In this document: piece by piece, positions 1-64,000 of the stretch
Position numbering within the stretch: position 1 is the stretch's first letter
Layout: every line of letters starts with the position of its first letter
Source of the DNA: an uncultured bacterium
GTDB taxonomy: Bacteria; Patescibacteriota; Minisyncoccia; Phycocordibacterales; PALSA-1337
Reading direction: 5' to 3'
DNA: 64,000 nt
Assembly (NCBI GenBank): GCA_963851055.1
Contig: CAWKMY010000004.1
Location: forward strand, 16,677 to 80,676
The notes under the pieces: generated by a model
The model's database searches: none
Told to the model about the DNA's origin: nothing
The model's input: only the letters and a program-made list of their open reading frames with translations
Position numbers and translations under genes: made by a program

Positions 1-1897
<1,897 letters not shown>

Positions 1898-1935
1898 TGT
1901 TTCTATAATATAAGATTGTACGCTATAATTGTACC
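1898..1935. promoter_or_regulatory. 38-bp divergent promoter region (PfkB kinase <-> aldolase)
   Basis: TATAAT at 1924-1929 lies 6 nt before the aldolase ATG at 1936. On the other strand, TACAAT (rc 1915-1920) and TATTAT lie 7-17 nt before the kinase ATG. Confidence 0.35.
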
Positions 1936-2814
1936 ATGTTATCCCTGCGAGAATATGTGGAACAAGCCCGTGAAAAGCATGTCGCCATAGGCCATTTCAA
2001 CATCTCCACTCTTGATGGTGTATGGGCTGTAGCAGATGCGGCGGAAGCTCTGAATGTGCCAGTTATCATCGGCGTCTCCGAGGGCGAGCGCGACTATGTC
2101 GGCATCAAAGAAGCCGTGGCCATAATTAAGTCTATTCGCGAAGGACGCGGCCAGCCTATTTTTCTCAATGCCGACCATACTTATTCATTTGATCGGGTCA
2201 AAGAGGCTATAGATGCCGGTTTCGACGCGGTTATATTCGATGGCGCTCAATTATCATTAGAAGACAATATTGCTACAGCAAAGAAGTGTGTCGAGTATGC
2301 AAAGAGTCATAAGTCCGCTTCCGGTCACGATATCCTCGTCGAAGGGGAGTTGGGTTATATAGGCAAATCTTCAGAGGTAATGACATCAGTCCCGACTGGC
2401 GTTCAATTGACCAGTCCGGAAGACGCGGCCAGATTTGCAAAAGAGACGGGCGTGGATTTCCTTGCTCCCGCGGTGGGAAATTTCCACGGACTTCTGGAAG
2501 GCAACCGCGAGCTCACCCTCAAAGCAAAAAAGATAGATCCGGAGCGCGTATCAGAGATAAGTCAGGCTACCGGTCTGCCGCTCGTATTGCATGGCGGCTC
2601 CGGCCAAGGCGATGAGTTGGTCGTAAAGGCTATAAAAGCCGGTGTAGCGATCGTTCACGTCAATACCGAATTGCGCGTGGCCTATCGGTCAGGTCTAATG
2701 AAGTCGCTTTCAGAGAATCCGGATGAGGTCGCGCCTTATAAGTATCTGAAACCGGCAAAATTGGCCATGCAAAAGGTTGTGGAAGAGAAGCTTAAAGTAT
2801 TTAACAATCTTTGA
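1936..2814 (+). CDS. fba: class II fructose/ketose-bisphosphate aldolase
   Basis: 292 aa with HFNISTLDG, LNADHT, GELGYIGKSS, NFHG, LVLHGGSG and VNTELR motifs. It ends with TGA. Confidence 0.85.
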   Translation: MLSLREYVEQAREKHVAIGHFNISTLDGVWAVADAAEALNVPVIIGVSEGERDYVGIKEAVAIIKSIREGRGQPIFLNADHTYSFDRVKEAIDAGFDAVIFDGAQLSLEDNIATAKKCVEYAKSHKSASGHDILVEGELGYIGKSSEVMTSVPTGVQLTSPEDAARFAKETGVDFLAPAVGNFHGLLEGNRELTLKAKKIDPERVSEISQATGLPLVLHGGSGQGDELVVKAIKAGVAIVHVNTELRVAYRSGLMKSLSENPDEVAPYKYLKPAKLAMQKVVEEKLKVFNNL

Positions 2815-2839
2815 TACAAATGTTATAATACATCTCGTT

Positions 2840-3085
2840 ATGTCTAACGTAGAATTCGATACAGATCTCGATAATAACCCACGTTACGCGCAGCAGGCTT
2901 CGGCGGGAGCTATATCCAGTCGGAATGGCGCATATGGCCATCCACAAAGTCGCGGCATGGCTGGCTGGCTGGTGGCTCATGGTATAGTCAGTGGCGATTC
3001 AAGCGCCAAGACTGTGCTCATAGGCATAGTTTGCATAAATTTCTTGGCCGCTGCGCTAATCCTTTATTTCTTCGTCTTGCGCTAG
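2840..3085 (+). CDS. hypothetical small tail-anchored membrane protein
   Basis: The ATG at 2840 follows TGTTATAAT and lies downstream of the aldolase stop. One C-terminal hydrophobic helix (VLIGIVCINFLAAALILYFFVL). Confidence 0.45.
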   Translation: MSNVEFDTDLDNNPRYAQQASAGAISSRNGAYGHPQSRGMAGWLVAHGIVSGDSSAKTVLIGIVCINFLAAALILYFFVLR

Positions 3086-3114
3086 TTTTTATAAAATATT
3101 AATTTCAAATACAA

Positions 3115-3231
3115 ATGAAACATTTGAAGCATCAATCGCCGCCATTGCCTTTATCAGTCAAAATCATATTCATAGCAGTCATTATCTCAAACGTGGTGAC
3201 GGCAATATGGGTATTTAAATTTCTATCATGA
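3115..3231 (+). CDS. possible 38-aa membrane micro-ORF, ATGA-coupled to the pilin gene
   Basis: MKHLKHQSPPLPLSVKIIFIAVIISNVVTAIWVFKFLS. Its TGA (3229-3231) overlaps the ATG (3228-3230) of the next gene. It is below the ORF-track size cut-off. Confidence 0.25.
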   Translation: MKHLKHQSPPLPLSVKIIFIAVIISNVVTAIWVFKFLS

Positions 3232-4049
3232 AGACCTATCTCATAAAAAATCGCGGCTTTACCCTCATCGAATTGCTCGTAGTTATTTCCATCATAGGTC
3301 TTCTATCGTCCATCATATTGGCGTCTTTGAATAATGCCAGACAGAAGGGCGTTATTGCCGCGGCTTTGGAATTTGCCGCTACGAATTATCATGCGTTGGG
3401 TGCCAATGCCATCGGGTATTGGAATTTTGACGAAGGAAGTGGACCACCATTGGATTCTTCTGGCAATGGTCTTAATTTTTTACAGTCAATAACTTACGCC
3501 AATACCAATCCTACGCCACCAAGTGGTAGTGGATACGCTGCCGATTTTAGAGTGAGATCCTCGGCCCTTTCTCTGACGTTCCCAAGCACTATGACGACAT
3601 TACCAGCGACATTCAGTTATTCTACTTGGGTTTATCCAACAAGTGTTTGGAATAATGGTTATGGAGATTGGGTTTTGGAGATTTCTTCTAACCTTGCTAT
3701 CGTGATTGACGCTAACAATATTGCTTATTGCATTAATTATTACGGTGATGGTTCTATTTTTGGCCAGGATAAGTCTTCGAGAACCATTCCGTTGAATGTT
3801 TGGACTCAGATTACATGTAGTTATGATGGCACAAATATGACTACATATATAAATGGTAACCCTGATACAAAATTAAGTGCAAATATTTCTGGCCAATTAG
3901 GATCAACAAATTTATTTATAGGAGAAGGTCCACAAAACTTCCATGGTCTCATGGACGATGTAGCTATCTACGGTCAATCACTCTCTCAAGCTCAAGTAAA
4001 AAACCTCTACGCCCTCGGTGCGGCAAAGCATGGCATTACGCTAAAGTAA
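3228..4049 (+). CDS. type IV pilin-like protein (prepilin N-terminus) with LamG/ConA-like lectin C-domain
   Basis: N-terminal KNRG|FTLIELLVVISIIGLL matches a class III signal and N-methylation motif. The C-terminal ..LFIGEGPQNFHGLMDDVAIYGQSLSQAQVKNLY resembles LamG domains. Confidence 0.8.
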   Translation: MKTYLIKNRGFTLIELLVVISIIGLLSSIILASLNNARQKGVIAAALEFAATNYHALGANAIGYWNFDEGSGPPLDSSGNGLNFLQSITYANTNPTPPSGSGYAADFRVRSSALSLTFPSTMTTLPATFSYSTWVYPTSVWNNGYGDWVLEISSNLAIVIDANNIAYCINYYGDGSIFGQDKSSRTIPLNVWTQITCSYDGTNMTTYINGNPDTKLSANISGQLGSTNLFIGEGPQNFHGLMDDVAIYGQSLSQAQVKNLYALGAAKHGITLK

Positions 4050-4126
4050 TATATAGGTCGAACCTCAGTGAGGCCGGATCTCAAGGCGGATTTGCATTTT
4101 CCAGCCGTTCATGTAAGATATCGGAC

Positions 4127-4834
4127 ATGTTGTCATTAGTTGTCGAACGCCGAGAAGGCGCCAAAAACGAGGTTTTGAGGAAAGCAGGCAAGATTCCTGC
4201 CGTCTTTTATGGTCCAAAAGAAGCCTCAACTTCTGTTGCTATAAACACAAAAGAATTCGCCAAGATCTGGAAGAAAGCCGGTGAATCCTCGGTCATTATT
4301 CTCAAAGATGGTACGACCGAGCACGAAGCTCTCATTCACGAAGTGGACAAGCATCCTCTCACGGGCGAACCTCGTCATGCTGATTTCTATGTTATCGAAA
4401 AGGGAAAGAAAGTCACCGTCAGTGTTCCTATCATATTTGTTGGAATTTCTCCTGCGGTTAAAGACAAGGGTGGTATTCTGGTAAAAGTCCATCGCGATAT
4501 CGAGGTGGAAGCCGGAGCTCGCGATTTGCCGCACGATTTGACCGTAGATATCTCCAAACTTATAGAATTGAATAGCGTTATTCATGCCAAGGACATTATT
4601 CTTCCGAAAGGCGTAGATTTGAAGATCAATCCTGATGAAGTCGTAGCATCCATAGCTGAAGCCAAGGAAGAAGTTGTCGAAGCTCCTGCCGCCATCGACA
4701 TGTCATCTATCGAAGTTGAAGCCAAGGGCAAGGAAGTTAAGGAAGGCGAAGCTCCTGCCGGTGATGCTGGTAAGGGCGGTGCCGCCGATGCGAAGGGAGG
4801 TGGCGATGCGAAGAAGTCTCCTGAGAAGAAATAA
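4127..4834 (+). CDS. rplY: ribosomal protein bL25 (Ctc form) with Lys/Gly/Ala-rich tail
   Basis: RKAGKIPAVFYG, HADFY and the two-domain length (235 aa). Confidence 0.85.
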   Translation: MLSLVVERREGAKNEVLRKAGKIPAVFYGPKEASTSVAINTKEFAKIWKKAGESSVIILKDGTTEHEALIHEVDKHPLTGEPRHADFYVIEKGKKVTVSVPIIFVGISPAVKDKGGILVKVHRDIEVEAGARDLPHDLTVDISKLIELNSVIHAKDIILPKGVDLKINPDEVVASIAEAKEEVVEAPAAIDMSSIEVEAKGKEVKEGEAPAGDAGKGGAADAKGGGDAKKSPEKK

Positions 4835-4854
4835 AAATACTCAAACTGTTTTGG

Positions 4855-4880
4855 AAGGGCGCCTCCGGCGCCTTTTCTGT
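4855..4880 (+). terminator. putative intrinsic terminator after rplY
   Basis: GGCGCC-TCC-GGCGCC hairpin followed by TTTTCT. Confidence 0.5.
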
Positions 4881-4886
4881 TATAAT
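4878..4886 (+). promoter_or_regulatory. extended -10 box TGTTATAAT, 6 nt before GTG 4893
   Basis: TGnTATAAT match by eye. The spacing implies a leaderless or near-leaderless start. Confidence 0.35.
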
Positions 4887-4892
4887 AGACTC

Positions 4893-6269
4893 GTGAATAT
4901 AGCAGTAAAAAGCGCTTTTTTTGTTGCGATTTTCGTCGCTATGCTGATTTCAGCCGTAGCTCTTACGTCCCGTTTTGTTAATGCCCAAACCCTGCAATGC
5001 AACACTGCCGCCGAAAAAGTCGCTTGTCAGAACGCTCTCAACCAAGCTCTGGCTGACGAGGCGGCCGCCCAAGCCCAACTCACGCAAGCCCAAGGCAAAA
5101 GCGCCACCCTGACACAAGCCATAGCCCTTCTAACGGCCAAAATCAATGCCGCCGAGGCCCAGATCAAAGCCGAAAATATCCTTATACAGACGCTCGGTAG
5201 CGATATAGTAGACAAACAGAATCATATAACCGATCTAGAAACACACATAGCGACAGGTAAACAGACTCTAGCTGATATTCTCCGTAAGACGAATGAGCTC
5301 GACGCTTATTCTTTGCCGGAAGTTCTTTTATCGCAATCGACTGTCACTGGTTTTTTTAATGATATTGATACTTTTCAAGCTGTTCAGAACGGTCTTGAAA
5401 ATACCTTCAATATGCTTCGGACCGACGAGGCTTCGACTAGCGCAGAGAAAGATGCTCTGACCGTGCGGCAAAATACAGAAGAGGATGCCCGCTACGCTAT
5501 CCAGCAGCAGGAAGCTTCCGTTAAGAGCGATCAGGCCGAACAGAAACAGCTACTCTCCATCAGCAAAGGAAATGAAAAGGCTTATACGACGGTAGTGGCA
5601 CAGAAAGCCGCTCAAGCGGCACAAATAAGAGCGGCCCTATTCCCATTGGCTGGAGGTGGAAAGTCCATACCATTCGGCACAGCATACCAATATGCCCAAG
5701 TAGTCCAACAAAAGACTGGTGTGCCGCCCGCATTCCTTCTCGCTATCCTTACTCAAGAAACCAACCTCGGCGGCAATGTCGGCACATGTTATCTCACCGA
5801 TCCGAGTAGCGGTTCCGGTATCAACATAAAGACCGGCGCCATGATGGCCAAGGTCATGAGCCCGACTCGTGATGTTCAGCCATTCCTTCAGATCGTCCAA
5901 TCTCTCGGCGGTGACTATACGAAGACGGTAGTCTCATGTCCACAATCGGTCGGATGGGGCGGAGCTATGGGACCTGCCCAATTTATCGCTTCCACTTGGA
6001 TGCTACTCAAGGATCGCATTGCGGCAGCTATGGGCGATAGTACGCCTAGCCCGTGGGATCCACAGGATGCTTTCATGGCCGCTGGACTTTATCTGTCTGA
6101 CCTTGGTGCAGGTTCAACTAGTTATACTGCGCAGAAGAACGCCGCCTGTAAATATTATTCTGGTCGCGCTTGCGGATATGTCACAGGTGCTACCGCCTAC
6201 GGCAATAGCGTTCTGGCCTTAGCAAATCAGATACAGACGACGGAGATAGATGCTCTGCAGGGGCTATAG
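4893..6269 (+). CDS. secreted coiled-coil protein with C-terminal lytic transglycosylase-like domain
   Basis: The GTG at 4893 gives a signal peptide (VNIAVKSAFFVAIFVAMLISAVALTSRFVNA|Q). A long Ala/Gln coiled coil follows, then LLAILTQETNLG and GAMGPAQFIASTW (MltB/SLT-like motifs). The ORF-track start at 4674 overlaps rplY and was rejected. Confidence 0.7.
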   Translation: MNIAVKSAFFVAIFVAMLISAVALTSRFVNAQTLQCNTAAEKVACQNALNQALADEAAAQAQLTQAQGKSATLTQAIALLTAKINAAEAQIKAENILIQTLGSDIVDKQNHITDLETHIATGKQTLADILRKTNELDAYSLPEVLLSQSTVTGFFNDIDTFQAVQNGLENTFNMLRTDEASTSAEKDALTVRQNTEEDARYAIQQQEASVKSDQAEQKQLLSISKGNEKAYTTVVAQKAAQAAQIRAALFPLAGGGKSIPFGTAYQYAQVVQQKTGVPPAFLLAILTQETNLGGNVGTCYLTDPSSGSGINIKTGAMMAKVMSPTRDVQPFLQIVQSLGGDYTKTVVSCPQSVGWGGAMGPAQFIASTWMLLKDRIAAAMGDSTPSPWDPQDAFMAAGLYLSDLGAGSTSYTAQKNAACKYYSGRACGYVTGATAYGNSVLALANQIQTTEIDALQGL

Positions 6270-6293
6270 GAGTAAGAAGCAGGAAGCAGGGAG
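6265..6293. repeat. left arm of inverted repeat (includes TAG stop of the 4893-6269 gene)
   Basis: TATAGGAGTAAGAAGCAGGAAGCAGGGAG. Its reverse complement recurs at 7175-7210 with one 7-nt insertion. Confidence 0.85.
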
Positions 6294-6328
6294 GAAGGAG
6301 AAAACACCCAAAAAATTCTGAAGGGGTG

Positions 6329-6334
6329 TATAAT
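6329..6334 (+). promoter_or_regulatory. -10 box TATAAT, 7 nt before ATG 6342
   Basis: ggtgTATAATtcgggagATG. Confidence 0.35.
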
Positions 6335-6341
6335 TCGGGAG

Positions 6342-6725
6342 ATGAATACACCAGTAAAGACATTTTTTGATTTAAATGTGTGGCAAGAGGGCAGGAAGCT
6401 CACAAAAATTGTCTATGATAAGACGCAGCATTTTCCAATGGAGGAAAGATTTGGTCTAACTTCCCAAATGAGACGAGCTTCTGTGTCAGTTATTGCAAAT
6501 ATAGCTGAAGGTTTTGGACGTACTTCAATTAAAGAGAAATTGAATTTTTATAATCAGGCCCACGGGTCATTAACCGAGCTACAGAGCCATACTTTCATTG
6601 CTAATGACTTGCAGTACCTTTCTAAAGAGGAGACCGATGAATTATTTGCTAAAATGCAAAATTCCCAAGCACTTCTTCAGGGATTGGTGAGGTCAACACG
6701 GAAAAGACTTACTACATCATTATGA
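6342..6725 (+). CDS. four-helix-bundle protein ('23S rRNA intervening-sequence protein' family)
   Basis: FDLNVWQEGRKL..FPMEERFGLTSQMRRASVSVIANIAEGFGR is the family hallmark. Confidence 0.85.
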   Translation: MNTPVKTFFDLNVWQEGRKLTKIVYDKTQHFPMEERFGLTSQMRRASVSVIANIAEGFGRTSIKEKLNFYNQAHGSLTELQSHTFIANDLQYLSKEETDELFAKMQNSQALLQGLVRSTRKRLTTSL

Positions 6726-7165
6726 AAATTAATTACAACAAAGAAGATGTTGCTGACCATCACGGTGTTGCAGCCGTGATAAAGAACGAAAAAGGCGAGA
6801 TATTAGTGCAAGAACATGTGAAATATGGTTTTTGGACAATTCCAGTTGGTAAGGTTAAAAATGCTCAAAATGTTGATGATGGACTAAAGGAAGAAATATT
6901 AGAAGAGACTGATTTAAATGTTTTAGAAGCCAGAGAAATTGTGGTAAAAGATTATTTCTATGAAAGAAATGGAAAAAGCATAAAAGTGATCAGCCATTTA
7001 TTTGAGATCCTGAGGTATTCTGGGAAATTAAATAATCTTGAGCCTCATAAACATAGCCAGCAATTATTTATGTCAATTGATCAAATTAAAACATTGCCGT
7101 ATCTATCTGATCTGACTTTGTTATATCTGGAACAGGTAGGCTTTAAAAGGCCAGCTCGCATTTGA
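6722..7165 (+). CDS. NUDIX hydrolase
   Basis: Nudix-box-like GKVKNAQNVDDGLKEEILEETDL. It overlaps the upstream gene by 4 nt. Confidence 0.8.
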   Translation: MKINYNKEDVADHHGVAAVIKNEKGEILVQEHVKYGFWTIPVGKVKNAQNVDDGLKEEILEETDLNVLEAREIVVKDYFYERNGKSIKVISHLFEILRYSGKLNNLEPHKHSQQLFMSIDQIKTLPYLSDLTLLYLEQVGFKRPARI

Positions 7166-7174
7166 GCTAGTCAT

Positions 7175-7210
7175 CTCCCTGCTTCCTGCTTCTTTCTCCT
7201 TACTCCTATA
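7175..7210. repeat. right arm of inverted repeat (includes TAG stop of rnj)
   Basis: The reverse complement reads TATAGGAGTAAG-GAGAAAG-AAGCAGGAAGCAGGGAG. Confidence 0.85.
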
Positions 7211-9335
7211 TCGTAAGAATAACCGGTATAACCATCGGCCTCTTGGCTGTTTTTTGCAACAGATACTTGGAAACGGCGTCAGTGATATTATCTTTAACGA
7301 TATCAACACTGAATGGATTCATGCCTTTTGTTGAACGTTCAGCTGTATCTTTTACCAGCAAACGGACCTCGTGAAGAAGTTCCTGATTTTCGCGCAAATA
7401 GACGAAGCCGCGAGATATGATATCAGGGGATTTCTTGAGCTTACCGGTCTGGGCATTCATGATGCCAAAGACTATGAATATGCCGTCTTCAGCCAGAGCT
7501 TTGCGGTCGCGGATGACGACATCCTGAACATCTCCGACAGAGAAGCCGTCGACGAGAACTAGACCTGATGCTGCTTTTTCCTTGAGTTTGACTATCTTGG
7601 TGCCGCCGTTCTGGATCTCGACGACATTGCCATTATCAGGAATAATGACATCTGATTCCAGAAGTCCATTTGCCTCTTTTGCTACGTCGCCGTGGGCGCG
7701 CAGCATGTAGTGATAACCGTGTAGAGGCATGAAGAATTTCGGGTGAATCTTACGGTGTATCCAAGCCGTCTCATCGCGATTGGCATGACCTGAAGAGTGA
7801 ACGTCGGCGATCTTGTAGTGAAGGATCTTGGCGCCTTGGCGGGAAAGATTGTCCTTGAGCTTCTGGATCGGTCGTTCGTTGCCGGGGATGACCGACGAAG
7901 ATAGGACGACTGTATCACGCGGTGTGATTTTGATCTTGGCATGGGTCTTGTTGGACATGCGCACCAGAGCGGAGAAATCATTTGCCTGGGCTCCTGTCGA
8001 AAGGATGACGATGCGATCAGGAGGGAAGTTCTCGATATCGTCAACGGAAATGATTGTTTCCTTTTTGGCCTTGAGGAGGCCGAGATGTTTACAGACGTCT
8101 ATATTCTGTTTGAGGCTACGGCCTTCAACGACTACTCTCTTGCCATAAAGCTCGGCGAATTCGACTATCTTTAGCAAACGTTCGAGAAGGGAAGAGAAAG
8201 TAGCGATGATGAGGCGGCCCTGCATATTCTTGATGATATTCTCGAGGTTCTTGTGCACGACGCGCTCTGACAGGGAGAAGCCTGGGTTCTCGACGTTGGT
8301 AGAATCAGCCATGAGCATGAGGACATTGGTTGGGCTTGCCACCGGATTGCCATATGAGTTCAAACCGCCGACTATAGGGAAGGCTCGGTCGTATTCGGCT
8401 TCTTCATTGGTTGTTGGCACTCCATCATCGTGATCTAGTTTGAGGTCGCCGGTGTGCACTATAGAGCCATATGGAGTCTCTATGATGACACCCATGGAGT
8501 CAGGAATAGTATGCGTCACAGCGAAGAACTTTATCCTGATCTTTCCAACCGTGATAGTCGAATTTTTCTCAACGACTTGGATATCTAGTTTCGGAAGACC
8601 AGGGAATTCCTCCTGGCGTTTCTGTATAAGGACTGAAGTCAAAAGACGCGTGTATAGAGGCGGATTGCCTATGCGCGGCATGATATATGGTATGCCGCCT
8701 ATGTGGTCGAGGTGGCCGTGGGTGATGACTACTGCACGTATCTTGTCCTGGCGCTCCTCGAGATATTTCGTGTTGGGCAATATGAAATCAATGCCCGGTG
8801 TATCGTCGTCCTTGAATTGGAAACCGATATCTATAACTACTATATCGTCGCCATACTGTATGCAGGTCATATTTTTGCCGATCTCTTCCACGCCTCCAAG
8901 AGGGATGATGCGGATAGAATCGGCCGCTAATGCAGGCACTACGTCGCCTTCACGGCGCACGGCAGGCTTGGCCGATGGACCGCGGCGGAAGGATTTGGCG
9001 GCATCTGGACGTACGATATTCATGCGGGCACCGGCTATATGTCGAGCAAGCAACGGGGCGTGCTTTACTGTTGAAAATTGCTTATTTCCGGTAAAAGGCG
9101 TGCGCGCTCGAAATTGGCTAGAAGCGGGCCTTCTGAAAGGCGCAATTTTGCGTGCTCCGCGGCCCATGACGATGCGGTGGCCATTCGGTGCCGTAGTGTC
9201 TGCCGGGCTAGCAGGCGCTACTCCTCCGGAGACATTTTCTGTGCGGATGATGCGTGTCCGGTTGAATCGGTTGATGAATGGTCTCTTGGGGCGGAAATTT
9301 CCGCCGGGTTGATTTCTGTTTTGTTCGTTGTTCAT
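7206..9335 (-). CDS. rnj: ribonuclease J with ~140-aa Arg-rich N-terminal extension
   Basis: The MBL motif VITHGHLDHIGG, the beta-CASP region and HSSGHA are present. 709 aa. Confidence 0.9.
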   Translation of the reverse strand: MNNEQNRNQPGGNFRPKRPFINRFNRTRIIRTENVSGGVAPASPADTTAPNGHRIVMGRGARKIAPFRRPASSQFRARTPFTGNKQFSTVKHAPLLARHIAGARMNIVRPDAAKSFRRGPSAKPAVRREGDVVPALAADSIRIIPLGGVEEIGKNMTCIQYGDDIVVIDIGFQFKDDDTPGIDFILPNTKYLEERQDKIRAVVITHGHLDHIGGIPYIMPRIGNPPLYTRLLTSVLIQKRQEEFPGLPKLDIQVVEKNSTITVGKIRIKFFAVTHTIPDSMGVIIETPYGSIVHTGDLKLDHDDGVPTTNEEAEYDRAFPIVGGLNSYGNPVASPTNVLMLMADSTNVENPGFSLSERVVHKNLENIIKNMQGRLIIATFSSLLERLLKIVEFAELYGKRVVVEGRSLKQNIDVCKHLGLLKAKKETIISVDDIENFPPDRIVILSTGAQANDFSALVRMSNKTHAKIKITPRDTVVLSSSVIPGNERPIQKLKDNLSRQGAKILHYKIADVHSSGHANRDETAWIHRKIHPKFFMPLHGYHYMLRAHGDVAKEANGLLESDVIIPDNGNVVEIQNGGTKIVKLKEKAASGLVLVDGFSVGDVQDVVIRDRKALAEDGIFIVFGIMNAQTGKLKKSPDIISRGFVYLRENQELLHEVRLLVKDTAERSTKGMNPFSVDIVKDNITDAVSKYLLQKTAKRPMVIPVILTI

Positions 9336-9346
9336 TTCTGGTTTTT

Positions 9347-9378
9347 ATTATTATCTTCTAACTCCCAACTCCTAACTT
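9347..9378 (-). repeat. post-stop 7-nt periodic repeat
   Basis: Minus-strand sense: TAG|AAGTTAG GAGTTGG GAGTTAG AAGATAA TAATAA. It directly follows the stop of the 9379-11130 gene. Confidence 0.5.
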
Positions 9379-11130
9379 CTATTTTTGTGCGAATATATTC
9401 CAAACTTTCTCCGTCTCCACATACCAACTGGATATAGAACTCCATCGGTCGGATGGTAGGACTATCGATCTCAAAGTTATTCCCTGTAGTGTCTTTGGCA
9501 CCGCGTATATAAAATCAGTAGAATATAGGAATATGGCCGGTATATCTCCCTGTATCAAGCTATCCAGCTTTGTGTAGTCGGCAGAGAGGGTAGTTGTAGA
9601 TGCGGTAGAACGGATATCAGAGAGTACGGCATCTACTTTGCTATTGGCATACAAGGCAACATTCAGACCTGGGGCGTTTCTTTGCGACGAATGCCAGAAA
9701 GCGTATAGGTCGCGATCTTTACCGATCTGTTCGCCGAAGAGCAGGGCGTCATACTTCCTGGTGCTGATGATATTCTGATAGAGATCGGCCTGGTCGAAGA
9801 CCTGGATACTGATTTGTACACCTATAGATCCCCATTGGCTTTTAAGCATATTGGCGGCGGCTACGAGGTCAGGGGAATCGGCAGTGTATATGTCGAATGA
9901 AAGGGTTGTTGAAGCGGTCTTTGCTTTCTTCTGGTATATTCCTGCGGCATCTTTCTTCCAGCCGTTCTTCTCCAAGAGCGCCATGGCTCCGGCAACGTCG
10001 GCCGTATCTGTCGCCGATGCCGGATTCAGGCCGATATCATTGGACATGCTTTCAGGAATGGGTCCGTGAGCCGGTTTGCCATAGCCATAGAGGACGGCCT
10101 TGATGATAGCGGTCCGGTCAGTGGCCATGTCAAGGGCTTTGCGCACGACTGGGTCCGCAAGCACGGGTGCTTGGCCCTGATTCATGAAGACGCCGAATAC
10201 TCGCGGCAATGGAGCCGAAAGGATTGTATAGCTTTCGGCGGAATTGGAAGCGAGTTTAGCAGCTTCGGCCGGATCTACCGAAGGAAGACTATCTATATAA
10301 CCCCCGTTCAAGGCCGCCAAGGCGGTGTTTTCGTCCGGAAAGAAAGAGAAAGATATCGTACCGATGTGCGGAAAAACGCCCTCATATCCCTTCCACGGAA
10401 CCAAGCCGTATGAAGTCGGTATGCCTCCTTTGTCGCGGATGATGGAGTTGATCTTATAAGGTCCGGCGCCTACCGGATCTATGTTGTATTGGCTAAATAT
10501 AAATTGGTCGTCACTGACCGAGCTCCAAATGTGCTTGGGAATGATGCCGACCGCGGTATTGGCCAAGAACCCGTTGTATGGCTGTTTCAGTATGAATTGT
10601 ATTTCCGACGGCGAGATCTCTTTGACCGTGATATTCGCCCAATCAGCTTGGCGGGGGCTTTTCAAAGCCGGGTCCTGGATCTTCTCTATAGTGAAGGCCA
10701 CGTCATCCGCGGAAAGGGGCGTGCCATCCTGGAATATCACTCCACCTTTCAGTATGAAATCATAAGTCAGGCCGTCAGGAGAAATGGTCCATGACTTGGC
10801 TATATCCGGGACGATATGCCCGTCATCGTATTTGACTAGGCCGGCATAGACAAGGGCGGATATGTCGCGGTCGGTGTCAGAAACCGCTAACACAGGATTG
10901 GCGTTGCGCGGCAGATCGATCTCGCCTTCGCGTAGGAGGCCTCCGTTGCCGGGGATTTCCGTCATGAACAAGTTACCGGTACGAGACGCGAGAAGCAGAG
11001 CGGATACCGCCGCCGCTATGATCAAGATGCCGAAAATCGCCTTCTCCGTAGCCGAGAATTTGTGTATATATTCCAATATGTGTGAACCGCGTTTAATGCG
11101 GATTTCTTTTTCCATTTGTTGGTCGTTCAC
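9379..11130 (-). CDS. membrane-anchored ABC-type substrate-binding protein, family 5 (peptide/nickel-like)
   Basis: 583 aa with an N-terminal TM helix and a typical SBP_bac_5 layout (DGTPLSADDVAFT, YKINS.., LYANSKVD). No permease or ATPase gene is adjacent. Confidence 0.8.
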   Translation of the reverse strand: MNDQQMEKEIRIKRGSHILEYIHKFSATEKAIFGILIIAAAVSALLLASRTGNLFMTEIPGNGGLLREGEIDLPRNANPVLAVSDTDRDISALVYAGLVKYDDGHIVPDIAKSWTISPDGLTYDFILKGGVIFQDGTPLSADDVAFTIEKIQDPALKSPRQADWANITVKEISPSEIQFILKQPYNGFLANTAVGIIPKHIWSSVSDDQFIFSQYNIDPVGAGPYKINSIIRDKGGIPTSYGLVPWKGYEGVFPHIGTISFSFFPDENTALAALNGGYIDSLPSVDPAEAAKLASNSAESYTILSAPLPRVFGVFMNQGQAPVLADPVVRKALDMATDRTAIIKAVLYGYGKPAHGPIPESMSNDIGLNPASATDTADVAGAMALLEKNGWKKDAAGIYQKKAKTASTTLSFDIYTADSPDLVAAANMLKSQWGSIGVQISIQVFDQADLYQNIISTRKYDALLFGEQIGKDRDLYAFWHSSQRNAPGLNVALYANSKVDAVLSDIRSTASTTTLSADYTKLDSLIQGDIPAIFLYSTDFIYAVPKTLQGITLRSIVLPSDRWSSISSWYVETEKVWNIFAQK

Positions 11131-11150
11131 GATATACGATTAGATTCGTA

Positions 11151-11372
11151 TTAAATAAGATTAAGCAATGCTGATATAGCAAAGAGAATAGCTATAATGA
11201 TAGTAGCGGTAAAGAGCCATTTCTCAAGGCCTCTCCTCGTATGGTAGGCGGAACTCCAGTTGTCGTTGCCGCCAAAAGCGCCACCGACTTGCGCGCTAGT
11301 GCGCTGCAGGAGTATAGCCGCCACCAAAAGGACGGACAGAATTATCTGGGCGTACGGTAGGAGAGACTTCAT
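11151..11372 (-). CDS. secG: preprotein translocase subunit SecG
   Basis: Counted from the internal Met: MKSLLPYAQIILSVLLVAAILLQRTSAQVGGAFGG....GLEKWLFTATIIIAILF. This gives two TM helices with a Gly-rich loop. Confidence 0.7.
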   Translation of the reverse strand: MKSLLPYAQIILSVLLVAAILLQRTSAQVGGAFGGNDNWSSAYHTRRGLEKWLFTATIIIAILFAISALLNLI

Positions 11373-11419
11373 TGATATATACATGCTAGCATATGGATGT
11401 CGAGCGCGCAACCATGTTG

Positions 11420-11428
11420 TGCTACAAT
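11420..11428 (+). promoter_or_regulatory. extended -10 box TGCTACAAT
   Basis: It lies 19 nt upstream of ATG 11448. Confidence 0.35.
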
Positions 11429-11447
11429 GGCTATCCAAAGCTATCCG

Positions 11448-12185
11448 ATGTCTTCCCGATCAATCATAATCTTTTTATCTGTGCTGGCCATTCTGATCAT
11501 AGGTGGCTACGAATTTGTCTCAAATTTCAACTATACCAGGCATATAACCTTGCCGGCCAATATGCTGGCATCCTCGACAGGAACTGATACAGGCGTCACT
11601 ACGGATGCTTCAAGCACTATAGCAGGCGGTATATTCGGACTGAACGATCCGTCGCTCTCCTCGCCGGCATCCTCGACCATCGATACTTCTTCCTGGTTGA
11701 CCTATTCCAACGCTTCTTCTAACTACTCTATCCGATATCCGGCTAACTTGTCAGTCAATACTGACGCTAGCGGCGACTTGGTCTTGGCTTTTCCCAAGGA
11801 TCAATATTTCCACTGGCCGCTCTTGGATAGTGCCACGGTGACTATAACTGCCACCTCTTCATGTCAGACGGTCGAGGGCTCAACTTTCCCCGGGAGCCCG
11901 GCTCCGGTTTCGTTCCAACTGAACGGCTATCCATTTACACGCATTGAAGGTGGAGATGCCGCGGCCGGGAATATATATCGTGAATTGGCCTACGATGTTC
12001 ATTCTAAGAGTCTCTGCTATCACATAGACATACTTGACCACGGAGCCAACGGCGCCGGTCTATATGTTGCCGATCAATCCCTTATATCTAGCTATGATGC
12101 AGCCCATACGATAGATCTTACGGCTGTTCTAGGCGTCTTTAACGCCATGGTCAATACCTTCCGTTTCAGCCAAAGCGTGCTATAA
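11448..12185 (+). CDS. hypothetical membrane-anchored exported protein
   Basis: MSSRSIIIFLSVLAILIIGGY anchor, a Ser/Thr-rich linker, then a globular domain (YSIRYPANLSVN..). Confidence 0.5.
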   Translation: MSSRSIIIFLSVLAILIIGGYEFVSNFNYTRHITLPANMLASSTGTDTGVTTDASSTIAGGIFGLNDPSLSSPASSTIDTSSWLTYSNASSNYSIRYPANLSVNTDASGDLVLAFPKDQYFHWPLLDSATVTITATSSCQTVEGSTFPGSPAPVSFQLNGYPFTRIEGGDAAAGNIYRELAYDVHSKSLCYHIDILDHGANGAGLYVADQSLISSYDAAHTIDLTAVLGVFNAMVNTFRFSQSVL

Positions 12186-12227
12186 TATCCTCCGTCTTTA
12201 ATATATTAGAAATCTAATCTCATCATC

Positions 12228-12941
12228 ATGACTTCCAGCAAAAAATCAACGCTAACGATAGCCATCATCGTCGTTATCATCGTCATAGCCGGTATCCTCT
12301 GGTTCAGCCGCGGATCTTCCCCGGCTTCTAATTCATCAGATGATTCTTCGGCCAATGTTTCGGCCCCGACCTCGGTGGCCAATGGCGCCGCTCCCGTAGC
12401 CGTTTCCGAGACGACCAAAGTCTCCGGATCCTTGTCCGAATATCAGAACGCCGAGCTCGGCTTCTCGGTCAATTATCCGAGTTCTTGGGAAAAAGAAGAG
12501 ACTAACGCAGGCGCAACCTTCATCATTCCCATAGACCCTTCGCAGGTCTCTACCGTAGCCACTCTTCAAGGTAATGTCCAAGTCCTTTCAGGTACATGTG
12601 CTTTCCCGCCGGTGACTAGCATCCAGGATCGCGGCACCGTGAAAGTCGGCGCGGATACTTTGGATACTATCTCTATGTCGAACACGGTTCAGGGTCGCGA
12701 CTATTTCAATAGGATGTATTCGCTCCAGCACGGCGATATCTGCTACATGTTCTCCTTCGCCTCCATCACTCTGGCCCCGTCTTCAAAAGGTCTGACCGGA
12801 TCGAATATTACTCAATCTGATAATAATAACAAAGCCATAGTCAATAGCGCCGATAGCGATTTCACCGCTATGGTCAAATCCTTTGCCTATATCACCACAC
12901 CTGCAGGTGAAAGCGAGACCCAAGCTTCGCCCGCAAAATAA
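12228..12941 (+). CDS. hypothetical membrane-anchored exported protein (similar layout to the previous gene)
   Basis: TM anchor TLTIAIIVVIIVIAGILWF, a Ser-rich linker, then GFSVNYPSSWEKEE. Confidence 0.55.
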   Translation: MTSSKKSTLTIAIIVVIIVIAGILWFSRGSSPASNSSDDSSANVSAPTSVANGAAPVAVSETTKVSGSLSEYQNAELGFSVNYPSSWEKEETNAGATFIIPIDPSQVSTVATLQGNVQVLSGTCAFPPVTSIQDRGTVKVGADTLDTISMSNTVQGRDYFNRMYSLQHGDICYMFSFASITLAPSSKGLTGSNITQSDNNNKAIVNSADSDFTAMVKSFAYITTPAGESETQASPAK

Positions 12942-12945
12942 TGAT

Positions 12946-12980
12946 GGTTAAGAAGTAAGAAGTGAGGAATAAGAATAAAG
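12946..12980 (+). repeat. post-stop 7-nt periodic repeat
   Basis: GGTTAAG AAGTAAG AAGTGAG GAATAAG AATAAAG, starting 5 nt after the TAA at 12939-12941. Confidence 0.55.
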
Positions 12981-12997
12981 TATAAATAATAAAAATC

Positions 12998-13552
12998 ATG
13001 ACCTACATCATTCTAGCCGTAATAATCCTCGTAATCCTCTGGGCGATCTTTGCCTACAACAGCTTGGTTGGAGGCAGGAACCGAGCCAAGGAAGCCTGGG
13101 CGGACATAGATGTCCAGCTAAAGCGTCGTTACGATCTCATTCCTAATCTGGTCAATACGGTCAAGGGCTATGCCACCCACGAGAGCTCGGCTTTCGAGAA
13201 TGTGACGCGGGCCCGTGCCGCCGCCATGGGCGCGACCTCGCTCGCGGATAAGGGCCCTGCCGAAGCCACTTTGGCCGGAGCCCTGAAGTCAGTATTCGCC
13301 ATAGCTGAAGCCTATCCTGACCTCAAAGCAAACCAGAATTTCCTTTCGCTTCAAAATGAGTTGACGGATACCGAAGACAAGATCCAAGCGGCACGGCGTT
13401 TCTACAACGGCAATGTCAGGGATTTCAATACGGCTATCCAGAAATTTCCCGGCAATGTGATCGCCGGTACTTTCCATTTCTCGGCCATGGAGTTCTATCA
13501 ACTGGATGACGCAGATGCGGCCGCCAAGGAGCCGGTAAAGGTACAGTTCTAG
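12998..13552 (+). CDS. lemA: LemA family protein
   Basis: N-terminal TM plus YNSLV..R..V.EAWADIDVQLKRRYDLIPNLV..AARRFYN. Confidence 0.85.
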   Translation: MTYIILAVIILVILWAIFAYNSLVGGRNRAKEAWADIDVQLKRRYDLIPNLVNTVKGYATHESSAFENVTRARAAAMGATSLADKGPAEATLAGALKSVFAIAEAYPDLKANQNFLSLQNELTDTEDKIQAARRFYNGNVRDFNTAIQKFPGNVIAGTFHFSAMEFYQLDDADAAAKEPVKVQF

Positions 13553-13554
13553 TC

Positions 13555-14472
13555 GTGGCTACCCTCTATACATTACAAGGGAAAAATGTTCGTCGCACAT
13601 GGCTTCTAATGGCCGTCTTTTTGCTGGTCGTCGTCGCCATAGGCTACTTCATATCCTATTATTATAATGATCCGGCCATAGTGATCATAGCCGTCATTTT
13701 CGCCTTGGTTATGAATGTTACCAGCTATTGGTATTCAGATAAGATTTCGCTCTCATTGGCCCGGGCTGTTCCGGCCAAGAGGGAAGAGAACCTGGAATTA
13801 TTTCAAGTCATTGAAAATCTTTCCATAACTGCCGGGCTTCCTATGCCGAAAGTTTATATAATTCCCGATCCGGCGCCGAATGCCTTTGCCACGGGCCGCG
13901 ACAAAGACCACGCCTCGGTGGCGGTGACTAGCGGCCTTTTGGGAATGATGGATAAAAATGAGTTGTCCGGCGTTATGGCTCACGAGCTCTCTCATATCGG
14001 CAACCGCGACATATTGTTGTCGACGGTCGTCGTCGTTCTGGTAGGCTTCATCTCGATATTGGCGTATATCTTCACCAGGAGCATGTTTCTCGGCGGTATT
14101 GCCGGTGGCCGGCGTGGTGGCAATAACAGGAACGGTGGCGGACAGCTCGGCCTGATCTTGGCCGTTGTCGGCATCGTATTCGTCATTCTCTCACCGATCG
14201 TCGCGCAGTTGATCCAGCTGGCTATTTCACGCCGCCGTGAATCTCTGGCCGATGCGGATGGCGCCCTGCTCACTCGCTATCCTGAAGGGCTGGCCTCGGC
14301 CCTGGAAAAGATCGAAGGTTACGGCAAACCTATGGCCACGGCCAATAACGCTACTGCTCATTTGTACATATCGAACCCTTTCGGCCAAAACGCTTCCAAA
14401 GGCATGGCAAAACTATTCATGACTCATCCTCCTACGGAAGAGCGCATCAAAGCTTTGCGGGCTATGGAATGA
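13555..14472 (+). CDS. htpX: M48 zinc protease HtpX
   Basis: HELSHIGNRD (HExxH), four TM segments, PNAFATG. GTG start 3 nt after the lemA stop. Confidence 0.85.
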   Translation: MATLYTLQGKNVRRTWLLMAVFLLVVVAIGYFISYYYNDPAIVIIAVIFALVMNVTSYWYSDKISLSLARAVPAKREENLELFQVIENLSITAGLPMPKVYIIPDPAPNAFATGRDKDHASVAVTSGLLGMMDKNELSGVMAHELSHIGNRDILLSTVVVVLVGFISILAYIFTRSMFLGGIAGGRRGGNNRNGGGQLGLILAVVGIVFVILSPIVAQLIQLAISRRRESLADADGALLTRYPEGLASALEKIEGYGKPMATANNATAHLYISNPFGQNASKGMAKLFMTHPPTEERIKALRAME

Positions 14473-14475
14473 TAC

Positions 14476-14505
14476 GAAAATCGCCCCAAGATCGGGGCGA
14501 TTTCT
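14476..14505. terminator. bidirectional hairpin between convergent genes
   Basis: ATCGCCCC-aagatc-GGGGCGAT is an 8-bp perfect stem flanked by an A-run on the left and TTTCT on the right. Confidence 0.6.
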
Positions 14506-14507
14506 AC

Positions 14508-15479
14508 TTACGCTTTCTTCGGTGTTTCGGTCAGAAGATAGACTATGGTCACGATAAGCAGAAGGATAACCATGAATGCTATCCAACCCCAAGGAATGGA
14601 GATGAGTCCGGCAGCGGCGGCGTTCGGAACGGTATTCTGTGTCGGAGTCGTCGGAGCAGCTGGGGCAACGGCCCTAGGAATATATGTAGATCCGGCGCCG
14701 CGCACGGTCAGGGTGTTGTTGCAAGAGTTGGTGCCGTGCAGGCCGTCGGCAGAAGTGACCATAACGACGGCGGTCTTTTCACCGGCAGAACTGTAATATT
14801 GGGTAGCTGAATTTTGCGATCCGGAAAGGCCGTCGGAACCGGTCCAAGAATAAGTATACGGAGCGGCACCGCCGGAGACTGTCGCAGTCCAAGTTACGGG
14901 CTGATTTATGACAGATGTGGACGGACTGACTGAACAGCTGACGGAAAGGGTAGGCGCGATGGTCTGACTTACATAAGTAGTCGGCTGATAGGCTACCGTC
15001 TGTACCGGCTGTTGGTAATATGTAGGCTCCGAATAATATGTCGGTTGGGAATAGTATGTAGGCTGCGAATAGTAAGTCGGTGCTTGATAGTAGGTCGGTT
15101 CGGCTACAGGATAGTAGACCGGGTATGAAACGGGAGTGCTGTTGTATGAATAAGGTCCATTTACATTGTAGTTATAATCATAATTATAATGAGTTACGGA
15201 ATGATCACCTTGGTCAGATGAACCGCCATGGTTGTTGTAATTATAGTTACCGCCATTACTACCATAGCTGTAATTATAGTTACCGCCATTATTACCATAG
15301 CTGTAATTATAGTTATTTCCTCCGCTGTGGCTGGTATTGCCGTAGCTGTAATTGCTAGTGCTGCCACCGTAGCTATAAGCCTGCGTTACAGGTGCTACGC
15401 TGAAAAAGGCCGTAAGGAACAGGCTGAAAAAGGCCACAATGCCGAAGATCTGGTATGTAGTTTTGGTGGTTTTAACCAT
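14508..15479 (-). CDS. secreted Tyr-rich repeat protein with PKD-like domain and C-terminal membrane anchor
   Basis: The start is taken at MVKTTKTTYQIFGIVAFFSLFL (signal). It has NYNYSYG and PTYYSQ repeats, a PKD-like VTWTATVSGGAAPYTYSWTGSDG, and a C-terminal GLISIPWGWIAFMVILLLIVTIVYLLTETPKKA. Confidence 0.6.
   Translation of the reverse strand: MVKTTKTTYQIFGIVAFFSLFLTAFFSVAPVTQAYSYGGSTSNYSYGNTSHSGGNNYNYSYGNNGGNYNYSYGSNGGNYNYNNHGGSSDQGDHSVTHYNYDYNYNVNGPYSYNSTPVSYPVYYPVAEPTYYQAPTYYSQPTYYSQPTYYSEPTYYQQPVQTVAYQPTTYVSQTIAPTLSVSCSVSPSTSVINQPVTWTATVSGGAAPYTYSWTGSDGLSGSQNSATQYYSSAGEKTAVVMVTSADGLHGTNSCNNTLTVRGAGSTYIPRAVAPAAPTTPTQNTVPNAAAAGLISIPWGWIAFMVILLLIVTIVYLLTETPKKA
15237..15320. repeat. 33-nt tandem repeat (about 2.5 copies) inside the Tyr-rich gene
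   Basis: The unit gtaattatagttaccgccattactaccatagct is repeated at 15237, 15270 and 15303. Confidence 0.75.
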
Positions 15480-15555
15480 ACGCGGTATTCTACAGTACCT
15501 TACCGGAAAAGTCAATAGGGTGTATAAAAGCCTTATTTCTGGTACTATTTTGAGC

Positions 15556-17706
15556 ATGAATGATAAGTTCCTCAAGCCTTACAATCCGGCCGAAACTGAA
15601 GCCCGCATATACGAGACGTGGGAGAAAAGCGGCTATTTCAATCCTGATCAATGCATCAAGAAAGGCCTAACGTCGAAAGATGCCAAGCCCTTCACTATCA
15701 TCATGCCGCCGACGAACGCCAACGGCTCTTTGCACGCCGGTCATGGCTTGGTCATGACTATCGAAGACATAATGACTCGCTACAAGAGGATGTGCGGGTA
15801 CAAGACTCTTTGGCTACCAGGGTTGGATCATGCCGGTTTTGAGACGCAGGTCGTGTATGAGAAAAAATTGGAGAAAGAAGGAAGAACGAGATTCGATATA
15901 GAGCCAAAAAAACTTTATGAAGAGATTCTAGATTTCACTCTGAAAAATTCCGCAAATATAAAATCTCAAGTCAGGAATATGGGCGCTTCATGCGACTGGT
16001 CCAGAGAAAAATTCACTCTCGATCCGGATATTGTAAAGACTGTCTACTCTACCTTCAAGAAATTATCTGACGACAATCTGCTTTATCGCGGCAAGCGCAT
16101 AGTTTCATGGTGCCCGAAGCATCAGACTTCTTTTTCTGATCTGGAGATAAAGGATGAAGAGCGCAAAGAAGATTTCTATTACTTGAAATATGGTCCATTC
16201 GTCATAGCTACTTCTAGGCCGGAGACAAAATTTGGCGACAAATATGTGGTTATGCATCCGGATGACAAACGTTATGAAAATTATAAGGATGGCCAAAAGA
16301 TAGATCTCGAATGGATAAACGGTCCTATAACAGCGACCATCATCAAAGACAAAGCTATAGATATGGCTTTCGGTACTGGCGTTATGACTATAACTCCGTG
16401 GCATGATCCAGTGGACTTTGATATCGCCGAACGGCATGGTTTGGACAAAGAACAGATCATAGATGAGCAAGGTAAACTTTTGCCTATTGCGGGAGAATTC
16501 GCCGGACAACACATAAAAAAAGCACGGCCCCTCATCATTGAAAAGCTCAAGTCAAAAGGTTTGGTGGAAAAGATAGATCCGAATTATAACCACGTAGTCA
16601 GGACCTGCTATAAATGCGGCACGGTCATAGAGCCGCAGATCAAGAGCCAGTGGTTTGTGCGTATGAAGCCATTGGCGGAAAAAGCTTTGGAGAAGATCAA
16701 GGCCGGGGAAGTCACATATATACCAGATCATTATGAAAAGATAACCACACATTGGCTGACCAATATCATGGATTGGAACATCTCCAGACAGATCGTCTGG
16801 GGTATACCCATACCGGCCAAAATATGTGGGAAATGTGGTGAGGGTTTCGTTGATCTGGATGACAAGCTCAAGAAGTGCGCGAAATGCGGGGGCGCGCTGT
16901 CCAAAGACAATGATACTTTCGACACATGGTTCTCATCTGGTCAATGGCCATTTGCTACGCTCGGTTTTCCTGACGGAGATGACTTCAAAAATTATTATCC
17001 TACTGATGTTATGGAAACAGCCGGTGAAATCATATTCTTCTGGGTAGCTAGGATGATAATGCTAGGTCTGTATGTGACCGGAAAAGTCCCATTCAAAACG
17101 GTCTATTTGCATGGCTTGGTCTTGGATGCCAAAGGCCTGAAGATGAGTAAGAGTAAGGGCAATGTCATAGACCCCTTGGTTCTGACTTCAAAGTTTGGTA
17201 CAGACGCCTTCCGTATGGGATTGGTTATAGGAAATACCCCTGGCACTTCCTTGGCCCTTTCAGAGGATAAAGTTTCTGCTTATAAGAAATTTGCCAATAA
17301 GCTTTGGAATGTAACCAGGTTCGTCCTAACTTCAACCGAAGGCATTTCGTATGATCCCAAGTTCTCTGCTTATGAGCCTTCGGATAAAGCATATATTGAT
17401 AGCCTAAATAGCCTCATAACTGAAGTGACGAAAGAAATGGATGAATACAAATTCTACATCGTAGCCGAGAAACTTTACCACTACGTCTGGCATGAATTTG
17501 CTGACAAGATCATAGAAGAGAGTAAAGCCATAATAGATGGTAATGATGATGGAGCCAGTCTTTCTCGCAAGCAGTTCATGCTTCATGCCTTACACACTAT
17601 GCTCAAGCTTCTGCATCCATTTATGCCTTTCATAACCGAGGAGATATGGTCTCTAATCAGCCTAGATAAATCGATACTGATGGTCCAGAAATGGCCTAAG
17701 GAATAA
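15556..17706 (+). CDS. valS: valine--tRNA ligase (short form, no C-terminal coiled coil)
   Basis: PPTNANGSLHAGHG (HIGH), WLPGLDHAGFETQ and LKMSKSKGN (KMSKS). The start is at MNDKFLKPYNP. 716 aa. Confidence 0.9.
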   Translation: MNDKFLKPYNPAETEARIYETWEKSGYFNPDQCIKKGLTSKDAKPFTIIMPPTNANGSLHAGHGLVMTIEDIMTRYKRMCGYKTLWLPGLDHAGFETQVVYEKKLEKEGRTRFDIEPKKLYEEILDFTLKNSANIKSQVRNMGASCDWSREKFTLDPDIVKTVYSTFKKLSDDNLLYRGKRIVSWCPKHQTSFSDLEIKDEERKEDFYYLKYGPFVIATSRPETKFGDKYVVMHPDDKRYENYKDGQKIDLEWINGPITATIIKDKAIDMAFGTGVMTITPWHDPVDFDIAERHGLDKEQIIDEQGKLLPIAGEFAGQHIKKARPLIIEKLKSKGLVEKIDPNYNHVVRTCYKCGTVIEPQIKSQWFVRMKPLAEKALEKIKAGEVTYIPDHYEKITTHWLTNIMDWNISRQIVWGIPIPAKICGKCGEGFVDLDDKLKKCAKCGGALSKDNDTFDTWFSSGQWPFATLGFPDGDDFKNYYPTDVMETAGEIIFFWVARMIMLGLYVTGKVPFKTVYLHGLVLDAKGLKMSKSKGNVIDPLVLTSKFGTDAFRMGLVIGNTPGTSLALSEDKVSAYKKFANKLWNVTRFVLTSTEGISYDPKFSAYEPSDKAYIDSLNSLITEVTKEMDEYKFYIVAEKLYHYVWHEFADKIIEESKAIIDGNDDGASLSRKQFMLHALHTMLKLLHPFMPFITEEIWSLISLDKSILMVQKWPKE

Positions 17707-17792
17707 GCTCTTTTATCCACATGTCTGAGTTCAGACAGACTGTCTGTTTCGGGGTATAATTAAGGCAATAGATTAATATCTCCACATTTTTC

Positions 17793-18863
17793 ATGAAAAT
17801 ATATAAAAATATCGTTCTATGTTTCGCCTTCGTCGCTGTTCTCGGCATAGGCGCTTCGGTGGCTCGCGCTGACTCATCGACTCTCTCCGGCTGGGCATGG
17901 TCTTCGACTATAGGTTGGCTTTCATTTAATTCTGCCGATAGTGGTGCAGGAGGGGGACCTTACAGCGTAAATATTTCTACGAGTACGGTTGGATCAGATA
18001 TTGTCGGCGCCCTTTCCGGTTACGCTTGGTCGCCGAATATTGGATGGGTCAGCTTCAATAATCAAGGCGATTGGACTGGTTGTCCTTCAGGTTCTTGTCC
18101 GCCTACGATAGATATGACTACTGGTGCCGTCTCCGGCTGGATACGCGCTCTCGCAGGCGTTGGCAGGACTGACGGTTGGGATGGGTGGATAGAACTTTCT
18201 GATAGCGGTTTGAATGCAAAACATCCGACAGGTGATACTAGCGGCAATGGTGGCAGTTCACTTACGTGTTACATTGTTCTAACAGGTGGATCCATGTTTT
18301 GTCGGTTACGCCTGGGGCGGTCCGGTCGTAGGGTGGTTAGACTTTTTCCCCGACTTCTACTGGTTGCACCAGTGATGGAGTGGCGTCAATACTATGTGAT
18401 CCATTGACGGATCCGGCTGTCGGATGGTGTAACGACATCCGATCTGACATTACAAGTAAATGATCCAATATCTGGATGGGGAGGAGTGGCGAATGTAACT
18501 GCAGATTCGTCCGGAAATGTTTCTGTTCCGGTGAAGTGGACAGTAAACGGGGTATTAACAAATGTTACGTCATTATCAAATGATTGGGGGATATCCTCTG
18601 GATCCACCGTAGACGCTTCTGGTAAGCCATTCAATTCTAGTGGCTCTGACGCCCTTAGCTTCAGTGGCATCACTACACAGACCGTAAAACAACTAAGCCT
18701 GAAATATTTCACAGGCCTTGTTTCCCACACATTGCCATATGTCACTATAACTATAAATCCATACCAGCCTATAATAACGTCGAATGCACTCAACCAAGCC
18801 GTCTTGGCAATGCTACTCGATATGGGTACAGATTCAGCTAACTCCCAAGGTCCGCAAGGATGA
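17793..18863 (+). pseudogene. disrupted gene for secreted GWxWSxxIGW-repeat protein
   Basis: The signal peptide and two GWAWSSTIGWLSFN / GYAWSPNIGWVSFNN repeats are in frame 0. The third repeat, VGYAWGGPVVGWLDF, is readable only in frame +1 (18301-18345). Frame 0 hits TGA at 18405 and then continues as plausible protein to 18863. Confidence 0.5.
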
Positions 18864-18985
18864 ATACCAGCATGTTCGACCAATGCCAGATTGCAATGTG
18901 AGTTTTATGCAAGCCAGAATATACTTTGAAAGGTAATCTTGTTTAAGGTCAGCAATCCAAGAAATATAGGTTATATATAAATAGG

Positions 18986-19022
18986 TAAAAAAATACGCCA
19001 AGTCCAGATGGACTTGGCGTAT
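18986..19022 (-). terminator. intrinsic terminator of the 19041/19094-19735 gene
   Basis: ATACGCCAAGTCC-agat-GGACTTGGCGTAT is a 13-bp perfect stem, followed on the minus strand by TTTTTTT. Confidence 0.75.
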
Positions 19023-19093
19023 TTGCATTGAGATGTTCAGTCATGTTGCTCGTTTTCGCCGAAATATGACGAAAAATGGAATACCAACTATGG

Positions 19094-19735
19094 CTAGAAG
19101 GCAATCGTTGAAGGTTCCGGCGTCGCGTATATTGTAAGAGCTGATTGGCTCATATTTCCGGCATAATATGTTACGGTCTCATATATTGGCGGCACGGCGG
19201 CCCAAGCAGCAGTTCCTTGCTGAAGGGTGCTATTTCCGTTATCAACAGTGTAGCCAGCCCCGAGAACGTAAACGGCTGTGACAGGGGTGGTTGAATTATC
19301 CGAAGTATAGATCGTTGAGCCATTTATCCCGACTCCCTCCAGAGTGAACGACGCTCCCAGTCCGCCGAAGGTATTGGAAAGCGTGCCGAACCGATCACTT
19401 AATGACAAGCCAATGGAAGCCAATGTGAACGGGACCGAATTGGTGTAAGACAGCCCGTAGAACATGGCATTGCCGCTTCCGTCACTCCAGTTGAAGACAT
19501 TGGATATCTGCACCAAGCTAGCGTTCGGGATGCTATTCCAGCTACCATAAGACGCTAGTCCATTCTCCATGGCATACACGAAGTCGTTCACGTTTCCTTG
19601 CGTATAGTTCAAAGGCAGAATCCCTTGAACGATGTTCATTTGCCCTTGCCCAAAACCGGACAAAGGTATGGCCACCATGGCCGCTATGACGACGGCCAAC
19701 AGGGCCGGCGCCGTCCGACTATTCATAGTTTTCAT
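19094..19735 (-). CDS. secreted protein ending in PEP; the PEP-CTERM-like anchor continues in the -1 frame to 19041
   Basis: Signal peptide MKTMNSRTAPALLAVVIAAMVAIPLSG. The ORF ends ..YATPEPSTIAF*. The overlapping -1 frame reads LLAIVGIPFFVIFRRKRAT*. Confidence 0.6.
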   Translation of the reverse strand: MKTMNSRTAPALLAVVIAAMVAIPLSGFGQGQMNIVQGILPLNYTQGNVNDFVYAMENGLASYGSWNSIPNASLVQISNVFNWSDGSGNAMFYGLSYTNSVPFTLASIGLSLSDRFGTLSNTFGGLGASFTLEGVGINGSTIYTSDNSTTPVTAVYVLGAGYTVDNGNSTLQQGTAAWAAVPPIYETVTYYAGNMSQSALTIYATPEPSTIAF

Positions 19736-19849
19736 TTTTTTCCTTTCAAAAGCGCCCTTTTGTGATGTTACAGGCGCAGTTCAATTTGTTTACCGCTACT
19801 ATACAAGTTTAATATTATCTGTCAAGAGGACTTATACACCCATCAAAAG

Positions 19850-19858
19850 TGCTACAAT
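19850..19858 (+). promoter_or_regulatory. extended -10 box TGCTACAAT
   Basis: It lies 13 nt before ATG 19872. Confidence 0.35.
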
Positions 19859-19871
19859 ACTCCACATTCCG

Positions 19872-20552
19872 ATGAAATTATATTTCCTCCCACCGCTCGT
19901 ACTGCAAAAGTTGATATGGATACCGACGAATATTCTCCTCCGCGGTTTCGGCCATTTGGATGTGAGGGGCTTGGAAAATTTAAAAGGCCTAAAAGGTCCG
20001 GTCATATTTGCCTCTAACCATAGTAGTGAGACTGATCCCTTTTTTATTCCCGCTTCACTGCCATTTTTCTCACGTTTTTCTCCGATATTCTATACTTCGC
20101 GTGAGAGCAGGTTTTATGTAAATTCCGGCTGGCGCAAACATTTCTATGGTGGGTGGTTCTTCAAAGCTTGGGGTTCATATCCCGTCCATGTCGGCTTGCA
20201 TGATTATGAAAAGTCGTTGGCTCATCACATCGATATCATCCGTGCCGGTGGCAGTATAAATATTTTTCCCGAAGGCCGTACTACGCCCGACGGCAGTATC
20301 CAGCCGGCAAAGGGGGGCGTGGCTTATCTGGCATATATTACCGGCGCTAGCATTGTTCCCGTGCGCATAAGAGGCGTCTTCCATTTTTCCGCCAAGGAAT
20401 TCCTGTTAGGCCGCAGGCATTTGTCCATAACTTATGGAAAGCCGATGCATTTTATGGCCAAGCATAATTCAAATCAAACCGGCATCGAACCTTTACTCGA
20501 GGATCTGAAAACTTATGCCAACTTGGTCATGGGGGAGGTTGGGAAACTATAA
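19872..20552 (+). CDS. plsC: 1-acyl-sn-glycerol-3-phosphate acyltransferase
   Basis: NHSSETD (HxxxxD) and FPEGRTT motifs. The start is at MKLYFLPP. Confidence 0.8.
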   Translation: MKLYFLPPLVLQKLIWIPTNILLRGFGHLDVRGLENLKGLKGPVIFASNHSSETDPFFIPASLPFFSRFSPIFYTSRESRFYVNSGWRKHFYGGWFFKAWGSYPVHVGLHDYEKSLAHHIDIIRAGGSINIFPEGRTTPDGSIQPAKGGVAYLAYITGASIVPVRIRGVFHFSAKEFLLGRRHLSITYGKPMHFMAKHNSNQTGIEPLLEDLKTYANLVMGEVGKL

Positions 20553-20646
20553 TATTTTGGAAAATTTTGGCCGAAAATTACTACAAAACATTTTTTCTCG
20601 TTTGTGAGCTTGCGCGAAAATATAGCAGGCATATAATTTATCCAAT

Positions 20647-20982
20647 ATGCCTACAGCTATATATGAAAAAAGATCGCTGACATTAGAAGACGCCGTGTCC
20701 GACATCAAGGATTATGTCGATGTGGCCGTCGAAGAAGGTACCGAAGAGCTAGCCCGCATGGTTGCCAAGGGATTTGCGGGAGTCGACAAAGAATTCGTGG
20801 GAGTGCGTCAGCAATTCAAAGAAGTAGACAAGAGGTTCGCGGAAGTAGATAAGAGGTTCGATGATATGGATAAAAGATTCGACGGTATAGACGATAGACT
20901 AGAGGGTATGGATAAGAGATTTGATGGGATGGATATAAGGTTCGACAGGCTCGAGAACTTGATCATAGAGAGGACGAAATAA
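20647..20982 (+). CDS. small heptad-repeat (xDKRFxx) coiled-coil protein
   Basis: 111 aa with nine consecutive 7-aa units: VDKEFVG VRQQFKE VDKRFAE VDKRFDD MDKRFDG IDDRLEG MDKRFDG MDIRFDR LENLIIE. Confidence 0.6.
   Translation: MPTAIYEKRSLTLEDAVSDIKDYVDVAVEEGTEELARMVAKGFAGVDKEFVGVRQQFKEVDKRFAEVDKRFDDMDKRFDGIDDRLEGMDKRFDGMDIRFDRLENLIIERTK
20782..20970 (+). repeat. 21-nt tandem repeat (9 units) encoding the heptads
   Basis: gtagacaagaggttcgcggaa / gtagataagaggttcgatgat / atggataaaagattcgacggt and further units. Confidence 0.7.
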
Positions 20983-21000
20983 TAGAAATCATACTCTGTA

Positions 21001-21009
21001 TGCTAGAAT
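21001..21009 (+). promoter_or_regulatory. extended -10 box TGCTAGAAT
   Basis: It lies 9 nt before ATG 21019. Confidence 0.35.
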
Positions 21010-21018
21010 GGGCTTCTC

Positions 21019-22857
21019 ATGCCCGAACAGGAAAATCCAGAACCAGAAAAAGAAGTAAAAAAAGTAACCAAAGAAGGCATAATCACCGGCCTCCGAGTCC
21101 TTTTTTCGTACATAGGCCAATATCGCCGGCAGATCATTATCTTGAGCGTCATGGGCATACTCTCGGCTATAGGCAACGGTGTCATCCCTTATATTGCCGG
21201 TAGATTCTTCGACTCCATATCGAGCGACTACATCGTCCATATAGTATCGTACGCATTGCCTCTGTATCTTTTCCTACTCATCATCTGGGCTTTGATCCAA
21301 CTCGTCACCTCACTCATGGATTGGCGGATCAACATCATGAGCCAATATTTTTCCAATACTATCTGGCTGGATTATCTTTCCAATAGCTTCAGTTTCCTAT
21401 TGCTCCTGCCGATGTCTTTCCACAAGAAGAACAAGATAGGCGAGATAGGTAGCAAGATCAATGCCGCGGCCGGCTCACTCGAGACTATAGCTAGCCAAAT
21501 AGTCATAGATCTGGCTCCACAGATACTTTCCATAGTCATCGCTCTCGGCATAGCTTTCTATATGAAGCCGGCGCTCGGGTCTATCTTGGTCATAGGCCTT
21601 GTCGCTTATATATTCGTCCTCATACGCAATATCAAACCGTTGGCCGGTTATCAGAAAGCCTATTATGACGTCTTGATGAAGTCCATCTGGGGCGACAGCT
21701 ACGATGTCATCGGCAATGCCCTGGCGGTCAAACAGGCCACGACCGAGGAATACGAGCGTGAAAAGATGCATCGGGAATCGAAGAAAGCCATACCTCTATG
21801 GATGCGCATGACTAAGGTCTGGGGCAACCTGAGCCTCTATCAGCGTCTGACCATACTCATCACGCAGGTGCTCATATTCATCTTGTCGGTCTTCTATATT
21901 CACGCCGGTACTATGACTCTAGGCGAGCTCATCGCATTCAATGCCTACGCGGCCATGATATTCGGGCCTTTCGTCATCATCGCCAGGCAGTGGCAGACTA
22001 TACAGAATGGCATCATCAACATAGAGGAGACGGAGAAAATATTACAGACCCCGCCGGAGGATTATCACCCAAAGTCCGCAGTCGGTTTCGATATAAGTTT
22101 CGACGCAAGTTTCGCCATCAAAGGCGGAGTGAAGTTCGAGGATGTCTCTTTTCATTATGACAAAGGCACCCCAGTCCTCGACGGCATTTCATTCGAAGCC
22201 AAACCGGGTGACATCGTGGCTCTGGTCGGTGAGTCCGGCGTAGGCAAGAGCACACTGGTTGACCTCATTTCCGGCTATCATTTTCCGGAAAAGGGAACTG
22301 TGGAGATAGACGGTCATGACATACGCAAAGTTGACTTGACGCGTTTGCGATCGAAGATAGCGGTGGTGCCACAGGAAGTGGTCCTGTTCAACGACACCAT
22401 CGAGACCAATATCAAGTACGGCAATTTCAAAGCCGATCAGACAGCCGTGCGCGAAGCCGCCCGCAAGGCTCATGCCGTGGAATTCATCGAGAAGTTTCCG
22501 GACAAATGGTCTCAACTCGTCGGCGAGCGCGGCATCAAGTTATCTGTCGGCCAGAAGCAGAGAGTATCGATCGCCCGGGCAATACTCCGCGATCCGGCCA
22601 TTCTCATTCTCGACGAGCCGACATCGGCCCTAGACGCGTCCACCGAACAGATTATTACTCGCTCGCTCGAAGAATTGATGCGCGGCAAAACTACGTTCAT
22701 CATTGCTCATCGTCTATCGACCGTGCGCAAAGCAGATAAGATATTGGTCTTCAAGGAAGGCCGCATCATCGAGTCTGGAACGCATGCGGAATTGTTGGCC
22801 AAAGAGGGCGGGGAATATCGCCGACTTTATGAGTTGCAGATAGGACTTCGTGGGTGA
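21019..22857 (+). CDS. ABC exporter, fused permease/ATPase (MsbA-like type I)
   Basis: Six-TM N-domain, Walker A GESGVGKST, signature LSVGQKQR, Walker B ILILDEPTSALD. Confidence 0.9.
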   Translation: MPEQENPEPEKEVKKVTKEGIITGLRVLFSYIGQYRRQIIILSVMGILSAIGNGVIPYIAGRFFDSISSDYIVHIVSYALPLYLFLLIIWALIQLVTSLMDWRINIMSQYFSNTIWLDYLSNSFSFLLLLPMSFHKKNKIGEIGSKINAAAGSLETIASQIVIDLAPQILSIVIALGIAFYMKPALGSILVIGLVAYIFVLIRNIKPLAGYQKAYYDVLMKSIWGDSYDVIGNALAVKQATTEEYEREKMHRESKKAIPLWMRMTKVWGNLSLYQRLTILITQVLIFILSVFYIHAGTMTLGELIAFNAYAAMIFGPFVIIARQWQTIQNGIINIEETEKILQTPPEDYHPKSAVGFDISFDASFAIKGGVKFEDVSFHYDKGTPVLDGISFEAKPGDIVALVGESGVGKSTLVDLISGYHFPEKGTVEIDGHDIRKVDLTRLRSKIAVVPQEVVLFNDTIETNIKYGNFKADQTAVREAARKAHAVEFIEKFPDKWSQLVGERGIKLSVGQKQRVSIARAILRDPAILILDEPTSALDASTEQIITRSLEELMRGKTTFIIAHRLSTVRKADKILVFKEGRIIESGTHAELLAKEGGEYRRLYELQIGLRG

Positions 22858-22900
22858 CGCCTTTTTATGGATAATTAGTGCTGAAAAATAGTCCGAAATA

Positions 22901-22909
22901 TGCTACAAT
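22901..22909 (+). promoter_or_regulatory. extended -10 box TGCTACAAT, 6 nt before ATG 22916
   Basis: tgcTACAATatagttATG. Confidence 0.4.
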
Positions 22910-22915
22910 ATAGTT

Positions 22916-23143
22916 ATGAAATTCAGAGAATCCCTCTTCTGGGATACGAATCCGGATAAAATAGACTTCAAGAAGAATGCGGCTTATGTTATCGAGCGCA
23001 TCATGGATTTCGGGCGTGACGACGAAGTACGGTGGCTGTGGAATTTCTATGACAAGACGCTCATGAAGAATGTTCTCGAAAAATCTCGTTCGCTTCGTCC
23101 TGAAACTAAAGCTTTATGGACACTACTTCTCAAAACAGCTTAG
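22916..23143 (+). CDS. small protein, putative antitoxin partner of the AbiEii-type gene
   Basis: 75 aa (SLFWDTNPDKIDFKKNAAYVIERIMDFG). It overlaps the next gene by 28 nt. The family was not resolved by eye. Confidence 0.5.
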   Translation: MKFRESLFWDTNPDKIDFKKNAAYVIERIMDFGRDDEVRWLWNFYDKTLMKNVLEKSRSLRPETKALWTLLLKTA

Positions 23144-23796
23144 ATCTCTACCTCAAGGTCTTACCGGCGAAGACCAAGAAGGCTTTTGAGTTCCTCTCAA
23201 CGCAGAAATGGTTGGAACAGTCAGGTTGGTATCTGGCCGGCGGCACGGCTCTAGCGCTCCAAGCGGGCCATCGTCAATCGGTTGACCTAGATTTCTTCAC
23301 CACGGATAAGAATTTTGACAATAGAAAGTTACTTGAACATTTCACTGTCAACGCCGACTGGCATACGGATATAGATAAAGAAGGCACGATATATGGAACG
23401 ATTCTCGGCGCCAAAGTCAGCTTTATCGCCTATCCTTTTTTCATACCGGCGGAACAGCCATTATTGTACGGCTCAATAAAAATACTAACTCCGGCCGATA
23501 TTGCCGTAATGAAAGTCATAGCCATTTCGCAGAGAGGCAGGAAGCGTGATTTTCTAGACCTGTATTGGCTGACGCATCACGGGCAATCTCTGGATGATGT
23601 CGTGCGAAAGTTGAAGGCGCAATATCCATTTATCGCTCATGATTATCATCATATTTTGAAAAGCTTGGTATATTTCGAAGATGCCGAGGATGATCCGATG
23701 CCGGAATTATATTTCAGCGTGACCTGGAAGGCCATAAAAGAATTCTTTACCAAGGAAGTGCCATTCGTGACAAGGAGAGTGGTGGATTTGAAGTAG
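23116..23796 (+). CDS. nucleotidyltransferase AbiEii/AbiGii-type toxin family protein
   Basis: WYLAGGTALALQAGHRQSVDLDFFT is the typical DUF1814/AbiEii N-terminal motif. Confidence 0.75.
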   Translation: MDTTSQNSLDLYLKVLPAKTKKAFEFLSTQKWLEQSGWYLAGGTALALQAGHRQSVDLDFFTTDKNFDNRKLLEHFTVNADWHTDIDKEGTIYGTILGAKVSFIAYPFFIPAEQPLLYGSIKILTPADIAVMKVIAISQRGRKRDFLDLYWLTHHGQSLDDVVRKLKAQYPFIAHDYHHILKSLVYFEDAEDDPMPELYFSVTWKAIKEFFTKEVPFVTRRVVDLK

Positions 23797-23806
23797 TTTT
23801 TCGAAT

Positions 23807-24223
23807 ATGCCTCCAATAATCAAAATTCCCGTAGGATTGATTGTAAGCACAATTATAATGAATGATGAACATAAAATCCTCATCACTAGAAGAGCACAAA
23901 GGAATGATGTACTTCCAGGAATTTGGGACATACCCGGAGGCACTCTGGAGGACGGTGAAGATCCGTACGATGGAGCCATGCGTGAAGTGAAAGAGGAAAC
24001 AGGCCTCGCTATCGCCAAGCCGAAGCTCTTTTTTCAGAAGTCGAATGTTGATGATTCAAAGAAGAAACAATTTATAACTCTAGTTTTCCGAGCAACATAT
24101 TTAGGTGGGGAAATCAGGCTGAATCCAGAGGAGCATGACCAGTATGCATGGATCAATGCATCGGAAATAGGAAAATATAAGGCGGTGGATTATGTGCCGG
24201 AGTGTCTTACTGTTTTGGTGTAA
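23807..24223 (+). CDS. NUDIX hydrolase (paralog A)
   Basis: Nudix box GGTLEDGEDPYDGAMREVKEETGL. Confidence 0.85.
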   Translation: MPPIIKIPVGLIVSTIIMNDEHKILITRRAQRNDVLPGIWDIPGGTLEDGEDPYDGAMREVKEETGLAIAKPKLFFQKSNVDDSKKKQFITLVFRATYLGGEIRLNPEEHDQYAWINASEIGKYKAVDYVPECLTVLV

Positions 24224-24226
24224 ATA

Positions 24227-24235
24227 TGGCATACT
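24227..24235 (+). promoter_or_regulatory. extended -10-like box TGGCATACT, 6 nt before ATG 24242
   Basis: tggCATACTgaaatcATG. Confidence 0.3.
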
Positions 24236-24241
24236 GAAATC

Positions 24242-25225
24242 ATGAAACACATCCCCAAAAAACTCGCATCTGGATCTCATATACGGATCATTGCCCCGTC
24301 TCGATCGATGACTATCATTTCTGCCGGAAATCGGGACATTGCTAACAAGAGATTACAGGAACTTGGTTTTTCGATTAGCTTCGGTAAGCATGTAGAAGAG
24401 TCGGATGATTTTGCGTCGTCAAGCATCAAATCCCGAGTAGATGATCTACACGAAGCTTTTTTAGATCCGTCCGTCGATGCTATTTTTAGCGTTATCGGCG
24501 GCTTTAATTGCAATCAGCTTCTGTCATACATAGACTGGAATATTATTCGGAACAATCCGAAGATTTTTATAGGTTATTCAGATACGACGGCGTTACAGAA
24601 TGCCATGTATGCCGTAGGCAATTTGGTAACATATTCGGGTCCGGCATGGTCGACATTCGGACAGAAACTGCATTTCGACTACACGATGGAATATTTCAAG
24701 AAATGCCTTATGGGTAATGAACCTTTTCCGGTAAGGCCAAGCGAATACTGGACTGATGACGCGTGGTATAAGGATCAGGAAGATAGGCATCCGATCAAGA
24801 ATAATGGCTGGCAAGTTATCAATCCAGGAAAAGCGGAAGGAACTATCATCGGAGCCAATCTATGTACGTTGAATCTACTGCAAGGCACAAAATATTTTCC
24901 AGACATTAAGGATTCGATCCTATTTATCGAAGACGATGAGATATCTGACCCAGTCCTGTTCGACCGTGATCTGCAGTCACTGATCCACCAAAAAGGTTTT
25001 GATAAAGTGAAAGGATTAGTCATTGGAAGATTTCAGAAGACCAGTAAAATGGAAGATAAGCTGTTGTATCAGATAATCAAGTCCAAGAAAGAACTCGATC
25101 ATATTCCCGTTATTGTAGGTGTTGATTTTGGGCACACGAGCCCGATCATAACTTTCCCTATAGGTGGAACGGTGAGTATATCTGCACAAGATGGTAATTC
25201 GACGGTTATGATCAAGGATCATTGA
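24242..25225 (+). CDS. S66 peptidase (LD-carboxypeptidase / MccF-like)
   Basis: IRIIAPSRS, GYSDTTAL (nucleophile Ser) and DFGHTSP motifs. 327 aa. Confidence 0.8.
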   Translation: MKHIPKKLASGSHIRIIAPSRSMTIISAGNRDIANKRLQELGFSISFGKHVEESDDFASSSIKSRVDDLHEAFLDPSVDAIFSVIGGFNCNQLLSYIDWNIIRNNPKIFIGYSDTTALQNAMYAVGNLVTYSGPAWSTFGQKLHFDYTMEYFKKCLMGNEPFPVRPSEYWTDDAWYKDQEDRHPIKNNGWQVINPGKAEGTIIGANLCTLNLLQGTKYFPDIKDSILFIEDDEISDPVLFDRDLQSLIHQKGFDKVKGLVIGRFQKTSKMEDKLLYQIIKSKKELDHIPVIVGVDFGHTSPIITFPIGGTVSISAQDGNSTVMIKDH

Positions 25226-25258
25226 GATGGACCCCGACCCTCCACAACCCACCCCACC

Positions 25259-25285
25259 CCGCCTAGCCACGGGAGGTATGAGAGA
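25259..25285 (+). repeat. direct repeat copy 1
   Basis: CCGCCTAGCCACGGGAGGTATGAGAGA, compared with CCGCCGAGCCATGGGAGGTATGAGAAG at 25925-25951. Confidence 0.7.
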
Positions 25286-25315
25286 ATACACGGGGATATC
25301 TGAAATGGCTAAAGA

Positions 25316-25324
25316 TGCTAGAAT
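25316..25324 (+). promoter_or_regulatory. extended -10 box TGCTAGAAT, 6 nt before ATG 25331
   Basis: tgcTAGAATgccataATG. Confidence 0.4.
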
Positions 25325-25330
25325 GCCATA

Positions 25331-25801
25331 ATGACAAAGAAATTTAGTGATGATGAATATGCAGCGGTGCTTCCCAAAAAGATAATTGGGACTGCAGTTT
25401 TGCTTTTTAATACAAAAGGAGAGTTACTTATACTAAAACCAGATTACAAAGACGGATGGCTTGTGCCAGGAGGATCCACTGATGACAATGAATCTCCGCT
25501 ACATTGCGCCATTCGAGAGACAAGAGAAGAGATTGGACTTGATATTCCCGAATTACGATTGGCGGGTGTATATTACGGACCTCAAAAAGGTGTTTTTACA
25601 GACTCGCTCAAATTTATTTTCTCCGGCGGCACGCTGACTGAAGATCAGGTTCTACGGATAAAATTACAAACAGAAGAACTGGAAGAATACATCTTTGCTT
25701 ACCCGGAAAAGGCCATATCACTTTTGTCTCCGAGCTTGCAAAAAAGCCTTCCCGCATGCCTGGAAGCTATTAAAAATAAAACGGTTGCGTATGTGGAATA
25801 G
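25331..25801 (+). CDS. NUDIX hydrolase
   Basis: Nudix box GGSTDDNESPLHCAIRETREEIGL. Confidence 0.85.
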   Translation: MTKKFSDDEYAAVLPKKIIGTAVLLFNTKGELLILKPDYKDGWLVPGGSTDDNESPLHCAIRETREEIGLDIPELRLAGVYYGPQKGVFTDSLKFIFSGGTLTEDQVLRIKLQTEELEEYIFAYPEKAISLLSPSLQKSLPACLEAIKNKTVAYVE

Positions 25802-25822
25802 TCAGTTGACGAACATGGCTAG

Positions 25823-25957
25823 ATAACCCGTCACGAATTGCGCCTGATCATGCGATTGTCGGCGGCGACGATCGACAAGTATACCCACGAGCTGGTCGCC
25901 GCAGGCCGTCTCCGTCACATCGGTCCGCCGAGCCATGGGAGGTATGAGAAGGTGTGA
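25823..25957 (+). pseudogene. GC-rich remnant of a winged-helix DNA-binding gene (C-terminal about 44 codons)
   Basis: ITRHELRLIMRLSAATIDKYTHELVAAGRLRHIGPPSHGRYEKV*. It is visibly more GC-rich than its neighbours. The same PPSHGRYE ending recurs at 25259-25303. Confidence 0.3.
25925..25951 (+). repeat. direct repeat copy 2
   Basis: See copy 1. The two copies are identical at 23 of 27 positions by manual alignment. Confidence 0.7.
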
Positions 25958-25970
25958 GAGTTTTGAGGTA

Positions 25971-25979
25971 TGTTAGTAT
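25971..25979 (+). promoter_or_regulatory. extended -10-like box TGTTAGTAT, 7 nt before ATG 25987
   Basis: tgtTAGTATagcttcaATG. Confidence 0.3.
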
Positions 25980-25986
25980 AGCTTCA

Positions 25987-26418
25987 ATGGAATCCTCGAG
26001 ATTTATAAAAGTCAAAGCTATGTGTGTCATCAAGCGCAAGGACGGTGCTATTTTGGCTAGTCTTGGCTATGACAAGGTCAAAGACGAACATTTCGCTCGC
26101 CTCATAGGCGGCCACGTCGAATTCGGTGAGACAGTGGAGGTAGCTTTGCGCAGGGAATTCAAGGAGGAGCTCGGTTGTGGTCCGAAAAGCCTATCTTTTA
26201 TAAAGGTTTTGGAGAATATCTTCACATACAACGGTGAACTCGGCCACGAGATCGTCTTTCTCTATTCCGGCGGTCTGGAAGATGAGAGCATATACGTCAA
26301 AGAGAAGCTCAACATACTCGATGATCCCAAGACCGAGGTTAGATGGATAAAACCGGAAGACATAAAAACCGGGAAAATGAAATTGTATCCGGAGATCGAT
26401 TACAAGACATTATCATGA
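25987..26418 (+). CDS. NUDIX hydrolase
   Basis: Nudix box GGHVEFGETVEVALRREFKEELG. The start is moved to MESSRF. Confidence 0.8.
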   Translation: MESSRFIKVKAMCVIKRKDGAILASLGYDKVKDEHFARLIGGHVEFGETVEVALRREFKEELGCGPKSLSFIKVLENIFTYNGELGHEIVFLYSGGLEDESIYVKEKLNILDDPKTEVRWIKPEDIKTGKMKLYPEIDYKTLS

Positions 26419-26948
26419 ATTCAAATCTAATAATCCTTCCGGGCAATGGTCTGACTAACAAAGAATGGGCTGAAAAAGCACGAGACTTTTTTGCAAATCA
26501 CTTCAAGTCCGTAACTATTCAATACTACGATCATTGGTCTAATAAGTCTGAGTTGATAGATATGGATATTGAATTAAAAAAGTTCACTGATACTGTGAAC
26601 GCATTAAGTGGAAATGTAGCAATTCTGGCGAAATCTGTAGGCACAGTATTGACCATGTATGCGATTTATTCAACATCTATAGATGTGTCTCGCATTACAA
26701 AATGTGTTTTTGTTGGTTTACCGCCAGAGTGGGCGAGAACAAAAGGTTTTGATATTGACGGCTGGTCGACTGCTTTTACTATACCTACTACATTGATTCA
26801 GAATGATAATGATCCTGTTGCCACGGCTGAAGGCATACGGAAAGAGCAGATGGGTGGTAAATTCAAGAATATGACACTTATAGAGGTAAAAGGTGATGAT
26901 CATGCGTATGGTGATTTTGATGAGATAGGAAGATATCTAATCGACTAA
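26415..26948 (+). CDS. alpha/beta-fold serine hydrolase-like protein
   Basis: The ATGA overlaps the previous stop. LIILPGNG, AKSVG (GxSxG variant), NDNDP and GDDHAY suggest a Ser-Asp-His triad. Confidence 0.5.
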   Translation: MNSNLIILPGNGLTNKEWAEKARDFFANHFKSVTIQYYDHWSNKSELIDMDIELKKFTDTVNALSGNVAILAKSVGTVLTMYAIYSTSIDVSRITKCVFVGLPPEWARTKGFDIDGWSTAFTIPTTLIQNDNDPVATAEGIRKEQMGGKFKNMTLIEVKGDDHAYGDFDEIGRYLID

Positions 26949-26958
26949 TATAAATATC

Positions 26959-27366
26959 ATGACCACCGGACTAATTGTAAGCACAATTATCTCGAACGCT
27001 GAGCGCAAGATCCTTATTATTAAGAGAGCACTAGGGAATGATGTGCTTCCGGGATATTGGGACATACCAGGTGGAACGCTCGAGGATGGAGAAGATCCAT
27101 ATGACGGAGCCGTAAGAGAAGTGAAAGAAGAAACCAGCTTGGACATAGCCAAACCGAAACTGTTTTTTCAGAAATCGAATATCGATGCCGCCAAGAATAA
27201 GCAGTTCATCACCTTAGTCTTCATGGCAGAATATCCTGGCGGACAAATCAGGTTGAATCCAAAAGAACATGACGAGTATGCGTGGATAAATCCGTCGGAT
27301 GTGAGAAAATACAATGCGGTTGAGTATGTGGTGGAATGTTTAGAGGACATGCCGATAGAGAAGTGA
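26959..27366 (+). CDS. NUDIX hydrolase (paralog B of 23807-24223)
   Basis: GGTLEDGEDPYDGAVREVKEETSL. Manual alignment with paralog A gives 97 of 125 identical residues. Confidence 0.85.
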   Translation: MTTGLIVSTIISNAERKILIIKRALGNDVLPGYWDIPGGTLEDGEDPYDGAVREVKEETSLDIAKPKLFFQKSNIDAAKNKQFITLVFMAEYPGGQIRLNPKEHDEYAWINPSDVRKYNAVEYVVECLEDMPIEK

Positions 27367-27382
27367 TAAGGTATAAATAATT

Positions 27383-28150
27383 ATGCAGACCGAATCTTCA
27401 GACCAGTTTCTTCAAAAAATCATCAATACACTATCGAAAAAAGATAATGTTGATGCTCTGCTTTTGTGCGGTTCGACTGCGACTGGAAAACAGACGAAAA
27501 GCAGTGATCATGATCTAGTTTTGGTCGTAAAGGAAAAACCTGACAAGTTATTGTCGTTATTTACTTACATCAATGGTCTGCCTGCAGATATTTTCTTCTA
27601 CTCATCAGGTGACATAAAACGCATTGTTTTGAATAAGCAGATAAAAGAAGGCGGTGAGTCATGGCTCATGCACTGGCTCCAAAAAGGGAAAATTTCATTT
27701 GATAAATCTGGGGATCTTTCAAAGCTACAGAACATGATTTCAGAAATTCAATATCCACTCGATACATCGGCAGGTACTTCTGCATACAAGATAAATTATA
27801 ATCTGGTAAATAATACAAGATATTTTGAATCTAATGATTCGCTGTATCATTCGGCTCTTGAGATTCGACTTCTATATTCCACTGTCGAAGCCTTAGTGGG
27901 ATATTTTTCGATACGCCATATTTACTGGGAAGGTGAGAAAAAAGCCATTCAATATCTGGAAAATCAAGATCCAGAGTACCTTTCAGTTTTCCAGAAGACT
28001 GCTAGAGCGTCTAATTTACAGGATAAATTTGCGGCCTATCGAGATCTTGTAGAGAAATCATTTACGAGTGAATATCCAAAATGGGACAAAGATGTTGTGA
28101 CGAGTGTTGATGGTGATTTCGGAGTGTTTTGGAAGAATTTGCTTAAATAA
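27383..28150 (+). CDS. nucleotidyltransferase (Pol-beta superfamily) with helical C-domain
   Basis: LLCGSTATGKQTKSSDHDLVLVV matches the GS..DxD minimal NTase motif. 255 aa. Confidence 0.65.
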   Translation: MQTESSDQFLQKIINTLSKKDNVDALLLCGSTATGKQTKSSDHDLVLVVKEKPDKLLSLFTYINGLPADIFFYSSGDIKRIVLNKQIKEGGESWLMHWLQKGKISFDKSGDLSKLQNMISEIQYPLDTSAGTSAYKINYNLVNNTRYFESNDSLYHSALEIRLLYSTVEALVGYFSIRHIYWEGEKKAIQYLENQDPEYLSVFQKTARASNLQDKFAAYRDLVEKSFTSEYPKWDKDVVTSVDGDFGVFWKNLLK

Positions 28151-28170
28151 CTTAATCATTGTCAGGTGGC

Positions 28171-28198
28171 TTGACAAGATATACAAGTAGTGTATTCT
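28171..28198 (+). promoter_or_regulatory. sigma70-like promoter of the small-protein/rSAM cassette
   Basis: TTGACA (28171-28176), a 16-nt spacer, then TATTCT (28193-28198). Confidence 0.4.
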
Positions 28199-28270
28199 TT
28201 AGAGCAGATTTTGTGGTTGGTAATTGCTGTTATACAGTAATGCTGCAAGGTCTTTTACAATCAAAATCCT

Positions 28271-28462
28271 ATGAGTAAAATTGTTACTCCAGAACAGGGT
28301 AGAATCGCTTTGTGCGGCGTCCAAGGGTGCTGTCCAACGGTCGATTTTACGGAACCAACCACTGTCTTCATCCGTGATGATTTCGGTGGTAAGGTCCAGC
28401 TTACTCGCGAACAGTGGCAGGATCTCAAGAATAAGTTCGTCGGCAAGCCTGAACAAGGCTGA
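28271..28462 (+). CDS. 63-aa Cys-bearing small protein (candidate rSAM substrate or partner)
   Basis: MSKIVTPEQGRIALCGVQGCCPTVDFTEPTTVFIRDDFGGKVQLTREQWQDLKNKFVGKPEQG. It is bracketed by a promoter and a strong terminator. The C..V..(V/I)RD....L....W..F pattern recalls DUF397-type small proteins. Confidence 0.55.
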   Translation: MSKIVTPEQGRIALCGVQGCCPTVDFTEPTTVFIRDDFGGKVQLTREQWQDLKNKFVGKPEQG

Positions 28463-28487
28463 CCGCAACAACAGCTTCGGCTGAAAC

Positions 28488-28521
28488 AGCTCCTGGCCGT
28501 CACGGTCGGGAGCTATTTTTC
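28488..28521 (+). terminator. strong intrinsic terminator/attenuator between the small ORF and the rSAM gene
   Basis: An 11-bp stem (28488-28498 / 28504-28514; 9 Watson-Crick and 2 GU pairs) with a 5-nt loop, then ATTTTTC. It is preceded by a CAGC-UUCG-GCUG tetraloop hairpin at 28472-28483. Confidence 0.7.
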
Positions 28522-28549
28522 TAGAAGCAGGATATGAAAGAAGGTGAAT

Positions 28550-29863
28550 ATGATCTCGAAATACCTTCGGATTAGAAAGAAGGACGACCAAGTTGTCGTA
28601 TTTCATGAGCTTCATCCTGATCCGATATATTGCTCTTTGGAAAAATGGGAGCAGTTCGTATCGAATCAAAAAGGAGATGATGCTTTCGTGGAAGGCTTAA
28701 AGAAACGTAAACTGATAGTTGATCAAGAAGTTGATGATCAAGCTGAGTATGATGCGATATCTGCTCGGCTACAGAGAAAACATAGCCAGGCAGGAACTCT
28801 GTATCTGATGACCGCGCAAGGTTGCAACTTCAATTGCGGGTACTGTTTCGTTCCAGAGCTCGCCCGTAAGTTCGGAGAATCTATGTTAACCGAAGAGAAC
28901 GCAATTGCCGGGATCAACCTCTGGTATGAACATCTCAAAGTGGCACATGATCAAAATGTGGAATATTTCGTAATCTTCTACGGTGGCGAGCCTTTATTGA
29001 ATAAGGCTGTGATTGAAAAGTCACTCCCGTATCTGAAGAAAATGAAAAGCATTACAGGATTACCAGACCGACTCAACCTGATGATGGTGACGAACGGGTT
29101 ACTTGTTGATGATTCAATCATCTCGATGTGCAAGGAACACGACATTATGGTCGTTGTCAGTCTCGACGGTTCAAAGCTTGTGCATGATTCCTTTAGAGTC
29201 GATACTCTTGGTAACGGGACATATGAAGCGGTCGTAGCCGCGATCAAAAAGCTCGTTGCAAGTGGAATCAGAACATTTGGTTCAGTAACCATTACACCGC
29301 AGAATATCAACCGGCTTGGAGAAGTGTCAGATCACCTTACCGAACTGGGAGTCGAAAAAATCGGCTTCAATTTCATAAAAGGCAAAAAACTGATTGAGCT
29401 GGTTGGTAAAGATGGAGTCGGTCAGTATTGTGAGCAAGCGGCGAAAGCTGTTCTCGAATACTCCCATAGTCACAAGTTCGGTTCCGAATATCAGTTGGAG
29501 AAGAAGGTTCACGCTTTCAACGAGCAGGACTTTTTCCCTCATGACTGTACCTGCTATGGTAGCCAGCTTGTGATACAACCAGACGGTCAGATATCAAATT
29601 GCCCATTCTTCAAGGCAGGTCTCGGACATGTTAAAGAAGTGGGCAAGGATTTCAGAATTTGGGATCAATCTTTGGTTCATGAGTGGCGCAAAAGACTACC
29701 GCTCTATAGCCAAGGATTTAGGAACAATGACGCGAAAGCGTTATGTGGAGCAGGGTGCGCCTGGAGTTCGGAAGAGCTTTACGGCGATATACTTGCTGTC
29801 GATCAAATCAGTCGCATCTTTGGAGAGGAGGTATTCAATGAACTCATATGGTCAAAACAGTAA
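28550..29863 (+). CDS. radical SAM enzyme with C-terminal SPASM/twitch domain (peptide-maturase architecture)
   Basis: CNFNCGYC (CxxxCxxC). C-terminal CTCYGSQLVIQPDGQISNCPFF...LCGAGCAWS. About 90 aa precede the core. ATG 28550 has an AAGGTG Shine-Dalgarno sequence. The ORF-track GTG at 28544 is less likely. Confidence 0.85.
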   Translation: MISKYLRIRKKDDQVVVFHELHPDPIYCSLEKWEQFVSNQKGDDAFVEGLKKRKLIVDQEVDDQAEYDAISARLQRKHSQAGTLYLMTAQGCNFNCGYCFVPELARKFGESMLTEENAIAGINLWYEHLKVAHDQNVEYFVIFYGGEPLLNKAVIEKSLPYLKKMKSITGLPDRLNLMMVTNGLLVDDSIISMCKEHDIMVVVSLDGSKLVHDSFRVDTLGNGTYEAVVAAIKKLVASGIRTFGSVTITPQNINRLGEVSDHLTELGVEKIGFNFIKGKKLIELVGKDGVGQYCEQAAKAVLEYSHSHKFGSEYQLEKKVHAFNEQDFFPHDCTCYGSQLVIQPDGQISNCPFFKAGLGHVKEVGKDFRIWDQSLVHEWRKRLPLYSQGFRNNDAKALCGAGCAWSSEELYGDILAVDQISRIFGEEVFNELIWSKQ

Positions 29864-30671
29864 TAAACCAAAGATTGGGATTATTGGAGGCACTGGTATG
29901 GAAACATTTCCAGAACTCAAGGTAATCTCGAGTGCTAGGCAATCGAATCGGTACGGTACGCCTTCTGGCGATGTACTTATCTGTGAATATCACAGAAAGA
30001 CAGTCGCGTTTATACCCAGACATGGGAGTGGACACGACATTCCTCCGCATAAGATTCCGTACAAGGCAAACATCCTAGCTCTCAAAGAAGCGGGTGTTGA
30101 GTATATTATTGGGACTTGCGTGACAGGTAGTCTCAAGAAGGAGATTCAGCCAGGCATGTTCGTTCTTCCTGATCAATTCGTCAATCTTACATGGGGAAGA
30201 GATGACAGTTACGAGCATGATAACGGTTTTATCCACCTACCTATGGGTAACCCGTATTGTGAACATGTAAGAACGCAGATTCTCTCCTTCGCAAAGTCGG
30301 CCAATGTAAGTATTGTGCCTGCGGGGACAGTCGCTGTTATTCAGGGACCGAGATTCTCAACTGCTGCGGAAAGCCGATGGTATTCTGCAAACGGATGGGA
30401 CATTATTAACATGACACAATATCCTGAATGTTACTTTGCGAAAGAACTGGGTATTTGCTACGCGGTAATCGCGTCAGTTACAGATTACGATGCGGGGTTG
30501 CAAGAGAACCTAACAATTGATCCCTTACATGCGGATAAATTTCTGAAAGTTTTCAGGGAGAATACTCGCAAAACTAAGGATCTGTTGTTAGCTTTAATTG
30601 ACAGCCCATTTTCGGAATTCTCATGCAAGTGCGCGACTGATGTGGTCAAAGCGTACTACGAACAAACATAG
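29838..30671 (+). CDS. mtnP: S-methyl-5'-thioadenosine (MTA/5'-deoxyadenosine-type) phosphorylase
   Basis: KIGIIGGTG, IPRHGSGHDIPPHKIPYKANI and QGPRFSTAAES motifs. The ATG lies 26 nt inside the rSAM gene. Confidence 0.85.
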   Translation: MNSYGQNSNKPKIGIIGGTGMETFPELKVISSARQSNRYGTPSGDVLICEYHRKTVAFIPRHGSGHDIPPHKIPYKANILALKEAGVEYIIGTCVTGSLKKEIQPGMFVLPDQFVNLTWGRDDSYEHDNGFIHLPMGNPYCEHVRTQILSFAKSANVSIVPAGTVAVIQGPRFSTAAESRWYSANGWDIINMTQYPECYFAKELGICYAVIASVTDYDAGLQENLTIDPLHADKFLKVFRENTRKTKDLLLALIDSPFSEFSCKCATDVVKAYYEQT

Positions 30672-30675
30672 TAAA

Positions 30676-30706
30676 CCGCTGGAAGAAATTCCGGCGGCTT
30701 TTGTTG
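30676..30706 (+). terminator. putative terminator closing the cassette
   Basis: CCGCTGG-aagaaatt-CCGGCGG (7 bp with one GU pair) followed by CTTTTGTTG. Confidence 0.5.
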
Positions 30707-30734
30707 TCAAATTCGTTACAATATGTTATGGTGA

Positions 30735-30767
30735 GAACAGACAAAAGAGCATTGACAGTGATATAAT
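30735..30767 (+). promoter_or_regulatory. promoter of the ABC-F gene
   Basis: Perfect extended -10 TGATATAAT (30759-30767) with a CAGACA -35-like box 18 nt upstream. Confidence 0.45.
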
Positions 30768-30791
30768 TCACTCGAAAAAGAAAGGAATTTT

Positions 30792-32468
30792 ATGCTTACC
30801 GTCAAACAAATCAGCAAGAACTATGGATCGAGAACGGTACTTTCCGGTGTCTCTTTTGCGCTTGGAAAAGGCGACAAAGCGGCATTGGTTGGGCCAAATG
30901 GTGTTGGGAAGACGACGCTTCTTCGAATTTTTGCAGGTATCGAGGAGCCGGATTCTGGTACTGTGGAAGTGCAAAAAACCGCTTGTATCGGATATTTGGA
31001 ACAAGATACCAGTGTAATGGGAACGGACACGGTTCTTGATTACTTGAAGACAGTTTCGGGGATCATTGAACTTGAGAAGAAATTGGAGGATCTGTCGACA
31101 CAACTTACTGACCCCAAGAAGGCTTTAGAGTACGGCGAAGCCCAGGAGAAGTATGATCGCCTTGATGGGTATTCGTTTTCTCATCGAGCACAGATCATCC
31201 TGTCCGGTTTCGGTTTTGTCGAGAGTGACATGGGCAGGTCGGTCAGCGATCTAAGCAGTGGACAGAAAGTCAAAGTGTCACTCGCTGGTATCCTTCTAAA
31301 AGGAGTCGATCTGCTCCTTTTGGATGAACCGACGAACAATCTTGATCTACCGTCTCTCATTTGGCTTGAGGACTTTCTCAAGACATCTGAAGCTGTAGTG
31401 ATCGTTGTTTCTCATGATCGGAGATTCCTCGATAAGGTGACCAGAAAGATCATCGAAATCGATCGGAATACGAAATCGGTCACTGTTACCGGCGGGAAGT
31501 ATAGTGATTATCTGGAAATGTCGATCAAACGTTTGGAAAGTGCGCGAGAAGCCTATCGTCTCCAACAGGAGGAAATAGAGCGTCTCACTGAAGAAGTTCG
31601 TAAGAAAAAGATGGAGGCTGATCGAGGTTCGAGATGGCAAGGTAGCGACAATGACAAATTCCTGCGTGGTTTCAAAAGAGACCGAGCAGGAAGGTCGGGT
31701 AAACGCGCCAAAGCTATTGAGAAACGGATTGACCAGATCGAGAAGGTTGAAAGACCAATCGAAAGGGATCCCCTCGAAATTCCTCTTGAAGCACCAGCTA
31801 ACGTTGGAACTCTTCACATCACCCTTGATAAGGTTGTAGCCGGGTATCCTGGAGTATTCTCCATCGGACCAGTCTCAATTGAAATCATGTATGGTAATAG
31901 AGTCGGTATCATGGGCCTAAACGGTTCCGGTAAATCGACACTACTGAAAACACTCACTGGCGTTATTTCGCCACTCAGTGGATCGGTGGAGATCGGTTCC
32001 GGTATTCGTATCGGCAACATGATGCAGGAGCATGAAATCTTGCCGAAAGACAAGACGCCCATCGAATTCCTGGAAGGCGAAGGAAAGTTAAACACACAGG
32101 ATTCCTATGCCAAGCTTGCAAAATTCGGCATCGGTGAGCAGCAAGCTCGGAGGTTGATAAGTGAATTGAGTCCTGGTGGCCGTGCCCGTCTGATTCTGGC
32201 GTTCTTCTCGGCTTTGTCGGTAAATGCGTTGGTGTTGGATGAACCGACAAACCATCTTGACATAGAAGCAGTTCAAGCGCTTGAGGAAACTCTTGCGTTA
32301 TACAAAGGTACCGTAATCTTGGTATCACATGATCGATATTTTCTTGAAAAAGCCAAACTTAACACCGTCTATCTGATCTCAGCAGGACAGTTCTCGAGAA
32401 TTGGCGATTACAAGGAGTATATTGAATCCATAGAGAAACGAGTTAAACGACTGGTTAAATCATTGTAA
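30792..32468 (+). CDS. ABC-F family ATPase (two ABC domains, no TM)
   Basis: Two Walker A sites (GPNGVGKTT, GLNGSGKST), two signature motifs (LSSGQKVK, LSPGGRAR) and a charged linker. Confidence 0.9.
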   Translation: MLTVKQISKNYGSRTVLSGVSFALGKGDKAALVGPNGVGKTTLLRIFAGIEEPDSGTVEVQKTACIGYLEQDTSVMGTDTVLDYLKTVSGIIELEKKLEDLSTQLTDPKKALEYGEAQEKYDRLDGYSFSHRAQIILSGFGFVESDMGRSVSDLSSGQKVKVSLAGILLKGVDLLLLDEPTNNLDLPSLIWLEDFLKTSEAVVIVVSHDRRFLDKVTRKIIEIDRNTKSVTVTGGKYSDYLEMSIKRLESAREAYRLQQEEIERLTEEVRKKKMEADRGSRWQGSDNDKFLRGFKRDRAGRSGKRAKAIEKRIDQIEKVERPIERDPLEIPLEAPANVGTLHITLDKVVAGYPGVFSIGPVSIEIMYGNRVGIMGLNGSGKSTLLKTLTGVISPLSGSVEIGSGIRIGNMMQEHEILPKDKTPIEFLEGEGKLNTQDSYAKLAKFGIGEQQARRLISELSPGGRARLILAFFSALSVNALVLDEPTNHLDIEAVQALEETLALYKGTVILVSHDRYFLEKAKLNTVYLISAGQFSRIGDYKEYIESIEKRVKRLVKSL

Positions 32469-32492
32469 CAGTAGCGGGTCGTAAAATATCAC

Positions 32493-32517
32493 AAAGAGCC
32501 TGACCAGCTCTTTTTTA
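32493..32517 (+). terminator. putative terminator after ABC-F
   Basis: AAGAGC-ctgacca-GCTCTT followed by TTTTT. Confidence 0.55.
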
Positions 32518-32518
32518 T

Positions 32519-32527
32519 TGCTATAAT
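32519..32527 (+). promoter_or_regulatory. extended -10 box TGCTATAAT, 7 nt before ATG 32535
   Basis: tgcTATAATaaatcatATG. Confidence 0.4.
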
Positions 32528-32534
32528 AAATCAT

Positions 32535-32807
32535 ATGATCAAACTTGACACCTCTTTCTGGAACGAATACTTCCGCCTCTATGACATCCTGAACAAGGTA
32601 TATCCCTACCAAGGTTTATTGAGATCAGTAATAGCAGAAATAGATCTTGATGGCGGTAGGATAGTCTTAGACGCCGGTGCCGGAACGGGCAATCTTGCCG
32701 TTCTTATCGCGAAGACGGGAGCCCAAGTGGTCGGGCTAGATTTATCAGAGATCGGTCTTGAGATATTCAAAAAAAAGTTGCCGATGAGTAAGGTTGTCTT
32801 GCAATGA
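32535..32807 (+). pseudogene. truncated class I SAM methyltransferase (motif I only)
   Basis: VLDAGAGTGNLAVLIAKTGAQVVGLDLS is followed by a stop after 90 aa. The expected continuation (..NDLKPPY) lies in another frame and stops again. Confidence 0.5.
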
Positions 32808-32881
32808 TTTGAAGCCGCCATATTAATAGCCCGTTGATGAAATTTTGATTTGGATGAGTCTTGATGTACAATATCGCCATT

Positions 32882-34357
32882 ATGAATCAAGCAAAAACAC
32901 CTGCTAGCGAGGCACCGAAAAATAATTCCTTCAGTAAAAATATAACAAGCCGTTCCGAGGATTATTCCAAGTGGTATCTCGATGTAATCGACGTTGCTGG
33001 CCTAGCCGAAAATTCTCCTGTCCGAGGTTGTATGATCATAAAACCTTATGGTTACGCATTGTGGGAACGAACCCAGAAGATACTCGATGAAAAGTTTAAA
33101 GAAACAGGTGTTCAGAATGCATATTTTCCGTTATTCATTCCGGAGAAACTTCTCAAACGCGAGGAGGATCACGTGGAAGGTTTTGCACCAGAAGTCGCCG
33201 TTGTAACATATGCGGGTGGTAAAAAACTGGAAGAGCCTCTCGTTGTGCGTCCAACTTCAGAAACGATCATGTATGAGGTATTTTCTAATTGGATACATTC
33301 TTATCGTGATTTGCCTCTACTCATAAACCAATGGGCCAATGTGGTGAGGTGGGAGATGCGCCCGCGGCTCTTCTTGCGTACAGTCGAATTCCTCTGGCAA
33401 GAAGGGCATACCGTTCACGAGGCCCAGTCAGAGGCAGATAAAAGAGCAAGGGACATGCTAGATATTTACCGTGATTTTGCCGAAAACATAATGGCCATCC
33501 CTGTCATTACAGGTGTCAAATCTGAATCAGAAAAGTTCGCAGGTGCTTTGTGTACATATTCAGTTGAAGCGATGATGCAAGATGGCAAGGCGCTTCAGTT
33601 TGCGACATCGCATAATCTCGGACAGAATTTTGCCAAAGTCTTCAATGTGTTGTTTCTCGATAATGAGAGTAATCGTCAGTATGGTTGGCAGACCAGTTGG
33701 GGTCTTAGCACGCGTACCATTGGAGGTCTCATTATGACGCATAGTGATGACAAGGGACTTGTTCTTCCTCCTAATATCGCCTCTATACAAACAATTATTA
33801 CGACCATATCATCTAACGATGAGGCCAGAACTATTGTCACAGACAAGGCTGAAGCGATCAATAAAAAATTAATTGCGAGCGGTATTAGGTCAAAAATCGA
33901 TATTCGAGATATAAGGCCTGGAGAAAAGTTTTATGAATGGGAAAAGAAGGGTGTTCCTATCCGCATCGAGCTTGGACCTAAGGATGTGGCAAATAATTCA
34001 GCTATACTGGTTAGACGCGATACCGCAGAAAAAACCGTTGTTTCTCTAGACTTGTTGACTGACACCGTTGCGTCTCTATTGAAGGAGATACAGTCCAATC
34101 TTTTCAATAGAGCGCTGAGTTATCAGAAGTTAAAAACTAAAGTAGTAGATAAGTGGGATGAATTTGTAAAAGAAATTAAGGCCGGTAATTTTGTAATGGC
34201 GCATTGGTCTGGAGAGAAGGAAGAAGAGGCAAAGATCAAAGAGGCTACGGGCGCGACTGTGCGGTGTATTTCTTTCGATCAAAAAGCAGAACCAGGACGA
34301 TGTATATTCAGCGGCAAGCCTTCAAAAGGAAGAGTCTTGTTTGCAACATCTTACTAA
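32882..34357 (+). CDS. proS: proline--tRNA ligase, archaeal/eukaryote-like type
   Basis: YSKWYLDVI, RPTSET and FLWQEGHT motifs, no bacterial INS domain, and a C-terminus ending ..ATSY. The start is at MNQAKT, after a TACAAT box. Confidence 0.9.
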   Translation: MNQAKTPASEAPKNNSFSKNITSRSEDYSKWYLDVIDVAGLAENSPVRGCMIIKPYGYALWERTQKILDEKFKETGVQNAYFPLFIPEKLLKREEDHVEGFAPEVAVVTYAGGKKLEEPLVVRPTSETIMYEVFSNWIHSYRDLPLLINQWANVVRWEMRPRLFLRTVEFLWQEGHTVHEAQSEADKRARDMLDIYRDFAENIMAIPVITGVKSESEKFAGALCTYSVEAMMQDGKALQFATSHNLGQNFAKVFNVLFLDNESNRQYGWQTSWGLSTRTIGGLIMTHSDDKGLVLPPNIASIQTIITTISSNDEARTIVTDKAEAINKKLIASGIRSKIDIRDIRPGEKFYEWEKKGVPIRIELGPKDVANNSAILVRRDTAEKTVVSLDLLTDTVASLLKEIQSNLFNRALSYQKLKTKVVDKWDEFVKEIKAGNFVMAHWSGEKEEEAKIKEATGATVRCISFDQKAEPGRCIFSGKPSKGRVLFATSY

Positions 34358-34744
34358 TATATGGACATACTAGCCAAAGATTTATTACCAAATCGAGAGA
34401 TCACTAAAGATAAAATTCTCCAAGCACGATGTTTTGACTGATCACTAGATATGCTAATGGCCAGAACGGCAATGCTCCCATGAGCAATATAGTAACACCG
34501 ATAAAGTATTTCTAGCTACAAGGAGCTATTGCACACAAGGTTATTCCATGCTACTCTTACATCACAATGAGATATAAAGCCATCCAGTCAAATAGCTGGC
34601 ATCATGACCATCTTCAGCACGAAGGGGGTCATTGGCTTGTCTCGTAATCTCTAGATAGAGCATAAGCACGAACGATAAGACGCCCTTCGTATGAGTACGA
34701 GGGGTGTTTTCGTATTATCCAAATTCATCGAATAACTAATAACC

Positions 34745-35869
34745 ATGAACAAATCAAATAGAGACAGATTCATAGAAGACTTATCGAAGCTTGTATCATT
34801 CAAGACTGTCACTTCAGACATAGCTGAGAATGCCAAGGCGCTTGATTTTATCCAGTCGAAAATTGACAAAAAAGCGGTAGTTGAGAGGCTCAAGAATAAC
34901 GGCGTGGAATTGCTCATTGCGTCGAACAAGGGTGGCAAGTCGCCGGATGTTTGTTTCCTAGTACACGCGGATGTGGTGGCCGGGAAACCGAGTCAGTTCA
35001 AAATGACGATAAAGAACGGCGTCGTCTATGGCAGGGGAGTGAGCGACATGAAATTCTCAATACCTATAGGATATTCGCTCTTGAATGGCCTCATCGCGGA
35101 TAAGTCCAAAATATCATTTGCATTCGTCATCACTACTGATGAAGAGACTGGCGGCTTCAACGGTGCGGCTTATCTAGCCGGCAGATATGGCCTAAAACCG
35201 AAGATACTGATCGTTCCGGACGGCGGCGATGGTTTGGTATTCGTGGATAAAGCAAAAGGCGTCTGTGCTCTGCGTATATATTCTACCGGCAAACCGGCTC
35301 ACTCATCGAGGATATGGGATGGCAAGAACGCGCTGGAACCGCTCGTGAGGCTGTGCGGCGTTGTTATCTCCAGATACGCCCAGAATAATAGGCGTGAATC
35401 ATGGAAGACTACGGTCAACATAGGGAAGCTCCAAGGCGGAATATCCGCAAATCAAGTCTGTCCAGAGGCTTACGCGATATTAGACTTCAGGTTTCCAGAG
35501 ACTACTACATTCAAAGCAATATTGGATGAGGTGTCAGTCATGGCCAAGGAAATAGACTCGTCGCTCAAAGTGTCTGTCTATTCCAGAGGAGAACCGACGG
35601 CCGTCGATGTCGATTTGCCTATAGTCAAATCGTTCATAAAGAGCTTCGAGGAGACATATGGCATGAAGATAAAGATCAAAGGGACTTACGGCGCTTCGGA
35701 TGCTAGGCATTTCGCCAAATTGAACGCCCCTATCCTCATGATCAAGCCTGAAGGCGGTGACATACACGGTGATAACGAGAATATGGATGTAGATTCATGC
35801 CTGTTATTCTACGAAGCCGTAAAAGATTTTCTCGGCAAGATAGAGAAGAGCGAAGCCATGCATTGGTAG
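34745..35869 (+). CDS. M20 family metallopeptidase (ArgE/DapE-like)
   Basis: LVHADVV, GRGVSDMK, TTDEETGG and a dimerisation-domain layout. Confidence 0.8.
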   Translation: MNKSNRDRFIEDLSKLVSFKTVTSDIAENAKALDFIQSKIDKKAVVERLKNNGVELLIASNKGGKSPDVCFLVHADVVAGKPSQFKMTIKNGVVYGRGVSDMKFSIPIGYSLLNGLIADKSKISFAFVITTDEETGGFNGAAYLAGRYGLKPKILIVPDGGDGLVFVDKAKGVCALRIYSTGKPAHSSRIWDGKNALEPLVRLCGVVISRYAQNNRRESWKTTVNIGKLQGGISANQVCPEAYAILDFRFPETTTFKAILDEVSVMAKEIDSSLKVSVYSRGEPTAVDVDLPIVKSFIKSFEETYGMKIKIKGTYGASDARHFAKLNAPILMIKPEGGDIHGDNENMDVDSCLLFYEAVKDFLGKIEKSEAMHW

Positions 35870-36029
35870 AGAGCGACTCCGAATGGCTGTCCCGACTCCG
35901 GTCGGGGATAGTCAACTGCCCGCATGAGTGTGTGGGCAGTGACTGTCGTAGTTCTTTAACAATGTAATAAAAGGAATATCTATGAAAGATGTATCTGTTT
36001 GGTTGTGTAGATTGGATCCCTCAGGATTC

Positions 36030-36779
36030 ATGAAGTTGTTCAAGTTTGATGCTTCCAAATCGTTATGGATCGGCGTCGAACGGGAATGCTTCATTGAAGA
36101 TAGAGAAGGAAATATCGTTCCTCGCGCGCCACATATCCTGAACGGTATTGATTCAAATGGCATGTTCGGATACGAATTGTCGGCATGTCAGATTGAATCA
36201 AGGATTGGACCGTGTGAGCTGGGAGATCTTCGGCAGCATTTGGAAAATTCGGATGAATCGCTTAAATGCGTTATGGACAATAATGGAGTCAAAGCACGCC
36301 ATGTCGAAGTTGGCCCGGAAAACATGTCTCTCGACGTCTATCCGGATCCGTCCGGTAGATACCAAGAGATAGTTAAGACTATGCCGCGTCATGTCCTTCT
36401 AGCGGCGTGCAGGGTCATAGGCACCCACATACATGTGGGTATGCCAGATCATGACACTGCCCTCAAGGTATATAACAGGGTTATAATAAAATGTGATTGG
36501 CTGTGTTCGAGAGGGAACGGTTCGTTCGGTGAACGATTGGACATATACCGTATCGTCGCGCCGGAGTGCGATCCGTTGCCTTATCGAGATTGGCATGACT
36601 TCTACAGAGTAGCCTGCGTCAAAGGATTCGATGAAGATCCGCGCAAATGTTGGACACTCATCAGAATATCCAGGCATGGGACCATAGAATTCCGCATGTT
36701 CGGTGCCACCTCGTCCATAGACAGGATCGTCGGTTGGGCCAAGCTTTGCCACGATCTCTGTGCTGAGGCCATGGCTTGA
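36030..36779 (+). CDS. carboxylate-amine ligase, glutamate-cysteine ligase family 2 (YbdK-like), short
   Basis: WIGVERECFI, IGTHIHVGM and GTIEFRMFGA motifs. The ORF is open from 35982; the start is uncertain. Confidence 0.6.
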   Translation: MKLFKFDASKSLWIGVERECFIEDREGNIVPRAPHILNGIDSNGMFGYELSACQIESRIGPCELGDLRQHLENSDESLKCVMDNNGVKARHVEVGPENMSLDVYPDPSGRYQEIVKTMPRHVLLAACRVIGTHIHVGMPDHDTALKVYNRVIIKCDWLCSRGNGSFGERLDIYRIVAPECDPLPYRDWHDFYRVACVKGFDEDPRKCWTLIRISRHGTIEFRMFGATSSIDRIVGWAKLCHDLCAEAMA

Positions 36780-36805
36780 ATATCGTCCATTGCACGTAGT
36801 GTCAC

Positions 36806-36835
36806 AAGGGAGAGTCGAAAGATCCTCCCTTTTTA
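36806..36835 (+). terminator. putative terminator
   Basis: AAGGGAG-12 nt-CTCCCTT followed by TTTAT. Confidence 0.5.
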
Positions 36836-38507
36836 TATGCTAACTGACCTCAATGGTAGTATTACTTTCACCCTCGCCCCCTTATCTTTACCCTCCGACT
36901 CTATCGAGAAACTCCCATGATGGGCCGCCACAATATTCTTGACCAATGAAAGGCCGACGCCCATGCCGGTAGGGTATGCCATGCGCGCATATTTACTGCG
37001 GTAGAAAAGGGCAGAGCCTATGTGGTCTTTTTCCTCCGGGCTTATGCCAAGCCCCGTGTTTTCGATAACTAATTCAAATGTTCCGTTGCCGTCTATTTTG
37101 TCGTCGGTATTTTTGCCGCCGACATTCGTCCGGGCCGGTCGTAACAGAGACCGAGCCTCCTTGACGGTTGTACCTGACGGCATTGTCTATGACGATGAAA
37201 AGGATCTCGCGCATCTTGGCGAAATCCTACGGACAGGACGGCCACGCAGGATCATTCTGCGGATACGACGCTTTCAAACCCATTTTCTCAATATCACCGC
37301 GCAATTCCTCCAATATATCGACGATGGCCGGTTTCAGGCTGGTCGAAGAATATCCAATATGCCTCTGCCGGCTTTCAGAGTGGTGATGTTCAGGAAGTCA
37401 TTGACTAGGCGCGTCAATCGTTCCGCTGAAGTCCTCATGCCCTTGACTGCCGTCGAGGCCCGAAGCGACAACCATACGTTCCGGCCAATATCGAATCCAA
37501 TCCGTAGGTGATATCCGTCGCCGGCGCGCGCAGGTGATGCTGGGTTAGGGTGATGAACTGATTCTTGGCATCGTTCAACTTCTCCAAGTCTTGCCGCGCT
37601 TTCTTCTCGGCCTCATAAGCCTGACGGATCTCCGCGGTCTGCTCGGCCACCTTTTGGGCGAGGGAGGAGTTGAGGGAGTTAAGTTGGTCCTTTGCTCTAC
37701 CTCTTTCAGGACACCTCTGATCAAATAGAAACCCAGTATTAAGAGGTAAAGAATATGCCCATAAGGCCGATAATCCCTAATGGTTCGCGGACGAATATAT
37801 TTATAAAAAATATTCCCATCCATACATATAGCCAATACCTCCGTAATGACTATTCTAACGTTCATCTGGTGATACTTGACGATGGAATAGGCAATTATAA
37901 ATATCCAAATTAAGCTTGCAATAGGACCGAGCCAGTTGAAGTGATATTCCCCTAATGATGGAAGAAATACATTAGTTATAGTCGGTGGAATGATGCCGAA
38001 GAACAAGGCCACGAGACTATTCCAAGATTTGTTCTGTCTTTTTCTGCTGCTGATTTGTAAGTCTTAAATATCCTGTAAAAAGCAAATCCATAGGGTGTAG
38101 AAGAAGATGTCGAAAAGAAGATGCCATGGACCAAAAGCCCATGCCCAATGACCTATGCCATTTATCCTATATACACCAGACACTAATGCATTCGTGAAAA
38201 AGTAAAGGTAAGCAAATGTAGCTATTGTGATAAAAGAAAAGATTAGTGATTTTACAGAAGGTCTTTTGTCATAAGGATATATAGAAGCAAATTGATAAAA
38301 ACCTATAGCGATTATGACCCCTAATAAAGATTGAAAACGTATCAAGGAATCAATTCCAGATTGAGATGAAGTTGAAACCAGAAAACCGTGCGAAATCACC
38401 CATATAGCTGTTACGAATGTAAGAAGCACGAACACTCTAGAAGATAGGTTTTTGCTACCAATTATTATTACTAAATCTAAACCTAGTATTAGTATCAATG
38501 TAAGCAC
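36833..38507 (-). pseudogene. sensor histidine kinase (multi-TM N-domain), broken by at least 5 frame changes
   Basis: The parts lie in different frames. These are the TM domain (38507-38064, 38012-..), the H-box FITLTQHHLRAPAT (37650-37435), RLTRLVNDFLNITTLKAGRG, LKPAIVDILEEL, the N-box ILFIVIDNAVRYNRQGGSV (hand-translated, 37434-37184), and the G-boxes NTGLGISPEE..GMGVGLSLV (37183-36833). Confidence 0.7.
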
Positions 38508-38899
38508 TATAATGATCCCCTATACTAGTCATTCCATGGGATGGATTATACATTAGTTGGTCATATTCTTACGGATGGAACGTGTTATAATAGATGGCGA
38601 TATTTCCTTATGAATAATGTGATGATAGACAACGATCCGGCATTGGGACATCAACCAATCTGACCATGAAAAAGGCTGTGAACAGCGTGCTTATCCCTAC
38701 TCTCAATTCTCTACCGGGCATGAGAAAAAATCTAAAAAAGAGCCACAAAGCAGGCAAAGAGATAATAGACATGCCACTACCCACAAAGCTCTGGATATAC
38801 TCTATCGCCACGGTAGTGCCAAGGCCAAAGGAAATGTTGTCCAGAATTTTTTCAATTTTCTTTGGCTTTGACCAATAATGCCAAGGCAGTCAGGAATCG

Positions 38900-39485
38900 C
38901 CTAAAACTTGTAAAGAGAGAAGTAAGGGAAGAAATAGTCAGGCTGGCGAATGAGAAAGAGATAAGGATAGCCAGTATTGCCTAGGTTCGGCTAGAGCCAT
39001 AACGAATCTATTGTCAGCGTCTCTGGGTAAAGACGGCATATCGCGCCTTTCGGCGACTTTCGTGGATAAGAATCCGGCCGCCATAGAATATAGCCGAAAA
39101 TTGGCGGAGAATCTGGATTTCAAGGACCGTCTCAACTGGATAAATAATACGGCCAGTAGTTCTTTCCATTTCCAATGTAAAGATCAATAAGAAATTCTCA
39201 CATAGTAGAGATCGTTGGTCTCATAGATTATTTCGACGATGAAAAAGCTATAGCAATGTTCTCGATGATATACGAGTCTTCAGACACGGAGGCATGATGA
39301 TAACCGCGAATATTAGCGATAATCAGGAGAGGGAATTCATAGACCGCGTCCTCGGATGGCATATGATATATCGTTCAGCCAGAGAATTGGCATCGGTAGT
39401 GCTCAAAGCGGGATTTAGAAAAGAGAATACAAGAGTCATGTACGAGCCTCAAAATATACATTGTGTCGTAGCTACTAGAAAATAA
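38900..39485 (+). pseudogene. class I SAM methyltransferase fragments in several frames (boundaries approximate)
   Basis: IRIASIA*, then GSARAITNLL..FVDKNPAAIEYSRKLAENL, then VEIVGLIDYFDDEKAIAMFSMIYES, then MMITANISDNQEREFIDRVLGWHMIYRSARELASVV. Each piece is in a different frame. Confidence 0.45.
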
Positions 39486-39499
39486 TCTTCCAAAATCTT

Positions 39500-41134
39500 A
39501 TGCAGATCTTCGCTATATCTGGGCTGATCAATGGGATTATCGCTGACGGCTTTTCGTTTGCTTGTCATAGGTAAGAATTGGCGTGAACGTTCCAATCAGA
39601 TATATTTCCTGATGACTGCCGCTCTGGCAGTATGGTCTTTCTGTTATTGGCAATGGCAATTGGCTACGGATTATACGACCGCTCTTTTCTGGGTGCGTAT
39701 GCTATCTGTAGATCTCTTTTCATACCAGTCTTCTTCTTTCACTGGGTTACGTTCTTCCTTGATCGTAAGAAGTTGAATGACGTCATCGTATGGGTATCAT
39801 ATGTGGCCATAGCGTGCATCCTATTATTCGTGAATACGTCGTTTTTTATAAATAGTCTTCAGCACCAATCGATATGTTGTTTTTGGCCGATCGCTGGCAG
39901 AGTTTATGACGTTTATTTTGCATATCTTTACATAGGTCTCATCACTTACACGGCTTATCTTCTGTGTCGCTCTTATTTAACGGAAAAAGATAGAAACAAG
40001 AAGGGCCAGATACTTTACACAATTCTGGGAGGCGCGCTAGGTTTCGGCGGCGGTCTGACCAATTTTCCGCTCTGGTTCGGTATACCGATACTGCCTTATT
40101 CGGAAATTTTCTGGTAGCAGCTTTCCCATTTCTCGCTCGGTTATTCCGTACTCGAAGCAACAAGCTCTTCAACGCCAAGACCATCGCTACTGAGACTTCT
40201 AGTATTACTCTATCGCTATCATACTTCTTGTGGAGGCGATTCTGCCGGCGGCTATGTGGGAATCGATATTGAGATGGGCCATATTCATAGTTGTTTCATT
40301 TCTTGGATCTCATGCATCATTAAAAGTGTCTACCAGGAAGTCTCCCAACGCGAAAAGATCGAGAAACTCGCCACCGACCTCGAGAAAGCCAATGTCCGCC
40401 TAACCGAGCTCGACCGGCAGAAGTCGGAATTCGTATCATTCGCCACGCATCAACTGCGGGCACCGCTCACGGCCATGAAGGGCTATGCATCCATGATATT
40501 GGAAGGGGACATGGGCAAATTGCCGAAGGCGGCGAACGATGGCGTATCGCGCATATTCGACTCGGCCAATACGCTGACTTCCATCGTCGACGATTACTTG
40601 AACATCACCAGGATAGAGCTCGGGAGCATGAAATATATATTCGATACGATGGATCTCAAAGCATTGGTGGGGAAGACACCGATGGCCGAGCTCAAGCCGA
40701 ACATGGAGAAATCGGGACTCTCATTCAGTTTCAAAGACAAGAAGAGCCCGGGTACTGATTATCGTACTCACGGCCGATCGGAGACAAGTTGAAGCAAGTC
40801 ATAGCGAACCTCATAGACAACAGCATGAAATACACGCCGAAACGGGGTTCCGTGGCTGATATCGCTCCTGCTATGGATCGGGTCAAGCACAAAATTCATC
40901 CTCATGCTCAAAGACACGGGCATAGGCATCGATCCGGAAGTCCTGCCGCACCTCTTCCAGAAATGGTCTAGGGCGAGCAATGCCAATAAGACGAATATAA
41001 AAGGCACGGGCCTGGGCCTCTATGTGGCCAAGGAAATGATCGAAGCCCATCACGGCACCATCAGAGCGGAGTCGGAAGGGGAAGGCAAGGGCTCGTCATT
41101 CATAGTGGAATTGGAGCCGTTTGGGAAGGTATAG
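39500..41134 (+). pseudogene. sensor histidine kinase (multi-TM N-domain), broken by at least 5 frame changes
   Basis: The TM region is split over frames (39500, 39531, 39632 ..). The H-box SEFVSFATHQLRAPLTAMKGY is in ORF 40256-40792. The N-box IANLIDNSMKYTPKRG is in 40789-40971. The G-boxes DTGIGIDPE..GTGLGLYVAKE are in 40904-41134. Confidence 0.7.
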
Positions 41135-41176
41135 GAAGAGTAATCAGTAGACAGTAAACGGAAGACAATAAAAAAG
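41135..41176 (+). repeat. post-stop 7-nt periodic repeat
   Basis: TAG|GAAGAGT AATCAGT AGACAGT AAACGGA AGACAAT AAAAAAG. Confidence 0.5.
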
Positions 41177-41216
41177 AACGCCGCGACATGAATGTCATTG
41201 GCGTCCTAGCGTTCGA

Positions 41217-41727
41217 ATAGATCTTCTTGGCAGATTCGCTTTCGTGCTTGTGGCTCTGCTACGTGTGGTCTGGGCAATGGTAGCCCGGTTTTTGCATCTA
41301 TGATCGGGACTTCGAATTTGAAAGAGGGGCGATCCATGATGAGAAGTTTATTGCTGACTTCTATCCGGCGGCCAATTTCATCAGACTAAAGCCCGTGGCG
41401 CTTTTCCAGTTCCTTTCTCTCATTTGACCTCCTTAGAAGTTTCAAAGCACCTTGAGCATTCGCGCATATTTTCATATGGGCGTTTGCTGTAGGTGCCTCG
41501 AGGTGAATGTGTGCCGATTTAGATCGGCTCGAGCGCAAGGCTCTGGATCCCGTGTCCAACCGGCCGGGATTTTGCTCATGGCAGCGATGTCGCTTCTCCA
41601 CGGCATTCAATCGGTGCCAGAGTCCCGCGACTGATGGCGCTGGTTTGGTGTTGACGAGTCCAAGCTCGGCAAAAATTGCCGGCACTCTGGTTCCAGCCTC
41701 AATGGCTGCTTTGTTGGTGTTGCTCAT
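41217..41727 (-). pseudogene. unassigned ORF interrupted by one in-frame TAG (41386-41388)
   Basis: The 113-aa ORF (MSNTNKAAIEAGTRVPAIFAELGL..) continues in the same frame after the TAG as SDEIGRRIEVSNKLLIMDRPSFKFEVPIIDAKTGLPLP..FER*. The region is visibly more GC-rich. Confidence 0.3.
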
Positions 41728-41872
41728 GTTTTTATTTCAAAGGTTGTTTTGTTGTTTGGTTTGTTTCCCCCAACCGACTCCCTGCGTGCAAATTATACCA
41801 CCCAAAAAGACCGCTTTGTCAAGCGCCTGCAGAGTTAACCATATAATGGCCTAATTGATAGGCTTTTTAGGG

Positions 41873-42364
41873 CTACTTCAGCAACTCGTCAATAGCCGCT
41901 TTGACATCTACACCATCAGCACGGCCTGCCAATTCTTTCATGAGCATGCCTGTCAATTTGCCGGCAGACTTTGGATCAAAAGTGCCTTGAGCCTTGAGAG
42001 ATTCTATGCGAGTGCGCACGACGAGCCGGATCTCATTCATGGGCATCATGGCCGGCATGAAAGTCTCCAATATCTTCAGTTCGGCCTGCTCCTTGGCCAC
42101 GAGATCCTCGCGGCCGCCTTTGGTGAACTGTTCTATGGAATCTTTGCGCTGTTTTACGCTCTTCTTTATGAGGGCGAGAATGCGGTCGTCAGGGAGAAGG
42201 TCTTGACTGGCTGGTGCACCGGAGCCACTGCTTGCAGGCGCTTTGGAGGCCAGGATTTCATTCAACGCCAATGCGTTCAGTCCGCGCAAGGCGTCGAGAC
42301 GGATGGTGTCTTTGGCGCGCAGCGCGTCTTTGATCTGATCTTTGATGGTTTGGTGGAGGGACAT
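41873..42364 (-). CDS. GatB/YqeY domain protein
   Basis: IKDALRAKDTIRLDALRGL..KKSVKQRKDSIEQFTKGGREDLVAKEQAELKILETFMP. Confidence 0.8.
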   Translation of the reverse strand: MSLHQTIKDQIKDALRAKDTIRLDALRGLNALALNEILASKAPASSGSGAPASQDLLPDDRILALIKKSVKQRKDSIEQFTKGGREDLVAKEQAELKILETFMPAMMPMNEIRLVVRTRIESLKAQGTFDPKSAGKLTGMLMKELAGRADGVDVKAAIDELLK

Positions 42365-42380
42365 GGGGTAAGTCTACAAC

Positions 42381-42513
42381 TAAAGATCTGATTGCGCAGG
42401 TCTAAATCCTCAGGCAACTTTTATTATATGATAGGCTTTTTTGATTTCTTTTTGAGCGTTTCTTTATCGCCTTGTGTCTATACTGATAGCATTATAAGAT
42501 TAACTAACTTAAC
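42381..42513 (+). repeat. conserved upstream element, copy C (core 42432-42468)
   Basis: TAGGCTTTTTTGATTTCTTTTTGAGCGTTTCTTTATC ... CTGATAG. See copies at 49629-49735 and 54056-54200, which are on the other strand. Confidence 0.65.
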
Positions 42514-42847
42514 ATGTCATTAGATACAAAAGATAAAAATTATATAAGCGAGATGTTCGACCAGAAATTCGACCAAAGGTTTAGTCAGGCATTCGATAAG
42601 AGCTTTAAAAGTGTTCGGGAACAGCTCAATGAAGATCTTTCAACGCCATACAGGCATCTTGAAAGAAGATTTTCAGCACAAGATGGACACTGTGATAGAG
42701 ATGTTGAAAGACAAACCCGGCCGGGGCGAGTTCAATGAGCTCAAGGACGAGGTTTCCGGCATTCATAGGGAGATGAGGATTTTCCAATTGAATCTCAAAG
42801 ATCATGAAGATAGGATAGGTAAATCGGAAAGAGTGCGCCATCGATAA
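42514..42847 (+). pseudogene. small coiled-coil protein split by one frameshift near 42638-42647
   Basis: MSLDTKDKNYISEMFDQKFDQRFSQAFDKSFKSVREQLNEDL is in one frame. FQRHTGILKEDFQHKMDTVIEMLKDKPGRGEFNELKDEVSG.. is in the next. The junction lies at gatctttcaa. Confidence 0.5.
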
Positions 42848-42848
42848 A

Positions 42849-43949
42849 ATGGAAACCACTCTCATCATCCTGGTCATCATCGCTATAGCAGGCAATATCG
42901 CTCTTGTGGCGGTTTTGTTGCGCCGCAAGAATGATCCGCCGGCTGGCGGAGCAGCCGGACAAGGTGAAGGTTTGAATCTCATTCTCCAGCAGGTCAATGA
43001 ATTGTCGCGTACAGTAGATGCAAAGCTTGGCGAGAATGCAAAGGAGACATCGGCCGCCATGCATAGGCAGTTCAGCGAGTCGCAGAAACTGATCAAAGAC
43101 ATAACTAGTGAGCTAGTTCAGGTAAAGGAGATAGGCAAGCAGAGCCTTTCATTTCAGGATCAATTGCGCCAGCTGGAAGATATCCTGAAGAATCCGAAAC
43201 AGCGCGGCATACTCGGTGAATATTATTTGGAGACGCTTCTCAAGAATGTTTTGGCGCCGGGGCAATATCAGATGCAATACGCTTTCAAGAATGGCGAGAT
43301 CGTCGATGCGGCTGTATTCGTCAAGGATAAGATAATACCGGTTGATTCGAAATTCTCATTGGAGAATTACAATAGGATGGTTGAAGAAAAGAATCCAGCG
43401 GAGAAAGATAAGTTGGAGAAGGCTTTCGTCAGCGATCTGAAAATGCGCATACAGGAGACTGCCAAGTATGTCCGGCCAGCGGAGAAGACAATGGACTTCG
43501 CTTTTATGTTCATACCGCATGAGGCTATTTACTATGATTTGCTTATCAATAAGATCGGCGCAAGTTCTTCCGGTGGCGCCGGTTCTACCGGCGGAGCAGG
43601 AGAAGGCGATGCCGACAATCTCATCCAGCGTGCGGCCTCGAAGTACAAGGTCATCATCGTCTCGCCGACTTCGTTCCTGGCTTATCTCCAGACTGTATTG
43701 CAAGGCTTGAAAGCTATGCAGATAGAAGAGACGGCCAAAGATATAGTCAAACATGTCGGCCAGTTGGGCGCGCATATAAAGAGGTATGAGGAATATCACA
43801 AGAAGCTGGGCGCATCTCTCGACACGGTGGTCAATCATTACAATAATTCCGGCAAAGAATTCTTGAAGATAGATAAAGACGTTCTGCGCATCACCGACGA
43901 GTCACCGGGCATAAAGGTGGCGGCTATAGAGGGGCCGGAAGAACAGTAA
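42849..43949 (+). CDS. rmuC: DNA recombination protein RmuC
   Basis: N-terminal TM, a coiled coil, then MDFAFMFIPHEAIYYDLL and IIVSPTSFLAYLQTV. Confidence 0.85.
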   Translation: METTLIILVIIAIAGNIALVAVLLRRKNDPPAGGAAGQGEGLNLILQQVNELSRTVDAKLGENAKETSAAMHRQFSESQKLIKDITSELVQVKEIGKQSLSFQDQLRQLEDILKNPKQRGILGEYYLETLLKNVLAPGQYQMQYAFKNGEIVDAAVFVKDKIIPVDSKFSLENYNRMVEEKNPAEKDKLEKAFVSDLKMRIQETAKYVRPAEKTMDFAFMFIPHEAIYYDLLINKIGASSSGGAGSTGGAGEGDADNLIQRAASKYKVIIVSPTSFLAYLQTVLQGLKAMQIEETAKDIVKHVGQLGAHIKRYEEYHKKLGASLDTVVNHYNNSGKEFLKIDKDVLRITDESPGIKVAAIEGPEEQ

Positions 43950-43975
43950 ACGGTAAACAGTAATCCGTAAACAGG
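43944..43975 (+). repeat. post-stop 7-nt periodic repeat (includes the rmuC stop)
   Basis: CAGTAAA CGGTAAA CAGTAAT CCGTAAA CAGG gives TAA every 7 nt, so stops fall in all three frames. Confidence 0.6.
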
Positions 43976-44020
43976 GGTGCGATTGCCTTTTTGGGGCGAT
44001 TCCTGTATAGTATTTCGACT

Positions 44021-44353
44021 ATGGAATTCGCAGTCATAACTACAGGCGGCAAGCAATATACAGTCTCGAAAGGGGATACTATCACCATCGAGAAGCTTTC
44101 GGCTGCCAAGGGCAAGGAATACAAGGAGGGCGACAAGGTCGTCTTCGATAAGGTCCTTCTCGTTGATGATGGGAAAGACACTACTATTGGCACCCCTTAT
44201 ATCGCCAAGGCTTCAGTAAAGGGTACTATCGCTGAAATCGGCCGTCATGACACTGTTCTCGTGGTCAAATACAAGCAAAAGAGCCGTTCAGGCTGGAAGA
44301 GGAATGGTCATCGTCAGCCTTTCTTCAAGGTGAAGATTGATTCACTGAAATAG
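44021..44353 (+). CDS. rplU: ribosomal protein bL21
   Basis: MEFAVITTGGKQYTVSKGDTI..VLLV..IGTPY..KGHRQPF.KV. Confidence 0.9.
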   Translation: MEFAVITTGGKQYTVSKGDTITIEKLSAAKGKEYKEGDKVVFDKVLLVDDGKDTTIGTPYIAKASVKGTIAEIGRHDTVLVVKYKQKSRSGWKRNGHRQPFFKVKIDSLK

Positions 44354-44355
44354 AG

Positions 44356-44361
44356 TATAAT
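44356..44361 (+). promoter_or_regulatory. -10 box TATAAT, 6 nt before ATG 44368
   Basis: gagTATAATatacatATG. Confidence 0.35.
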
Positions 44362-44367
44362 ATACAT

Positions 44368-44616
44368 ATGGCAGATAATAATCTCAAGAAAGAACTTGAA
44401 TATTTTAAGGCAAACCAGGCTGACTTGGTTAAACGCTATGGCGGCATGTTTATTGTTATAAAAGATCAGACAATCGAAGGTTCATACAAAACAGAACTTG
44501 AAGCTTATACTGAAGCTCAGAAAAAATTTGAGCTCGGGACTTTTCTAATTCAGGAATGTATTGCGGGTCAAGAAAGTTATACCCAAACATTCTATTCTCG
44601 CGTATCTTTTTCTTAA
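44368..44616 (+). CDS. small DUF5678-like protein
   Basis: GGMFIVIKDQTIEGSYKTELEAYTEAQKKFELGTFLIQ. This is family recall only. Confidence 0.5.
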   Translation: MADNNLKKELEYFKANQADLVKRYGGMFIVIKDQTIEGSYKTELEAYTEAQKKFELGTFLIQECIAGQESYTQTFYSRVSFS

Positions 44617-44622
44617 CTCAAG

Positions 44623-45165
44623 ATGCAGCACGCTTTTACGGTTAAATATTCTGGCCGTGTGCGAGCCTTGAGGACCGTAGTCCATATTTGTCCGCCTGTC
44701 GATCCAGAAGTGTATCCTACGCAGGTTATGAAAGAGTATTCCGCAATATGGGATACTGGGGCGACCAATTCAGTAATAACAAAGAAAGTCGTCGACGATT
44801 TGGATCTTAGACCTATTAGCATTAGCGAAATTCATCATGCAGGAGGGATTTCCTCAGCGAATGTGTATTTGGTGAATATTGGATTACCAAATAAGGTCAT
44901 GATTCCAAGCGTTCGAGTCACCGAAGCACCACTCACAGATTCAAATGAGATCCCTGAGGATCAAAGAATTGGAGTTCTTATAGGCATGGATATCATTGGA
45001 GCTGGGGATTTTGCAGTAACTAATAAGGATGAAAAAACGACGATGACATTTCGGATACCATCATTCGATGAGATCGACTTTGTACCCCAAGCAAAAGAGC
45101 ATAATGTGATTGAGAGTGGAAATAGGGAACAGAAAAGGTCTCTTAAGAAAAGATATAAAAACTGA
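44623..45165 (+). CDS. retropepsin-like aspartic protease
   Basis: AIWDTGATNSVIT (DTGA catalytic motif) and LIGMDIIG. Confidence 0.7.
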   Translation: MQHAFTVKYSGRVRALRTVVHICPPVDPEVYPTQVMKEYSAIWDTGATNSVITKKVVDDLDLRPISISEIHHAGGISSANVYLVNIGLPNKVMIPSVRVTEAPLTDSNEIPEDQRIGVLIGMDIIGAGDFAVTNKDEKTTMTFRIPSFDEIDFVPQAKEHNVIESGNREQKRSLKKRYKN

Positions 45166-45170
45166 ACCGG

Positions 45171-45770
45171 TTAATGCCTATTTTGCAACGCATTCTTAAT
45201 CGTCTCCCCATCCGCATATTCAAGCTCAGCTCCGGTTGAGAGGCCGCGTCCAAGTATAGTCACTTTACCTAAGTAAAGCGGTGCCTTCAGAGCATCTTTA
45301 ACGATATCCGCCGTATGCTCGCCATCCGGTGTTGTATTCAGAGAAAGGATGACCTCTTTTGACGCAGACTTTTGCACGCGCTCGAGCAAAGCTTTGAGCC
45401 TGATCCTCTTGTCAGGCTCTTTGTCGAGAATAGGAACGGTGCCGCCCAAGATGAAATACAAGCCTTTGTAAGCGGCGCTCTTCTCTATGGATTCAAAATC
45501 AGAATCGCGGGCCACGACCATGAGGGTCGATGAATCGCGCGACTTGTCGGCGCAGACTGAGCATATATGGGCTTTTGAGCTATTGATGAACAGACGGTGG
45601 CACTGTGGGCACTCGGAGCTAGACTTCTTGACCTCTTCGATGAGGCTCGTAAATTCCTTGATGAAAGCTGGCGGCTTGCCGAGTAGATAATAGGCGAAAC
45701 GGCGAGCCTGCCTCGGCCCGATGCCGGGGAAGTGGGCGAATATCTCTTCGAGTCGTCGGAGGCTGTCCAT
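45171..45770 (-). CDS. recR: recombination protein RecR
   Basis: FPGIGPRQARRFAYYLL, a CPQC..C..C zinc finger and a Toprim region. The start is at MDSLRRL, with a TATACT box 7 nt upstream. Confidence 0.9.
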   Translation of the reverse strand: MDSLRRLEEIFAHFPGIGPRQARRFAYYLLGKPPAFIKEFTSLIEEVKKSSSECPQCHRLFINSSKAHICSVCADKSRDSSTLMVVARDSDFESIEKSAAYKGLYFILGGTVPILDKEPDKRIRLKALLERVQKSASKEVILSLNTTPDGEHTADIVKDALKAPLYLGKVTILGRGLSTGAELEYADGETIKNALQNRH

Positions 45771-45800
45771 GGGGGTAAGTATAAAGTATAATTGGAAATT

Positions 45801-46451
45801 ATGGCAGTCATATATTGTTTTGGGGATAGCATCACTTATGGGGCTTGGGATATACAAGGTGGAGGATGGACTACAATGTTACGGAAATATCTGGATGATA
45901 AGCAGGAGAAAGACGATGATCTTTATTACTTAACCTATAATTTGGGTATACCAGGTGAGAACACGGACGGTTTTTTAAAGAGATTTGAGTTAGAACTCGT
46001 GGCGCGCTCACTAGCTGGTCGTGGCCCAACTGGGCCGGGAGAATCCGTATTCATTTTCGCTTTTGGTGCGAATGACTACGTTTATATTCCCGCTACGAAA
46101 GAATTTGTAATTCCACAAGAAAGATTCGTTGCTAATATGCAACGCGCTATCGATATCGCAAAAAAAGTTTCTACAAAGATAATACTTTTGGATATCACGC
46201 CGGCTGATGAGGCTATTTGTATGAAAAAATATGGCGATAGAAAATTGAGGCTGAATAAGAATGTTGAAACCTACAACTCGCTTCTCGCTGATCTAGCGAA
46301 AAAGAACAGTCTAGCTTTAGTTGATGTTTATTCTGAATACTTGGCCAACGATTACAAAAAGATTTTATCTGAAGACGGTTTGCACCCAAATGATAAAGGG
46401 CATCAACTCATTTTTGAGAAAGTGAAAATAGCACTCGAAAAGCTTTTTTGA
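45801..46451 (+). CDS. SGNH/GDSL hydrolase
   Basis: CFGDSITYG, FGANDY and DGLHPN blocks. TATAAT (45787-45792) lies 8 nt before the ATG. Confidence 0.8.
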   Translation: MAVIYCFGDSITYGAWDIQGGGWTTMLRKYLDDKQEKDDDLYYLTYNLGIPGENTDGFLKRFELELVARSLAGRGPTGPGESVFIFAFGANDYVYIPATKEFVIPQERFVANMQRAIDIAKKVSTKIILLDITPADEAICMKKYGDRKLRLNKNVETYNSLLADLAKKNSLALVDVYSEYLANDYKKILSEDGLHPNDKGHQLIFEKVKIALEKLF

Positions 46452-46454
46452 TTT

Positions 46455-47861
46455 CTACTGTCCCTCCTTATCAAAATCCCCAAACTCGCCTTTATCCATA
46501 GAGATGAAGGTCGTCTTCTTCGAATCAAAGTAGAGCTTGGCCATGCCGGTAGGACCATTGCGATGCTTCTCGATCAATATCTCGGTCTCTTCGCGGCGAC
46601 CGCCTTGATCGGAGTCGGCTTCGCGGTGGATGAACATGACAACGTCAGCATCTTGTTCGATAGAACCGGAATCGCGCAAGTCTGACAGTCGAGGCTTGCC
46701 ACCACGCTGTTCGACGGCGCGAGAGAGTTGAGACAGAGCCAAGACTGGCACTTCGAGCTCGCGGGCAAGATGTTTCAAAGAGCGTGAAATTTCGGTGACC
46801 TGCTGAACTAGGTTGTCGCCGTACTTATTGGCATTGGTCGGCACCATGAGCTGGAGGTAGTCGACGATGATGAGGCCTAGCTTGTGCTCGCTCTTGAGGC
46901 GGCGAGCCACGGCGCGGATTTTGAGGATATTATTTCCAGGGCTATCATCTATGAATATAGGAGCTTCAGACAGGCGAGCAATGGCGTCGCCAATGGATTT
47001 GAAGTCATTTTCTATGGAAAGGTTATGACCAGTCCTGATCTTCCAAGAGTCGACTTGGGATTCGGCTGCCAACATGCGGTCTACGAGCTGTTGGGAGCTC
47101 ATTTCTAGAGAGAATATAGCCACAGGTATCTTGTTCTGAATGGCTGTCTTACGTGCTATGTCGAGCGCTAGGGAAGTTTTACCCATGGAAGGCCTGGCGG
47201 CGAGAATGATGAGGTCTGATTTCTGGAAACCGGCGAGCTTATTATCCAGCTCGGCGAAACCTGTCGGCACGCCGCGCAATTCGTGGCGAGTACTATGCAT
47301 GTGTTCTATGCGCTCGTATGCAGGCTGGAGAAGCTCTTTAATAGCCTCGAACTTACTTGATCCAGTTTTATTCGTGACTGTATAAAGTGCCTTCTCTGCT
47401 TTTTCTAGAATGTCGTGGAGGTCAGCTTCTTCATCGTAGCCGAGGCCCTGGATTTCTTCGGCGGCCTTGAGAAGCTCGCGCATGACATGCTTGTTTTCTA
47501 CGAGGTCGGCGTAGTGAACGGCATTCGCCGAAGATGGCACTACGTTTATTATTTCGGAGAGATATGCCATACCGCCAGTGTCTTCTAGTACGCCTTTTTC
47601 CTTGAGACGTGATGATACGGACAATATGTCTATAGGGGTGCCTTTGCCGTGGAATTCGAAAAGGACTGACCAGATGGCGCGGTTCTGATTGGAATAGAAT
47701 GAGCGTTCATTCACCAAGTCTATGATCTCGTGCATGACTTCCGGACGTATCATTACTGAACCGAGCAGAGCTTTCTCCGCCTCGATGGAGTGAGGAGGTA
47801 TCTTCAGGTCGCGGGCTTTTAGATATGGTGAGGTGGTAGCCATGTTTTTTGATAAGGCCAT
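46455..47861 (-). CDS. dnaB: replicative DNA helicase DnaB
   Basis: PPHSIEAEKALLGS, ARPSMGKTS (Walker A), IIVDYLQLM and SGSIEQDADV. Confidence 0.9.
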   Translation of the reverse strand: MALSKNMATTSPYLKARDLKIPPHSIEAEKALLGSVMIRPEVMHEIIDLVNERSFYSNQNRAIWSVLFEFHGKGTPIDILSVSSRLKEKGVLEDTGGMAYLSEIINVVPSSANAVHYADLVENKHVMRELLKAAEEIQGLGYDEEADLHDILEKAEKALYTVTNKTGSSKFEAIKELLQPAYERIEHMHSTRHELRGVPTGFAELDNKLAGFQKSDLIILAARPSMGKTSLALDIARKTAIQNKIPVAIFSLEMSSQQLVDRMLAAESQVDSWKIRTGHNLSIENDFKSIGDAIARLSEAPIFIDDSPGNNILKIRAVARRLKSEHKLGLIIVDYLQLMVPTNANKYGDNLVQQVTEISRSLKHLARELEVPVLALSQLSRAVEQRGGKPRLSDLRDSGSIEQDADVVMFIHREADSDQGGRREETEILIEKHRNGPTGMAKLYFDSKKTTFISMDKGEFGDFDKEGQ

Positions 47862-47935
47862 TTTAGCACGCAGTTTAAATAGGCAAACATTTAAAATAGG
47901 TCAAAAAAGGGGATATGGTGTGAATAAATAATTTC

Positions 47936-47944
47936 TGTTAGGAT
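47936..47944 (+). promoter_or_regulatory. extended -10-like box TGTTAGGAT, 6 nt before ATG 47951
   Basis: tgtTAGGATagggttATG. Confidence 0.35.
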
Positions 47945-47950
47945 AGGGTT

Positions 47951-48634
47951 ATGATAATCACATTCCTCGGCGGCGAATCATTTAAGATCTCATTCGGCGA
48001 TACCACGTTGGCCTTTAACCCGATTTCCAAAGAGTCCAAACTTACAGCCGCCAAATTCGGCGCGGATATAGTCTTGTCAACGTTGAACCATTCTGATATG
48101 AACGGGATCGATCAAGTTTCATTTGGCGAGAAGAAAGCCTTTGCCATCACCGGTCCGGGCGAATATGAGGTCAAAGGAGTTTTCATAAAAGGTTTTGGAT
48201 CAGAATCTCACTATGATGGTTCCGGTAAGGCCGGCTCGTTCGGCTCGTCCGGCTCTGGAAAAGCTGACGCGGAAAAGGGAATTAACACTATTTACTCCGT
48301 CGCGCTCGAAGGTATGAATATTTGTTTCCTTGGTGCTATCGATCAAACGGAAATGCCGAAAGATGCCGACGAAGGTATAGATGCTGTGGATATCTTATTT
48401 GTGCCTATCGGTGGTGGTGGCGTTCTCGATGCCGCAAAGGCCTATAAACTGGCTGTTTCTCTTGAACCAAAACTCATCATCCCTATGCATTATGGCGACA
48501 TTGGTAGCAAAGAGGCTCTGAAGACATTTCTCAAGGAAGCAGGGGAGAATCCAAAGCCGACGAATAAGTTGACCTTGAAGAAAAAAGATCTCGAAGGCAA
48601 AGATGCAGAGATTGTCGTTCTGGAGAAAGAGTAG
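47951..48634 (+). CDS. MBL-fold hydrolase-like protein (degenerate metal motif)
   Basis: MIITFLGGESFKISFGDTTLAFNP..ADIVLSTLNHSDMNG..LIIPMHYG has a UPF0173-like layout, but the HxHxDH motif is not intact. Confidence 0.55.
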   Translation: MIITFLGGESFKISFGDTTLAFNPISKESKLTAAKFGADIVLSTLNHSDMNGIDQVSFGEKKAFAITGPGEYEVKGVFIKGFGSESHYDGSGKAGSFGSSGSGKADAEKGINTIYSVALEGMNICFLGAIDQTEMPKDADEGIDAVDILFVPIGGGGVLDAAKAYKLAVSLEPKLIIPMHYGDIGSKEALKTFLKEAGENPKPTNKLTLKKKDLEGKDAEIVVLEKE

Positions 48635-48666
48635 TACAATTCACTTATTGGCACTGCTAAATTTCT

Positions 48667-48963
48667 ATGACTTTTCAATCCTATCTAGAAAATCTACGAG
48701 CTAAGTCAGATGGCGCAAAGAAGCAGATTGCTTTCTGGTCTTCTTTCGGTATAACAGCTGTGATATTCCTGTTTTGGATTGCTTCATTTAGCTCTTTTGG
48801 CAATAGCTCAAAAGCGGCTGTAGCGTCGGCCGTTAATAAGGCATCAGCTCCTTCACAATCACTCGTCGCCAGTGTCGGTGGTTTCTTCGGCGATATCAAG
48901 GATCTATTCTTTGCTCCGCGCAAGGTGACTTATACGGATATACAGGTAAGCCCTGGGAAGTAA
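48667..48963 (+). CDS. hypothetical single-pass membrane protein
   Basis: 98 aa with one TM (FWSSFGITAVIFLFWIASF). Confidence 0.4.
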   Translation: MTFQSYLENLRAKSDGAKKQIAFWSSFGITAVIFLFWIASFSSFGNSSKAAVASAVNKASAPSQSLVASVGGFFGDIKDLFFAPRKVTYTDIQVSPGK

Positions 48964-48996
48964 GGTTAGGCCACCTCGGCGCTTTTGCAGTTTTTA

Positions 48997-49281
48997 TTAT
49001 ATGACAGTTAATTTCAGCCCCAGTCCGGCTGTTATTTTTTGCAAGAAAGAAAGGGTCGGATTGGTTCTGCCGGATTCGAAACGCGCCAGGGCCGATTGGG
49101 CAATGCCAAGTTTTGAGGCTAGTTGTTTTTGAGTGAGTTTCTTCTCTATACGGGCTTTGACGAGGGCGCCATAGATTTTGTATTCAAGCTCGAGGCTATC
49201 GTAAGCTTTCTTTCTTGCTGGATCGGAAAGAAACTCTTTCATGAACTGTTCGTGTGTAGTGAATTGTTCGTGTGTTTTCAT
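48997..49281 (-). CDS. XRE-family HTH antitoxin (HigA-like)
   Basis: LTQKQLASKLGIAQSALARFESGRTNPTLSFLQKI. Confidence 0.75.
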   Translation of the reverse strand: MKTHEQFTTHEQFMKEFLSDPARKKAYDSLELEYKIYGALVKARIEKKLTQKQLASKLGIAQSALARFESGRTNPTLSFLQKITAGLGLKLTVI

Positions 49282-49310
49282 AGTAGTGCCATTATATCAT
49301 ATATGTTATA

Positions 49311-49628
49311 TCAAGCAAGTAGATTAATCTCTTTTTGGATTTGTCTAGCATAATTGATATCCCTGATGTTTATTTTCCAGGCCTTTTTAACAAAACCATG
49401 AATGATCCAAGCTCTGTTTTTATGAAAGATATATAATATTCTCACCTTAACTTTCCCTTGAGTTCTCAATTCAAATAAACCCTTACCCAAACTTTTTGAG
49501 TCTGGCATATCCAATAAATACCCATATTCTCTGAGAAAATTGATAGATTTTGTTGCTCTAGAAGATGTGATGTAATCCAATTCTTCTATAAATTTCTTCA
49601 TTTTTTTGTTCCAATATACTATTTCCAT
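49311..49628 (-). CDS. RelE/ParE-superfamily toxin (HigB / phage Gp49-like)
   Basis: KSLGKGLFELRTQGKVKVRILYIFHKNRAWIIHGFVKK. The toxin gene lies upstream of the antitoxin, as in higBA. Confidence 0.7.
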   Translation of the reverse strand: MEIVYWNKKMKKFIEELDYITSSRATKSINFLREYGYLLDMPDSKSLGKGLFELRTQGKVKVRILYIFHKNRAWIIHGFVKKAWKINIRDINYARQIQKEINLLA

Positions 49629-49735
49629 TCTTGAATCCTATCAGACCGAGATAAAGAAACGCTCAAAAAGTAATCAAAAAACGCCTAAGTTTTTATAAAA
49701 CTTCGCCGAAGATTCGTCCGGGACCTATTTTGTGG
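49629..49735 (-). repeat. conserved upstream element, copy A (core 49650-49688)
   Basis: Minus-strand sense: ..CTTAGGCGTTTTTTGATTACTTTTTGAGCGTTTCTTTATCTCGGTCTGATAGGATTCAAGA-ATG(higB-like). Confidence 0.65.
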
Positions 49736-49736
49736 A

Positions 49737-49772
49737 TAAAAAATCGCGCCAACCGATTAAAGTCAGCGCGTT
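49737..49772 (-). terminator. possible terminator of the 49794-50249 gene
   Basis: On the minus strand, ACGCGC-16 nt-GCGCGA is followed by TTTTTT. Confidence 0.4.
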
Positions 49773-49793
49773 GCGATTGTGGTGGCAGGGAGT

Positions 49794-50249
49794 TCAACTC
49801 CCCAGTTTGCCGAAGTAGAGTTGTCCGGCCTTAGTGAACACCGTGTAGGAGATGTTTGTCCCAACGGTCAATGTTTCCGGTGTCAGGCCGTTGTCGAGCT
49901 TAATGCCGTCCAAGGCGTAGACCTTCTCGTCCTTGTCGTATACGAGAATGCGGTGCTCGGTAATGGTGAAGGCGAGGGGAGTGAAGGTGTGGCCATCGAG
50001 TCCGAAATTGATCGGTGAACCCAATGTTTGCTTCATACCCTCGTTATAACCATTTGTGTGCGCAGGCAAGGCGAAATGCACGGCACCCATAATCCTTATT
50101 GAGACAACTACAAGGAGAGTGGCAAGAATTCTTAGTGCCATTTCCTTTTTGGGCGCCCATGCATAGAGGATTATTGAGCAAAAAACAAATGTAATACAAA
50201 TTATTCCTCCCCAGATACCCCCCCAGAATTCGGGACTAGTTATGTTCAT
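49794..50249 (-). CDS. hypothetical membrane protein
   Basis: 151 aa with two N-terminal TM helices and then a beta-rich domain. Confidence 0.5.
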   Translation of the reverse strand: MNITSPEFWGGIWGGIICITFVFCSIILYAWAPKKEMALRILATLLVVVSIRIMGAVHFALPAHTNGYNEGMKQTLGSPINFGLDGHTFTPLAFTITEHRILVYDKDEKVYALDGIKLDNGLTPETLTVGTNISYTVFTKAGQLYFGKLGS

Positions 50250-50406
50250 AACAATTACTTTTCCAGGTGTATTTCTCTGGACACCTAGTTAGCTTCCTTT
50301 CCAAAAGCCGTTAACCAGTGAGCTTTCAACGAGCTCGTTTATTGACTGCTGAGCCAATCTAATCATACCAATGTAATCATGTCAAGGTGCGCCGCAACCC
50401 AAAATT

Positions 50407-50415
50407 TGCTATAAT
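50407..50415 (+). promoter_or_regulatory. extended -10 box TGCTATAAT upstream of gyrA
   Basis: A 62-nt leader runs to ATG 50478. Confidence 0.4.
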
Positions 50416-50477
50416 TGAGCTACAAAAGTTGATGTTATAGTCGCTTTTTTCTTTTACCAGAGACTCCCAATCCACCC

Positions 50478-52985
50478 ATGCCTAATAAGCGCGATAAAAC
50501 ACAAAATTCCGCCGAATCAGCCCCAGCACGCGCAGAAGGTGCAGGCATCGTTGGCCGCTCTATAACGACCGAGATGCGCGAGTCTTTCCTCGACTATGCT
50601 ATGTCGGTCATCACCGATCGTGCTCTTCCTGATGTTCGTGACGGATTGAAGCCTGTGCACCGCCGCATCCTCTATGCCATGCATGAGGCAGGCCTGACTT
50701 CTTCATCAAAATTCCGCAAGTCTGCAGTGCCAGTCGCCGACACTATGGGTAATTATCACCCGCACGGTGACGTCGCTATTTATGATTCGTTGGTGAAAAT
50801 GGCTCAGCCGTTTACCATGCGTTATCCATTGGTCCAAGGCCAAGGTAACTTCGGTACAGTCGATGGTGATCCACCAGCCGCTATGCGTTATACCGAAGCT
50901 CGCATGGCTCGCATAACAGGCGAAGTTCTTCGTGACATAGACAAAGACACTGTTGATTTCCGCCCGAACTACGATGGCAGCAAAAAAGAGCCGTCAGTTT
51001 TGCCGACAGCTGTGCCGAATCTACTCCTGAATGGGACTCTCGGTATCGCTGTTGGTATGGCCACGAATATTCCTCCGCATAACTTGCGCGAAGTTGTAGA
51101 CGCCACAAACCATCTGATCGACAATCCTGAAGCAACTACCGAAGACCTATTGCAATTCATAAAGGGCCCTGATTTTCCATTGGGAGCGACTATGTATGGC
51201 GAGAAAGATATACATCATGCTTACGCAACTGGCCGCGGCGGTGTCGTCGTGCGTGGTGACGCCGAAATAACTGAGGATAAGAAGGGTCAATACCAGATCA
51301 TCATCACCTCCATTCCATTCCGCGTGAACAAGAGCGAGCTTATCGTCAAGATCGCTGATCTCGTTCGCGAGAAAGTCATAGAAGGCGTCAGGGCTTTGCG
51401 CGATGAATCTGACAAGGATATCCGCATCGTTATAGACTTGAAGCAAGGTTCATTCCCGGAGAAGACCCTCAACCTCATTTACAAGCATACACAGCTCGAG
51501 GAATCGTTCCACATGAATATCGTGGCCCTCGTAGATGGTGTGCCTCATACGCTCGGTCTCAAATCTATCCTCGAAGAATTCGTCAAACATCGCATCACCG
51601 TCATTCGCCGCAGGACCAAGTTCGACCTAGCCGCCGCTGAAGCTCGCGAGCATATATTGCTAGGCTTGAAAAAAGCTCTAGACCATATAGATGAGATCAT
51701 AAAGCTCATTCGTGCTTCCAAGGACGTGGCCGAAGCCAAAGCCGGTCTCATAAAGAAATTCAAATTCAGCGATATACAGGCACAGGCCATATTGGACATG
51801 CGTTTGCAGAAGCTTGCTGGCCTCGAGCGCAAGAAAGTCCTCGATGAGCTCAAAGAAGTTCAGGCTCTTATAGAAGAATTGAAGTCTATTTTGAGCAGTG
51901 AAAAGAAAGTTCGCGGCATCATCAAAACCGAGCTCGCTGATATTCGCGCAAAATATGGCGATGATCGTAGGACAAAGATAATCAAACATGGAGTGAAGGA
52001 ATTCAGCGCTGAAGACCTCATCGCTGATGAAGAGTCGGTGCTCGTTTTGACCAAAGGCGGTTATATCAAGCGTACAGATCCATCCGAATATCGCAAACAG
52101 AAGCGTGGCGGTGTAGGTGTTGTCGACTTGGACACCAAGGAAGAGGATTTCATTTCGCACCTCGTTTTCGCCTCTACTCATAACGACCTTCTATTCTTCA
52201 CGGACAAAGGCAAGGCCTATCAGATAAAAATGTTTGAGATCCCAGAAGGCAAGCGTGCCACAAAAGGCAAATCAATGATGAATTTCCTGTCATTGGCCGA
52301 TGGTGAGCGTGTCACTTCTATTCTTCCAATGCCGAAGAATAAGAAAGAAGCAGAAGGTCTGTCGCTCATGATGGTGACAAAGAATGGTACGGGTAAAAAG
52401 AGTTCAGCCAAGCACTTTAAGGATGTGCGCCGTTCAGGTCTCATTGCAATAACTCTTGATTCAGGCGACGAGCTCATTTCTGCTTCATTCGTGTCAAAGA
52501 ATGATGAGGTTGTAATCGCAACCAAAGAAGGCCAGTCTATCCATTTCAAAGAATCAGACGTACGCGAAATGGGCAGGAATGCTGCAGGTGTTCGTGTAAT
52601 ACGTCTCACTGAAGCTGATGCAAAGAAGAAAATAGCCGCCGACGAAGTTATCTCCGCTGACGTTGTCTCCAAGGACGCCAAGAATCCAGCATTGTTCGTT
52701 ATGGGTGCTCACGGCTATGGAAAGAAAACCTCACTTTCAGAATATAAAGTCCAAGGTCGTGGTGGCTCAGGAATTCTGACCATGAATGTAACGCCAAAGA
52801 CAGGTTCTCTAATGGCTGCCAAGGTTGTTACAGACGATGAGACAGAGATCGTGGCTATGTCCAAGAAGTCTCAGGTTATTCGCGTAGATATTGCAGAAAT
52901 CCCGACTCTCTCACGTGCTACTCAAGGCGTACGAGTCATGAAGCTACGTGATGGGGATGAGTTGGCGAGTTTGATTTGTTTGTAA
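50478..52985 (+). CDS. gyrA: DNA gyrase subunit A
   Basis: [24 protein letters not shown] (catalytic Tyr) and C-terminal beta-pinwheel repeats. 835 aa. Confidence 0.95.
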
Positions 52986-53001
52986 GGTTTTCCTAAAAGT
53001 A

Positions 53002-53451
53002 ATGGTAGATATTCGTAAAAAGGTACTTGAAGTCCTCAACAACACTCATCTTATGAGTTTGGGTACCTATGACGATAAAGGTATTTGGGTAGCTGATGTC
53101 ATCTTTGTATACGACGATGATCTTAATATCTATTGGTTGTCAGCTCCAGACTGTAGACATTCTAAGGCCATTATAAAGAATGCCAAAGCCGCTGGAACTA
53201 TTACCAGTAGCGTTAAGAGTAAGGAACCAAATTTTGGCATTCAATTTGATGGTAAAGCTGAAAGGTTGAGTGGAGCTAGGTTCGATCTGATAATCAAACA
53301 TTGGACAAAAAGAAAACATAAGATTCCTGACATATCCAAGGCTCTTGAGGTTTTGAGTGACGACTGCTGGTACAAACTTGTTCCTGATAGATTTGAATTG
53401 ATTGATGAAGAGAATTTTGGTTTTGACAGACAAGTATTGAAATTATCATAA
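53002..53451 (+). CDS. pyridoxamine 5'-phosphate oxidase-family (split-barrel FMN-binding) protein
   Basis: LNNTHLMSLGTYDDKGIWVADVIFVYDDDLNIYWLS. Confidence 0.7.
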   Translation: MVDIRKKVLEVLNNTHLMSLGTYDDKGIWVADVIFVYDDDLNIYWLSAPDCRHSKAIIKNAKAAGTITSSVKSKEPNFGIQFDGKAERLSGARFDLIIKHWTKRKHKIPDISKALEVLSDDCWYKLVPDRFELIDEENFGFDRQVLKLS

Positions 53452-53617
53452 ACACAAAACCCGCCGAAGCGAGTCGCACCAAGCTGTTGACAATTTTCAG
53501 GAGAGGGGAGTATCATTACAGCATTGAAAATCTGAAGACTGGAAAATCGCCCCCCAGCGCTCGTCCGACGGACGGGGCACGCATGAGGGAACATGGGCGT
53601 CCCTCCAGAAGTGAGCA

Positions 53618-54055
53618 TCAGGCGGTTGGAAATTTATCCAGCCGCCTTTGCTCTTTCTGGTCAATGCGATATACGGTATTTATCTCCGTTTTGCCACTCT
53701 CGACGCGTTTTATTTCGATGACTATTAGATGAGCCGGTCTCTCTGCGATGAATAAGTATTTGTTTGAAGATCTTCTATCTTTGGCTATTCTTACCGGATT
53801 AAGTAGATTACCGGGAAGCTGATGGAATATTTCATCAGTTATTTCCGGATGGCCATCCAATCTCGGTATACGCCCCTTGATTTTAGCTACAATGAATTCA
53901 GAGATATGAATGCGATCGTCTCCAATGATTCTAGATATCTCGGATTCAAGAATGACAATAGGTTCGGGTATTCTCGAGAATATACCCGTGAGATTAGAAT
54001 TTACCCTTATGATAATGTCTCGAATATCTGATAATGATTGAAAATTATTTGGCAT
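53618..54055 (-). CDS. hypothetical protein (possibly a barnase/EndoU/RelE-like nuclease fold; weak)
   Basis: 145 aa. ..LDGHPEITDEIFHQLPGNLLNPVRIAKDRRSSNKYLFIAE..LIVIEIKR recalls PBECR-type domains by eye only. Confidence 0.45.
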   Translation of the reverse strand: MPNNFQSLSDIRDIIIRVNSNLTGIFSRIPEPIVILESEISRIIGDDRIHISEFIVAKIKGRIPRLDGHPEITDEIFHQLPGNLLNPVRIAKDRRSSNKYLFIAERPAHLIVIEIKRVESGKTEINTVYRIDQKEQRRLDKFPTA

Positions 54056-54200
54056 CCGTCCACCATATCAGAGCACCGATAAAGAAACGCTCAAAAAGAA
54101 ATCAAAAATAGCCTAAAATCCGATAAAGAAACGCCTAATTTTTGCTCCATGCCTGCCGGCAGGCAGGAAGATTCGCCTAAGATTTGTCCCCATATACCTT
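54056..54200 (-). repeat. conserved upstream element, copy B (core 54078-54116, partial internal duplication)
   Basis: Minus-strand sense: ..TTAGGCTATTTTTGATTTCTTTTTGAGCGTTTCTTTATCGGTGCTCTGATATGGTGGACGG-ATG. It also contains the palindrome CCTGCCGGCAGG (54151-54163). Confidence 0.65.
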
Positions 54201-54221
54201 TATACTTTCATACCTTCATAC

Positions 54222-54230
54222 TGCTATACT
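54222..54230 (+). promoter_or_regulatory. extended -10 box TGCTATACT, 6 nt before ATG 54237
   Basis: tgcTATACTtatcccATG. Confidence 0.4.
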
Positions 54231-54236
54231 TATCCC

Positions 54237-54755
54237 ATGTTCTCCGATCCGTCGGTAAATCTCGCCAAATTTGGGCTTAGCGCCGGCATGAAAGTTGTCG
54301 ACCTGGGCGCCGGTTCCGGCTTCTATAGCATAGCCGCGGCCCGCATAGTCGGTCCGGGTGGGCGTGTATATGCCGTGGATGTCCAGAAGGACCTTTTAGA
54401 CAGGATCCGCGCAAATGGAGCCAGTGAAGGCTTGCGCAATATAGAGGTAGTCTGGGGCAATGCAGAGAAGATTGGTGGCACCAAGTTGCGCGAAGCCATA
54501 GCCGACAGGGTGGTGGCCTCCAATATCCTTTTTCAAATAGAAAAACCTGATGACTTCGCCCTGGAGGTGAAGCGTTTGCTCAAACCCGGCGGTAAAGTCA
54601 TGATCATAGATTGGAGCGAGATATCGCCGATCGGCCCCAAGACCGTCTTTCCATCAATGAAAGCCCAGACCCTATTTGAGAAATCCGGTTTCAAGCTGGA
54701 GCAATCGTTCGGTGCCGGGGATCATCATTACGGCCTGATATTTATACGCTTATGA
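54237..54755 (+). CDS. class I SAM-dependent methyltransferase
   Basis: VVDLGAGSGFYSIAAA..VYAVDV (motifs I/II) and LKPGGKVMIIDW. Confidence 0.8.
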   Translation: MFSDPSVNLAKFGLSAGMKVVDLGAGSGFYSIAAARIVGPGGRVYAVDVQKDLLDRIRANGASEGLRNIEVVWGNAEKIGGTKLREAIADRVVASNILFQIEKPDDFALEVKRLLKPGGKVMIIDWSEISPIGPKTVFPSMKAQTLFEKSGFKLEQSFGAGDHHYGLIFIRL

Positions 54756-56050
54756 CCAAATTCCAGATCATAGTCCTCGGCATATTCGTAGCTTTCATAG
54801 TCATAGGCGTCATCGCTTTTGCCACCTTCAAGGGCAGTACCGGGACGAGCTCTCTGCCTTCCATCACCGTCTGGGGCACTTTTCCGGCGGATACTTTCAA
54901 TACATACGTCGCCAAGATCAGCACCACTCTACCAGAATCTTTGACCATCAATTACAAGCAAGAATCGCCCCAACAATTCCCGCAGGATTTCGTCGCCGCT
55001 CTGGCCCGCGGCATAGGCCCGGATGTCATCCTTATACCGTCTGACATGCTCCTTCCGGAGGAAAATAAATTGACACTTATTCCTTATGGCACTTTGCCAC
55101 AAAGGACATTTCTCGACACTTATATACAAGAAGCCGGCATATACGATACCGGTTCCGGCTTCATAGGCGTGCCTTTCACCGTTGATCCTTTGGTAATGTA
55201 TTGGAATAGGGACATGTTCAATGCTGCCGGCGTTGCCACTTATCCACGATATTGGGATGAATTCACGGGTCTCAACCAGAAATTGACGACCAAAGATGCT
55301 AATGGCAATATACGCCAGTCAGCCATTGCTCTGGGCGATTTTACCAACGTGGACAATGCCCGCGAGATACTCGGATCGCTCTTCATGCAGGTCGGCAGCC
55401 GGATAACCGTACAGGCGCCAACAGGCGCGGTGACGAGCGCTATCAATGCAGGTAACGGCAGCGGCGCGGATATTACTCCTGCTCTGCAGTTCTTCACCCA
55501 ATTCGTCGATCCGACTAATGCCAACTATTCCTGGAATAGGAGCATGCCGGATTCCAAGACGGCTTTCTTGTCAGGTACTCTGGCAACCTATTTTGGCCTA
55601 GCATCGGAGCTTTCAGATATTCAGGCCAAGAATCCAAACTTGAGCTTCGACGTGGCGCCCCTGCCTCAGCTCCGTACCGGAGGGACCAAAGCTGGCTATG
55701 CCGAGATGTACGGCTTCTCCATCGTCCGCGCTTCCGCCAACGCAAATGCCGCTTACCAGATCATTTCTATTCTCACAGAGCCTGCCTACTTGTCGACTCT
55801 ATCGGCGACAATGTATCTTCCGCCGACAAGGACCGATCTCATAGCCGCCGGTTCGAATGATAAATACATCACTATATTCGATGAAGCCGCTCTCACGGGC
55901 AGGACTTGGCTCGACTCCGATCCCGGCCAATCGTCCCAGATATTCGGAAATCTTGTGGACACCATTACCAGCGGCCGCGAAGCCTTGATTCAGGCCGTAG
56001 CCGATGCGTCTAACCAATACAACGCCGTCTTGCAACAGGCTACGCAATGA
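54752..56050 (+). CDS. membrane-anchored extracellular solute-binding-like protein (family 1)
   Basis: ATGA overlap with the methyltransferase gene. N-terminal TM IIVLGIFVAFIVIGVIAFATF. SBP_bac_1-like body (VILIPSDML, MYWNRDMFNAAGV). No permease or ATPase gene nearby. Confidence 0.65.
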   Translation: MTKFQIIVLGIFVAFIVIGVIAFATFKGSTGTSSLPSITVWGTFPADTFNTYVAKISTTLPESLTINYKQESPQQFPQDFVAALARGIGPDVILIPSDMLLPEENKLTLIPYGTLPQRTFLDTYIQEAGIYDTGSGFIGVPFTVDPLVMYWNRDMFNAAGVATYPRYWDEFTGLNQKLTTKDANGNIRQSAIALGDFTNVDNAREILGSLFMQVGSRITVQAPTGAVTSAINAGNGSGADITPALQFFTQFVDPTNANYSWNRSMPDSKTAFLSGTLATYFGLASELSDIQAKNPNLSFDVAPLPQLRTGGTKAGYAEMYGFSIVRASANANAAYQIISILTEPAYLSTLSATMYLPPTRTDLIAAGSNDKYITIFDEAALTGRTWLDSDPGQSSQIFGNLVDTITSGREALIQAVADASNQYNAVLQQATQ

Positions 56051-56068
56051 CAATTAAATTGTAATTCA

Positions 56069-56587
56069 ATGAAGAATATTTCAATGAAGTGCGCGAAATG
56101 GTTTAAGTCTGTCATGGTGCTTTTCTCGGCGGTTTTTCTTTTAGTACCGTCGCTTATCGCTCCGGCTATTCTTATACCAATGACTGCGGTTGCGCAAACA
56201 CAGCCGGTTGATAATGTAAATCTCAATGATTCTGCTTTCAAGATTGTTGTATGTGATGGACCTCAGCTGCCTTCCACTATGACTACTCCAAGCGGATACA
56301 TTCCATGTAATTTTAATTACGCTATCTTCCAAATCCAACACCTCATCAACATTGCAATAGTCGTCGGCGTCTTTGCCGCCATCGTCCTGTTCTCTTACGC
56401 CGGCTACATCTATATTTCCGGAGGCATGCGTGGTGACGCCAATGCCCATTCGACCGCTATAGACATCTTCCGAAAAGTCGGCATAGGGTTTATAATCATG
56501 TTGTCGGCCTGGTTCATCGTATATCAGATCATGGCTTGGCTGACGGGGAGTTCTGGTTTTGCCGTACTTTTAGGAAAGCCGTCGTAA
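56069..56587 (+). CDS. VirB2/TrbC-like (T4SS-pilin-like) small membrane protein 1
   Basis: Signal peptide, Cys-containing variable part, helix IAIVVGVFAAIVLFSYAGYIYI, loop SGGMRGDANAH, helix VGIGFIIMLSAWFIVYQIMAWL. Confidence 0.6.
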   Translation: MKNISMKCAKWFKSVMVLFSAVFLLVPSLIAPAILIPMTAVAQTQPVDNVNLNDSAFKIVVCDGPQLPSTMTTPSGYIPCNFNYAIFQIQHLINIAIVVGVFAAIVLFSYAGYIYISGGMRGDANAHSTAIDIFRKVGIGFIIMLSAWFIVYQIMAWLTGSSGFAVLLGKPS

Positions 56588-56603
56588 TAAACGATTTATT
56601 TCA

Positions 56604-57107
56604 ATGAAATCTTACAAAATAAAACAGTTTTTATTCACGGGATTACTTGTAGTCTCTGTAATTGTGTCTTTATCAAGTATCACATTTGCACAGGGAACTG
56701 ATAATTCAGCAGGGAATTTGAATCCTGGTAATTCAGCGGCCCAACCAAATCCAGGTAATTCCGCAGGGCAATCTAATACAGGAACCTTCACTCTCCAGAA
56801 CCCCCTAGGTAGCAAAGTCACTTCTCTGGCCGGCTTGGTCCAAACTTTCGTTGATGTAGTCAGCTATATCCTCATACTATTCGCCATTCTCATGCTTGTA
56901 TGGACTGGCCTCCAATACATTCTAGCCCAAGGCAATTCTGACAGGATCAAGGAGCTCCACAAACAGCTTTTGTGGATAGTCATTGGTGTGGCTATCGTCA
57001 TAAGCGCCAGGGTCATCGTGGATGTAGTTATCAACACTCTCAAAGTGGCTAATGTTATAAACCCTAGCACGTTGCAACAGGTTCAGAATGCGGCGCATGG
57101 ACAATAG
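56604..57107 (+). CDS. VirB2/TrbC-like small membrane protein 2
   Basis: Signal peptide ..ITFA|QG, NPGNSA repeats, helix VVSYILILFAILMLVWTGLQYIL, loop AQGNSDRIKE, helix LLWIVIGVAIVISARVIV. Confidence 0.6.
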   Translation: MKSYKIKQFLFTGLLVVSVIVSLSSITFAQGTDNSAGNLNPGNSAAQPNPGNSAGQSNTGTFTLQNPLGSKVTSLAGLVQTFVDVVSYILILFAILMLVWTGLQYILAQGNSDRIKELHKQLLWIVIGVAIVISARVIVDVVINTLKVANVINPSTLQQVQNAAHGQ

Positions 57108-57136
57108 ATTAATCATATTATAAAATCATCAATAAC

Positions 57137-57436
57137 ATGAACAGTACAACAGATCTTAAAGGTGTCATCGCTATAGTGGCCAGTTATATGAATAGCATTG
57201 TCGAGCTCCTGATGGGCTTGGCCGTAGTGTTTTTCGTCTGGTATATCATCAAGTATTTCATGAGGCCTAGCGACAATCGCGGAGAAGCCGCCCAATATGT
57301 CATGTATAGTCTGATAGGTTTTTTCGTCATATTGTCTTTCTGGGGCATAGTCAATATTCTCAGAGGAAGTTTTAATTTGAACCAGACAAACACCAGCCAA
57401 TCATGGTCTGATTTCTTCAATATCATTCCTAAATAA
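57137..57436 (+). CDS. VirB2/TrbC-like small membrane protein 3
   Basis: Helix LLMGLAVVFFVWYIIKYF, loop MRPSDNRGEAAQ, helix YVMYSLIGFFVILSFWGIVNIL. Confidence 0.6.
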   Translation: MNSTTDLKGVIAIVASYMNSIVELLMGLAVVFFVWYIIKYFMRPSDNRGEAAQYVMYSLIGFFVILSFWGIVNILRGSFNLNQTNTSQSWSDFFNIIPK

Positions 57437-57447
57437 TAAATCCACCA

Positions 57448-57837
57448 ATGAATAGCCCGGCTTTAGGACAAATCAATAATGCCAACGATTTGGTTAGGCG
57501 TCTTGCTAGTATAGGCACGGTTGTCATATATCTACTGGTTGGCTTGGCTCTGATCTACATCGTCTATGCCGCAGTACAGTATTTCATCAAGGGCGGGGAA
57601 GGCGATGAAAGCCGTCACGCCGCTTCCATGCAGATATTCTGGGGCGTGTTAGGATTGGCCGTCATCATGTCATTGTGGGGGCTCGTTAACATATTTGTTA
57701 ATACTTTCGTAACCAATCCAAACAAACCGACGCCGCCAAATGCCGATTTCATTACCAATACCTCTGCTACTCCCACAGTCAATCCATACCCGGACACTCA
57801 ACCAACAGACTGTTCTAATGGGCCAGCTGGCTGTTAA
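57448..57837 (+). CDS. VirB2/TrbC-like small membrane protein 4
   Basis: Helix VVIYLLVGLALIYIVYAAVQYFI, loop KGGEGDESRHAA, helix IFWGVLGLAVIMSLWGLVNIF, then a Pro/Thr/Asn tail. Confidence 0.7.
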   Translation: MNSPALGQINNANDLVRRLASIGTVVIYLLVGLALIYIVYAAVQYFIKGGEGDESRHAASMQIFWGVLGLAVIMSLWGLVNIFVNTFVTNPNKPTPPNADFITNTSATPTVNPYPDTQPTDCSNGPAGC

Positions 57838-57940
57838 TAAGGACCATACCTATCCACAGGGCTTAATTGTATAGAAGAGGCAACAGATGTATCATTGAAC
57901 CACGAATTAGTATTAATTATCAGCAGCCTAATCAAACATC

Positions 57941-58342
57941 ATGAAGAAATTACTTGTTTTAGCCGCGTTTATTGTTCCGTCCATCGCCTTAGCACAAACC
58001 CAACCTATTACTGACGTCAACTCTCTAACTTATAAGCTCGTTGGCATAGGCAATACGGTTATATATCTGCTCGTTTCTCTGGCAGTCATATACATTATCT
58101 GGAATGTAGTTCAGTATTTTATCAAAGGCAGCAGCGGTGAGGAAGGTTCTCGCACCAAGGCTGGTATGGGCATCCTCTGGGGTATTGTCGGCTTGGCCGT
58201 CATCCTCTCCATTTGGGGTCTCGTCGGCATTCTAACTAACACTTTCCGTACTACTCCTCCGAGCAACAGTCCTATTCCTAACCTGGGTAACAGCGTCGGT
58301 TCCGGCGGCATCCCGTCAAATCAGGTTCCGATAGTCCAGTAA
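57941..58342 (+). CDS. VirB2/TrbC-like small membrane protein 5
   Basis: Signal ..SIALA|QT, helix VIYLLVSLAVIYIIWNVVQYFI, loop KGSSGEEGSRTKA, helix ILWGIVGLAVILSIWGLVGIL. Confidence 0.7.
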   Translation: MKKLLVLAAFIVPSIALAQTQPITDVNSLTYKLVGIGNTVIYLLVSLAVIYIIWNVVQYFIKGSSGEEGSRTKAGMGILWGIVGLAVILSIWGLVGILTNTFRTTPPSNSPIPNLGNSVGSGGIPSNQVPIVQ

Positions 58343-58344
58343 GG

Positions 58345-58650
58345 GTGTCTAGTTACATATCCATGTTCTCACTAGTGCCACAAGTACAGGCGCAAGTTGA
58401 CGCTACCGCTTTCGGTAATGTGGTCAATCCTGTCATCACCAATATCGTCGATCCGGTGATCGAACTCATGGCTCTGGTAGGTATTCTGGTATTCATTTGG
58501 GGTGTGGTGCAAATGATAATGAATGGCGACGATCCTGAAGCCCGTGTTACCGGCCGTAACCACATGCTTTGGGGCATAGTAGGGGTAGTTATCATGCTTT
58601 CGGCCTGGGCTATAGTATTTCTCGTTTCTAATACGATTAAAGGGGTTTGA
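58345..58650 (+). CDS. VirB2/TrbC-like small membrane protein 6
   Basis: GTG start 2 nt after the previous stop. Helix LMALVGILVFIWGVVQMIM, loop NGDDPEARVTGRN, helix MLWGIVGVVIMLSAWAIVFLV. Confidence 0.6.
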   Translation: MSSYISMFSLVPQVQAQVDATAFGNVVNPVITNIVDPVIELMALVGILVFIWGVVQMIMNGDDPEARVTGRNHMLWGIVGVVIMLSAWAIVFLVSNTIKGV

Positions 58651-58673
58651 TTGATAATCGGAAAATCTGGTAA

Positions 58674-58712
58674 CAAAAATGGGCCGCAAGAGAGTTGAAT
58701 CTCAAGCGGCCC
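58674..58712 (-). terminator. hairpin terminator between convergent operons
   Basis: GGGCCGC-18 nt-GCGGCCC. On the minus strand it is followed by ATTTTTGTT. Confidence 0.55.
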
Positions 58713-58727
58713 GTTACGTTCTGGGAT

Positions 58728-59132
58728 CTAATATTCTCCCGGCTTCAGTTCGGTGTAAGTGCAATGCAACTTCACCGGGACTACTCGGTAACCCTGATTG
58801 AACTCGAACGTAAGTCCTTGTCCAATGCTGTATTCCGTGTGGCCTGGCGATGTTCCAGTGACTTGCAAGTCGCCCTGCACGACGTGTATAGGAGCGTAGC
58901 CCCAATTCACGTTGAGATGATAGCCGAACGGCGTTGACACATTCGTCGTTTCCGTCGTCATCACAATGTCGTTGGTGTAGACACGGGGTGACCATTGCTG
59001 AGAGCCGGCCTTGTTCTGGCTCGTAATGGCCGACCCGGGCCGTGGCGCATACAAGTAAGCATACGCTGCTACGACGACAATTATTATCAATATCGCCGCC
59101 GCCCATTTTTTCTTGCTTTGTTCATTTTCCAT
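58728..59132 (-). CDS. hypothetical single-TM protein with beta-rich C-domain (NfeD-like layout?)
   Basis: 134 aa with TM WAAAILIIIVVVAAYAYLY and then a beta-strand-like domain. It lies 10 nt downstream of the SPFH-like gene. Confidence 0.45.
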   Translation of the reverse strand: MENEQSKKKWAAAILIIIVVVAAYAYLYAPRPGSAITSQNKAGSQQWSPRVYTNDIVMTTETTNVSTPFGYHLNVNWGYAPIHVVQGDLQVTGTSPGHTEYSIGQGLTFEFNQGYRVVPVKLHCTYTELKPGEY

Positions 59133-59142
59133 AGTTCACCTT

Positions 59143-60114
59143 TCATTTTTCTGGCATGTGAATGTGGGTGTCCCTGACGATGATAGCTCCAGCAGAACTA
59201 CCCTCCACCACGAGTTTAGTTAGTCCGCCATCCTCCAGTAATTCGGCGTCCAGCATGGCTTGCCATGCCTTTTGGCCCTCGGGCGTGCTTACTTGCACCT
59301 TTATTTTATCGGCACGAAGCAGGTCGGCTTCAGTTTTTGCCATACGTGCGTCGTTTTCGAATTTGGCCTGGGCGGCCTTGCTCATGGTTGTAAGTATGTC
59401 ATCCGACAGCTTAAAGTCAATTGTTGGGAGATACGGCTTGAAGCCAAAAAACTCTCCTTTGAGCTTACCATTTTTATCAGGCGAACCCGGCACAACTCTG
59501 CCATTGATGATGTGATCTTCCAATAGGGCCGTGATTTTGTCTGCCGAAGTGACCAATTCCATCGCTGTGAGTCTGTGGTGAGTGACGATGTGTTGGACCA
59601 CTCTGTATGGCAGGTTACCCATGTCTTCTTTGATCTTGTCGAAACCGCCGACTTGGGTGTATCTATCCATACGATCATTGTCAGGTATAGCCGGAATCGT
59701 CAGGGTGCCTTCCACTGAGAAGGATTTCGTCACCCTGTCGTCTTTGAATTCCTCCACCGTCATTATTTTCATCGGGAATACCAGAGACTTCAGCCTGATA
59801 TCCACACGGACGACCTCGACATAGAACGGAGGATATGGTGCCAATATCGTCATACCACTTACGGTCTTTGTCTTTCCGTCATTGTCCTTGACGAATTGGT
59901 CGGCCACCTTAAGGGCACCGACCTCTTCACTCGGTTTGAACTTGGCCCAACCAGCCGGTATGGCCAAAATGGCCAGAACGGTCACTATTCCCCCGGCTAT
60001 GCCAAGCTTAGGCCCACTTACGAGCAGTATTATGCCGATAGCCAGGGCGACTGTTATGCCGAAGGAGACTTTTCTGGTCTCCTCGGTTTGTGTTATACCA
60101 TCAATCAGTTTCAT
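59143..60114 (-). CDS. SPFH/band-7-like membrane protein
   Basis: Two N-terminal TM helices, then ..PSEEVGALKV..VEVVRVDIRLKSLVFPMKIMT..SVEGTLTI.., then an Ala/Lys/Glu helical tail (AQAKFENDARMAKTEADLLRADK). The assignment is from layout and motif feel only. Confidence 0.5.
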   Translation of the reverse strand: MKLIDGITQTEETRKVSFGITVALAIGIILLVSGPKLGIAGGIVTVLAILAIPAGWAKFKPSEEVGALKVADQFVKDNDGKTKTVSGMTILAPYPPFYVEVVRVDIRLKSLVFPMKIMTVEEFKDDRVTKSFSVEGTLTIPAIPDNDRMDRYTQVGGFDKIKEDMGNLPYRVVQHIVTHHRLTAMELVTSADKITALLEDHIINGRVVPGSPDKNGKLKGEFFGFKPYLPTIDFKLSDDILTTMSKAAQAKFENDARMAKTEADLLRADKIKVQVSTPEGQKAWQAMLDAELLEDGGLTKLVVEGSSAGAIIVRDTHIHMPEK

Positions 60115-60279
60115 GTTTTCCTTTCGATTTCCCTAACCAATAGGGAAGTCACGTTGTTCATTTGTTTTATTTCAATGCGATACCCTTGCGGATACCGGCG
60201 TAGCTCAACAGGAGCGACGCAGCTAAAGTTTTGACGCCACCTTACCATATTAAGATATGAAAGTCAATATCTGTCAAAT

Positions 60280-60315
60280 ATAAAAATCTCCAACATTCCT
60301 TGCGGTTTGTTGGAG
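60280..60315 (-). terminator. intrinsic terminator of the 60332-62038 gene
   Basis: On the minus strand, CTCCAACA-12 nt-TGTTGGAG is followed by ATTTTTATATTT. Confidence 0.6.
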
Positions 60316-60331
60316 AATGACACAGTCTCGT

Positions 60332-62038
60332 TTATTGTTGGTGCTGGTAAACCACGCCCGAATTCGGGGCTTTTAGTGCCGCTATTTCCGGAGGTAATGC
60401 AGTAGGCGTGTTGTTAATGGTTGTGTATGTCGGCTGGCCTCCTTTCGAAGGTTTAGATGCCGTAAGCCACTTGCCACATGCGACAATAACCAATATAGCC
60501 GACACTGCCATGATTATCATCCCGTAAGACGTTCCAGAGTTCCTTGTCACTGACTCAGGTTTCGCTCTTTCAGTCCGCTTGGTTCGAACGATCATTCGAA
60601 TCGTGCGGATGAACAGTGCCATGAACCATCTTGTCTCCGATTTTTTCGGATCAACCACGGCTGGTTCCGGCCGTTTCCTGACTTCGGTCAAGATCCTCTG
60701 CAGGACCTGACCGTGTTTATGCAATATGTCGCCATGTCCACACAGATCACTGGCATGCGCTTGGAATATCCGCTCATTTTCCTTCTGATGCGCAGCGATT
60801 TCTCCGGCAAGGTTGCCGAAGGAACTTGCAAGGGCGGCATGGCTAGCATTGAAGGCTTTTCGCGTTGCCTGGCTATGACGCCAGACTTTATTCAACCTCC
60901 ATCGCGTATTCCACAACTTCTTCCACATGAATACGACCGCCATTCGCCATAGCCCCGATCTGTATCGGTTTTCGGTGCTTTTTTTGACCATGGTCAGGAC
61001 TTTTTCCAAGGTCATTTGCATCTCGCTCACTTGCGCGAGCGTTCTGGCAATCAGGGCTCGATTGACTGTGTCGGTCTGATTTTTAGCTGGTTGTGCCAGC
61101 TCCTCGAGAGCTGATTTGATCATACCCGCGAGCTTTGACTGGAACGCCTCATTCATCCGTTCGATCTTTTCCACTGCCATTTTCACGGATAATTCAGCCG
61201 CATCCGCGATGGACTTGGCCAATGCAGCATCTTGCGGTTGCTGCGGAGCTAGTTTGAGCTTGGCGAATATCGCCGTTATCTTTTTGCCCAACGTCGCGTC
61301 ATTTCGGTTAAGCCTACGTTGGATTTCACGCATAAGCACGGTTAATTGACCTAAGATTTGACCCTGTTGGATCAGAATCTCATTCCGTTTCGACATAGCC
61401 TCGATCGTTTCCAATGCTCGTTCTATCTGCTCCCGTTGGTTACCAATGATCTCGAATTTGGAGAGCGACACCTCGACCTTCTTGAGCAACTCTTCGATTC
61501 GAGCTTGGTCATGGGGCGTCATTTGAGGCGGCGAATTCCCAGGTGGATTATTACCCACATTTACGGTAATTACTGCTCCCACGGCTGGACCTTGCACTGG
61601 CGCCGTTGGCGCAGGTGCAGGGACAGAAGCGACTCCAACTCTCGGTGCTTCTATCTGTTTGGGAGTTTCAGCGGGAGGTTTCTCCCCGCGCTTCTCGGCC
61701 ATGATGGCCGCGATATCTGCGTCAGTGAGGATGAACTTTATCTGCGCCTTGTCACTGCCTATGAGGAACGAGCCGTTCCGCGCTTGAACCGTGCAGATAT
61801 ATGAGTCTGCCTTGATTCCTATCGGTTCACCTCGATACTTCCTGACCTCGAGCGAAGACAAGCGGACTTCAATTTCTTCACCGCTCGCCGTGTTTACCTC
61901 GATTCTTTGTTCCGGGAATATGAGCGCGCTTGCGCTCTCCATCCATATGAGGTAATGCAAATCTCCGTTACCCTTTATGGGCTTAAGGAAGATAGCGCCG
62001 TCTTTGTAGCGTATCTCCGGTTTCGGTAAATTATTCAT
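60332..62038 (-). CDS. large hypothetical protein: N-terminal beta domain, Pro-rich linker, long coiled coil, basic region, C-terminal TM
   Basis: 568-aa intact ORF with its own promoter and terminator. No family was recognised. Confidence 0.6.
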   Translation of the reverse strand: MNNLPKPEIRYKDGAIFLKPIKGNGDLHYLIWMESASALIFPEQRIEVNTASGEEIEVRLSSLEVRKYRGEPIGIKADSYICTVQARNGSFLIGSDKAQIKFILTDADIAAIMAEKRGEKPPAETPKQIEAPRVGVASVPAPAPTAPVQGPAVGAVITVNVGNNPPGNSPPQMTPHDQARIEELLKKVEVSLSKFEIIGNQREQIERALETIEAMSKRNEILIQQGQILGQLTVLMREIQRRLNRNDATLGKKITAIFAKLKLAPQQPQDAALAKSIADAAELSVKMAVEKIERMNEAFQSKLAGMIKSALEELAQPAKNQTDTVNRALIARTLAQVSEMQMTLEKVLTMVKKSTENRYRSGLWRMAVVFMWKKLWNTRWRLNKVWRHSQATRKAFNASHAALASSFGNLAGEIAAHQKENERIFQAHASDLCGHGDILHKHGQVLQRILTEVRKRPEPAVVDPKKSETRWFMALFIRTIRMIVRTKRTERAKPESVTRNSGTSYGMIIMAVSAILVIVACGKWLTASKPSKGGQPTYTTINNTPTALPPEIAALKAPNSGVVYQHQQ

Positions 62039-62126
62039 GAATTAACTCTTTCTCTTTGTTGTCGGTTTTTAGTTGTTAAGGTGCCGCGGCTTTTTAGGGT
62101 CGCCAGTCACCAGTTAGTTTGCTCGG

Positions 62127-62155
62127 ACTATATGTTATTTTCCACAAAAAGTCAA
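62127..62155 (-). promoter_or_regulatory. sigma70-type promoter directly abutting the tRNA 3' end
   Basis: On the minus strand, TTGACT (rc 62150-62155), a 17-nt spacer, then TATAGT (rc 62127-62132). Confidence 0.5.
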
Positions 62156-62240
62156 TGGTGCCGGGGAGAGGACTCGAACCTCCAAGGATTGCTCCGCGTG
62201 GTCCTAAGCCACGTGCGTCTACCAATTTCGCCACCCCGGC
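62156..62240 (-). tRNA. tRNA-Leu (anticodon UAG), class II, CCA encoded
   Basis: The hand-folded sequence is GCCGGGG-TG-GCG-AAATTGGTAGA-CGC-A-CGTGG-CT[TAG]GA-CCACG-long variable arm-GGAGG-TTCGAGT-CCTCT-CCCCGGC-ACCA. Confidence 0.9.
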
Positions 62241-62274
62241 AGGGGAAGTGACCGCTATAGAATCTAACACAATA

Positions 62275-63195
62275 TCAGATGGAATTCGAACCCTCTATCA
62301 ATTGCGGCGCCCCGGAGTAATTCGGTGGTGGAAGAGGTGGAGGAGGCGGATTGGAGTCATTTGTTCCAGATGATGAATCGCCGGAACCTGATCCGGAACC
62401 TGTCTGGCCATTTGATGAATCTCCGGAGCCGGATCCTGAACCAGTCTGACCGTTGGATGAATTATCTTGGCCGCTAGATGATCCGCCTTGATCTGTAGGC
62501 GAAATATTTTGGCCGGCGGGCGGAGGTAGCGGAGGAGGTGGCGATGATGGCGGTGGAGGCGGCGTATCGATGATGGCTATCGCCTGGTCCGCTTCCTGTA
62601 TAGCCGCGTCCACTGCCACTTGGTCTTTAGCTATCTCTTCCGGGGTAAGGCCGGAATTGTCCGGCGTCAAATTATCTATAATCAATTTCAATTCAGAGAT
62701 GTATTGCTCAACATCATTGGCGTACTGTTGTACGGAGGCGTCCGAACTCTGGCTTGGTCCATTTTGATTCACATCTTGGACGAGAGCCTTCCAATCATTC
62801 AAAGTCGTGGTTATCTCCGCTCGCATGGTGTCTATATGAGCCTGAACATTTGGATCGGTCTTTATGATGATCTCCGGATTGGCGGTTGTTGGATTGGAGA
62901 AGAGGACATCGGTCTTATCAGTAACAGCTTCATTGTCGGCGACATAGGCGTTCTTTATATATGCCGCAGGTATGAATGTACCGCCGGACCCTCTAGTGAA
63001 TATTCCCGCAGGTGAATTGGCCGACGGACTTGAATTGGTCGTATCAGTTGCCGGTGCTTTTGCCGCTATTTGCGCGCTGATGTCGGCATTCTTTGTATTC
63101 TCTGAATGGAATAAATAATATCCTCCACTGGCTATGGCTATGAGAGGCACTCCGATGCCGATGACCCACACGAGAGCAATAACGTTCTTCTTCAT
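62275..63195 (-). CDS. membrane-anchored exported protein with Pro-rich and Gly/Ser-repeat C-terminus
   Basis: The start is taken at MKKNVIALVWVIGIGVPLIAIA, with TATAAT 6 nt upstream. The C-terminal region reads PPPPPSSPPPPLPPP..(SSNGQTGSGSGSGD)x2..PPPPPLPPP. Confidence 0.6.
   Translation of the reverse strand: MKKNVIALVWVIGIGVPLIAIASGGYYLFHSENTKNADISAQIAAKAPATDTTNSSPSANSPAGIFTRGSGGTFIPAAYIKNAYVADNEAVTDKTDVLFSNPTTANPEIIIKTDPNVQAHIDTMRAEITTTLNDWKALVQDVNQNGPSQSSDASVQQYANDVEQYISELKLIIDNLTPDNSGLTPEEIAKDQVAVDAAIQEADQAIAIIDTPPPPPSSPPPPLPPPAGQNISPTDQGGSSSGQDNSSNGQTGSGSGSGDSSNGQTGSGSGSGDSSSGTNDSNPPPPPLPPPNYSGAPQLIEGSNSI
62371..62454. repeat. 42-nt tandem repeat x2 (plus a partial third) in the coding region
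   Basis: tgatgaatcgccggaacctgatccggaacctgtctggccatt / tgatgaatctccggagccggatcctgaaccagtctgaccgtt. Confidence 0.8.
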
Positions 63196-63337
63196 GTACT
63201 TATTATACCTTATGATCTGTGCGCCGTTTAGACTAATACTTTGTGCTGTTTTTTGGTTAAAGTTCGAACTTTTTTCTCCGAAAATCCAGCACCATAATTT
63301 CTTTTTTGATTGCGTCTCGCTCTGCTCGTCGCTGGGA

Positions 63338-63388
63338 GAGGGCGGACGGAAGCCTGGGGGTTTGGGGGAAAGGATTCCGTCCGCCCTC
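63338..63388. other. 14-bp perfect hairpin with G-run loop in a structured intergenic region
   Basis: GAGGGCGGACGGAA-23 nt (gcctgggggtttgggggaaagga)-TTCCGTCCGCCCTC, followed on the plus strand by ACTATTTGTTTTT. Confidence 0.6.
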
Positions 63389-63518
63389 ACTATTTGTTTT
63401 TGGCCGCCGCCGCGCCATTTTTTCGCGCGGGTATTGGGGAAGAAAGAAATTCAGAAATCCTTGCGGCTCAAATCCACCATTTGATCCGCAAGAAGTTTTG
63501 CCATCTGAGCCGCAAGAT

Positions 63519-64000
63519 TCAGCGTACAAAAATATATTTAACCCAATGTGAACCATCTGTGCGATTCAATCTTCCTTGCTGGACTAATTTTGAAAGATAT
63601 CTGGTCGCAGTAGCGTCGGAGCAATGTAAGAGTTCTTGAGCTTGTTCGTTAGTGATAAATCCTTTCTTTTGTGCCAAGAACATTACTTTGTCTAACTTCT
63701 TCTGTCGGTTTGAACCAAGCTTGGCATTCGCTTTAGCTAGGAGTGCGCGAATGAAGCTGGTCTGGTTCTGTTGCGCCGACGATTGCGGCTGTTGAGCAGG
63801 CGGAGTTGGTGGCGTCGGCGGCGCTGACACAGGTGCGGATTGTGTTGGAGATGATTGAACTGGTTTAGAAATCGGTTGATCGTCAATCAGAGTTTCTGGC
63901 TCATTTGGGGCAGAAATTGGCCCTTCCGGCTCGTCGCTTTCAGACTGATTTATAGGTGGATTTTGATCTTCAACGAGCGCCGAGCTATCATCGTTTATAG
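63519..64000 (-). CDS. protein with Pro/Gln-rich region and C-terminal winged-helix DNA-binding domain; 5' end outside window
   Basis: The frame stays open to the window edge (..EPEGPISAPNEPE..PPTPPTPPAQQ..). The C-terminal part reads ITNEQAQELLHCSDATATRYLSKLVQQGRLNRTDGSHWVKY. Confidence 0.6.
   Translation of the reverse strand, partial: INDDSSALVEDQNPPINQSESDEPEGPISAPNEPETLIDDQPISKPVQSSPTQSAPVSAPPTPPTPPAQQPQSSAQQNQTSFIRALLAKANAKLGSNRQKKLDKVMFLAQKKGFITNEQAQELLHCSDATATRYLSKLVQQGRLNRTDGSHWVKYIFVR

Follow-up and report, generated by a model that had tools for sequence, protein, structure and literature searches.

The gene here called HB4 encodes a four-helix-bundle member of the S23p family ('23S rRNA intervening-sequence protein'). 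Together with a NUDIX gene it occupies the short gap in which two convergent protein genes meet, one for a lytic transglycosylase (LT) and one for RNase J (rnj), and the pair is bracketed by two inverted arrays of purine-rich heptamers. On balance, and with moderate confidence, we favour the reading that these arrays are the terminal arms of a cassette of the rRNA intervening sequence (IVS) type, which carries the NUDIX gene as cargo and whose RNA would be excised by RNase III. The IVS design is known from rRNA; what is new here is its occurrence between two ordinary protein genes, with cargo. All coordinates refer to the window, the whole 64-kb stretch of DNA that was analysed.

The cassette and its arms

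Table 1. Coordinates of the cassette, its arms and the flanking genes in the window.
Feature	Position	Strand	Basis or remark
LT, SLT-like lytic transglycosylase, upstream flank	4674..6269	+	PF13406 SLT_2, E 6e-8; ORF list
5' arm, purine-rich heptamer array	6265..6304	+	exact inverted repeat 6265-6293
TATAAT box	6329..6334	+	7 nt before the HB4 ATG; read from sequence
HB4, four-helix-bundle S23p / '23S rRNA intervening-sequence protein', 127 aa	6342..6725	+	PF05635, TIGR02436
NUDIX-fold protein, 147 aa	6722..7165	+	PF00293, E 1e-10
3' arm, heptamer array, one unit more	7174..7210	-	repeat search, period analysis
rnj, RNase J, convergent downstream flank	7206..9335	-	TIGR00649, E 9e-148; RNase_J_b_CASP and RNase_J_C domains

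The stop codon of LT (TAG, 6267-6269) falls within the 5' arm and that of rnj (TAG, 7206-7208, minus strand) within the 3' arm. The real start of LT is probably downstream of 4674, since the open reading frame as listed overlaps the L25 gene (4127-4834). The HB4 and NUDIX reading frames share 4 nt (ATGA) and are the sole two genes between the arms. A preliminary description of this DNA had reported an inverted repeat (6265-6293 and 7175-7210) that contains both TAG stops and differs at one place by 7 nt, two overlapping genes between its arms and a TATAAT box of their own; the sequence, a repeat search, the open reading frames and the profile matches bear out each of these points. The cassette adjoins protein genes only, and a search of 6000-7500 against Rfam gave no match even at E<=1. 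Neither a further copy of the cassette nor a reverse transcriptase-like ORF was found in the 64 kb, where the element is single-copy, and no RNase III gene was found in the window, which is only part of the genome.

The left arm (6265-6293) reads TATAGGAGTAAGAAGCAGGAAGCAGGGAG and the reverse complement of 7175-7210 reads TATAGGAGTAAGGAGAAAGAAGCAGGAAGCAGGGAG, the same except for 7 additional bases. Read in register, the 5' arm consists of the units TAGGAGT, AAGAAGC, AGGAAGC, AGGGAGG and AAGGAGA, and the 3' arm, in the sense of rnj, of TAGGAGT, AAGGAGA, AAGAAGC, AGGAAGC and AGGGAGA. What had been described as a 7-nt insertion is a difference in repeat copies, namely one additional in-register heptamer (AAGGAGA). 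Autocorrelation gave 7 as the best period in both arms (self-match 0.75 in the 5' arm and 0.79 in the 3' arm), and TRF called period-7 repeats in each (GAAGCAG x2.1 at 6276-6290 and CCTGCTT x2.1 at 7178-7192). The repeat search returned inverted repeats of 26 nt with 96% complementarity (I2) and of 37 nt with 84% (I1). From either arm the purine-rich strand reads inward, and the orientation is strictly inverted. A 17-nt arm core occurs in the 64 kb in the two arms only (0.13 matches expected; 0 of 100 shuffles reached the count), and a search for the arm core in viral contigs gave no match.

Both arms are heptamer simple-sequence arrays (LSSR / STRR-like), that is, intergenic 7-nt units placed head to tail. 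They do not make an intrinsic terminator, as they stand 880 nt apart with no T-run after them, nor a TIR element or MITE, as target-site duplications and near-identical copies at different sites are both lacking; no direct repeat was found outside the arms in the window or in the relatives L015, L042 and L046. Elsewhere in the window, heptamer arrays stand alone at 12942-12993, at 43940-43974 and at the SBP stop (9379), each time at a gene end. The array sequence by itself is therefore unspecific, and it is the inverted pairing that is specific; together with the site in the relative L026 (below), the solo arrays mean that arrays also arise or persist without HB4. The preliminary description had allowed that the repeat might be common at gene ends irrespective of insertions, which holds for solo arrays and fails for inverted pairs, these being HB4-specific.

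HB4 belongs to the S23p family, scoring 120.8 bits against PF05635 (cut-off 33.8; E 3.8e-35) and 110.8 bits against TIGR02436 (cut-off 24; E 3.6e-32). Its family profile matches PDB 2GSC (XCC0516; E 2e-28), which we take to be the crystallised member of the family, and about 1,200 homologues of the window protein were found at E<=1e-10. The conserved surface motif NIAEGFGR makes up one part of the 24 invariant positions of the family. To our knowledge, the function of the S23p family has stayed unassigned ever since the first rRNA IVS work (Ralph and McClelland, 1993, cited in PMC4990558), and Avd of diversity-generating retroelements is its sole characterised relative. That HB4 is itself an Avd is contradicted by scores far under the cut-offs (26.7 bits against 40 for PF22296 and 25.5 bits against 80 for NF033474) and by the lack of a reverse transcriptase in the window; nor did HB4 match any of the PADLOC defence-system models. 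Upstream of the gene, GTGTATAAT or GAGTATAAT is kept 6-7 nt 5' of the ATG in orthologous cassettes. The TATAAT box is a candidate −10 element for a putative near-leaderless transcript; a simple sigma-70 scan called no full −35/−10 promoter at it.

As far as the sequences compared indicate, the unit of the cassette is the HB4 gene by itself and the NUDIX gene is cargo. The NUDIX domain scores 42 bits against PF00293 (cut-off 21.1). Set beside the canonical Nudix box, GX5EX7REUXEEXGU, the box of the window protein, read by eye as GKVKNAQNVDDGLKEEILEETDL, has the EUxEE core, with E7, R15 and G22 substituted. The protein is a member of a conserved 147-aa Patescibacteria family, whose members are located elsewhere without arms. 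The HB4-NUDIX pair recurs in one close relative (L130), downstream of a gene other than LT, and in others the NUDIX gene is swapped or missing. Of the IVS-like cassette put forward in the preliminary description, the terminal-arm architecture stands and the joint HB4 and NUDIX unit does not. Among defence-system models the window NUDIX gave a weak generic match to PDC-S07 only. L008 has a NUDIX gene at the corresponding site; shared descent with that of the window was rejected (E 0.03).

The LT/rnj site and HB4 genes in other genomes

The convergent arrangement of rnj and LT is retained in 16 related genomes. Their spacers are 7-41 nt long or hold unrelated hairpins, and none is homologous to the arms; an empty site with a hairpin matching the arms, which the preliminary description had proposed to look for at the rnj junction, was found in none of the 16. 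Simple hairpins unlike the arms do lie between both stop codons in L002, L016 and L035, of which L016 was left out as evidence because its sequence has a gap of Ns and carries the LT 3' end twice, in diverged form. In the nearest relative by LT, SBP and L25 (L026; LT 85% identical), the spacer holds one non-palindromic purine tract, which is similar to one arm.

Across the relatives the content of the spacer varies, from empty to HB4 alone, HB4 flipped and HB4 with different cargo. In L042 and L131 (HB4 76% identical) the gene stands without NUDIX between LT and the convergent rnj; here both arms contain the identical 20-nt core AAGAAGCAGGAAGCAGGGAG, although LT is only 56% identical, and across two genomes with LT proteins this far apart the four arms share the core unchanged. 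The arms reach about 55 nt in L134 (HB4 77%), and in L015 (HB4 70%) the cassette is reversed, each of the two TAG stops having a GGAGTAR arm. At another site, in L046, HB4 follows a MurD-like gene and faces a convergent PALP gene, with (GGAGGAA)x7, and in L039 it is accompanied by other cargo, an unrelated 199-aa gene. Comparison of these loci shows that the arms belong to the HB4 gene and not to the LT/rnj site. The cassette looks old at this site, inherited vertically and not recently mobile, because the divergence of HB4 (76%) is comparable to that of host proteins (RNJ 73%, L25 75%). A comparison for concerted evolution of the arms gave 26.4 within elements versus 21.3 between them, in a clade whose arms are all low-complexity, GGAG-rich purine tracts, which limits what such a difference can show.

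The preliminary description had suggested a search for other HB4 genes with flanking inverted repeats, and these proved to be frequent: a flank-to-flank inverted repeat scoring at least 14 was found at 33 of 76 unique HB4 genes sampled, compared with 0.3% of shuffled flanks, 3% of mismatched flanks and 1.1% of 613 control ORFs. No shuffled HB4 flanks exceeded a score of 14, and the window arms score 23.5 ungapped. Where the arrays of the two flanks matched, they did so in inverted orientation in 33 cases and in direct orientation in 1. Period 7 came out best upstream of 52/76 genes and downstream of 42/76 (controls 13–17%). About half of the members are without a strong inverted repeat within 90 nt of the gene. 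Judged on these flanks, the inverted-array design is shown to recur at some 40% of sampled HB4 family genes outside rRNA. None of the 20 cases with the strongest inverted arrays has an rRNA context, and Rfam gave no match for the cassette, the hairpin inserts or 20 other HB4 loci.

The sequence of the units differs between HB4 lineages. In L113, paralogues that are 77% identical have related units, and where co-resident copies are 28-38% identical their units differ; on this comparison the arms follow the lineage of the HB4 gene and not the host. No identical HB4 cassettes were found at different sites. Of the 57 cassettes whose upstream neighbour could be called, 55 lie directly downstream of a co-directional gene, making read-through transcription plausible. 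Stops in three frames occur in 27/66 arms versus 15% of shuffles, a difference confounded with purine bias; a 'three-frame stop' role fails for the window arms, where stops fall in a single frame.

Proposed RNA processing and competing explanations

Folded in either sense, the 966-nt RNA of the cassette is predicted to end in a stem formed by the two arms, in the minimum free energy structure as in the centroid (z −4.2 and −5.2); for the arms alone the predicted folding energy is about −50 kcal/mol (z −8.2). RNase III cleavage has been shown for the IVSs of Coxiella, Leptospira and Salmonella, and the mechanism we favour for the window cassette would be an RNase III-type excision from read-through transcripts. 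Transcription running on past LT, or past rnj on the antisense side, would yield RNA with both arms, whose pairing could give a stem of about 30 bp in which a bulge of one unit separates 20 bp from 10 bp. Since the arms are tandem arrays, gain or loss of a unit should be tolerated in this pairing. Host RNase III, acting as on the IVSs just named, would cleave the stem, trim the LT and rnj mRNAs just 3' of their stop codons and free or inactivate the cassette RNA. Expression of HB4 and NUDIX would be driven by the conserved TATAAT box; a leaderless mRNA from this box would lack the 5' arm, so that the stem would act on read-through RNA only. The arms may in addition support recombinational flipping of the cassette. 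Both the processing of the cassette RNA and its mobility are what we infer from these features.

First among the alternatives is that the arms are a neutral by-product, arrays born by slippage at gene 3' ends and homogenised through gene conversion or inversion, with no function in RNA or mobility. The solo arrays in the window and at the L026 site are consistent with this, as is the difference in unit number between the arms, which is typical of slippage; the flipped cassette of L015 suggests that arms may recombine, and heptamer arrays are plentiful, and without explanation, in other bacteria (PMC4692102, PMC4679880). We nevertheless consider a purely neutral origin unlikely, though it deserves a hearing, given that the pairing is HB4-specific (43% versus about 1% of control ORFs, with the 33 to 1 excess of inverted over direct), that the 20-nt core is kept in four arms despite the divergence of LT, and that the functionally characterised IVS of Coxiella is laid out in the same way (PMC4990558).

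The arms might instead act at the level of DNA, as terminal inverted repeats or as a cruciform or hairpin, for a recombinase or transposase that moves a non-autonomous element in trans. The patchy distribution, the variation in sites and cargo and the presence of several HB4 copies on some contigs would fit, and the absence of an encoded transposase is expected of a non-autonomous element. Yet a target-site duplication is absent from every junction read, identical copies at different sites are missing, the window has a single copy in its 64 kb, and the wide differences in arm sequence between copies argue against one sequence-specific enzyme. We regard this explanation as rather improbable.

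We give a role of the heptamers as iterated DNA or RNA sites for a pentameric HB4, serving autoregulation or the making or use of arrays, only a slim chance. That unit sequence follows the HB4 lineage and not the host would be expected of such sites, NIAEGFGR is a strongly conserved surface motif, arrays adjoin the start codon at many loci, and the homologue Avd acts on nucleic acid alongside a reverse transcriptase (PMC10053308; also PMC6182149). However, binding by HB4 is putative, descent of a duplicated cassette accounts equally well for the lineage tracking, and in Coxiella the arms persist although S23p is apparently not produced in vivo (PMC4990558). Binding of this kind is compatible with the RNA-stem model.

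It is very hard to credit the other reading of the preliminary description, a bidirectional terminator hairpin spanning the LT and rnj stops into whose loop some 880 bp were later inserted as an element: convergent genes often have a terminator in common and three relatives do carry a simple hairpin between both stops, but those hairpins are unlike the arms, no related empty site has one homologous to them, the nearest relative holds a single non-palindromic tract, HB4 genes at unrelated sites bear inverted arrays of their own, and no T-run follows the arms.

Comparison with known systems

Intergenic simple-sequence repeats of heptamers are found in cyanobacteria and in Beggiatoaceae (TAACTGA) (PMC4692102, PMC4679880), and Xanthomonas genomes hold 70–75 pairs of GGGAATC arrays each, convergent (inverted) with the G-rich strand inward (PMC4692102); a GGGAATC x4 array adjoins XCC0516 (supplement of PMC4692102). 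Like the window arms, these are period-7 intergenic tandem arrays, often at gene ends. They were discussed as G-quadruplex or regulatory repeats, with no link to an S23p gene (PMC4692102, PMC4679880). In contrast to the arms described here, arrays of the Xanthomonas type mostly enclose nothing or short spacers, and their units are unrelated to those of the window. Avd and HB4 share a homologous four-helix-bundle fold. With MITE-like and other TIR-bounded elements the cassette shares terminal inverted repeats, the absence of a transposase and a patchy distribution; unlike MITEs, it has no target-site duplication, and its arms are tandem arrays that vary between copies.

For the IVS-type cassette that we favour, the new link is that HB4 genes outside rRNA typically lie within inverted period-7 arrays, the IVS design, with units that follow the lineage of the gene. 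If this is true in complete genomes, IVSs would be one habitat of a wider class of cassette, and heptamer arrays would gain a candidate origin. Streamlined as this CPR genome is, a spacer of 10–40 nt has taken in the cassette and its cargo with both neighbouring genes left intact. A broader and, taken as one proposal, doubtful extension would make HB4 genes within inverted heptamer arrays a widespread, unrecognised class of selfish cassette: rRNA IVSs would be its first-noticed members, the paired and solo heptamer arrays of Xanthomonas, cyanobacteria and further bacteria its arms or footprints, and an Avd-like HB4 would work on the arrays themselves or on the stem-loop RNA once excised, for instance in RNA-mediated copying by a polymerase or reverse transcriptase supplied in trans.

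ORF-containing 23S rRNA IVSs occur, besides Coxiella, in Leptospira, Brucella and Xanthomonas. In Coxiella, the IVS in 23S rRNA holds an S23p ORF and ends in a 28-bp terminal stem that is cleaved by RNase III, as the preliminary description had stated more generally for rRNA intervening sequences, and carries 2–3 tandem GACAGAT heptamers whose number differs between strains (PMC4990558). This helix-45 IVS and the window cassette encode the same protein family (PF05635/TIGR02436), have their ORF in the loop of a terminal stem of about 28–30 bp (predicted for the window), and share a purine-rich 5' region with tandem heptamers of variable number and the lack of a transposase. Cleavage by RNase III has been shown for the Coxiella IVS, whereas the window cassette is known from its sequence and predicted folds. 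Unlike the 23S IVSs, the window cassette is placed where two convergent protein genes end, between their stop codons, has a second gene (NUDIX) and keeps a conserved TATAAT box adjoining the ATG.

Inverted heptamer arrays around the HB4 and NUDIX genes

Sequence and ORF list agree with the preliminary description in that an inverted repeat, with the TAG stops of both convergent genes inside its arms, encloses two genes sharing a 4-nt overlap and a TATAAT box. Profile matches assign the flanking proteins to SLT_2 (the SLT-like lytic transglycosylase, LT) and RNase J (rnj). In the repeat search the arms pair over 26 nt at 96% complementarity, or over 37 nt at 84%. Their 17-nt core is found at two sites in the 64 kb, both of them the arms, with 0.13 matches expected by chance; 0 of 100 shuffles attained the number observed. 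The arms are, as described, identical apart from a 7-nt insertion, but both have a 7-nt period, reading in register TAGGAGT AAGAAGC AGGAAGC AGGGAGG AAGGAGA (left) and TAGGAGT AAGGAGA AAGAAGC AGGAAGC AGGGAGA (right, rnj sense); the insertion is therefore one additional heptamer unit.

Features of the cassette and solo heptamer arrays in the window
Feature	Position	Strand	Basis or context
Left arm, TATAGGAGTAAGAAGCAGGAAGCAGGGAG	6265-6293	+	Sequence reading
Right arm, reverse complement TATAGGAGTAAGGAGAAAGAAGCAGGAAGCAGGGAG	7175-7210	-	Sequence reading
SLT-like ORF stop, TAG	6267-6269	+	ORF list
rnj stop, TAG	7206-7208	-	ORF list
TATAAT box	6329-6334	+	Sequence reading
HB4 (four-helix-bundle) ORF	6342-6725	+	PF05635/TIGR02436, E 4e-35
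NUDIX ORF	6722-7165	+	NUDIX match, E 1e-10
Solo array, TAAGAAG/TGAGGAA/TAAGAAT units	12942-12993		After TAA of gene 12228-12941
Solo array, AACAGTA/AACGGTA units	43940-43974		Contains TAA of gene 42849-43949
Solo array, TAG then GAGTTRG x3	9336-9378	-	Between stop of SBP (gene beside rnj) and rnj ATG

The NUDIX gene had been taken as a partner within the unit bounded by the arms. It is one of a 147-aa family well conserved in Patescibacteria, many members of which are 60–76% identical, and the relatives examined lie in unrelated contexts without arrays; by this sequence comparison it is cargo of the cassette. In two other loci (L127, 189-871; L128, 142-824) an 80-aa GIY-YIG gene lies ahead of a 73%-identical NUDIX homologue and overlaps it by 4 nt in the same way; the NUDIX gene seems to attract small upstream partner genes.

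The rnj/LT spacer in related genomes

One earlier reading of the arms was that of a single terminator hairpin split by an insertion. An RNase J scan gave 38 loci, nearly all from Patescibacteria (Parcubacteria, Paceibacteria or Taylorbacteria MAGs) and at most 80% identical, 16 of which retain the convergent order SBP-rnj, LT-L25 (L25 being the gene beside LT). The stop-to-stop spacer of these syntenic loci varies in length and content: it is 7–41 nt in seven, with an ordinary small hairpin in some (L002, L016, L035), consists of 130–210 nt of long palindromic inserts in seven others, and is occupied by HB4 in L015 and L016. No hairpin related to the arms was present at any empty site, and the closest relative by LT (85%), SBP (77%) and L25 (76–79%), L026, has a 41-nt spacer that is purine-rich on the rnj sense strand (GAGCAAGGAGTAAGGAGAAAGAAGCAGGGAGGAAGAAAAGA), resembling one arm and non-palindromic. 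The split terminator is thereby ruled out.

Several of these loci have features of their own. Although L026 is close by its other genes, its RNase J (6001-8175) is only 58% identical and branches far off together with that of L031, which suggests that rnj was replaced or recombined there. L016 (6296-7084) contains an N run (6478-6487) and two diverged LT 3'-end copies (roughly 70% by eye) flanking HB4; this doubtful join may combine two strains or organisms in one scaffold, and we therefore left the locus out as evidence. In L008 the spacer (8059-9071) holds an HD_4-domain gene (183 aa) and a NUDIX gene (152 aa) unrelated to that of the window, with neither HB4 nor arms; here nucleotide-hydrolase genes were acquired independently. 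The long inserts (L005, 7957-8124; L006, 8020-8226; L013, 8059-8234; L017, 7960-8162; L031, 7089-7234; also L001 and L011) have almost no common sequence except a short TTCG(G)AGCC motif and matched no Rfam family. The three that were folded (L005, L013, L031) give long predicted hairpins (−46 to −76 kcal/mol, z −4.4 to −10). The inserts as a group occupy this hot spot without encoding an ORF, and in that they recall ORF-less rRNA intervening sequences (IVSs).

Arms accompany HB4 at this site and elsewhere. HB4 stands alone between rnj and LT in L015, in the opposite orientation and with TAG-GGAGTAR arrays at both sides; such a flipped cassette fits recombination between the arms. L042 and L131 (HB4 76% identical) have HB4 without NUDIX between LT and the convergent rnj, with the core AAGAAGCAGGAAGCAGGGAG in both arms as in the window, and L134 (77%) has purine arms of ~55 nt at the same site. 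L039 (85%) carries HB4 and an unrelated 199-aa gene between a PKD/PG-binding protein gene and rnj, with purine arrays ahead of each gene and their complement adjoining the rnj TAG; L130 (89%) has HB4 and NUDIX with the same 4-nt overlap behind the same PKD/PG-binding gene. At a different site (L046, 68%), between a MurD-like gene and a convergent PALP gene, (GGAGGAA)x7 lies upstream of HB4 and an imperfect complement downstream. Among the fetched loci the exact arm core occurs solely as inverted pairs around HB4. We consider it highly probable that the arms form part of the HB4 cassette and do not represent a split terminator.

Between the window and L042, HB4 (76% identical) has diverged about as much as RNase J (73%) and L25 (75%), with LT at 56%, and the cassette therefore looks old at the rnj/LT site, judging from these identities; despite this, the four arms have exactly the same non-coding core. 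On the RNase J tree the window clusters with L042 and also with L035, whose site is empty, implying that the cassette was lost or patchily gained.

Arrays across the HB4 family

A metagenome scan with the HB4 alignment added 80 loci (41–54% identity), for 94 HB4 ORFs overall, of which the 76 unique ones with both flanks were scored by the best ungapped pairing of the 90 nt upstream of the ATG with the 90 nt downstream of the stop. The score was at least 14 in 33 of the 76 (43%) and at least 18 in 20; shuffled flanks reach the lower threshold in 0.3% of cases, flanks combined from different loci in 3% and control ORFs (n=613) in 1.1%. As direct repeats the flanks gave only one case. Period 7 was best in 52/76 upstream and 42/76 downstream flanks (controls 13–17%), and the arms are almost always period-7 arrays, with a unit that varies by locus (GGAGGAA, GATTTAA, GTAATGG, GAATTTA, GTAATTA, GTAGCAN and others) and the purine-rich strand directed inward from both sides (purine fraction 0.64 upstream, 0.44 downstream). 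Three contigs (L108, L113, L114) carry two HB4 genes 1–2 kb apart. The L113 paralogues, 77% identical, have related units (NGTAGNA), whereas the L108 and L114 pairs, only 28–38% identical, have different ones; the arms therefore follow the gene lineage and not the host genome, and a single genome can hold several distinct HB4 lineages.

Of the 57 cassettes whose upstream neighbour could be called, 55 directly follow a co-directional gene; the downstream neighbour presents a co-directional 5' end in 32 and a convergent 3' end in 13. Only in the window and L039 is the 3' arm beyond a cargo gene (L130, whose contig ends within the NUDIX gene, was left out). Read inward, 27/66 arms have stops in all three frames compared with 15% of shuffles, a difference confounded with purine bias; the window's arms do not.

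The window also has three period-7 arrays at stop codons without HB4 or an inverted partner (see table), and those at 12942-12993 and 43940-43974 place a stop in every reading frame. What is diagnostic is inverted pairing around HB4, not the sequence of an array by itself. Of the 44 stops in the window 12 are TAG, but among the 12 arm-adjacent stops in six purine-type cassettes, which are related and hence not independent, 11 are a TAG with GAG or GAA after it; the stop codons may therefore come from the arms.

Predicted processing and relation to known intervening sequences

In either sense the predicted MFE and centroid structures of the 966-nt cassette RNA close with an arm-arm stem (20 bp, a 7-nt bulge, 10 bp), with z-scores of −4.2 and −5.2, and the arms with a short linker have a predicted fold of about −50 kcal/mol (z −8.2). 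By analogy with IVSs, read-through transcripts from LT or rnj would form arm-arm dsRNA to be cut by RNase III, ending both host mRNAs just beyond their stops and separating them from the cassette; the array nature would let the stem tolerate unit gain or loss. Such processing is a plausible role for the arms, to which we give slightly less than even chances. The 64-kb window contains no RNase III gene, which is uninformative for the genome.

A GTGTATAAT or GAGTATAAT box 6–7 nt before the HB4 ATG is conserved in the window, L042, L039, L130 and L015, and suggests that HB4-NUDIX is expressed separately and near-leaderless; a simple sigma-70 scan called no full promoter there. At 6325-6352, GGUGUAU is predicted to pair with AUACACC over the TATAAT box, an SD-like GGGAG and the HB4 start codon; this modelled hairpin, the conservation of which is not obvious in L042, could occlude the start in read-through RNA.

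The feature did not pass the tests for Avd, an intrinsic terminator or a TIR transposon. The other earlier reading, that the arms are the termini of a transposase-less IVS-like cassette, holds for the architecture and for the family-wide company of arms and HB4. All 20 loci with the strongest arms lie outside rRNA genes. Full-text searching, incomplete in coverage, found no literature linking non-rRNA HB4-family genes with inverted heptamer arrays, an absence of evidence only. Among solved structures, XCC0516 of Xanthomonas campestris (2GSC, E 2e-28) comes closest to the HB4 profile. The catalogue of GGGAATC heptamer arrays for that genome runs to 186, of which 70 occur as convergent inverted pairs that have no known function (PMC4692102), and a four-unit array 6 nt from bccP overlaps the annotated XCC0516 start (supplementary table, PMC4692102); the protein family of XCC0516 goes unmentioned in that paper. 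Nor is there an explanation for the TAACTGA heptamer arrays found in Beggiatoaceae and cyanobacteria (PMC4679880).

CPR rRNA insertions at times carry 23S_rRNA_IVP ORFs (PMC11270868). In Coxiella burnetii, helix 45 of 23S rRNA contains an IVS that codes for an S23p protein of the HB4 family and that RNase III excises at a 28-bp terminal stem; in its 5' region an AG-rich stretch precedes two or three tandem GACAGAT heptamers, their number strain-dependent, with the RNase III site at the start of the first (PMC4990558). The window cassette has this layout and shares the IVS architecture but not the defining location within rRNA. What lies in this recurrently occupied spacer is thus an S23p cassette of IVS type, outside rRNA, that carries NUDIX as cargo.

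What the first reader, a model, noticed from the sequence alone, without database searches (positions are those of the whole stretch)
19041..19135. Textbook PEP-CTERM sorting tail hidden in the -1 frame of a secreted protein
Seen in sequence: the 213-aa secreted ORF ends ..IYATPEPSTIAF then TAG (19094-19096). Re-reading one base (C at 19100, a -1 shift at att-gcc|c-tt) gives ..PEPSTIA-LLAIVGIPFFVIFRRKRAT then TGA (19041-19043). That is PEP, a hydrophobic helix and an Arg/Lys cluster. A 13-bp perfect terminator hairpin follows immediately at 18986-19022. Established knowledge: a PEP motif followed by a TM helix and a basic tail is the exosortase (PEP-CTERM) sorting signal, known mainly from outer-membrane-bearing, EPS-producing bacteria. 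Inference: there are three readings. The gene may have lost its anchor through a recent 1-nt deletion. The assembly may have dropped a base. Or anchoring versus release may be tuned by frameshifting. A PEP-CTERM signal would itself be unexpected in a CPR-like genome.
Basis: partly seen in the sequence, partly recalled or inferred. Interest (0 to 1): 0.55.

Follow-up and report, generated by a model that had tools for sequence, protein, structure and literature searches.

The report
Frameshifted PEP-CTERM surface-protein gene in CPR
A small secreted-protein gene of a CPR (Patescibacteria) bacterium has lost one base just before its membrane-anchor tail; relatives keep that PEP-CTERM tail in frame, so the frameshift is an ordinary lesion or sequence error, and the mildly interesting point is that this sorting signal is conserved in bacteria with no outer membrane.

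Summary
The minus-strand ORF 19094-19735 ends PEPSTIAF-TAG. The -1 frame from 19100 reads LLAIVGIPFFVIFRRKRAT-TGA. The joined protein passes the PEP-CTERM model TIGR02595 (24.4 bits, cutoff 16).

It is not a chance resemblance. A 91%-identical orthologue on a syntenic metagenome contig (L001) carries the same tail in frame. The DNA alignment shows one 1-nt gap: window ATTGC-CTTCT against ATTGCGCTTCT.

Downstream of the gap, the two sequences differ at 11 synonymous and 2 non-synonymous sites in the tail frame. So the tail was under selection until very recently.

The gene belongs to an unnamed family of about 230-aa secreted beta-sandwich proteins. Thirty-three of 52 relatives carry PEP-CTERM tails. 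In at least five CPR loci it sits in the same place: PlsC-like acyltransferase, this gene, a GWAWS-repeat protein, ValRS.

Programmed frameshifting is not supported. There is no slippery site, no downstream structure, and every orthologue is in frame.

Real mutation versus consensus error cannot be settled without reads. The neighbouring gene and two histidine kinase genes are also frame-broken, while housekeeping genes are intact.

No exosortase lies in the 64 kb window. The rest of the genome could not be searched.

The parts
19798..19825 (-). Promoter-like site TTGACA-16 nt-TATAGT (11 of 12 matches) upstream of the gene
   Evidence: This is a consensus match only.
19094..19735 (-). ORF as it stands: 213 aa made of a signal peptide, a beta-sandwich passenger domain and the PEP motif, ending ...PEPSTIAF then TAG
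   Evidence: The database copy is P0001 (210 aa from the second Met).
19646..19735 (-). N-terminal signal peptide region (MKTMNSRTAPALLAVVIAAMVAIPLSGFGQ). It is the most diverged part compared with L001.
   Evidence: Sequence. Family alignment. dS 0.26 and dN 0.29. Helix 6-18 in the model of the orthologue P0002.
19112..19120 (-). Codons CCG GAA CCT, the PEP motif. P and E are invariant across the family.
19100..19101 (-). Site of the 1-nt deletion. The orthologue reads GCG CTT (Ala-Leu). The window reads GC-CTT, so a G is missing between 19101 and 19100.
   Evidence: alignment A1, which has a single 1-nt gap
19041..19100 (-). Displaced 3' end of the gene in the -1 frame: LLAIVGIPFFVIFRRKRAT plus TGA, that is, a TM helix and a basic cluster
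   Evidence: TIGR02595 scores. 11 synonymous versus 2 non-synonymous differences from L001. Binomial P = 4e-5.
18991..19024 (-). Intrinsic-terminator-like hairpin (15-pair stem, 4-nt loop, T-run). It begins 16 nt after the tail-frame stop codon and 69 nt after the TAG.
17793..18966 (+). Convergent neighbour: a GWAWS/IGWxSF-repeat secreted protein gene, the conserved partner of the PEP-CTERM gene in all syntenic loci. Here it is broken by at least four frame changes and an in-frame stop.
   Evidence: Intact orthologues of 787, 405 and 403 aa are.
19872..20552 (+). Divergent neighbour: an intact PlsC-like 1-acylglycerol-3-phosphate acyltransferase. It is part of the conserved synteny.
   Evidence: orthologues in L003, L009, L010

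Best explanation
The feature is the authentic 3' end of a PEP-CTERM protein gene, put out of frame by loss of one G between 19101 and 19100.

The intact gene, as seen in relatives, encodes four parts: a Sec signal peptide, a beta-sandwich passenger domain of about 170 aa, an invariant PEP motif, and a TM helix followed by an Arg/Lys cluster.

By analogy with exosortase and archaeosortase substrates, such a protein is exported and held in the cytoplasmic membrane by the C-terminal helix. It is then cut at or near PEP by a dedicated membrane transpeptidase and passed to a surface acceptor. That step is inferred, not shown.

In this genome the deletion gives a 213-aa product ending PEPSTIAF with no helix and no basic cluster. 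If the gene is expressed, the passenger domain would be released instead of anchored and processed.

I judge the lesion most likely to be a genuine and very recent mutation. It looks like part of the decay of a two-gene surface module, because the conserved partner gene next door is also disrupted.
For: Shown:
- The tail exists and passes TIGR02595.
- Orthologue P0002/L001 is 91% identical and syntenic, and has the tail in frame. The DNA alignment shows exactly one 1-nt gap.
- In the tail frame the two sequences differ by 11 synonymous and 2 non-synonymous changes (pS 0.68, pN 0.049; binomial P = 4e-5). The frame was selected until recently.
- Family picture: 51 HMMER relatives. Thirty-three of the 52 non-window sequences held (51 relatives plus cluster member P0002) end in PEP + TM + basic tails. 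P and E are invariant, and the window copy is the only full-length member that stops right after PEP.
- The gene order PlsC / PEP gene / GWAWS protein / ValRS is fully seen in the window, L002/L010 and L003. It is seen in part in L001 and L009, which are cut by contig ends.
- The promoter-like site is present. The terminator sits just after the tail-frame stop, not after the TAG.

For a real rather than artefactual lesion:
- The partner gene at 17793-18966 has at least four frame changes plus an in-frame stop, and an in-frame stop (a base change, not an indel) is not a dropped-base error.
- Two histidine kinase genes are also broken.
- Seven syntenic housekeeping genes and all Pfam-checked overlapping ORFs are intact.
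- Two independent Logan contigs from run ERR10755936 match 8.6 kb of the window at 100% identity with no gaps.
Against: - No reads could be inspected.
- All the broken genes belong to paralogous or strain-variable families: surface repeat proteins, sensor kinases, and a gene whose core is 97-98% identical to that of another lineage. These are exactly the places where consensus or polishing errors cluster.
- Several of the other lesions are compensating frameshift pairs about 130 nt apart. That pattern also fits local consensus trouble.
- The gene itself shows no other sign of decay. Core dN/dS is about 0.09 and the expression signals look intact.
- CPR genomes are streamlined, so four multi-lesion pseudogenes in 64 kb would be unusual.
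- The truncated products (213, 210 and 204 aa) are not on record in the Logan assembly of the matching run. No independent assembly confirms the deletion.
- No exosortase gene was found, so the processing step is inferred only.
Confidence: 0.5

Rival explanations
1. This is a consensus or assembly artefact. The organism's gene is intact (231 aa with an in-frame PEP-CTERM tail) and one G was dropped when the contig consensus was built. A likely cause would be reads from co-occurring close relatives that share the near-identical gene core being mixed during assembly or polishing.
For: - The tail frame is perfectly preserved, with a synonymous-dominated difference pattern.
- There is no other lesion in the gene, and the promoter and terminator are intact.
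- The gene core is 97-98% identical to a different lineage whose flanks are only about 72% identical. Cross-mapping of reads is therefore plausible.
- The other frame-broken genes in the window are also in multi-copy or variable families, and some lesions are compensating pairs.
- Neither the truncated nor the intact product appears in the Logan assembly of the matching run, which suggests the region assembles poorly.
Against: - Elsewhere the contig is error-free against independent Logan contigs: 8.6 kb with 0 mismatches and 0 gaps.
- About 55 kb of housekeeping coding sequence shows no frameshift.
- The deletion is not in a homopolymer (GCGC to GCC).
- The neighbour gene also carries an in-frame stop, which indel-type errors do not produce.
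Confidence: 0.42
2. This is programmed -1 ribosomal frameshifting, or another form of recoding. A fraction of ribosomes slip at GCC-TTC and make the anchored form. The rest stop at TAG and make a released form.
For: Only two things: the tail frame is open and intact, and the TAG lies right after the shift point.
Against: - No X_XXY_YYZ slippery heptamer and no homopolymer at or before the site.
- The 81 nt around and after the site fold no better than shuffles (z = -1.58; 11 of 200 shuffles fold as well).
- The only strong hairpin is the terminator, about 75 nt downstream.
- All orthologues and 33 family members encode the tail in frame, so no recoding site is conserved.
Confidence: 0.03
3. 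The resemblance is chance. An alternative frame happens to read like a PEP-CTERM tail and the true gene ends at PEPSTIAF.
For: Nineteen stop-free codons in an alternative frame are not rare in themselves.
Against: - The orthologue has the in-frame tail, 17 of 19 residues identical.
- TIGR02595 scores above its cutoff.
- Selection signature of 11 synonymous to 2 non-synonymous differences.
Confidence: 0.01

Closest known systems
PEP-CTERM / exosortase protein-sorting system (TIGR02595, Pfam PF07589; exosortase EpsH/Xrt family), for example the Zoogloea floc protein PepA and cyanobacterial CrtB substrates
   Same: - Same tripartite C-terminal signal at the extreme C-terminus: PEP, a TM helix and an Arg/Lys cluster.
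- An N-terminal signal peptide and a small passenger domain.
- The generic model TIGR02595 is passed by the repaired protein and by 12 of 30 family members.
   Different: - The host is a CPR/Minisyncoccota-type bacterium, a group without an outer membrane (my own knowledge, not tested here). The system is described for Gram-negative cells (PMC12188702 abstract).
- The passenger domain matches no named PEP-CTERM family. All NCBIfam hits are confined to the tail and fall below the family cutoffs.
- No exosortase gene and no second PEP-CTERM protein lie in the 64 kb window.
- This copy is frameshifted.
Archaeosortase ArtA / PGF-CTERM (and PEF-CTERM) sorting in archaea
   Same: It shows that the same enzyme superfamily and the same tail architecture work in cells with a single membrane. 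That makes it the best functional analogy for a CPR cell envelope. The tail gives a weak hit to PEF-CTERM TIGR03024 (17.8 bits).
   Different: The motif here is PEP, not PGF or PEF. The PEF-CTERM score is below its cutoff of 23. The organism is bacterial. No archaeosortase gene was seen.
Frameshifted surface-protein pseudogenes and anchorless alleles (for example truncated LPXTG proteins in Gram-positive bacteria)
   Same: A single-base indel just upstream of the membrane-anchor segment turns an anchored surface protein into a secreted or lost one. The partner gene is also degraded.
   Different: The sorting signal is of the exosortase type, not the sortase type. Whether the lesion is real is not yet established.

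Membership tests
PEP-CTERM sorting-signal protein (TIGR02595 / PF07589) | PEP motif, then a hydrophobic TM helix, then a basic cluster at the extreme C-terminus | tested here: met
   Met only after joining the two frames: PEPSTIA-LLAIVGIPFFVIF-RRKRAT. In the frame as sequenced the protein ends at PEPSTIAF, so this copy as encoded lacks the signal.
PEP-CTERM sorting-signal protein (TIGR02595 / PF07589) | Score above the curated HMM cutoff | tested here: met
   TIGR02595: 24.4 bits against a cutoff of 16 for the whole repaired protein, and 30.2 bits for the tail alone. Pfam PF07589 is borderline: 16.3 for the whole protein, below 20.7, and 22.3 for the tail alone.
PEP-CTERM sorting-signal protein (TIGR02595 / PF07589) | N-terminal signal peptide, so that the protein crosses the cytoplasmic membrane | tested here: met
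   By inspection only, since no signal-peptide predictor was available. The sequence is MKT..R.. followed by a hydrophobic stretch and GFGQGQ. It is conserved across the family alignment. The model shows an N-terminal helix at 6-18.
PEP-CTERM sorting-signal protein (TIGR02595 / PF07589) | An exosortase (EpsH/Xrt, PF09721/TIGR04178) encoded in the same genome | tested here: inconclusive
   None of the ORFs of at least 100 aa with three or more predicted TM segments in the window, nor the two membrane ORFs of L002 and L003 that were scanned, hits an exosortase model in Pfam or NCBIfam.
PEP-CTERM sorting-signal protein (TIGR02595 / PF07589) | Several PEP-CTERM substrates per genome (many-to-one pairing with the sortase) | tested here: inconclusive
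   This is the only such tail in six-frame scans of the window. The rest of the genome was not seen.
PEP-CTERM sorting-signal protein (TIGR02595 / PF07589) | Host with an outer membrane and an EPS biosynthesis locus (the original description) | not tested
   The context is CPR. A syntenic locus is titled Candidatus Paceibacterota, which is a name for the phylum Minisyncoccota. The nearest histidine kinase homologues are named Patescibacteria, Paceibacterota and Taylorbacteria. Four T4SS_pilin PF18895 genes are present. That CPR cells lack an outer membrane is my own knowledge, not tested here.
Named PEP-CTERM passenger families (PepA NF033554, NF038129, THxN, FxDxF and others) | Full-length match above the family cutoff | tested here: not met
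   Hits are restricted to the last 40-100 residues and score 19-25 bits against cutoffs of 60-100. The passenger domain has no Pfam or NCBIfam family and no PDB fold match with E < 1e-3.
Programmed -1 ribosomal frameshift site | Slippery heptamer X_XXY_YYZ at the shift point | tested here: not met
   The sequence is ACG AUU GCC UUC UAG. No slippery heptamer or homopolymer is present.
Programmed -1 ribosomal frameshift site | Stimulatory RNA structure a few nucleotides downstream | tested here: not met
   MFE -15.9 kcal/mol, z = -1.58, and 11 of 200 shuffles fold as well.
Programmed -1 ribosomal frameshift site | The frameshift requirement is conserved in orthologues | tested here: not met
   The L001, L002/L010, L003, L009 and L004/L008 genes all encode the tail in frame.

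The most novel reading that the evidence does not exclude
A clade of CPR (Paceibacteria-type) bacteria, which have no outer membrane, keeps a working PEP-CTERM/exosortase-like surface-sorting pathway. Its substrate gene sits at a fixed locus next to a GWAWS-repeat surface protein. The passenger cassette is swapped between lineages by recombination. The window copy would then be a snapshot of that module being switched off or turned into a released form.
Probability: 0.4. Interest if true: 0.6.

Novelty: new member of a known kind. Interest (0 to 1): 0.38.

Why it matters
The frameshift matters mainly for annotation. The gene should be read as a disrupted PEP-CTERM protein gene, not as a 213-aa secreted protein, and the base should be checked in the reads.

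The wider point is of moderate interest. The PEP-CTERM signal is described as a device of outer-membrane-bearing, EPS-producing bacteria. Here it is invariant and under purifying selection in a syntenic gene of several CPR genomes.

If those genomes encode an exosortase-family enzyme, CPR cells would be a second single-membrane setting for this sorting chemistry, after the archaea. That would open a route to identifying CPR surface proteins involved in attachment to hosts.

Full-text searches pairing PEP-CTERM or exosortase with CPR names found nothing on the topic: three pairings returned no paper, and the papers returned by the other three are on other subjects.

Tried and rejected
- **Other tails in the window.** Regex scans of all six frames found no other PEP-CTERM or TM-plus-basic tail.
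- **Word-indexed protein search with the repaired protein.** It found only the window's own cluster. The intact orthologue came from listing cluster members. The wider family came from the exhaustive HMMER search.
- **Independent assembly of the site.** I looked for one in Logan contigs of run ERR10755936. Flanking intact genes were found and are 100% identical. The 213-aa, 210-aa, 204-aa and 226-aa products are not on record. A search with a histidine kinase fragment found no Logan copy either. Real versus artefact therefore stays open.
- **Exosortase hunt.** All multi-TM ORFs of the window, and two membrane ORFs of the syntenic loci L002 and L003, were scanned against Pfam and NCBIfam with no hit.
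- **First locus search.** The first attempt at search for related loci failed because the 30-sequence alignment had no conserved stretch.
- **Overlapping ORFs as evidence of a generally error-prone assembly.** Pfam shows the pairs at 25954-26948, 28544-32468, 4127-6269 and 1936-3085 are separate, complete genes. Rejected.
- **Recent transfer from an outer-membrane phylum as the origin of the gene in this genome.** Rejected because of the conserved synteny across CPR loci. Non-CPR-looking relatives with a different C-terminal domain do exist.

Full report
**1. Observation**

On the minus strand the 213-aa ORF 19735-19094 ends ...ACG CCG GAA CCT TCA ACG ATT GCC TTC TAG, which reads T-P-E-P-S-T-I-A-F-stop. 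Translation from 19100 in the -1 frame gives LLAIVGIPFFVIFRRKRAT followed by TGA at 19043-19041. A 15-pair hairpin with a T-run lies at 19024-18991. A TTGACA-16-TATAGT promoter-like site lies at 19825-19798.

**2. Is it more than chance?**

- The joined 231-aa protein scores 24.4 bits on the PEP-CTERM model TIGR02595 (curated cutoff 16). The tail alone scores 30.2 bits.
- Pfam PF07589 is borderline: 16.3 bits for the whole protein and 22.3 for the tail, against a cutoff of 20.7.
- The decisive evidence is comparative. The protein's 90% cluster holds a second member, P0002, of 230 aa. It comes from JGI metagenome contig Ga0395719_001040 and ends ...AAPEPSAIALLAIVGIPSFVIFRWKRAT in a single frame.
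- That contig (L001) is syntenic with the window.
- The DNA alignment of the two 3' ends has exactly one gap: window ATTGC-CTTCTAGCC against L001 ATTGCGCTTCTGGCT. The window therefore lacks one G between 19101 and 19100.
- In the 19 codons after the gap, read in the tail frame, the two sequences differ by 11 synonymous and 2 non-synonymous changes (pS 0.68, pN 0.049). If changes were neutral, 2 or fewer non-synonymous out of 13 would have P = 4e-5.
- The tail frame was therefore under purifying selection for essentially all of the divergence between the two lineages. The loss of frame is very recent, or it is not real.

**3. What the gene is**

An exhaustive HMMER search of 1.84 billion representatives found 51 relatives, 34 of them at E ≤ 1e-10. 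They are proteins of about 230 aa with these features:

- an MKT..RR.. signal peptide ending near GQG;
- a domain of about 170 aa with a YTSGNANTPV-like motif;
- in 33 of the 52 non-window sequences held (the 51 relatives plus cluster member P0002), a PEP + TM + basic tail.

P and E of the motif are the only fully invariant columns in the 30-sequence alignment. The second P is at least 90% conserved. About ten relatives carry a different C-terminal domain of about 70 aa ending FYRLKYP or similar. The window copy is the only full-length member that stops right after PEP.

NCBIfam hits of family members are confined to the tails. Only the generic TIGR02595 model passes its cutoff. The named PEP-CTERM families do not.

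An AlphaFold2 model of P0002 built with the family alignment is confident (pLDDT 87.5). It shows a beta-sandwich followed by the C-terminal helix. Foldseek against the PDB finds nothing with E < 1e-3. The passenger domain is therefore an uncharacterised beta-sandwich.

**4. Genomic and taxonomic context**

Scans of genome and metagenome collections gave further loci. The order PlsC-like acyltransferase / PEP-CTERM gene / convergent GWAWS..IGWxSFN-repeat secreted protein / ValRS recurs in these loci:

- the window;
- L001 (cut at the contig end, so no acyltransferase is seen);
- L002 and L010 (same proteins; L002 is titled Candidatus Paceibacterota bacterium);
- L003;
- L009 (a short contig that ends before ValRS).

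Candidatus Paceibacterota is a name for the phylum Minisyncoccota, that is, Patescibacteria or CPR. Two other observations fit a CPR origin. The window carries four T4SS_pilin (PF18895) genes. The nearest homologues of one of its histidine kinases are named Patescibacteria group, Paceibacterota and Taylorbacteria.

The gene is therefore a conserved, vertically placed gene of a CPR clade, not a stray. All CPR copies other than the window's have the tail in frame.

The passenger evolves like an exchanged cassette:

- Against L001 the gene core (window about 19140-19680) is 97-98% identical in DNA (dS 0.09), while the flanks are about 72% identical and ValRS is 42% identical in protein.
- Against L009 the adjacent PlsC is 83% identical, but the PEP protein is only 38% identical.
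- A 51-53% identical relative (P0003) lies in a mobile or defence island with an OLD nuclease, a UvrD helicase, a serine recombinase and restriction-modification genes.

**5. How it most likely works**

Shown: the intact family member has a signal peptide, a folded passenger domain, an invariant PEP motif, a TM helix and a basic cluster, and this tail is under purifying selection.

Inferred from established knowledge of exosortase and archaeosortase substrates (PEP-CTERM proteins trafficked by exosortases, PMC12188702 abstract; archaeal PGF-CTERM/ArtA as the single-membrane precedent, my own knowledge): the protein is exported and held by the C-terminal helix. A membrane transpeptidase then cuts it near PEP and attaches it to a surface acceptor.

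In the window copy the product ends PEPSTIAF. It has no helix, so it could not be retained or processed. If made, it would be released.

**6. The three readings**

*Programmed frameshifting* is not supported.
- There is no slippery heptamer or homopolymer at the site.
- There is no significant structure after it (z = -1.58).
- The only strong hairpin is the terminator, about 75 nt away.
- No orthologue needs a shift.

*Real mutation or consensus error* cannot be decided without reads.

In favour of a real lesion:
- The conserved partner gene next door (17793-18966) is broken by at least four frame changes and an in-frame stop, relative to three intact orthologues.
- Two histidine kinase genes (about 40256-41131 on the plus strand and 38507-36863 on the minus strand) are also frame-broken. 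One carries a pair of shifts that puts the N-box DKLKQVIANLIDNSMKYTPK out of frame.
- Seven syntenic housekeeping genes and every Pfam-checked overlapping ORF pair are intact.
- 8.6 kb of the window matches two independently assembled Logan contigs of run ERR10755936 with no mismatch or gap.

In favour of an artefact:
- Every broken gene belongs to a paralogous or strain-variable family, where consensus building is hardest.
- Some lesions are compensating pairs.
- The PEP gene has no other defect: core dN/dS is about 0.09 and its signals are intact.
- Multi-lesion pseudogenes are unusual in streamlined CPR genomes.
- No independent assembly shows the truncated products.

I put a real recent lesion at about 0.5, an artefact at about 0.4, and recoding at about 0.03.

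**7. Exosortase**

Among window ORFs of at least 100 aa with three or more predicted TM segments, and the two membrane ORFs of L002 and L003 that were scanned, none matches an exosortase or archaeosortase model in Pfam or NCBIfam. That covers only 64 kb of this genome.

Full-text searches pairing PEP-CTERM or exosortase with CPR names (candidate phyla radiation, Patescibacteria, Parcubacteria, CPR bacteria) found nothing on the topic. Three pairings returned no paper. The papers returned by the other three are on other subjects. The one I opened mentions PEP-CTERM only in a reference about the host Zoogloea.

**8. Verdict**

The feature is a genuine PEP-CTERM tail displaced by a single-base deletion, in a gene that belongs to an unnamed PEP-CTERM protein family conserved at a fixed locus in a CPR clade.

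The frameshift itself is ordinary: either a young lesion or a consensus error. The moderately interesting residue is that an exosortase-type sorting signal is conserved and selected in bacteria without an outer membrane. This needs a whole-genome search for the cognate enzyme.

Noticed in passing
window 17793-18966 (+): The GWAWS/IGWxSFN-repeat secreted protein gene, the conserved convergent partner of the PEP-CTERM gene, is broken. Its frame changes 0 to 2 to 1 to 2 to 0 around 18230-18430. It has an in-frame stop at 18861-18863, and its C-terminal CLRSAIQEI lies in another frame at 18940-18966. Orthologues of 787, 405 and 403 aa are intact.
   Followed up: yes
window 40256-41131 (+) and 36863-38507 (-): Two sensor histidine kinase genes are frame-broken. 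In the first, a pair of frameshifts puts the ATP-binding N-box (DKLKQVIANLIDNSMKYTPK) into another frame for about 45 codons. The second is split over the -3 and -1 frames with stops. Homologues of about 260-300 aa in Patescibacteria MAGs are intact.
   Followed up: partly
window 19140-19680 compared with L001 91-631: The gene is mosaic. Its core is 97-98% identical in DNA to L001 (dS 0.09). The signal-peptide part is about 65% identical, the tail about 80%, and the flanking genes about 72%. This points to recent recombination of the passenger cassette between lineages. Conversely, L009 has an 83%-identical PlsC next to a PEP protein that is only 38% identical.
   Followed up: partly
L005 1575-2372; L011 296-1180; proteins P0005, P0007, P0010, P0014, P0017, P0031, P0040, P0041: About ten family members replace the PEP-CTERM tail with a C-terminal domain of about 70 aa ending FYRLKYP, FFRLKQ or similar. 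The two loci seen have higher GC (0.56) and do not look like CPR. The same passenger is thus coupled to a different C-terminal module in another lineage.
   Followed up: no
L004 4458-5111 and L008 9995-10699: The 51-53% identical relative P0003 lies in an island with an OLD-family nuclease, a UvrD-like helicase, an HTH regulator, a serine recombinase and type II restriction-modification methylases. So the family also travels on mobile or defence islands.
   Followed up: no
window 15439-17706 compared with L001 3239-5698: ValRS at the syntenic position is only 42% identical to that of L001 (46% to L002 and L003). The neighbouring M48 peptidase, LemA and SecG are 90-96% identical to L001. Divergence along the syntenic block is very uneven.
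   Followed up: no
window 56069-58650 (+): Four tandem small membrane proteins match T4SS_pilin PF18895 (and TrbC/VirB2). The hit for the ORF at 56069-56587 is below the Pfam cutoff. The Logan contig annotation marks the ORF at 57448-57837 as T4SS_pilin as well.
   Followed up: no
L001 796-3159 (-): The L001 orthologue of the GWAWS protein is 787 aa because of an internal insert of about 1.3 kb that is rich in YxEKRD / GxLIWS repeats (beta-propeller-like). The insert is absent from the window, L002 and L003 versions.
   Followed up: no
window 20502: Logan contig L007 from run ERR10755936 starts exactly here, inside the PlsC-like gene. No Logan gene product could be found for the 17.8-20.5 kb stretch. 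That fits strain-level variation or poor assembly of this surface-protein locus in the sample.
   Followed up: partly
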